Assembly (NCBI GenBank): GCA_965644295.1 | Contig: CBFFRP010000526.1 | Location: 1 to 38,424 of the forward strand | From: Paraphysomonas bandaiensis | Lineage: Eukaryota; Protista; Chrysophyceae | Reading direction: 5' to 3' | DNA length: 38,424 nt | In this document: positions 1-38,424 of the stretch, piece by piece | Numbering within the stretch: position 1 is the first letter of the stretch | Layout of the letters: every line of letters begins with the position of its first letter | Program-made: the position numbers and the translations under genes | The notes under the pieces: generated by a model | Seen by the model: the letters and a program-made list of their open reading frames with translations, nothing else | What the model was told of the DNA's origin: nothing | Databases searched by the model: none

Positions 1-87
1 AGTTTTGCTGTTTGTGAGCAATTAAAAGCTGTAGTTTCCAAGATATTAGAATTATATCCGTTACTCAAAGAATACAGTAGTAGCTAG
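1..87 (+). CDS. Possible 3' end of an upstream gene
   Basis: Frame 1 is open from the window edge: SFAVCEQLKAVVSKILELYPLLKEYSSS*, followed by AT-rich sequence. Too short to be sure. Confidence 0.25.
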   Translation, partial: SFAVCEQLKAVVSKILELYPLLKEYSSS

Positions 88-699
88 CTGTAGTATGAGA
101 ACCAATAATATGATAGCCATTGTAGTGATAAAACTGAAATATACTGACTGTACAAGATAGTGACGATGTAAGATCGTACTAGAAATGGATTAGTGTAGTA
201 GAGATAGAAAGAGTTGGTGAACGTCAATGAATGAAGTATGGTATCTCTTATAATTATATAATATTCCATATAAGTGTTAACAAAGGTCTTATTACTAAAA
301 ATGTCTATTTCTAACATGGTAGCAGACAGTAGTTCCAAGGTGGAAACTTCTTCTAATTGATCAGTTCGGTGTAGTGAATTGGTCAAGGTCTGAAAGTGTG
401 GTTGATGAGGAAGAACGGGAACCATCTGGGTCTAGAGGACCGTCCATTAAGACCCAGCAAATAATGCGCCAGTGACAGTCGAAATAAGATACCCCTTTAA
501 GGAGGAGTCTGGACACACACGCGGCTGGAGAGGAGATTGTCACGTGCATCAGTTCGATATTTGGCGCTGTTCTACCAGTCGCTGCATGACTACTTGTCGA
601 GCGTGGATCGGTGCTTCCGGGGAAAAGGATGTGCTCCTGGGTCATCCTGATCAAGAGCGGTTAGCAGAGGTGGGAACGCATCTCTAGGTACAAGTTGTT

Positions 700-1584
700 C
701 GGTTTCGAGAAATCAATATGGGTTAGTTGAATTGAATAGAGAAGTTTGCAGGATTCAAGAATTCTACAGGGGGAACTCGTCGTGCGCAGCAATCGATCGA
801 CTAAACGGCATCTGTCAAGAAAAATGTCCGAGTTGGGGGAACCACCCACTGACATCGCTAAAAAAACGAAGTTACGGACTGCCCGGCAGAACGCAAGTAC
901 GCTTGGGCGAGTGTACACCAATCTCTACCTACTGGGTGACATAACCTTTATTGATATGATCACCATGTATGCAGGAGATACGAGTCGAGGCAAGAAGGCG
1001 CACTGGCTGTCCCGAAAGAAGGCACCGACTGAAAGCTAAACATGAATTCCACTGCTGATGAAAATGAGTGTGCAGCTATCCCAAATGTAGCGAAACGGGG
1101 TCCTCCTGAGGAAATCGTGCTGGAAGAAGAAGAGAGACCTTAGAATCGCGAAATTAAGAAGGCGGGGAAAGAGTCGTGGCGCTAGGAATCGATCTGAGGA
1201 GTCCTGCAGAACAACAACGAGAAGAAAAAAATCCAGATGGCTGCTATGTATGTGGAGACACCAGACATCGTGCGTATAAGTGCAATTTCTATTGCTCAAG
1301 TACGTAGTGACTCTGCCCAAAGAACAAAAACCGGCCATTTTTGGACGAAAAGCCTGCAAAACGCACAGATTGGAATCGTTTTTTGCGGAGAGAGGAGCAG
1401 AGAAGATTCGGACTCTGTCGTTCATGATTATGTATGAAGACACGCAGTGATTCATGTGTCTCTGAAGAGGTGCTGCCTACACACTTCCGATGAACCCGTG
1501 TATTTAGACAGCTGTGCACTCTAATAAACTGTTCATTGTTAAGGACAGAGAACTACTTCATACGGTCAAGAAGGAGGATGGAAA
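700..1584 (+). mobile_element. Degenerate LTR retrotransposon (Ty1/Copia-like) gag-protease fragment, truncated by the ankyrin array
   Basis: Perfect CCHC zinc knuckle CYVCGDTRHRAYKC at 1242-1283. Upstream gag-like segment across frames (AIDRLNGICQEK/SELGEPPTDIAKKTKL, ~785-875). Downstream protease-like VYLDSCA[+1]SNKLFIVKD at ~1498-1546 (cf. Copia LDSGAS). Multiple stops and frameshifts; the left boundary is not determinable (possibly ~300). Confidence 0.65.
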
Positions 1585-4500
1585 TAAGAGGGCTCATGTG
1601 ATGTCATTGTTGTTGTTTTATAGGGGGGTCGTACAGCTCTTCACTATGCTGCCTCTGGAGGTCACAGAGATACATGTGAATATCTCATCAGCAAAGGAGC
1701 AGATGTCACTATAAGAAACAATGTAAGTATCCCCCCTATACATGCATATACAGTGATATACATACATATACAGTGCTAAGAGGGCTCATGTGATGTCATT
1801 GTTATTGTTTTATAGGATGGTTCTACAGCTCTTCACTGGGCTGCCTCTGGAGGTCACAGAGATACATGTGAATATCTCATCAGCAAAGGAGCAGATGTCA
1901 CTATAAGAAACAATGTAAGTAACCCCCCTATACATACATATACAGTGATATACATACATATACAGTGATATACAGTGATATACATGCATATACAGTGCTA
2001 AGAGGGCTCATGTGATGTCATTGTTGTTGGTTTATAGAGGGGTTCTACAGCTCTTCACTTGGCTGCTCGTAAAGGTCACAGAGATACATGTGAATATCTC
2101 ATCAGCAAAGGAGCAGATATCACTATAAGAGACACTGTAAGTAACCCCCCTATACATACATATACAGTGATATACATGCATATACAGTGATATACATACA
2201 TATACAGTGATATACATACATATACAGTGAAATACATACATATACAGTGATATACATACATATACAGTGATATACATGCATATACAGTGATATACATACA
2301 TATACAGTGATATACATACATATGCAGTGATATACATACATATACAGTGATATACATACATATACAGTGATATACATACATATACAGTGATATACATACA
2401 TATACAGTGATATACATACATATACAGTGCGAAGAGGGCTCATGTGATGTTATTGTTGTTGTTTTATAGGATGGTTGGACAGCTCTTCACAAGGCTGCCT
2501 CTGGAAGTCACAGAGATACATGTGAATATCTCATCAGCAAAGGAGCAGATGTCACTATAAGAAACAATGTAAGTAACCCCCCTATACATACATATACAGT
2601 GATATACATACATACATACATATACAGTGATATACATGCATATACAGTTCTAAGAGGGCTCATGTGATGTCATTGTTGTTGGTTTATAGAGGGGTTCTAC
2701 AGCTCTTCACTTGGCTGCTCGTAAAGGTCACAGAGATACATGTGAATATCTCATCAGGGAAGGAGCAGATGTCACTATAAGAAACGATGTAAGTAACCCC
2801 CCTATACATACATATACAGTGATATACATGCATATTCAGTGATATACATACATATACAGTGATATACATACATATACAGTGATATACATACATATACAGT
2901 GATATACATACATATACAGTGCTAAGAGGGCTCATGTGATGTTATTGTTGTTGTTTTATAGGGGGGTTCTACAGCTCTTCACTTGGCTGCCTCTGGAGGT
3001 CACAGAGATATATGTGAATATCTCATCAGGGAAGGAGCAGATGTCACTATAAGAAACGATGTAAGTAACCCCCCTATACATACATATACAGTGATATACA
3101 TGCATATACAGTGATATACATACATATACAGTGATATACATACATATACAGTGATATACATACATATACAGTGATATACATACATATACAGTGCTATGAG
3201 GGCTCATGTGATGTTATTGTTATTGTTTTATAGGATGGTTTTACAGCTCTTCACGAGGCTGCCTCTGAAGGTCACAGAGATACATGTGAATATCTCATCA
3301 GGGAAGGAGCAGATATCACTATAAGAAACGATGTAAGTAACCCCCCTATACATATACAGTGATATACATACATATACAGTGCTAGAGGGCTCATGTGATG
3401 TTATTGTTGTTGTTTTATAGGGGGGTCGTACAGCTCTTCACTATGCTGCCTCTGGAGGTCACAGAGATACATGTGAATATCTCATCAGCAAAGGAGCAGA
3501 TATCACTATAAGAAACAATGTAAGTAACCCCCCTATACATGCATATACAGTGATATACATACATATACAGTGCTAAGAGGGCTCATGTGATGTCATTGTT
3601 ATTGTTTTATAGGATGGTTCTACAGCTCTTCACTGGGCTGCCTCTGGAGGTCACAGAGATACATGTGAATATCTCATCAGCAAAGGAGCAGATGTCACTA
3701 TAAGAAACAATGTAAGTAACCCCCCTATACATACATATACAGTGATATACATACATATACAGTGATATACATACATATACAGTGATATACATGCATATAC
3801 AGTGCTAAGAGGGCTCATGTGATGTCATTGTTATTGGTTTATAGAGGGGTTCTACAGCTCTTCACTTGGCTGCTCGTAAAGGTCACAGAGATACATGTGA
3901 ATATCTCATCAGCAAAGGAGCAGATATCACTATAGGAGGCAGAGTAAGTAACCCCCCTATACATACATATACTGTGATATACATGCATATACAGTGATAT
4001 ACATACATATACAGTGATATACATACATATACAGTGATATACATACATATACAGTGATATACATACATATACAGTGATATACATGCATATACAGTGATAT
4101 ACATACATATACAGTGATATACATACATATACAGTGATATACATACATATACAGTGATATACATACATATACAGTGATATACATACATAATCAGTGATAT
4201 ACATACATATACAGTGCTAAGAGGGCTCATGTGATGTTATTGTTGTTGTTTTATAGGATGGTTGGACAGCTCTTCACAAGGCTGCCTCTGGAGGTCACAG
4301 AGATACATGTGAATATCTCATCAGCAAAGGAGCAGATGTCACTATAAGAAACAATGTAAGTAACCCCCCTATACATACATATACAGTGATATACATGCAT
4401 ATACAGTTCTAAGAGGGCTCATGTGATGTCATTGTTGTTGGTTTATAGAGGGGTTCTACAGCTCTTCACTTGGCTGCTCGTAAAGGTCACAGAGATACAT

Positions 4501-7500
4501 GTGAATATCTCATCAGCAAAGGAGCAGATATCACTATAAGAGACACTGTAAGTAACCCCCCTATACATACATATACAGTGATATACATGCATATACAGTG
4601 ATATACATACATATACAGTGATATACATACATATACAGTGATATACATACATATACAGTTATATACATACATATACAGTGATATACATGCATATACAGTG
4701 ATATACATACATATACAGTGATATACATACATATACAGTGATATACATACATATACAGTGATATACATACATATACAGTGATATACATACATATACAGTG
4801 ATATACATACATATACAGTGCTAAGAGGGCTCATGTGATGTTATTGTTGTTGTTTTATAGGATGGTTGGACAGCTCTTCACAAGGCTGCCTCTGGAGGTC
4901 ACAGAGATACATGTGAATATCTCATCAGCAAAGGAGCAGATGTCACTATAAGAAACAATGTAAGTAACCCCCCTATACATACATATACAGTGATGTACAT
5001 ACATACATACATATACAGTGATATACATGCATATACAGTGCTAAGAGGGCTCATGTGATGTCATTGTTGTTGGTTTATAGAGGGGTTCTACAGCTCTTCA
5101 CTTGGCTGCCTCTGGAGGTCACAGAGATACATGTGAATATCTCATAAGGGAAGGAGCAGATATCACTATAGGAGGCAGAGTAAGTAACCCCCCTATACAT
5201 GCATATACAGTGATATACATGCATATATACATGCATATACATACATATACAGTGTTATACATACATACACAGTGATGTACATACATATACAGTGATATAC
5301 ATACATATACAGTGATATACATACATATACAGTGATATACATACATATACAGTGATATACATACATATACAGTGCTAAGAGGGCTCATGTGATGTCATTG
5401 TTATTGTTTTATAGGATGGTTGGACAGCTCTTCACTATGCTGCTCGTAAAGGTCACAGAGATACATGTGAATATCTCATCAGCGAAGGAGCAGATATCAC
5501 TATAAGAGACACTGTAAGTAACCCCCCTATACATACATATACAGTGATATACATACATATACAGTGATATACATACATATACAGTGATATACATACATAT
5601 ACAGTGATATACATGCATATACAGTGATATACATACATATACAGTGATATACATACATATACAGTGCTAAGAGGGCTCATGTGATGTTATTGTTGTTGTT
5701 TTATAGGATGGTTCTACAGCTCTTCACGAGGCTGCCTCTGGAGGTCACAGAGATACATGTGAATATCTCATCAGCAAAGGAGCAGATATCACTATAGGAG
5801 GCAGAGTAAGTAACCCCCCTATACATACATATACAGTGATATACATACATATACAGTGATATACATACATATACAGTGATATACATACATATACAGTGCT
5901 AAGAGGGCTCATGTGATGTCATTGTTATTGTTTTATAGGATGGTTGGACAGCTCTTCACTATGCTGCTCGTTATGGTCACAGAGATACATGTGAATATCT
6001 CATCAGCGAAGGAGCAGATATCACTATAAGAGACACTGTAAGTAACCCCCCTATACATACATATACTGTGATATACATGCATATACAGTGATATACATAC
6101 ATATACAGTGATATACATGCATATACAGTGGTATACATACATATACAGTGATATACATACATATACAGTGATATACATACATATACAGTGCTAAGAGGGC
6201 TCATGTGATGTCATTGTTATTGTTTTATAGGATGGTTGGACAGCTCTTCACTATGCTGCTCGTTATGGTCACAGAGATACATGTGAATATCTCATCAGCG
6301 AAGGAGCAGATATCACTATAAGAGACACTGTAAGTAACCCCCCTATACATACATATACAGTGATATACATGCATATACAGTGGTATACATACATATACAG
6401 TGTTATACATACATATACAGTGCTAAGAGGGCTCATGTGATGTTATTGTTGTTGTTTTATAGGATGGTTCTACAGCTCTTCACACGGCTGCCTCTAATGG
6501 TCACAGAGATACATGTGAATATCTCATCAGCGAAGGAGCAGATATCACTATAAGAACCAATGTAAGTAACCCCCCTATACATACATATACATTTATATAC
6601 ATACATATACAGTGATATACATGCATATACAGTGATATACATGCATATACAGTGCTAGAGGGCTCATGTGATGTTATTGTTGTTGTTTTATAGGATGGTT
6701 CTACAGCTCTTCACTATGCTGCCTCTGGAGGTCACAGAGATACATGTGAATATCTCATCAGCGAAGGAGCAGATATCACTATAAGAACCAATGTAAGTAA
6801 CCCCCCTATACATACATATACAGTGATATACATACATATACAGTGCTAAGAGGGCTCATGTGATGTTATTGTTGTTGTTTTATAGGATAGTTCTACAGCT
6901 CTTCACAAGGCTGCCTCTAATGGTCACAGAGATACATGTGAATATCTCATCAGCAAAGGAGCAGATATCACTATAAGAGACACTGTAAGTAACCCCCCTA
7001 TACATACATATACAGTGATATACATGCATATACAGTGATATACATACATATACAGTGATATACATACATATACAGTGATATACATACATATACAGTGATA
7101 TACATACATATACAGTGATATACATGCATATACAGTGATATACATACATATACAGTGATATACATACATATACAGTGATATACATACATATACAGTGATA
7201 TACATACATATACAGTGATATACATGCATATACAGTGATATACATACATATACAATGATATACATACATATACAGTGATTTACATACATATACAGTGATT
7301 TACATACATATACAGTGATATACATACATACATACATATACAGTGATATACATACATATACAGTGATATACATACATATACAGTGATATACATACATATA
7401 CAGTGATATACATACATATACAGTGCTAAGAAGGCTCATGTGATGTCATTGTTGTTGTTTTATAGGATGGTTCTACAGCTCTTCGCAAGGCTGCCTCTAA

Positions 7501-9751
7501 TGGTCACAGAGATACATGTGAATATCTCATCAGCGAAGGAGCAGATATCACTATAGGAGACAATGTAAGTAACCCCCCTATACATGCATATACAGTGATA
7601 TACATACATATACAGTGATATACATACATATACAGTGATATACATGCATATACAGTGATATACATACATATACAGTGCTAAGATATTTTTTATAGGATGG
7701 TTCTACAGCTCTTCACGAGGCTGCCTCTGGAGGTCACAGAGATACATGTGAATATCTCATCAGCGAAGGAGCAGATATCACTATAAGAGACGATGTAAGT
7801 AACCCCCCTATACATACATATACAGTGATATACATACATATACAGTGATATACATACATATACAGTAATATACATACATATACAGTGATATACATGCATA
7901 TACAGTGATATACATACATATACAGTGCTAAGATATTTTTTATAGGATGGTTCTACAGCTCTTCACTATGCTGCCTCTGGAGGTCACAGAGATACATGTG
8001 AATATCTCATCAGCGAAGGAGCAGATATCACTATAAGAAACGATGTAAGTAACCCCCCTATACATACATATACAGTGATATACATACATATACAGTGCTA
8101 AGAGGGCTCATGTGATGTTATTGTTGTTGTTTTATAGGATGGTTCTACAGCTCTTCACAAGGCTGCCTCTAATGGTCACAGAGATACATGTGAATATCTC
8201 ATCAGCGAAGGAGCAGATATCACTATAAGAGACAATGTAAGTAACCCCCCTATACATACATATACAGTGATATACATACATATACAGTGATATACATACA
8301 TATACAGTGATATACATGCATATACAGTGATATACATACATATACAATGATATACATACATATACAGTGATATACATACATATACAGTGATATACATACA
8401 TATACAGTGATATACGTACATATACAGTGATATACATACATATACAGTGCTAAGAGGGCTCATGTGATGTCATTGTTATTGTTTTATAGGATGGTTGGAC
8501 AGCTCTTCACTATGCTGCTCGTAAAGGTCACAGAGATACATGTGAATATCTCATCAGCAAAGGAGCAGATATCACTATAAGAGACACTGTAAGTAACCCC
8601 CCTATACATACATATACAGTGATATACATGCATATACAGTGATATACATGCATATACAGTGATATACATACATATACAGTGATATACATGCATATACAGT
8701 GATATACATACATATACAGTGATATACATACATATACAGTGCTAAGAGGGCTCATGTGATGTTATTGTTGTTGTTTTATAGGATGGTTCTACAGCTCTTC
8801 ACTATGCTGCCTCTAATGGTCACAGAGATACATGTGAATATCTCATCAGCGAAGGAGCAGATATCACTATAGGAGACAATGTAAGTAACCCCCCTATACA
8901 TGCATCTACAGTGATATACATACATATACAGTGATATACATACATATACAGTGCTAAGATATTTTTTATAGGATGGTTCTACAGCTCTTCACGAGGCTGC
9001 CTCTGGAGGTCACAGAGATACATGTGAATATCTCATCAGCGAAGGAGCAGATATCAATATAAGAGACGATGTAAGTAACCCCTCTATACATACATATACA
9101 GTGATATACATACATATACAGTGATATACATACATATACAGTGATATACATACATATACAGTGATATACATGCATATACAGTGATATACATACATATACA
9201 GTGCTAAGATATTTTTTATAGGATGGTTCTACAGCTCTTCACGAGGCTGCCTCTGGAGGTCACAGAGATACATGTGAATATCTCATCAGCGAAGGAGCAG
9301 ATATCAATATAAGAGACGATAAAGTAACCCCTCTATACATACATATACAGTGATATACATACATCTACAGTGATATACATACATATACAGTGATATACAT
9401 GCATATACAGTGATATACATACATATACAGTGCTAAGATATTTTTTATAGGATGGTTCTACAGCTCTTCACGAGGCTGCCTCTGGAGGTCACAGAGATAC
9501 ATGTGAATATCTCATCAGCGAAGGAGCAGATATCACTATAAGAGACGATGTAAGTAACCCCTCTATACATACATATACAGTGATATACATACATATACAG
9601 TGATATACATACATATACAATGATATACATACATATACAGTGATATACATACATATACAGTGATATATACATACATATACAGTACTATACATGCATATAC
9701 AGTGATATACATACATATACAGTGATATACATACATATACAGTGATATACA
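1585..9751 (+). repeat. Left (inverted) arm of ankyrin cassette array: 30 open 99-bp exons without a first exon
   Basis: Same unit on the + strand, from exon 1624-1722 (GGRTALHYAASGGHRDTCEYLISKGADVTIRNN) to exon 9451-9549 (DGSTALHEAASGGHRDTCEYLISEGADITIRDD). Similarity starts abruptly inside an intron at 1585 (taagagggctc). No N-cap exon was found in 1-1584. Confidence 0.95.
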
Positions 9752-12700
9752 GTATCTCTGTGACCTCCAGAGGCAGCCTTGTGAAGAGCTGTAGAACCAT
9801 CCTATAAAACAACAACAATAACATCACATGAGCCCTCTTAGCACTGTATATGCATGTATATCACTGTATATGTATGTATAGGGGGGTTACTTACATTGGT
9901 TCTTATAGTGATATCTGCTCCTTCGCTGATGAGATATTCACATGTATCTCTGTGACCTCCAGAGGCAGCATAGTGAAGAGCTGTAGAACCATCCTATAAA
10001 AAATATCTTAGCACTGTATATGTATGTATATCACTGTATATGCATGTATATCACTGTATATGTATGTATATCACTGTATATGTATGTATATCACTGTATA
10101 TGTATGTATGGAGGGGTTACTTACATCGTCTCTTATAGTGATATCTGCTCCTTCGCTGATGAGATATTCACATGTATCTCTGTGACCTCCAGAGGCAGCC
10201 TCGTGAAGAGCTGTAGAACCATCCTATAAAAAATATCTTAGCACTGTATATGTATGTATATCACTGTATATGTATGTATAGGGGGGTTACTTACAGTGTC
10301 TCTTATAGTGATATCTGCTCCTTTGCTGATGAGATATTCACATGTATCTCTGTGACCTTTACGAGCAGCATAGTGAAGAGCTGTCCAACCATCCTATAAA
10401 ACAATAACAATGACATCACATGAGCCCTCTTAGCACTGTATATGTATGTATATCACTGTATATGTACGTATATCACTGTATATGTATGTATATCACTGTA
10501 TATGTATGTATATCATTGTATATGTATGTATATCACTGTATATGCATGTATATCACTGTATATGTATGTATATCACTGTATATGTATGTATATCACTGTA
10601 TATGTATGTATAGAGGGGTTACTTACATCGTCTCTTATAGTGATATCTGCTCCTTCGCTGATGAGATATTCACATGTATCTCTGTGACCTCCAGAGGCAG
10701 CCTCGTGAAGAGCTGTAGAACCATCCTATAAAAAATATCTTAGCACTGTATATGTATGTATATCACTGTATATGCATGTATATCACTGTATATGTATGTA
10801 TATCACTGTATATGTATGTATAGGGGGGTTACTTACAGTGTCTCTTATAGTGATATCTGCTCCTTTGCTGATGAGATATTCACATGTATCTCTGTGACCT
10901 TTACGAGCAGCATAGTGAAGAGCTGTCCAACCATCCTATAAAACAATAACAATGACATCACATGAGCCCTCTTAGCACTGTATATGTATGTATATCACTG
11001 TATATGTACGTATATCACTGTATATGTATGTATATCACTGTATATGTATGTATATCACTGTATATGTATGTATATCATTGTATATGTATGTATATCACTG
11101 TATATGCATGTATATCACTGTATATGTATGTATATCACTGTATATGTATGTATATCACTGTATATGTATGTATAGAGGGGTTACTTACTTTGTCTCTTAT
11201 AGTGATATCTGCTCCTTCGCTGATGAGATATTCACATGTATCTCTGTGACCATTAGAGGCAGCCTTGTGAAGAGCTGTAGAACCATCCTATAAAACAACA
11301 ACAATAACATCACATGAGCCCTCTTAGCACTGTATATGTATGTATATCACTGTATATGCATGTATATCACTGTATATGTATGTATATCACTGTATATGTA
11401 TGTAAATCACTGTATATGTATGTATATCATTGTATATGTATGTATATCACTGTATATGCATGTATATCACTGTATATGTATGTATATCACTGTATATGTA
11501 TGTATATCACTGTATATGTATGTATAGAGGGGTTACTTACATCGTCTCTTATAGTGATATCTGCTCCTTCGCTGATGAGATATTCACATGTATCTCTGTG
11601 ACCTTTACGAGCAGCATAGTGAAGAGCTGTCCAACCATCCTATAAAACAACAACAATAACATCACATGAGCCCTCTTAGCACTGTATATGTATGTATATC
11701 ACTGTATATGTATGTATAGGGGGGTTACTTACATTGGTTCTTATAGTGATATCTGCTCCTTCGCTGATGAGATATTCACATGTATCTCTGTGACCTCCAG
11801 AGGCAGCCTCGTGAAGAGCTGTAGAACCATCCTATAAAAAATATCTTAGCACTGTATATGTATGTATATCACTGTATATGCATGTATATCACTGTATATG
11901 TATGTATATAAATGTATACGTATGTATATCACTGTATATGTATGTATATCACTGTATATGTATGTATAGAGGGGTTACTTACATCGTCTCTTATAGTGAT
12001 ATCTGCTCCTTCGCTGATGAGATATTCACATGTATCTCTGTGACCATTAGAGGCAGCCTCGTGAAGATCTGTAGAACCATCCTATAAAAAATATCTTAGC
12101 ACTGTATATGTATGTATATCACTGTATATGCATGTATATCACTGTATATGTATGTATATCACTGTATATGTATGTATATCACTGTATATGTATGTATAGG
12201 GGGGTTACTTACTCTGGTTCTTATAGTGATATCTGCTCCTTTGCTTATGAGATATTCACATGTATCTCTGTGACCTCCAGAGACAGCCTTGCGAAGAGCT
12301 GTAGAACCATCCTATAAAACAACAACAACAACATCACATGAGCCCTCTTAGCACTGTATATGTATGTATAGGGGGGTTACTTACATTGGTTCTTATAGTG
12401 ATATCTGCTCCTTCGCTGATGAGATATTCACATGTATCTCTGTGACCATTAGAGGCAGCCTTGTGAAGAGCTGTAGAACCATCCTATAAAACAACAACAA
12501 TAACATCACATGAGCCCTCTTAGCACTGTATATGTATGTATACCACTGTATATGCATGTATATCACTGTATATGTATGTATAGGGGGGTTACTTACATTG
12601 TTTCCTATAGTGATATCTGCTCCTTTGCTTATGAGATATTCACATGTATCTCTGTGACCTCCAGAGGCAGCCTTGCGAAGAGCTGTAGAACCATCCTATA

Positions 12701-15700
12701 AAACAACAACAACAACATCACATGAGCCCTCTTAGCACTGTATATGTATGTATATCACTGTATATGTATGTATAGGGGGGTTACTTACATTGGTTCTTAT
12801 AGTGATATCTGCTCCTTCGCTGATGAGATATTCACATGTATCTCTGTGACCATTAGAGGCAGCCTTGTGAAGAGCTGTAGAACCATCCTATAAAACAACA
12901 ACAATAACATCACATGAGCCCTCTTAGCACTGTATATGTATGTATACCACTGTATATGCATGTATATCACTGTATATGTATGTATAGGGGGGTTACTTAC
13001 AGTGTCTCTTATAGTGATATCTGCTCCTTCGCTGATGAGATATTCACATGTATCTCTGTGACCATAACGAGCAGCATAGTGAAGAGCTGTCCAACCATCC
13101 TATAAAACAATAACAATGACATCACATGAGCCCTCTGAGCACTGTATATGTATGTATATCACTGTATATGTATGTATATCACTGTATATGTATGTATACC
13201 ACTGTATATGCATGTATATCACTGTATATGTATGTATATCACTGTATATGCATGTATATCACAGTATATGTATGTATAGGGGGGTTACTTACAGTGTCTC
13301 CTATAGTGATATCTGCTCCTTCGCTGATGAGATATTCACATGTATCTCTGTGACCTTTACGAGCAGCATAGTGAAGAGCTGTCCAACCATCCTATAAAAC
13401 AATAACAATGACATCACATGAGCCCTCTTAGCACTGTATATATATGTATATCACTGTATATGTATGTATATCACTGTATATGTATGTATATCACTGTATA
13501 TGCATGTATATCACAGTATATGTATGTATAGGGGGGTTACTTACTCTGCCTCCTATAGTGATATCTGCTCCTTTGCTGATGAGGTATTCACATGTATCTC
13601 TGTGACCTCCAGAGGCAGCCAAGAGAAGAGCTGTAGAACCCCTCTATAAACCAACAACAATGACATCACATGAGCCCTCTTAGCACTGTATATGCATGTA
13701 TATCACTGTATATGTATGTATGTATGTATACCACTGTATATGTATGTATAGGGGGGTTACTTACATTGGTTCTTATAGTGATATCTGCTCCTTCGCTGAT
13801 GAGATATTCACATGTATCTCTGTGACCATTAGAGGCAGCCTTGTGAAGAGCTGTAGAACCATCCTATAAAACAACAACAATAACATCACATGAGCCCTCT
13901 TAGCACTGTATATGTATGTATACCACTGTATATGCATGTATATCACTGTATATGTATGTATAGGGGGGTTACTTACAGTGTCTCTTATAGTGATATCTGC
14001 TCCTTCGCTGATGAGATATTCACATGTATCTCTGTGACCATAACGAGCAGCATAGTGAAGAGCTGTCCAACCATCCTATAAAACAATAACAATGACATCA
14101 CATGAGCCCTCTGAGCACTGTATATGTATGTATATCACTGTATATGTATGTATATCACTGTATATGTATGTATACCACTGTATATGCATGTATATCACTG
14201 TATATGTATGTATATCACTGTATATGCATGTATATCACAGTATATGTATGTATAGGGGGGTTACTTACAGTGTCTCCTATAGTGATATCTGCTCCTTCGC
14301 TGATGAGATATTCACATGTATCTCTGTGACCTTTACGAGCAGCATAGTGAAGAGCTGTCCAACCATCCTATAAAACAATAACAATGACATCACATGAGCC
14401 CTCTTAGCACTGTATATGTATGTATATCACTGTATATGTATGTATATCACTGTATATGTATGTATATCACTGTATATGTATGTATATCACTGTATATGTA
14501 TGTATATCACTGTATATGTATGTATAGGGGGGTTACTTACTCTGCCTCCTATAGTGATATCTGCTCCTTCCCTTATGAGATATTCACATGTATCTCTGTG
14601 ACCTCCAGAGGCAGCCAAGTGAAGAGCTGTAGAACCCCTCTATAAACCAACAACAATGACATCACATGAGCCCTCTTAGCACTGTATATGCATGTATATC
14701 ACTGTATATGTATGTATGTATGTATATCACTGTATATGTATGTATAGGGGGGTTACTTACAGTGTCTCTTATAGTGATATCTGCTCCTTCCCTGATGAGA
14801 TATTCACATGTATCTCTGTGACCATTATAGGCAGCATAGTGAAGAGCTGTATAACCCCACTATAAAACAACAACAATAACATCACATGAGCCCTCTTAGC
14901 ACTGTATATGTATGTATATCACTGTATATGTATGTATATCACTGTATATGTATGTATATCACTGTATATGTATGTATATCACTGTATATGTATGTATATC
15001 ACTGTATATGCATGTATATCACTGTATATGTTTGTATAGGGGGGTTACTTACAGTGTCTCTTATAGTGATATCTGCTCCTTTGCTGATGAGATATTCACA
15101 TGTATCTCTGTGACCTTTACGAGCAGCATAGTGAAGAGCTGTCCAACCATCCTATAAAACAATAACAATGACATCACATGAGCCCTCTTAGCACTGTATA
15201 TGTATGTATATCACTGTATATGTATGTATATCACTGTATATGTATGTATATCACTGTATATATATGTATATCACTGTATATATATGTATATCACTGTATA
15301 TGTATGTATATCACTGTATATGTATGTATATCACTGTATATGTATGTATAGGGGGGTTACTTACTCTGCCTCCTATAGTGATATCTGCTCCTTCCCTTAT
15401 GAGATATTCACATGTATCTCTGTGACCTCCAGAGGCAGCCAAGTGAAGAGCTGTAGAACCCCTCTATAAACCAACAACAATGACATCACATGAGCCCTCT
15501 TAGCACTGTATATGCATGTATATCACTGTATATGTATGTATGTATGTATATCACTATATGTATGTATAGGGGGGTTACTTACATTGTTTCTTATAGTGAC
15601 ATCTGCTCCTTTGCTGATGAGATATTCACATGTATCTCTGTGACCTCCAGAGGCAGCCTTGTGAAGAGCTGTCCAACCATCCTATAAAACAATAACAATA

Positions 15701-18700
15701 ACATCACATGAGCCCTCTTAGCACTGTATATGTATGTATATCACTGTATATGCATGTATATCACTGTATATATATGTGTATCACTGTATATGTATGTATA
15801 TCACTGTATATGTATGTATATCACTGTATATGTATGTATATCACTGTATATGTATGTATAGGGGGGTTACTTACAGTGTCTCTTATAGTGATATCTGCTC
15901 CTTCCCTTATGAGATATTCACATGTATCTCTGTGACCTCCAGAGGCAGCCAAGTGAAGAGCTGTAGAACCCCTCTATAAACCAACAACAATGACATCACA
16001 TGAGCCCTCTTAGCACTGTATATGCATGTATATCACTGTATATGTATGTATGTATGTATATCACTGTATATGTATGTATAGGGGGGTTACTTACATTGTT
16101 TCCTATAGTGACATCTGCTCCTTTGCTGATGAGATATTCACATGTATCTCTGTGACCTCCAGAGGCAGCCTTGTGAAGAGCTGTCCAACCATCCTATAAA
16201 ACAACAACAATAACATCACATGAGCCCTCTTAGCACTGTATATGTATGTATATCACTGTATATGTATGTATATCACTGTATATGTATGTATATCACTGTA
16301 TATATATGTATATCACTGTATATGTATGTATATCACTGTATATGTATGTATATCACTGTATATGTATGTATGTATGTATATCACTGTATATGTATGTATA
16401 GGGGGGTTACTTACTCTGCCTCCTATAGTGATATCTGCTCCTTTGCTTATGAGATATTCACATGTATCTCTGTGACCTCCAGAGGCAGCCTTGCGAAGAG
16501 CTGTAGAACCATCCTATAAAACAACAACAACAACATCACATGAGCCCTCTTAGCACTGTATATGTATGTATATCACTGTATATGTATGTATATCACTGTA
16601 TATGTATGTATAGGGGGGTTACTTACAGTGTCTCTTATAGTGATATCTGCTCCTTCGCTGATGAGATATTCACATGTATCTCTGTGACCATAACGAGCAG
16701 CATAGTGAAGAGCTGTCCAACCATCCTATAAAACAATAACAATGACATCACATGAGCCCTCTGAGCACTGTATATGTATGTATATCACTGTATATGTATG
16801 TATATCACTGTATATGTATGTATACCACTGTATATGCATGTATATCACTGTATATGTATGTATATCACTGTATATGCATGTATATCACAGTATATGTATG
16901 TATAGGGGGGTTACTTACAGTGTCTCCTATAGTGATATCTGCTCCTTCGCTGATGAGATATTCACATGTATCTCTGTGACCATAACGAGCAGCATAGTGA
17001 AGAGCTGTCCAACCATCCTATAAAACAATAACAATGACATCACATGAGCCCTCTTAGCACTGTATATGTATGTATATCACTGTATATGTATGTATATCAC
17101 TGTATATGTATGTATATCACTGTATATGTATGTATATCACTGTATATGTATGTATAGGGGGGTTACTTACTCTGCCTCCTATAGTGATATCTGCTCCTTC
17201 CCTTATGAGATATTCACATGTATCTCTGTGACCTCCAGAGGCAGCCAAGTGAAGAGCTGTAGAACCCCTCTATAAACCAACAACAATGACATCACATGAG
17301 CCCTCTTAGCACTGTATATGCATGTATATCACTGTATATGTATGTATGTATGTATATCACTGTATATGTATGTATAGGGGGGTTACTTACATTGTTTCTT
17401 ATAGTGACATCTGCTCCTTTGCTGATGAGATATTCACATGTATCTCTGTGACCTCCAGAGGCAGCCTTGTGAAGAGCTGTCCAACCATCCTATAAAACAA
17501 CAACAATAACATCACATGAGCCCTCTTAGCACTGTATATGTATGTATATCACTGTATATGTATGTATATCACTGTATATGTATGTATATCACTGTATATG
17601 TATGTATATCACTGTATATGTATGTATATCACTGTATATGCATGTATATCACTGTATATGTTTGTATAGGGGGGTTACTTACAGTGTCTCTTATAGTGAT
17701 ATCTGCTCCTTTGCTGATGAGATATTCACATGTATCTCTGTGACCTTTACGAGCAGCATAGTGAAGAGCTGTCCAACCATCCTATAAAACAATAACAATG
17801 ACATCACATGAGCCCTCTTAGCACTGTATATGTATGTATATCACTGTATATGTATGTATATCACTGTATATGTATGTATATCACTGTATATATATGTATA
17901 TCACTGTATATGTATGTATATCACTGTATATGTATGTATATCACTGTATATGTATGTATATCACTGTATATGTATGTATAGGGGGGTTACTTACTCTGCC
18001 TCCTATAGTGATATCTGCTCCTTCCCTTATGAGATATTCACATGTATCTCTGTGACCTCCAGAGGCAGCCAAGTGAAGAGCTGTAGAACCCCTCTATAAA
18101 CCAACAACAATGACATCACATGAGCCCTCTTAGCACTGTATATGCATGTATATCACTGTATATGTATGTATGTATGTATATCACTATATGTATGTATAGG
18201 GGGGTTACTTACATTGTTTCTTATAGTGACATCTGCTCCTTTGCTGATGAGATATTCACATGTATCTCTGTGACCTCCAGAGGCAGCCTTGTGAAGAGCT
18301 GTCCAACCATCCTATAAAACAATAACAATAACATCACATGAGCCCTCTTAGCACTGTATATGTATGTATATCACTGTATATGCATGTATATCACTGTATA
18401 TGTATGTATATCACTGTATATGTATGTATATCACTGTATATATATGTGTATCACTGTATATGTATGTATATCACTGTATATGTATGTATATCACTGTATA
18501 TGTATGTATATCACTGTATATGTATGTATAGAGGGGTTACTTACATTGGTTCTTATAGTGATATCTGCTCCTTCCCTTATGAGATATTCACATGTATCTC
18601 TGTGACCTCCAGAGGCAGCCAAGTGAAGAGCTGTAGAACCCCTCTATAAACCAACAACAATGACATCACATGAGCCCTCTTAGCACTGTATATGCATGTA

Positions 18701-21190
18701 TATCACTGTATATGTATGTATGTATGTATATCACTGTATATGTATGTATAGGGGGGTTACTTACATTGTTTCCTATAGTGACATCTGCTCCTTTGCTGAT
18801 GAGATATTCACATGTATCTCTGTGACCTCCAGAGGCAGCCTTGTGAAGAGCTGTCCAACCATCCTATAAAACAACAACAATAACATCACATGAGCCCTCT
18901 TAGCACTGTATATGTTTATATATCACTGTATATGTATGTATATCACTGTATATGTATGTATATCACTGTATATATATGTATATCACTGTATATGTATGTA
19001 TATCACTGTATATGTATGTATATCACTGTATATGTATGTATGTATGTATATCACTGTATATGTATGTATAGGGGGGTTACTTACTCTGCCTCCTATAGTG
19101 ATATCTGCTCCTTCCCTTATGAGATATTCACATGTATCTCTGTGATCTCCAGAGGCAGCCAAGTGAAGAGCTGTAGAACCCCTCTATAAACCAACAACAA
19201 TAACATCACATGAGCCCTCTTAGCACTGTATATGCATGTATATCACTGTATATGTATGTATGTATGTATGTATATCACTGTATATGTATGTATAGGGGGG
19301 TTACTTACATTGTTTCTTATAGTGACATCTGCTCCTTTGCTGATGAGATATTCACATGTATCTCTGTGACCTCCAGAGGCAGCCTTGTGAAGAGCTGTCC
19401 AACCATCCTATAAAACAACAACAATAACATCACATGAGCCCTCTTAGCACTGTATATGCATGTATATCACTGTATATGTATGTATATCACTGTATATGTA
19501 TGTATATCACTGTATATATATGTATATCACTGTATATGTATGTATATCACTGTATATGTATGTATATCACTGTATATGTATGTATATCACTGTATATGTA
19601 TGTATAGGGGGTTACTTACTCTGCCTCCTATAGTGATATCTGCTCCTTCCCTTATGAGATATTCACATGTATCTCTGTGACCTCCAGAGGCAGCCAAGTG
19701 AAGAGCTGTAGAACCCCTCTATAAACCAACAACAATGACATCACATGAGCCCTCTTAGCACTGTATATGCATGTATATCACTGTATATGTATGTATGTAT
19801 GTATATCACTGTATATGTATGTATAGGGGGGTTACTTACATTGTTTCTTATAGTGACATCTGCTCCTTTGCTGATGAGATATTCACATGTATCTCTGTGA
19901 CCTCCAGAGGCAGCCTTGTGAAGAGCTGTCCAACCATCCTATAAAACAACAACAATAACATCACATGAGCCCTCTTAGCACTGTATATGCATGTATATCA
20001 CTGTATATGTATGTATATCACTGTATATGTATGTATATCACTGTATATATATGTATATCACTGTATATGTATGTATATCACTGTATATGTATGTATATCA
20101 CTGTATATGTATGTATATCACTGTATATGTATGTATAGGGGGGTTACTTACTCTGCCTCCTATAGTGATATCTGCTCCTTCCCTTATGAGATATTCACAT
20201 GTATCTCTGTGACCTCCAGAGGCAGCCAAGTGAAGAGCTGTAGAACCCCTCTATAAACCAACAACAATAACATCACATGAGCCCTCTTAGCACTGTATAT
20301 GCATGTATATCACTGTATATGTATGTATGTATGTATATCACTGTATATGTATGTATAGGGGGGTTACTTACATTGTTTCTTATAGTGACATCTGCTCCTT
20401 TGCTGATGAGATATTCACATGTATCTCTGTGACCTCCAGAGGCAGCCTTGTGAAGAGCTGTCCAACCATCCTATAAAACAACAACAATAACATCACATGA
20501 GCCCTCTTAGCACTGTATATGTATGTATATCACTGTATATGTATGTATATCACTGTATATGTATGTATATCACTGTATATATATGTATATCACTGTATAT
20601 GTATGTATATCACTGTATATGTATGTATGCATGTATATCACTGTATATGCACGTATAGGGGGGTTACTTACATTGGTTCTTATAGTGATATCTGCTCCTT
20701 CCCTTACGAGATATTCACATGTATCTCTGTGACCTTCAGAGGCAGCCAAGTGAAGAGCTGTAGAACCCCTCTATAAACCAACAACAATGACATCACATGA
20801 GCCCTCTTAGCACTGTATATGCATGTATATCACTGTATATGTATGTATGTATGTATATCACTGTATATGCATGTATAGGGGGGTTACTTACATTGTTTCT
20901 TATAGTGATATCTGCTCCTTTGCTGATGAGATATTCACATGTATCTCTGTGACCTCCAGAGGCAGCATAGTGAAGAGCTGTAGAACCATCCTATAAAACA
21001 ACAACAATAACATCACATGAGCCCTCTTAGCACTGTATATGTATGTATGTATGTATGTATATCACTGTATATGTATGTATATCACTGTATATGTATGTAT
21101 ATCACTGTATATGTATGTATATCACTGTATATGTATGTATATGTATGTATATCACTGTATATGTATGTATATCACTGTATATGTATGTAT
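1736..21190. repeat. Intronic 20-bp minisatellite (CATACATATACAGTGATATA)n in the array introns
   Basis: Directly visible. Copy number ranges from <1 (12344-12370) to ~22 (6998-7424) and explains nearly all intron length variation. Confidence 0.95.
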
Positions 21191-21349
21191 AGGGGGGTTA
21201 CTTACATCGTCTCTTATAGTGATATCTGCTCCTTCGCTGATGAGATATTCACATGTATCTCTGTGACCATTATAGGCAGCATAGTGAAGAGCTGTAGAAC
21301 CATCCTATAAAACAATAACAATGACATCACATGAGCCCTCTTAGCACTG

Positions 21350-21381
<32 letters not shown>

Positions 21382-22059
21382 TGTATGCATGTATGTGTGT
21401 ATGTATGTATGTATGTACGTATGTATGTATGTATGTATGTATGTACGTATGTATGTATGTATATATGTATGTATGTATGTATGTACGTATGTATGTATGT
21501 ATGTATGTATGTATGTATGTATGTATGTATGTATGTATGCATGTATGTGTGTATGTATGTATGTATGTATGTACGTATGTATGTATGTATGTATGTATGT
21601 ATGTATGTATGTACGTATGTATGTATGTATGTATGTACGTATGTATGTATGTATGTATGTATGTATGTGTGTATGTCTGTATGTATGTATGTAGGTATGT
21701 ATGTATGTATGTATGTATGTACGCATGTATGTATGTATGTATGTATGTATGTATGTATGTATGTATGTGTGTATGTATGTATGTATGTATATATGTATGT
21801 ATGTATGTATGTATGAATGTATGTATGTATGTATGTATGTATGTGTGTATGTCTGTATGTATGTATGTAGGTATGTATGTATGTATGTATGTATGTATGT
21901 ACGCATGTATGTATGTATGTATGTATGTATGTATGTATGTATGTGTGTATGTATGTAGGTATGTATGTATGTATGTATGTATGTACGCATGTATGTATGT
22001 ATGTATGTATGTATGTATGTATGTATGTATGTATGTATGTGTGTATGTATGTATGTATG

Positions 22060-22093
<34 letters not shown>

Positions 22094-22135
22094 TGTATGT
22101 ATGTATGTATGTATGTGTGTATGTATGTATGTATG

Positions 22136-22169
<34 letters not shown>

Positions 22170-22275
22170 TGTATGTATGTACCTTATCTTGTGTATTGAT
22201 ATTATCGCCCCTCTCAACGCATCTCTTCACACCACTCCAATCACCCTCAGAAGCAGCTGTAGTAATATCATCCAT
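9685..22275 (-). CDS. Multi-exon ankyrin-repeat protein: N-cap exon + 45 single-repeat 99-bp exons + truncated terminal exon (~1550 aa if all exons are included)
   Basis: First exon 22275-22183 (MDDITTAASEGDWSGVKRCVERGDNINTQDK|gt). Then 45 exons, each flanked by ...tttatag| and |gtaagtaacccc, 99 nt, phase 0, from 21304-21206 (DGSTALHYAAYNGHRDTCEYLISEGADITIRDD) to 9993-9895. All match the ankyrin consensus G-x-T-A-L-H-x-A-A-x-x-G-H...L-I-x-x-G-A-D. The last acceptor opens a half exon at 9801 that reads through the inversion junction to TAG at 9687-9685. The 3' end and the exon inclusion pattern are uncertain. Confidence 0.85.
9752..21346 (-). repeat. Right arm of ankyrin exon-intron cassette array (45 complete exons + 1 truncated, 9801-9752)
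   Basis: Tandem units of ~170-350 bp, each acceptor + 99-bp ankyrin exon + donor + 20-bp minisatellite, all on the - strand. No stop or indel seen in any complete exon. Confidence 0.95.
21348..22180. repeat. (TATG)n/(CATA)n microsatellite of ~830 bp filling intron 1 of the ankyrin gene
   Basis: Tetranucleotide run with scattered variants (tacg, catg, tgtg, tagg). It begins at the exon-1 donor and ends at the standard array acceptor block. Confidence 0.97.
22183..22275 (-). CDS. First coding exon, ankyrin N-terminal capping repeat
   Basis: ATG at 22275; 31 codons with AAxxGD...V...VERGDNIN, typical of an ankyrin N-cap; GT donor at 22182-22181 in phase 0, matching all downstream exons. A probable upstream intron 22385-22276 (gtatct...tataag) could add Met-Lys from ATG 22391. 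Confidence 0.85.
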
Positions 22276-23658
22276 CTTATATATATGTATATAGAAGACA
22301 AGAGAAGTGAAGTGAATATAAGCAACAATGTGATCCTACTATACACACATCCACGCCACATCACACCATCAGCACAATAAGATACCTTCATATCTTGAAG
22401 AGACACTCTATTTTTCAGTTGGTGATCAAACACACTCTCAGCTTTGTTTCATTATCATTCTCGTGACCGTCACTTTGATCTCTCATCAGTTCAGTGTTGC
22501 GTTAAGTTGCAAGTGAGTGTCTTCATCTTTTCAACCATCTGTCGCTGTCGTCCATCAGGATGCGCTTGTGATCATGGTTTGTCTGAGTGTGTCTGCTCAC
22601 AGTGATGCTGATGGAGGGATGATGCTGGTAGACTAATTCAGAGGTGCTGAGCACGAATCTATCGTCATATTATTGTATTTCATTGAGTATCAACAGCCAT
22701 AGACAGCATGATGACATCGTATCACTCAACTCACATGCATGCATTAGCTGCAGTATGAACCCAACCTGACGACACATGCATGTGTGTTACGTACTGACAA
22801 CACTCTGATTGGTTATACGTGTGTATTATTCAACTGTAGTCTACGATATCAGTGTCTATGAGTGATGTCTATGAGTGAGATCAAACCACAAGTCGTACAC
22901 TTCACAATCAGAATGAGATGAGAGAAAATCTGATGACACATAATGGAGGCACAACCTCAGCGATCTCGTTCCTCTATTTTCAATATTTCAAGAGCGTTGT
23001 GGAGGCTCACTTCGAAGAACTAATCAGTGTCAAAGAGAACGATCTTCGATTACGAATCAGTGAGCCGTATGTGCCAAGTATCCTACCAGCAATCTAACAC
23101 GCTTGAAGAAGTTTGGGTTATCTTAGTGTTGTGAGTTTTGAGATGAGTGTGAATAGATGTGTTTCTGGGCGGGGATATTTATCATGATTTATTCCTTTTT
23201 GCTTAGCAATAGTGGAACATGGTGGTGCTGAGCAAGATGGCTATCAAGTTGAGAGTGATATGTGATACCAGGTGTATGCAATGCGTATTATCACGGGATG
23301 GTAAGAACATAATATTTCAATACTATTGTTAGGTAGTGTTCCATTGATAATATTAATGGAGTTTTTGAAACCGCCCTAACAATAGCATTGCAATACAGTA
23401 GTATCATTAATCAGTAAGTAAACACACCCGTAGATTTTATTTTTAGTATCAGTCATTGAGATCACAAGATAGCCAAACCCACTACGCTGACCAGTGACCA
23501 GCAAAGAGTAGCTACTGCTTAGCTAATCACTATTTTGTTCAAAATCACCCACTGAGCCATCATCGGCCACCATACTCATTCAAAATTAATTGAAATATGC
23601 ATGTATCCGATCACTACTGTCAGAAACAACAGCATATGTGTTGGAGTACGCAATGAAG

Positions 23659-24359
23659 CAGGGCCTGGTAACCATTAATGGTAGTCCAGTTCCCGGCAAT
23701 TATAATGGCATTAATGAAAAAAGTCCCGGCAATTATAATATCTAACTTAAAGTAGATAACACCACTCATATAATAGATAGTGTTGTGCTCCCTTAATTAC
23801 TAATTTTTAGTTAAATAGCAGACTACAAATTTTAACTACTTCTCGCTCTCTACTGGCACATCAGGATCTTCTTGCAGGGCTTTATGGAGGGTATAAACAT
23901 CTCACAACATGTAATTGGCTCGTAGGAATAGCAACGATTCTAGACGATATGGATTCACGTTTCTACGCTCAGGTGTCATAATCAACTTTGCACGACTAAA
24001 GAGCCTCTCAACAACATTAGATTATGCTTCAATATGAAGCAAGCAGCGGTAGTTGGACTCATAGGTACCAAGTCGAGCTCTCATGGTGACCTCAGCGCTG
24101 TCTAGAACACGCTGTGCAAAATCAGTTCCTTCACTCTCGTCCTCGTTATTTCTGTCGGGTACACCAACCTCCATGGACGAATCCAGTTGCAAATGTCTAA
24201 TTTTTATTTCTATGAAGTATGTCACTATGATATGTAGTGATAATATAGGATGACTTCCACAAAGTGCGTCATAAAATTAAAAAAATGGATGGATAATGCA
24301 TAAAATACTCCAACTGTGACTTCCACAACTGTCATATAGTTATTAGTGACCAGGGCCTG
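23659..24359 (-). mobile_element. Non-autonomous hAT-family DNA transposon (internal deletion derivative)
   Basis: Imperfect terminal inverted repeats: CAGGGCCTGGTAACCATTAAT at 23659 vs reverse complement of the right end CAGGCCCTGGTCACTAATAAC (16/21). Subterminal direct repeats (tcccggcaattataat at 23691 and 23724; tgacttccacaa at 24251 and 24317). Contains a transposase remnant. No 8-bp target-site duplication is recognisable. Confidence 0.7.
23836..24225 (-). pseudogene. hAT transposase C-terminal dimerisation-domain remnant
   Basis: Reading through the stop of ORF 24022..24225 gives YRCLLHIEA*SNVVERLFSRAKLIMTPERRNVNPYRLESLLFLRANYML*DVYTLHK. This contains the S-x-x-x-E-R-x-F-S motif characteristic of the hAT dimerisation domain, with two in-frame stops. 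Confidence 0.8.
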
Positions 24360-25584
24360 ATATATATATTGAAAGTCTTTTTATTTAGCAATAGGCGTTA
24401 AAAACCTGTACCAATATAGTGGCTAGTTGAATGCTAGACATACTAGTTAGACCTCTACCCATAACTAATCAGCACAAATCACAAATTCCATTATCCTACT
24501 ATTTAACGCTACAGAAGCTGCTTGTGCGTCGCCGCAAGCACCAAGGTGCGACCACTTCCGTTCTTGATGTTGATTGCGAGTTGTGACCACGTGGCATCTC
24601 GCGTGCCCTACTTACGTGGCTATAGTGCGTTACTACAAGTGATGCTTCAAGACTACAATGTTGTGCTTGGAAGCGCAGAGCGCGACTAACTATTAATAAC
24701 GCATTCATCAGCAGACAACAAATAATCACTCATATTATTATTATTCATAGCAAAACAAAGAAGTAAAGAACTCGTTCCACGATGACTAAAGCCTCAAGCT
24801 TCTCTCATACCTGAACCAGTACTCTGACTGCAGCTCTTCAGCATTGAATAGGACTCCTAGCATGGCAACCCAGCCTCAGCGACCAGTATGTCAGAGACAG
24901 GCCATGCAGACCCTTACACCCGCATCGGAAGTATTGCACAGACCCTGCATACACTGGTCACGGGTAGAAAGTGCATCCAGAGACCATTACCTCCATTTGT
25001 GGGTATACGTGGGTGGACTGCCTCTAGTAGTAGGCTCCCAGGAGGGGGGAGTGTGCTCTGGGCCTGGTTCACCATGCGCTTCATAGGAACTGAAGCCGGT
25101 AAACACCCTCCTGCTCCATCGCTAACAAGCTCCAACCAGCTTGCGCTTAATCTTCCCTTACGGACCATACTGGTCTGCACAGCCTCCTTATGCTCCTTGT
25201 TGGGGGGTTCGCTGCCTCATTGAGATGCTGCAACATGCGCTTATCGAGGTCGTTAGGAGAGACTGCAATGTGAATTATGGTCTACTGGACTCACATGCGA
25301 CCCTTCGAGAGTCTGTCGGGGGCTCCAGCTGCCTGTGCGAGCAACACTGAGTGATCTTGCCATACTAACATACACACTCGACTTCAGGTGAAAAAGTCAT
25401 AAAAATAGATGATTTTATGTCTATTTTTAAGAATATACCACTTTTTCAATATTTGGGTATAAATACTATGTTTTTTATATAAAAAGCCCCCATTCTGAGG
25501 TGTCTGTTGTTCATACTGCTGTACGTACTCAGTGCTTGCTGTTGATCCATCTGAAGATCGTATTCCGGTATTTGTTCCACTAGT

Positions 25585-28500
25585 ATGAGATGGACTCTTA
25601 GTTCCACCACACGACAGTCCCTCGTATGCATCACAAGATGCCCTCATGTGTGTATGTATATGAATCCACTCATTCTCTGTGTGTTTGTGTCTCAGATAAC
25701 ACTCACAGTTGCCTCAGTAGCCTCTCAAGAGTCAGCGCTGTGTGACTTCATTCAGGCGACTGATGTTACCTCCGCATGGTCTGAGTGGACCTGTGCGGAT
25801 GTGGGGAACAAGTGCAGCTTCAGAGGAGTCACCTGCACAGGATCGAACATAACCAGAGTGGACTTATCTGATGATGGAATATCAGGATCTCTCCCCTCAT
25901 CTATCGGTGATCTGACTGCACTGACATATTTGAATATTGCTTCCAACTCTCTCAACGGTACACTCCCCTCATCACTGGGTCAGCTAACTTCTCTTAGTAA
26001 TCTCGATCTATATTCCAATTCCTTAACGGGTACACTCCCCTCATCACTGGGTCAGATGACTTCTCTTAGTGTTCTCGATCTATATTCCAATTCCTTAACG
26101 GGTACACTCCCCTCATCACTGGGTCAGATGACTTCTCTTAGTAATCTCTATCTACATTATAATTCCTTAACGGGTACTCTCCCCTCATCTATCAGCGATA
26201 TGACTGCATTGACATATTTGCATATTGGTCACAACTCTCTAATCGGTACACTCCCCTCATCATTGGGTCAGATGACTTCTCTTAGTAATCTCTATCTATA
26301 TTATAATTCCTTAACGGGTTCTCTCCCCTCATCACTGGGTCAGATGACTTCTCTTAGTGTTCTCGATCTATATTCCAATTCCTTAACGGGTCCTCTCCCG
26401 CCATCAATCAGCGATATGACTGCATTGACATATTTGAGTATTGGTTCCAACTCTCTAATCGGTACACTCCCCTCATCATTGGGTCAGATGACTTCTCTTA
26501 GTAATCTCTATCTACATTATAATTCCTTTACGGGTACTCTCCCCTCATCTATCAGCGATATGACTGCATTGACATATTTGCATATTGGTCACAACTCTCT
26601 AATCGGTACACTCCCCTCATCATTGGGTCAGATGACTTCTCTTAGTTATCTAAGTCTAGATGGCAATTCCTTAACGGGTCCTCTCCCCTCATCTATCAGT
26701 GACATGACTGCATTGACATATTTGCATATTGGTTACAACTCTCTCTACGGTACACTCCCCTCATCACTGGGTCAGATGACTTCTCTTAGTTATCTCCGTC
26801 TATATTATAATTCCTTAACGGGTTCTCTCCCCTCATCTATCAGTGATATGACTGCATTGACATATTTGCATATTGGTTACAACTCTCTCTACGGTAGTCT
26901 CCCCTCATCACTGGGTCAGATGACTTCTCTTAGTTATCTCGATCTACATTATAATTCCTTAACGGGTCCTCTCCCCTCATCTATCAGTGATATGACTGCA
27001 TTGACATATTTGCATATTGGTTACAACTCTCTCAACGGTACTCTCCCCTCATCACTGGGTCAGATGACTTCTCTTCGTGAACTCTATCTATATGACAATT
27101 CCTTAACGGGTCCTCTCCCCGACTCTTTTTCCAGTCTAACTAAATTACGAATTCTAGGGGGTCAGAACAATATGTTCACAGGTGTCTACCCTTCCGAGCT
27201 ATGCACAATGACTCAATTAACAACATTCTACCTCACACAAACCAGTTACCATGAATGCTTGAGACCCACATCAGCCCCGACCCCTTTCCCTTCCGCACAA
27301 CCGACAAATAACTTGGAAGAGGCAGCGCTGTGTGACTTCATTCAGGCGACTGATGTTACCTCCGTATGGTCTGAGTGGACCTGTGCGGATGTGGGGAACA
27401 AGTGCAGCTTCACTGGAGTCACCTGCACAGGATCGAACATAGCCGGAGTGGACTTATATGATGATCATATATATGGATCTCTCCCCTCATCTATCGGTGA
27501 TCTGACTGCATTGACATATTTGAGTATTGGTTCCAACTCTCTAATCGGTACACTCCCCTCATCATTGGGTCAGATGACTTCTCTTAGTAATCTCTATCTA
27601 CATTATAATTCCTTAACGGGTTCTCTCCCCTCATCACTGGGTCAGATGACTTCTCTTAGTTATATCTATCTATCTTCCAATTCCTTAACGGGTCCTCTCC
27701 CCTCATCTATCAGCGATATGACTGCATTGACATATTTGCATATTGGTGACAACTCTCTCATCGGTACGCTCCCCTCATCACTGGGTCAGATGACTTCTCT
27801 TAGTTATCTCGGTCTATATGACAATTCCTTAACGGGTCCTCTCCCCTCATCACTGGGTCAGATGACTTCTCTTAGTGTTCTCAATCTACGTGACAATTCC
27901 GTAACGGGTCCTCTCCCCTCATCACTAGGTCAGATGACTTCTCTTAGTTATCTCTATCTAAATTCCAATTCCTTAACGGGTCCTCTCCCCGACTCTCTTT
28001 CCAGTCTAACTAAATTACGATTTCTAAGGGGTGATGGCAATATGTTCACAGGTGTCTACCCTTCCGAGCTATGCACAATGACTCAATTAACAACATTCTA
28101 CCTCACACAAACCAGTTACCATGAATGCTTGAGACCCACATCAGCCCCGACCCCTTTCCCTTCCGCACAACCGACAAATAACTTGGAAGAGGCAGCGCTG
28201 TGTGACTTCATTCAGGCGACTGATGTTACCTCCGTATGGTCTGAGTGGACCTGTGCGGATGTGGGGAACAAGTGCAGCTTCACTGGAGTCACCTGCACAG
28301 GATCGAACATAACCAGAGTGGACTTATATAGTGATCATATATATGGATCTCTCCCCTCATCTATCAGTGATATGACTGCATTGACATATTTGAGTATTGC
28401 TTACAACTCTCTCCACGGTACACTCCCCTCATCACTGAGTCAGATGACTTCTCTTCGTGATCTGTATCTATCTTCCAATTCCTTAACGGGTCCTCTCCCC

Positions 28501-31500
28501 TCATCTATCAGCGATATGACCGCATTGACATATTTGCATATTGGTTGGAACTCTCTCATCGGTACACTCCCCTCATCACTGGGTCAGATGACTTCTCTTA
28601 GTTATCTCGATCTATATTCCAATTCCTTAACGGGTCCTCTCCCCTCATCTATCAGTGATATGACCGCATTGAGATATTTGAGTATTGGTTGGAACTCTCT
28701 CAACGGTACACTCCCCTCATCACTGAGTCAGCTGACTTCTCTTAGTTCTCTCTACCTATATTCCAATTCCTTAACGGGTACACTCCCCTCATCACTGGGT
28801 CAGATGACTTCTCTTAGTTATCTCTACCTAAATTCCAACTCCTTAACGGGTCCTCTTCCCAACTCTTTTTCCAGTTTAACTAATTTACGAGTTCTAAAGG
28901 GTGATGGCAATATGTTCACAGGTGTCTACCCTTCCGAGCTATGCACAATGACTCAATTAACAACATTCTACCTCACACAAACCAGTTACCATGAATGCTT
29001 GAGACCCACATCAGCCCCGACCCCTTTCCCTACAGGACAACCATCTGGTCCTACAGGACAACCATCTGGTCCTACAGGACAACCAACTGGTCAACCTAGT
29101 GGACAACCATCTACCGAACCAACAGGACAGCCATCTGGCCAACCTAGTGGACAACCATCTGGGATCCCTACTGGGCAGCCATCATGCCAACCTAGTGAAC
29201 CGCCATCTGGTGAACCGACAGGACAGCCATCTCATCAACCTAGTGGACAACCATCTGGGATCCCTACTGGGCAGCCATCATGCCAACCTAGTGGACAACC
29301 ATCATGTCAACCCACAGGTGAGCCATCTGTGATCCCTACTGGACAGCCATCTGGTCAACCCAGTGGACAACCATCTGGTCAACCTAGTGGACAGCCATCT
29401 TGTGAACCCACAGGACAACCATCTGGCCAACCTAGTGTACTGCCATCAAGCGAACCAACAGGGCAGCCATCTGGTCAACCTAGTGGACCGCCATCTGGGC
29501 AACCTAGTGGACCGCCATCTGGGCAACCTACGGGGCAGCCATCATGCCAACCTAGTGGACAACCATCTGGCCTACCTAGTGAACCGCCATCTCGTGAACC
29601 CACAGGACAGCCATCTGGGATCCCTACTGGACAGCCATCTAGTGAACCCACAGGTGAGCCATCTGGTCAACCTAGTGCACAGCCATCAATCGAACCGACA
29701 GGACAGCCATCATGCCAACCCAGTGGACAACCATCTAGGATCCCTACTGGACAGCCATCATGCCAACCTAGTGAACCGCCATCTGGTGAACCTAGTGGAC
29801 AGCCATCTCGTCAACCTAGTGGACAACCATCTGGGATCCCTACTGGGCAGCCATCATGCCAACCCACAGGTGAGCCATCTGGTCAACCTAGTGGACAACC
29901 ATCTGGGATCCCTACTGGGCAGCCATCTGATGAACCTAGTGGAAAACCATCTGGTCAACCTAGTGGACCGCCATCTGGGCAACCTACGGGGCAGCCATCA
30001 TGCCAACCTAGTGGACAACCATCTGGCCTACCTAGTGGACCGCCATCTTATGAACCCACAGGACAGCCATCTAGTGAACCCACAGGTGAGCCATCTGGTC
30101 AACCTAGTGGACAACCATCTACCGAACCGACAGGACAGCCATCATGCCAACCCAGTGGACAACCATCTAGGATCCCTACTGGACAGCCATCTGGGATCCC
30201 TACAGAACAGCCATCATGCCAACCTACTGAACCGCCATCTCGTCAACCTAGTGAACAGCCATCTGGGATCCCTACTGGGCAGCCATCATGCCAACCCACA
30301 GGTGAGCCATCTGGTCAACCTACGGGGCAGCCATCATGCCAACCTAGTGGACAACCATCTGGCCTACCTAGTGAACCGCCATCTTTTGAACCCACAGGAC
30401 AGCCATCTGGGATCCCTACTGGACAGCCATCTAGTGAACCCACAGGTGAGCCATCTGGTCAACCTAGTGCACAGCCATCAATCGAACCGACAGGACAGCC
30501 ATCATGCCAACCCAGTGGACAACCATCTAGGATCTCTACTGGACAGCCATCTGGGATCCCTACTGGGCAGCCATCATGTCAACCCACAGGTGAGCCATCT
30601 CGTCAACCTAGTGGGCAGCCGTCAAGTGTACCAACAGGGCAACCATCTTGGATTTCTTCTAGATTACCATCAGAACAACCTATAGCACAGCCATCTCGGA
30701 TTCCAACACTACCGTCATCAAGTCAACCATCTCGAATACCCACAGGACAGCCATTTGGTGAACCAACAGCACCACCATTTGTCCAACCTACTGCACTGCC
30801 ATCTGGACAACTACATTCGATTTTTCCATCGACGCATGCTCCTTCAGTTGCACGTTTACCTGAGATATTACATATGGACTGGACTGTGTATCGAGATCGC
30901 GTTACACTTTCAATTCAGCTCTCTAACAGAGGCTATGTGTATTGTGCAAGCTTTGAATCTATGGTAATCGTCGACTCTGTAAATTCTGTAATTTCTACAA
31001 ACAATTTTGACTACGTGGACGATGCTTCTGTTAACGCCTCAATCACAATAACATCTCTAACACCGTCCACGAATTACACACTCTATTGTGTCACGCAAAA
31101 CAATCACCTGTTAGCTCCCTCGTATGAAGAAATGCTCTCGAATGCAGTCGTTTGGGAAACTCTCTGTTGTAAGAGCATATTTGTGGATTTGAATATGTTT
31201 GTACTGCAAGAAAATAGTGTGGGCTGGAATATGGTTGTAGTAACCCTTTCGGCAGCTCCGTCATCCAGCAGTGATATGTGGATATCTGCTGGGGTGTCAA
31301 ACAGCAGTGGTTCGTACACTGTATCCCCCTTTCTGGATGACATTGTGACTGTTACACGTTCCTCATGGTCGAAGACACATTACTTCACTGTCGCCAACTG
31401 TGCGCCGGGACTGTACACACTACAGGTGACTATGATGGATTTTGCAGTGCAGCAGGAGTATGATGTAATCTTCCGAAGTGGGCAGTCGTTCACTGTAGAG

Positions 31501-34500
31501 CCCTCTGAAGTAGAACCCAGCACCCCGCGTTTAATGTCAGCGCAGTTCTCAAAGAGTGGTGAGTCCGCTGTCCTGAAATTTGATTCGCCTACAGACAAGG
31601 CGCAGTATTCCTCATATTTCAAGTGCTCTCGTCTCCTGGATGTAGCTGGGGCCTTATCGTCGGACTGCCTTTGGACCTCGGCCACCACACTTACTGTGTA
31701 TTTCAAAGGACCTCTTCTACCTGAAGTGGGTGATAGTGTGGTGCTACTGCGGGGTAAACTGAGAGCTCAATGCACCTCCACATCGTCAGAGTGTACTGGC
31801 TGGGCTACTGTGAACAGGACAGAGATGGTTTTAGCTGCCCCCTACGACCCCATCTCACCCACCCTCGTTGTGACACACCCAAAAGTCTCCGGTCCCTGCG
31901 ACAGACCTGTGATCGATATTACTGCCTCCTCTGGTTCGGGTGGTCGACCATGGAAACACTTCAACATCACTGTGACCAGTTTTAGCGATACCGTCCATAC
32001 AGTTCAGGAATGGCTTATAGAGAATTACGTGATTAGCCCACCACCTGCAATGCCAGCGCAATTATTTCAAGGTGGTTATAGGTACATTTTTGAGCTATGG
32101 CTGTGCAATTTTTTCGGTGAATGCAGCTCTGCCATAGCTATCATAAAAACCGTAAATGATATTCTGCCGTATGTTTCTATGGTGGGACAACTCTCTCGAC
32201 AGATATTCACTTACACTCCTCTGGTACTGCAGTCTAATGCTTTTCTAACTGAATGCGACGGTTCTGCATCGTATTCCAACTTAATCTATGATTGGAAAAT
32301 ATTCGAGGATGAAGTGGAGCACTTTGAGTTAGTGTCGTTGTCGAGTGACCCGAGAAAATTTAAGTTGCTACCTTATTCTTTTAACGTAAGTTCTGTTTAC
32401 GAAATAAAGTTATCTGTGACAAACTCTCTGTCGGGGCTGTCCTCATCCACAGTTGTATACGTGTCAGTAGTTCAGTCCGATATTGTGGCAATCATTGAGG
32501 GAGGATCACAGCAATCATTGCGAATCGGCGGAAGTGTGTTATTGGATGCATCTGGCAGTTATGATAAAAATATTCCACCCGAATTACGCCCTCCAGCTGA
32601 GAGCAGTGGGTTTGAATTCCGCTGGACTTGTATGCAGTTGTTTCCAGCTCTCCTTCTGCGGTGTGATGATTTGAATATACAATCAAATGCTATCACAACT
32701 CCACATTTACTTCATATATTTACAACGAATAAGACAAAGGAGCACTCGGAGTATTCGATAAGTGTGGAAGTGCTTAGTGTTGCTGACGGCAGGCAAGCGG
32801 AGAGCTCAGTGGTTGTGCGAGTGACTGAAGCATTGGCTCCGATTGTGTCTATAAGGAGAAGCGGAGCAGCGAATGGTGTCAACCCTTTGTCTTCTCTGGT
32901 TTTGCTGGGAACTGCGCAATTAAGTGTGGCCCAATCAGCATTTTGGGCTATCAACGAGCCATCTGTTGATCTGGCTTCTATCACATCTACGGCAACGTAT
33001 GTATTACTAGCAAAAGGGCTACAGTCAGTCAATTTGGTTGTTAGTGCCGGCTCTATTCCTGGTCGGTCGGTTCCCTATGTATTTTCACTTACCTGTGGCT
33101 CGTCCACAGTATCATTGACAGTGATGTTTAATACTCCTCCTCAGCCTGGTCTACTTTCAGTGTTCCCTCCCTCAGGTATAGCGTGGGATACAGTCTTTAC
33201 GCTCATTGCGGAGTCTTGGTCTGATGAAGACTTGCCATTGTTCTATGTAATGGGTTATGTGGAGGATGGCCACTATCCGATTGTGAGAAGTCGGTTGGAG
33301 ATGTCTTATGCCAGCTCCACATTTCCACCTGGGGACAGTATGAATGGATACACATTGTTGTGTTATGTTCGTGTGCTGGATAGTTTGGATGCAGCTTCTC
33401 GGTTGCAGACGTCAGTTGTGGTTCGTTCTAATACAGCCCTCTCGACAACTTTAGCACGTGAGAAGTTTCGATTGGAACTAGAATCGAGTGGAAACAATAT
33501 TGAGTTGACGAAGCAAATCCTCTCATTGTCCAGTTCTTATCTGAATACCAAGAACTGCTCCTCAGCACCCAACTGTACCACTCTGAACCGTCATGAGTGT
33601 TTTAGTGTTGATCATACATGTGGATCATGCTTGGCTGGGTATGTAGGAGAAGAGGGTGCATCTAACCATGGTTGTGTACCTGAAAGCGATATGTTAACAC
33701 ATTCTCCTGGTGTGATTTGTGACACTGACTATGACTGCAGTGTATGGGAGTACTGTAAGATTACAGAGTCACCCTCCGTTTGTGATTATCTTCGGAAGAC
33801 ATGTACCGGCAACTGCTCGCATCGAGGCACTTGCATACTTCAGGACAGTGACAGCGGAGCTGCTGTGTCCGAGTGTCTATTGATTGACTCTTCATGTGAG
33901 GCGAAGTGTCTATGTGATAAAAGGATTCAGTGGTTTGTTTTGTGAGTATACAGCCGAGGAGGCGAGAGTACGCACTATTATGAGAGAAGCCAATCTGAAT
34001 GAGCTAGATGGTGTCACTAGAGTGGATGATCCAACTGTGGAGTCGATTTTGGAGTGGCAACAAATTTTAGTTACACTTACGACACAATCGAGTGAACTAT
34101 CTGAAGTGGGGGCAGAGCATGGTCTCAATATTGCTGATGCGATTTTAAGGAACTCTACACTGCTATCGGTGGACGCATATGAGGCATATTATAGTGACAC
34201 TCTGACAGCAGTAGATAGCATTGCAACTGTTTCAATGAATACTTTGTCATCCTCATTGGCCTCGTCGAGTATCACTCATCCTCACGGCAGCCTCCTCCTC
34301 AACAAGAGCTCATTCATCGCGTCCCGAGTTGCGTCCGCACTGGACACGTTTGGGTCAGGTGTAAGAAGATCTCTGATTGAGGGCCAACGCGGGAACCGGA
34401 TTTTACGAAAGTCATTTCAACAAATCACAGAAGTTTTTACCTCTTCAGTTAATAATGAAGATATTTCAATGGCAGTACCACAGTCATTTGCAAAGACGTC

Positions 34501-37500
34501 GACTGGATTACTGCCTTCGTCTCTCCAATTTCATAGAAATAGTACACGGCACCCCTCGCGGAGTTTAAAGGTTTCATTGAGTAGTATTCGGTCGAAGCTT
34601 TATGACAATGGGAATTACAATTCGGATGTGTTGCAAATGGCTATTGATGGCTCGATATACACCAACGATTCTTTCAAGATAATTATACAAAATAATAATC
34701 CTATCTACTACGGCCGAGTACACGCCAGCAATACCACATTTAACGTGACTTGTGATCATGATGTGTACACCACTCACATAGTACCCTGTCGCCCGTCAGC
34801 TGTGAACGTCGCTTGTAATGGCACTGCCGCAGAAGTAAGGCTACATTGTCCGGATATTTTCTCTGAACCTCATTGCCGAGTCTTGTCTACCAGAGGGAAC
34901 TTCAACTGCACTGTTGACTCTTATACTGCGTGGAACACCACATGCTTGTGTCGGCTCACTTCAATAGGATATCAATTCGGAGGTGATGAACTGTCATCGT
35001 ATGATACAAACCGTTCTCCCTCTCAGCGACGCGTGGATAAGACAGGACAAGAGCAGGTGATTCTGCGAGAGTCGGGGTATGTGGAGCTCGTGAGCACGTC
35101 AGAGTACGTTGCTGGCGACTTTTCTGCAACTGTTGTTCTAGCTCAGGAGTTCGATTCACCTGAGGACTTGCAAGCAGTATTGTTGGTTGTATTGTTGTTT
35201 GGGACAGTTTGGGGCATGGGATTCCTTGCAATGTGTTATATGTTGGCAACGTCAGCGTATGGTTCCAAAAGGGAGAAATTAAAATGTGCGAAAATCCCGA
35301 GTCCAGACGTGAATAGTGCTTCCCAAAATGCAATTACCACGGACTCGATGAAAATGCGACTTCATTCGTATGTAAAGGAAGTTTTCCCGGCAGTGTACAA
35401 CACAGAATCGCCGTGGAGTCGATTGTGGAGAGAGCTTAAGAGCCATCATCGTTACATAGCTTTAGTTCTCTCAAAAGATTATACGAATACAGTGAACCAA
35501 AGAATTCGAGTGTTGCTGCACCTGTTAACGACACTTTCTATGCTGATGTTTTTCCTGGCGTTGTTGTATGACTTTGAGGTATCGTTACATTAATATAGTT
35601 TTTCGTAATGCTATTGACGTTCATATAGTATCCAGAAGACAATGGAAAATGCGAGGCTCATATCACTGCCTCACAGTGCGCAACTGAGAAGTCGATGCTA
35701 GATTCGTCCCAGAAAGTGTGTCAGTGGGTTGAAGATGATGACACGGTTGGGGGATACTCGTGTGTATTTGTTAGCCCTGAGGTTACTCTGAAGGTACATA
35801 GACCCCTTTCTCCATATTAGCATTGGTCTTTACATCTCGTCTGTATGTGTTCATTAGGCTATCATGATTGCCTCTGTTATATGCTCCATCTTCAGCATGT
35901 TCGGAAATGCAATTGTCGATTTTATATTCGACATTCTAGCTGCTCCCACTGCATGCTGCTCAAGGCAAAATGCTGCTGAGCAAATAAACGGTCAGATCCA
36001 ACGGCGTGCTGCTCAATTTGGCAGACGAGTGTCAGCCATAACTACTAATTTATCTGATCAATTTAAGAGTAGTGTGGGGAGGAAGAGAAAAACGTCGTCT
36101 TTCATATCGATTGAATCCACCACACGTCACCTGCCATATTCTTGTATTGCTGCCCAGCAGTTGGCACTATCTTCGCTTGGCAGTATCGTCGCAGAAGTAA
36201 ATCCATCCTTACAAATCATTGAACGTCGTTCCAGTCGTAGTCAGCGCATCAGCAGAAATACGGGTACACCTCACCCACATTCGAGTAGTTTTCAGTCCTA
36301 TTACGGCCCCTGTCCCGTAAGCCGGCGGTCCGAGGGAGTGGATATAGTGGCAGCAATTCCGTCGACCATTCTGTCCATCTCAACGGATGATTTATATATA
36401 GACCTGTGCATTGATATTGCGGAGCAAATGAGATGCCTAAGAACCACTAGACAAAAGGATGCGTTTATGATGGCCTGGTGGTATGTGTATAATGTGATGT
36501 TCTTCATTTTGTTGCGTTTAATGTGTTTCTTGCAGCTTAGGAAGTAATGATCAATTCAAGCCAGAGTATGCGAGTATTATTGAGAAAACACTGAAGGAAC
36601 ACCTTGCCTTTGTAAAAAAGGAAGTGGCTCTCAAGCGGAATAAATTGAATCAAATTGAAGACATATATATTGGTCTGGAGCTGCTCCACATGTTTGTGCT
36701 GGATGTCCTCGGTAGAGGTAAAAAGCGTTCTTATGTTGTATATGTGATATTCCAATCTTCACCGCAATAAATATACTTACCTACTTGGTGTTTGTAGCGT
36801 CACCGGCAGCCAAAATATTTGAGACGAAATCAGAGGAAGAGTGAGTTGACTAATAATGATACACTAATAAACCACTGCTGATATCTCATATTTGCTGTGT
36901 TGTGGTTTTGCAGATTTCGCCACACCTACGTTGTTTCAAAGTTTCTAAAAGGCATAATGTGGGCTTTGGTTGTGCTGTTGAATCTCTGCTTTATTTTTTA
37001 CTCTATGTTACGAGGTCTGCAACGAGGACTCAAGTGGCAGATGATGTTTCTTTTTGCATGCATACTGCAATTTCTATTTGAGATTTTGCTGTATGAGTCG
37101 TCTGAAGTTGCCATAATTCATTTTGTCATTCCAAGTTTAGTCCGGTATGAAGTCATGGCTGGTCAAACTGCACTCTACAATGCAATTGAAAGTATCAGCA
37201 ATAGGTCAGAAGAAACGAACGATCTGATACTTGATACGCCTCAGTATACGTTTGTATCCGTAAATGTTGCTAAATTTTTCCCGTATCAATTGGAGAGCGC
37301 AATTGTGCGGTCCTATCACAGCCTTTATCCGGGTGCAGTGGCTAAGAATTGGAAAGACAGAAGTGAATTTTACTATAGAAGTGGTGCAGTGGTACCTTCA
37401 GGTCGAACGTATTCGAGACGTTTCTCTGTGATAGCTCTGTTATCTCTCTTGATTCAACAACTCGGCGCAGTGAGCAGCACTTGGCAGCGCATGATCATTC

Positions 37501-38126
37501 ATCTTCTCCAGCCACTCTTTGCAGTATCTCTGATCATGATGTGGCAATATATGTGGAATCATCCCATATACTTCATTGTTCTGCTGCTACTTGTAGTGTA
37601 TGTCGGATACCAATATCTCTCCGCGTGGAAAAATCAAGCTGAAGAGGGAATTTCGAATAAAGTTGGTCAATGCCCAGCATTAGTGTCACCTGCTCCTTCT
37701 TGTGTTCCTGGAGAGGAGGGAACTCAGCATCTGAATACGGATAGTGCTCATGTAGCCACGGAAGAGGGACACAGTCCCCGTCACCTCTCCAGCAGTGACC
37801 CTACTATCCATCAGCAGCGACGCATGAATGATTTCCCCTCCATTGTAGAAGTGGGGCCCGATACCACCATCGACCCACTTCTACCAGCAACTGAACTTGA
37901 TCTCATTGCTGCTGCTGACACAGATGCCGAAGATGCCGCTGCTGTTTCAAATTCTTCATATGGCGATTCCAGTAATTTTCGACCTGCTGAGAAAACCAGT
38001 CTCACACTTCAACACAATACCGCACCCGATGGTTCCAGTGCTGTGAGTAATGTTTCGCATCTGCTAGATATGGATTTCTCCTCTGATAGTGAGCTCGAAT
38101 GGCCTGACATATTCAAAGAAGTGTAA
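25585..38126 (+). CDS. Giant LRR / PT-stalk / PKD-REJ / EGF / GPS-like / multi-TM surface receptor (polycystin-1/adhesion-receptor-like architecture), one apparent frameshift
   Basis: ORF 25585-33945 joins ORF 33884-35593 if one A is removed at 33919-33922. Predicted introns that keep the frame: 35579-35628, 35794-35857, 36481-36535, 36718-36797, 36841-36913; stop 38124-38126. The start is ambiguous: an in-frame 72-nt intron 25624-25695 is possible, or a start at MNPLILCVFVSQITLTVASVAS (signal-peptide-like). Confidence 0.85.
25735..29025 (+). repeat. Three tandem LRR modules (Cys N-cap + 18, 8 and 8 72-nt plant-type LRR units + C-cap)
   Basis: N-cap ALCDFIQATDVTS.WSEWTCADVGNKCSF.GVTC at ~25735, 27325 and 28195; 24-aa LxxLxLxxNSLxGxLPSS units. 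GxLP-to-GVYP spans are 25885-27181 (18x72), 27475-28051 and 28345-28921 (8x72 each). Confidence 0.95.
29026..30840 (+). repeat. Coding 12-nt repeat: P-[ST]-x-[QEI] (PT-repeat / mucin-like stalk), ~600 aa
   Basis: PTGQPSGQPSCQPSGEPT... tetrapeptide periodicity with longer internal duplications. Confidence 0.95.
32160..33430 (+). other. PKD/REJ-like domain within the receptor
   Basis: Motifs VAIIEGG...VLLDASGSYD...FRWTC and NTPPQPGLLSVFPPSGIAWDTVFTLIAESWSDEDLPLFY resemble REJ-domain consensus; recognised by eye, not by HMM. Confidence 0.75.
34868..34963 (+). other. GPS-like motif preceding the first TM helix
   Basis: PHCRVL...NCTVDSYTAWNTTCLCRLTS fits the C..C......T.C.C.L[TS] pattern; the hydrophobic helix AVLLVVLLFGTVWGMGFLAMCYML follows at ~35174-35245. 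Confidence 0.6.
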
Positions 38127-38424
38127 GGATAAAAACCTCAAATATGTATTTTGTGATTTTAACAATAATTACTTTTTATCAGATTTGGTGACAATTATGA
38201 CAACGATGATTCAACTGAATTTGAACTCTAATACATTCTGTGGAGGACAAAAATCATAACCAACCGAAGTATGCACAACTCAACGTGTGACAGAAGTTGC
38301 GTGGTATCCAGCGTGTACAACAAGAAACAGAAATGCAATAACATAATATTTCGATTAGGGTTAGGGTTACAAGAAAGAAAGTCTGATTATTACTTTGTTG
38401 CCTCTTTACTAGTCTGGTAGAGTG

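Follow-up and report, generated by a model that had tools for sequence, protein, structure and literature searches.

Short gene conversion as the best explanation for a single replaced ankyrin exon in a duplicated block of a Paraphysomonas bandaiensis repeat-exon array

How can one exon differ between the two copies of a tandem duplication when both introns that flank it are the same? The window analyzed here, a stretch of 38,424 nucleotides from the chrysophyte Paraphysomonas bandaiensis (contig CBFFRP010000526.1 of assembly GCA_965644295.1), raises this question in a gene composed of ankyrin-repeat exons.

9895..21304, minus strand: array of 45 ankyrin-repeat exons (exon table, exon and intron typing, Pfam Ank)
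22183..22275, minus strand: putative first exon with an ATG, coding for a 31-residue N-terminal cap (read directly from the sequence; presumed splice sites)

All 45 exons of the array are 99 bases long (33 amino acids), open and in phase 0-0, with conserved AG and GTAAGT borders, and are separated by introns of 71 to 253 bp built of a 20-base minisatellite. In Pfam searches in which the exons were queried one at a time, one Ank unit was found per exon, in register, throughout positions 9895-21304. The two exons compared below, 14761-14859 and 17391-17489, matched PF00023 with E-values of 1e-11 (44.5 bits) and 4e-11 (43.1 bits), respectively, the gathering score used as threshold being 21.1, and both covered the profile from position 1 or 2 to 32 or 33. 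The putative first exon is followed by a GT donor and by an intron of about 880 bp consisting of a tetranucleotide repeat. At its other end, the array gene stops in a truncated exon at an inversion junction. Within the window, the 31-residue N-terminal exon and the 45 ankyrin exons contained no domain other than ankyrin, and no signalling domain (ROC-COR, NB-ARC, or kinase) was attached to the gene.

The array contains a block duplication.

13977..16513, minus strand: copy A, exons 17-26 (alignment and self-BLAST; near-identity from about 13936 to 16443)
16627..19183, minus strand: copy B, exons 27-36 (alignment and self-BLAST)

Alignment of the two copies gave 2695 identical columns out of 2815. 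A tandem duplication of ten exons had been proposed by a sequence-only reading of the window; the copies are indeed near-identical, but the duplication extends over nine full exons and the first 29 bases of the tenth. The same reading listed three rare intron variants common to both copies. Two of them, tttgtatagg and tcactatatg, occur twice, once per copy, but the third, ctctgagc, occurs three times (13133, 14109, and 16759). Indels of 20 and 40 bases in the minisatellites separate the copies away from exon 14761-14859. Over the whole duplication, substitutions affect 30 of 990 exon bases versus 4 of 1547 intron bases (Fisher, 3e-9).

14761..14859, minus strand: replaced exon, WGYTALHYAAYNG..IREG..ITIRDT, unique in the assembly, with intact AG acceptor and GTAAGT donor (referred to as the WGY exon)
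17391..17489, minus strand: its positional counterpart, the common exon DGWTALHKAASGG..ISKG..VTIRNN (exon table and typing)
14640..14760, minus strand: sense-3' intron of the replaced exon, 121 bp, identical to 17270-17390
14860..15052, minus strand: sense-5' intron of the replaced exon, 193 bp, identical to 17490-17682

As the sequence-only reading had stated, the two pairs of flanking introns match letter for letter, including the number of minisatellite copies, and the exons differ in their variable blocks. Between positions 14428 and 15281, the only differences between the copies are 16 substitutions, all located in the exon (14762-14859), where they span base 1 to base 98 of 99. All 16 are nonsynonymous and they affect 10 codons. 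Differing bases thus amount to 16 of 99 in the exon versus 0 of 755 in the flanking sequence (Fisher, p = 3e-16). At the rate at which the introns of copies A and B have diverged (4 in 1547), a stretch of 99 bp should contain 0.26 changes, and the Poisson probabilities of observing 16 or more (about 1e-23) or 5 or more changes (about 7e-6) reject point mutation as the origin of the patch or of its five private bases. The changes are clustered, non-reciprocal, and bounded by identical flanks, at a density above background, and non-reciprocal templated replacement of the variable blocks, that is gene conversion, is their best explanation.

The scenario that we consider probable is a recent duplication of the block followed by a short non-crossover gene conversion of exon 14761-14859. 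A recent unequal crossover would have duplicated a block of about 2.65 kb, comprising nine and a fraction exon-intron units, within the 45-exon gene. Later, the sequence of a paralogous unit would have overwritten the exon of copy A, the likely route being synthesis-dependent strand annealing, in which homology-directed repair would use a misaligned unit as DNA template. Strand invasion and resolution would have occurred in the intron ends and in the invariant framework of the exon, which are near-identical in all units of the family.

The direction of the exchange rests on parsimony. Five other exons, at 15583, 18213, 19309, 19840, and 20372, have the same sequence as exon 17391-17489. The 121-bp intron is also identical to three more introns, each adjoining DGW..K exons, and the 193-bp intron type is restricted to copies A and B. 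In each of the five other units in which the flanking 100 bp are the same, the exon is the common DGW..K..VTIRNN type, which makes the WGY exon the derived state. In the opposite order of events, the progenitor block would have contained the WGY exon and the exon of copy B would have been overwritten later by the abundant DGW..K..VTIRNN type from a neighboring unit of the array. That step would require no unknown donor, as the five exact donors listed above are close by and their flanks are identical over at least 100 bp. However, an earlier entry of the WGY exon into an intron context otherwise found around DGW..K exons only would still have to be assumed, so that two events would be needed rather than one and the missing donor would persist. 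We regard this order as unlikely.

The replacement had also been described as exon-precise. The replaced exon belongs to a subfamily of 139 units distributed on 8 contigs of the 62.5-Mb assembly, and members of the wider family are present on dozens of contigs, in agreement with the genome-wide pool that had been proposed. At least 100 family units have in common an unchanged core of 29 bases. The recurrently variable sites (those at which 4 or more units have a minor letter) are in codons 1, 3, 7, 8, 10-12, 22-24, 28, and 31-33, which we take to map to the binding surface of the ankyrin repeat, as in designed ankyrin repeat proteins. Intron ends are nearly invariant across the family, and flanks are shared over at least 40 bp by 53% of the units on the sense-3' side, 22% on the sense-5' side, and 13% on both. 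Because many units share such flanks, the introns would show no trace of a tract as long as about 180 bp. Likewise, since the framework and the intron ends are near-identical family-wide, the event would be recorded in the hypervariable codons only, and the patch would merely look exon-shaped. The conversion tract is at least 98 bp (14762-14859) and at most 854 bp long (14428-15281, measured against copy B).

The remaining clusters of differences in the duplication are sub-exon patches or lie across an exon-intron border. One of them is located at the end of copy A.

16415..16513, minus strand: hybrid exon at the end of copy A (alignment of the copies and comparison with 12597-12695)

This exon differs from 19085-19183 at nine sites, all from position 16444 onward. 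Its first 29 plus-strand bases are those of the copy-B counterpart, and the remainder, together with about 80 bp of intron, matches 12597-12695 and its intron. The boundary of the exchange is therefore in the middle of the exon and the tract crosses the exon-intron border. A simple unequal-crossover hybrid of the 19085 and 13765 types at the copy junction was ruled out by the match to 12597. Further pairs with the same flanks and different exons showed 2, 3, 4, 7, and 11 differences. In the family, intron markers are linked to codons 1-3 of the exon as tightly as the exon blocks are linked among themselves (normalized mutual information of 0.55 for the 5' intron haplotype versus 0.30-0.51 for the exon blocks). 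Exon precision was thus not sustained, the family flanks being too alike to place the ends of the tract and the neighboring patches being sub-exon or border-crossing.

These observations also bear on a proposed cDNA-templated event, in which the reverse-transcribed spliced transcript of a paralogue would have served as repair template and the exon sequence alone would have been copied. The visible patch does coincide with the exon, but the intron ends are uninformative on the ends of the tract. With differences at bases 1 and 98 of 99, homology arms are left on neither side within the exon, and both introns were retained, without exon fusion. Patches elsewhere are sub-exon or run into introns, linkage between the 5' intron and codons 1-3 is not below that within the exon, and the identical intron flanks offer ample homology to a DNA donor. 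Neither loss of an adjacent intron nor an exon-limited tract with a donor having different introns was observed. A cDNA template is accordingly disfavored, to the point of being very improbable.

Which unit might have provided the sequence? Two exons of the window resemble parts of the replaced exon.

21206..21304, minus strand: closest relative in the window, DGSTALHYAAYNG..ISEG..ITIRDD, differing at 7 bases and having the HYAAYNG block in common
15875..15973, minus strand: possible source type for the 3' part of the replaced exon, identical at sense positions 67-99 (REGADITIRDT)

The residues W1 and Y3 occur in no other exon of the window, according to the exon table, and no source unit is present in the window, as the sequence-only reading had anticipated in placing the donor outside. 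In the rest of the genome, W1 was found on contigs C241 and C461 and Y3 on C114, C260, C124, C461, and C438, in exons that differ from exon 14761-14859 by 11 to 23 bases. None of the 139 assembled subfamily units qualified as donor, whether sought by BLAST with the exon, with a 19-mer at a tolerance of 2 mismatches or fewer, or in a census based on the invariant core. In the BLAST search of the whole assembly that the sequence-only reading had suggested, the WGY exon yielded no donor locus, the best match having 5 differences in the exon. Mismatches of the closest candidate are found in codons 1 (TGG versus GAT), 3 (TAT versus TCT), and 23 (AGG versus AGC), and the nearest relatives, on C508 and C639, have the variant base at 11 of the 16 sites. 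Exact-pattern scans of JGI metagenome contigs with a WGY-specific 28-mer and a family-invariant 29-mer returned no matches. Thus, the identifiable donor that characterizes ectopic conversion was found neither in the assembly nor in these metagenome contigs. When mosaic copying was modelled from 161 candidate units, three switches were needed, and a mosaic of assembled units was rejected as the literal history of the exon, as segments of 1 and 7 bases were required. Most likely, the donor was a unit of the family that is allelic or missing from the assembly and that was, in its own right, a mosaic of family blocks. It would have combined the W1 found on C241, the HYAAYNG block of C508, C639, and 21206, and the IREG..ITIRDT of 15875.

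Tandem repeats are a familiar cause of assembly error, and the family is also present on short contigs made of repeats only (C508, 9.8 kb; C639, 5.2 kb; C640, 7.0 kb), indicative of difficulties in assembly. Haplotypes or collapsed repeats could have been placed in series, generating a false tandem duplication, or the WGY exon could be a chimeric consensus produced by mis-mapped reads during polishing. We consider such an artefact improbable. The WGY exon is an intact open reading frame with intact splice sites, and its changes are all at codons that are hypervariable in the family. A mixed consensus would hardly yield A8, a base found outside this exon in a single subfamily unit, on C124. The region has no near-identical alternative contig (best, 92%). 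Logan unitigs over 14541-14930 were 44 to 88 bases long and none of those covering the replaced exon had other letters; the depth of exon-specific bins was non-zero in all four runs, a weak argument as partially overlapping contigs may account for this depth. A trivial fold-back artefact of assembly is also unlikely because the inverted arms present in the window are only about 96% identical by self-BLAST.

Conversion over short tracts between paralogues occurs in the MHC, KIR, and globin families. As in these families, the present patch is non-reciprocal, tens to hundreds of bases long, and bounded by identical sequence, with clustered multi-base changes that match variants of paralogues. In contrast, no donor was found here, and the converted exon is one among 45 that form an internal repeat, not a gene of its own. 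One repeat per exon and exon shuffling have been reported for the ROCO-LRR and NB-ARC-TPR genes of Ectocarpus (Zambounis et al., 2012, PMC3341825), with a follow-up on brown-algal ROCO genes (PMC11378527), and arrays of 90-bp LRR exons for Tetrahymena (Xiong et al., 2019, PMC6564038). The P. bandaiensis array has the constant exon length, symmetric phase, and one repeat per exon of these shuffling arrays. It also displays their duplication and exchange of exon-intron units within and between loci, as deduced from nested block duplications, pairs with the same flanks and different exons, and units on multiple contigs. As in Ectocarpus, the repeat is a single fixed-length exon of symmetric phase 0, variability is in the repeat domain, and the host is a marine stramenopile. 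Unlike in Ectocarpus, the repeat is ankyrin (99 bases) instead of LRR (72 bases) or TPR, the introns are built of a 20-base minisatellite, ROC-COR or NB-ARC is not part of the gene within the window, and one dated replacement is found in an otherwise identical duplicate. The identical length of the repeat exons, the uniform introns, and the recent clonal expansions of exon-intron units are shared with Tetrahymena, as is the proposed driver, ectopic recombination or unequal crossover. However, the Tetrahymena exons have 90 bp, with phase-2 introns and an associated LINE-like element, whereas no retroelement was seen next to the present units. A literature search on ankyrin exon arrays in diatoms gave nothing specific.

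The highly internally conserved WD40, ANK, and TPR repeats of fungal NOD-like receptors evolve in concert, with exchange within and between loci and positive selection on the interaction surface (Paoletti, Saupe and Clave, 2007, PMC1805685; PMC13449251). The array likewise combines highly identical repeats with variation focused on a few codons. In both systems, unequal crossover and ectopic gene conversion homogenize near-identical repeats, hypervariability persists at a few interaction-surface codons, and repeats are traded within and between paralogues. The fungal repeats differ in forming a continuous intronless open reading frame attached to NACHT or NB-ARC, with additional mutations due to RIP, whereas in the present array every repeat has its own exon and homogenization extends to the introns.

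Programmed cassette systems are known from the lamprey variable lymphocyte receptors and from vlsE-like loci. By analogy, expressed arrays could receive copies of ankyrin cassettes drawn from across the genome by a dedicated, possibly somatic, process. Cassettes are indeed numerous and dispersed in the genome, variation is limited to hypervariable codons, and somatic recombination was proposed by the Ectocarpus authors for a similar architecture (PMC3341825). However, no recombination signal motifs were seen in the sequence read, nor was any split between silent and expressed cassettes, and ordinary germline ectopic recombination accounts for all observations. We therefore hold such diversification to be highly unlikely, and equally so its specific form in which copying, germline-targeted or somatic, would have boundaries at or near splice sites and private bases would come from error-prone copying. 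If it did operate, the arrays would be a protist counterpart of antigen receptors built from cassettes, and the WGY exon would represent one event caught in the sequence.

The replacement of the WGY exon does not establish a new mechanism. It is an ordinary, although unusually clean, snapshot of the patchy conversion that reshuffles one-repeat-per-exon arrays. Because each of the 16 changes is nonsynonymous while the introns remain unaffected, templated patches, rather than point mutation, move the variable codons. The near-identical duplicate acts both as an internal clock and as a control, and thereby reveals a clean, recent, and single exchange in a hypervariable family of repeat exons, for which the pool of templates exceeds what the assembly contains. 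The replaced exon is a practical target for measuring the rate of diversification of candidate receptor arrays.

Copies A (13977-16513) and B (16627-19183) of the tandem duplication lie within an array of 45 exons on the minus strand (9895-21304). Each exon has exactly 99 bases, is open and in phase 0-0, and the splice borders AG and GTAAGT are conserved across the array. A profile search placed one Pfam Ank unit on each exon, in register. The introns (71-253 bp) have nearly invariant ends that enclose copies of a 20-base minisatellite. The array is bordered by the following features.

Features bordering the minus-strand array
22275-22183, minus strand: putative first exon
21305-22182: presumed first intron, a (TACA/TATG)-type tetranucleotide repeat of about 880 bp
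9801-9752, minus strand: truncated (half) exon DGSTALHKAASGGHRDT, ending the array at its 3' end
~1600-9550, plus strand: second ankyrin-exon array

The half exon is fused directly to a minisatellite oriented as in the plus-strand array (9550-9750, inverted repeat sequence) and marks the inversion junction of two head-on arrays. On either strand, the tetranucleotide repeat contains long but spurious ORFs. Next to the ankyrin arrays, an ORF without introns encodes 2786 aa (25585-33945, plus strand). Its predicted product looks like a receptor-like protein since it combines three plant-type LRR blocks with an extended PT/GQPS repeat region and a REJ domain (Pfam matches: LRR_8, 3e-84; PT, 2e-113; REJ, 2e-41). 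Several silicon-transporter genes (PF03842) above the curated cut-off, on contigs C348, C406, C398, C150, C405, C298, and C149, suggest that the host is a diatom or another silicifier, and the sequencing runs containing the contig are of marine origin.

Global alignment of 13864-16626 with 16514-19300 gave 2695 identical columns out of 2815. From a 20-base minisatellite indel (14408-14427) to a substitution at 15282, the only differences were 16 substitutions, all located in 14762-14859. These fall in the exon 14761-14859, designated the WGY exon for its residues W (position 1) and Y (position 3), which corresponds to exon 17391-17489 in copy B. As the sequence-only reading had proposed, the flanking introns (121 bp, 14640-14760; 193 bp, 14860-15052) are identical letter for letter to their copy-B counterparts (16/99 exon bases versus 0/755 flanking bases; Fisher p = 3e-16), and W1 and Y3 have no other occurrence in the window. 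The 16 changes are spread over 10 codons (1, 3, 8, 11, 12, 23, 24, 28, 32, and 33), in each of which the residue is altered, with no synonymous difference between the two exons. The duplication itself, previously described as spanning 10 exons, was confirmed, but the alignment limits it to nine full exons and 29 bases of the tenth. The rare intron markers said to be shared by the copies are all real; two are present exactly twice, but ctctgagc is present three times. Elsewhere, minisatellite indels of 20 and 40 bases further distinguish copy A from copy B. An older nested duplication relates 12888-13430 to 13864-14407; over 543 bases, exons 13001 and 13293 with their introns show no difference from 13977 and 14269.

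Between the two copies, intron sequence has diverged at 4 of 1547 bases, so that 0.26 changes would be expected per 99 bases. Point mutation was ruled out on this basis as the source of the 16-base patch (P of 16 or more, ~1e-23). At 11 of the 16 variant positions, the WGY exon has the state found in its nearest relatives, on contigs C508 and C639. Over the whole duplication, substitutions affect 30/990 exon bases versus 4/1547 intron bases (p = 3e-9) and are clustered, including at three further exons.

Additional substitution clusters (exon starts)
14269 relative to 16919: 2 bases, K to Y
15875 relative to 18545: 3 bases, RDT versus RTN, plus an intron difference at a distance of 13 bases
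16415 relative to 19085: 9 bases

Together, these comparisons establish a templated, non-reciprocal patch within a recently duplicated block. In exon 19085-19183 (minus strand), D replaces the conserved G ahead of the invariant H (SGDH versus SGGH), a framework change involving no hypervariable codon.

All-pairs comparison of 126 subfamily units (ankyrin exons with the HRDTCEYLI core, and their introns), each with 100 bases of flank per side, identified five units whose flanks agree with those of exon 14761-14859 to within 0-1 mismatch on each side (exon starts 17391, 20372, 16095, 19840, and, on the plus strand, 4861). Since all five harbor a DGWTALHKAASGG..ISKG..VTI(R/G)NN exon, the WGY exon is the odd one in the intron context of an otherwise single exon type, and is most parsimoniously the derived state. 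The reverse history, in which the WGY exon was ancestral in the block and copy B was later overwritten by an abundant neighbor exon, is possible but costs one extra event, and the source of the WGY exon has still to be supplied from elsewhere. At the fourth block position, the paralogous sites 13765, 14761, and 17391 contain three different exons in near-identical introns.

The invariant core HRDTCEYLI, with up to 2 mismatches allowed, occurs 139 times in the assembly (62.5 Mb, 669 contigs, of which C526, with 38,424 bases, is the one analyzed here). Subfamily units were located on C526, C508, C483, C124, C374, C639, C640, and C241. The WGY exon was found in none of essentially all 139 assembled units inspected. 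Thus, a donor had been rightly placed outside the window, which contains none, but the subfamily units of the assembly do not provide one either. The closest units, C508:7172 and C639:4752 (DGSTALHYAAYNG..ISEG..ITIRDT), are 5 exon bases off (codon 1, GAT; codon 3, TCT; codon 23, AGC) and differ by 2 additional bases in the upstream intron; the closest exon in the window (21206-21304) has 7 differences. Within the family, C241 has W1 next to the same upstream intron end (WGSTALHLAAFRG..IREG..ITIRDD), and Y3 is present on C114, C260, C124, C461, and C438, the HYAAYNG block on C508 and C639 and in exon 21206, and the REGADITIRDT block in exon 15875. A copying model over 161 units still had 7 mismatches when given one donor and 3 when given two; zero mismatches required four segments, two of them 1 and 7 bases long. 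Because the gain of five private bases by mutation after the event is very improbable (P ~7e-6), the donor is most likely a unit absent from the assembly, belonging either to an unresolved array or to the other haplotype. Many contigs with family units are short and repeat-only, showing that these arrays are incompletely assembled. C374:207-840 and C640:5605-6238, which had equal score and length against one query and a common exon series (VGW / YGS..YAAYNG / VGW), may represent a single locus, as overlapping contig ends or as haplotigs.

A spliced cDNA had also been considered as the template. This is highly improbable since the differences extend to exon base 1 (14859) and base 98 (14762), outside of which such a template would offer no homology, its neighboring sequence being other exons instead of the introns present here. 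Both introns were retained, and homology arms are available from a genomic paralogue, whose intron ends are identical. An assembly or polishing artefact behind the WGY exon or the tandem duplication is unlikely, although reads give at best weak support for the presence of the WGY letters. Unitigs of 44-88 bases were all that aligned to 14541-14930, and the WGY-specific bins had low, non-zero depth in four of four runs, for which partial overlaps could account. None of these short unitigs carried other letters at the WGY-specific positions.

The proposal that the replacement was exon-precise was not supported. Among the 126 units, the sense-3' flank matched over at least 10 bases in 125 and at least 40 bases in 67, the sense-5' flank in 84 and 28, respectively, and both flanks over at least 40 bases in 17. 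Intron ends are thus almost invariant, and an overshoot by tens of bases beyond the exon would leave no trace. The closest assembled units depart from the WGY exon at codons 1-3 as well as at intron positions -12/-14 and -19; a donor similar to them would therefore require a tract start within the exon. Exons of same-flank pairs differ by 2, 3, 4, 7, and 11 bases. Exon 16415-16513 (minus strand) is a hybrid: its first 29 plus-strand bases are those of the copy-B counterpart 19085-19183, and the foreign part, which begins at exon base 30 and takes in ~80 bases of the intron, has its match in exon 12597-12695 with the adjoining intron. The hybrid records a second exchange event, located at the duplication's edge. 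In 97 distinct units, normalised mutual information was 0.55 between upstream intron haplotype and exon codons 1-3, and 0.30-0.51 between blocks inside the exon (shuffled controls, 0.13-0.22). Intron-exon association is no weaker than association within the exon, and the exon border is therefore no preferred breakpoint. This wider pattern of sub-exon and border-crossing exchanges speaks against the exon as the unit of exchange.

Exchange may have begun with a break or a stalled fork within a unit or close to it, the minisatellite introns being plausible fragile sites. Synthesis-dependent strand annealing could then have carried out the repair from a misaligned unit, either paralogous or allelic, with resolution inside the conserved intron ends and perhaps some patchy mismatch repair. 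That such patches were retained at codons 1, 3, 8, 11-12, 23-24, 28, and 31-33 would fit diversifying selection acting on the binding surface of the ankyrin repeats. Codons 1, 3, 11-12, 24, and 31-33, but not 8, 23, and 28, presumably coincide with the randomised positions of designed ankyrin repeat proteins.

In architecture and dynamics, the array matches the LRR and TPR genes of Ectocarpus, which undergo one-repeat-per-exon shuffling (PMC3341825), the 90-bp LRR exons of Tetrahymena (PMC6564038), and fungal repeat receptors, which show concerted evolution with hypervariable surface codons (PMC1805685; PMC13449251). It differs from these systems by its ankyrin repeat type, its minisatellite introns, and a gene without a signalling domain. 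The WGY exon represents a dated single event, and provides a real, tidy case of gene conversion within a hypervariable exon array.
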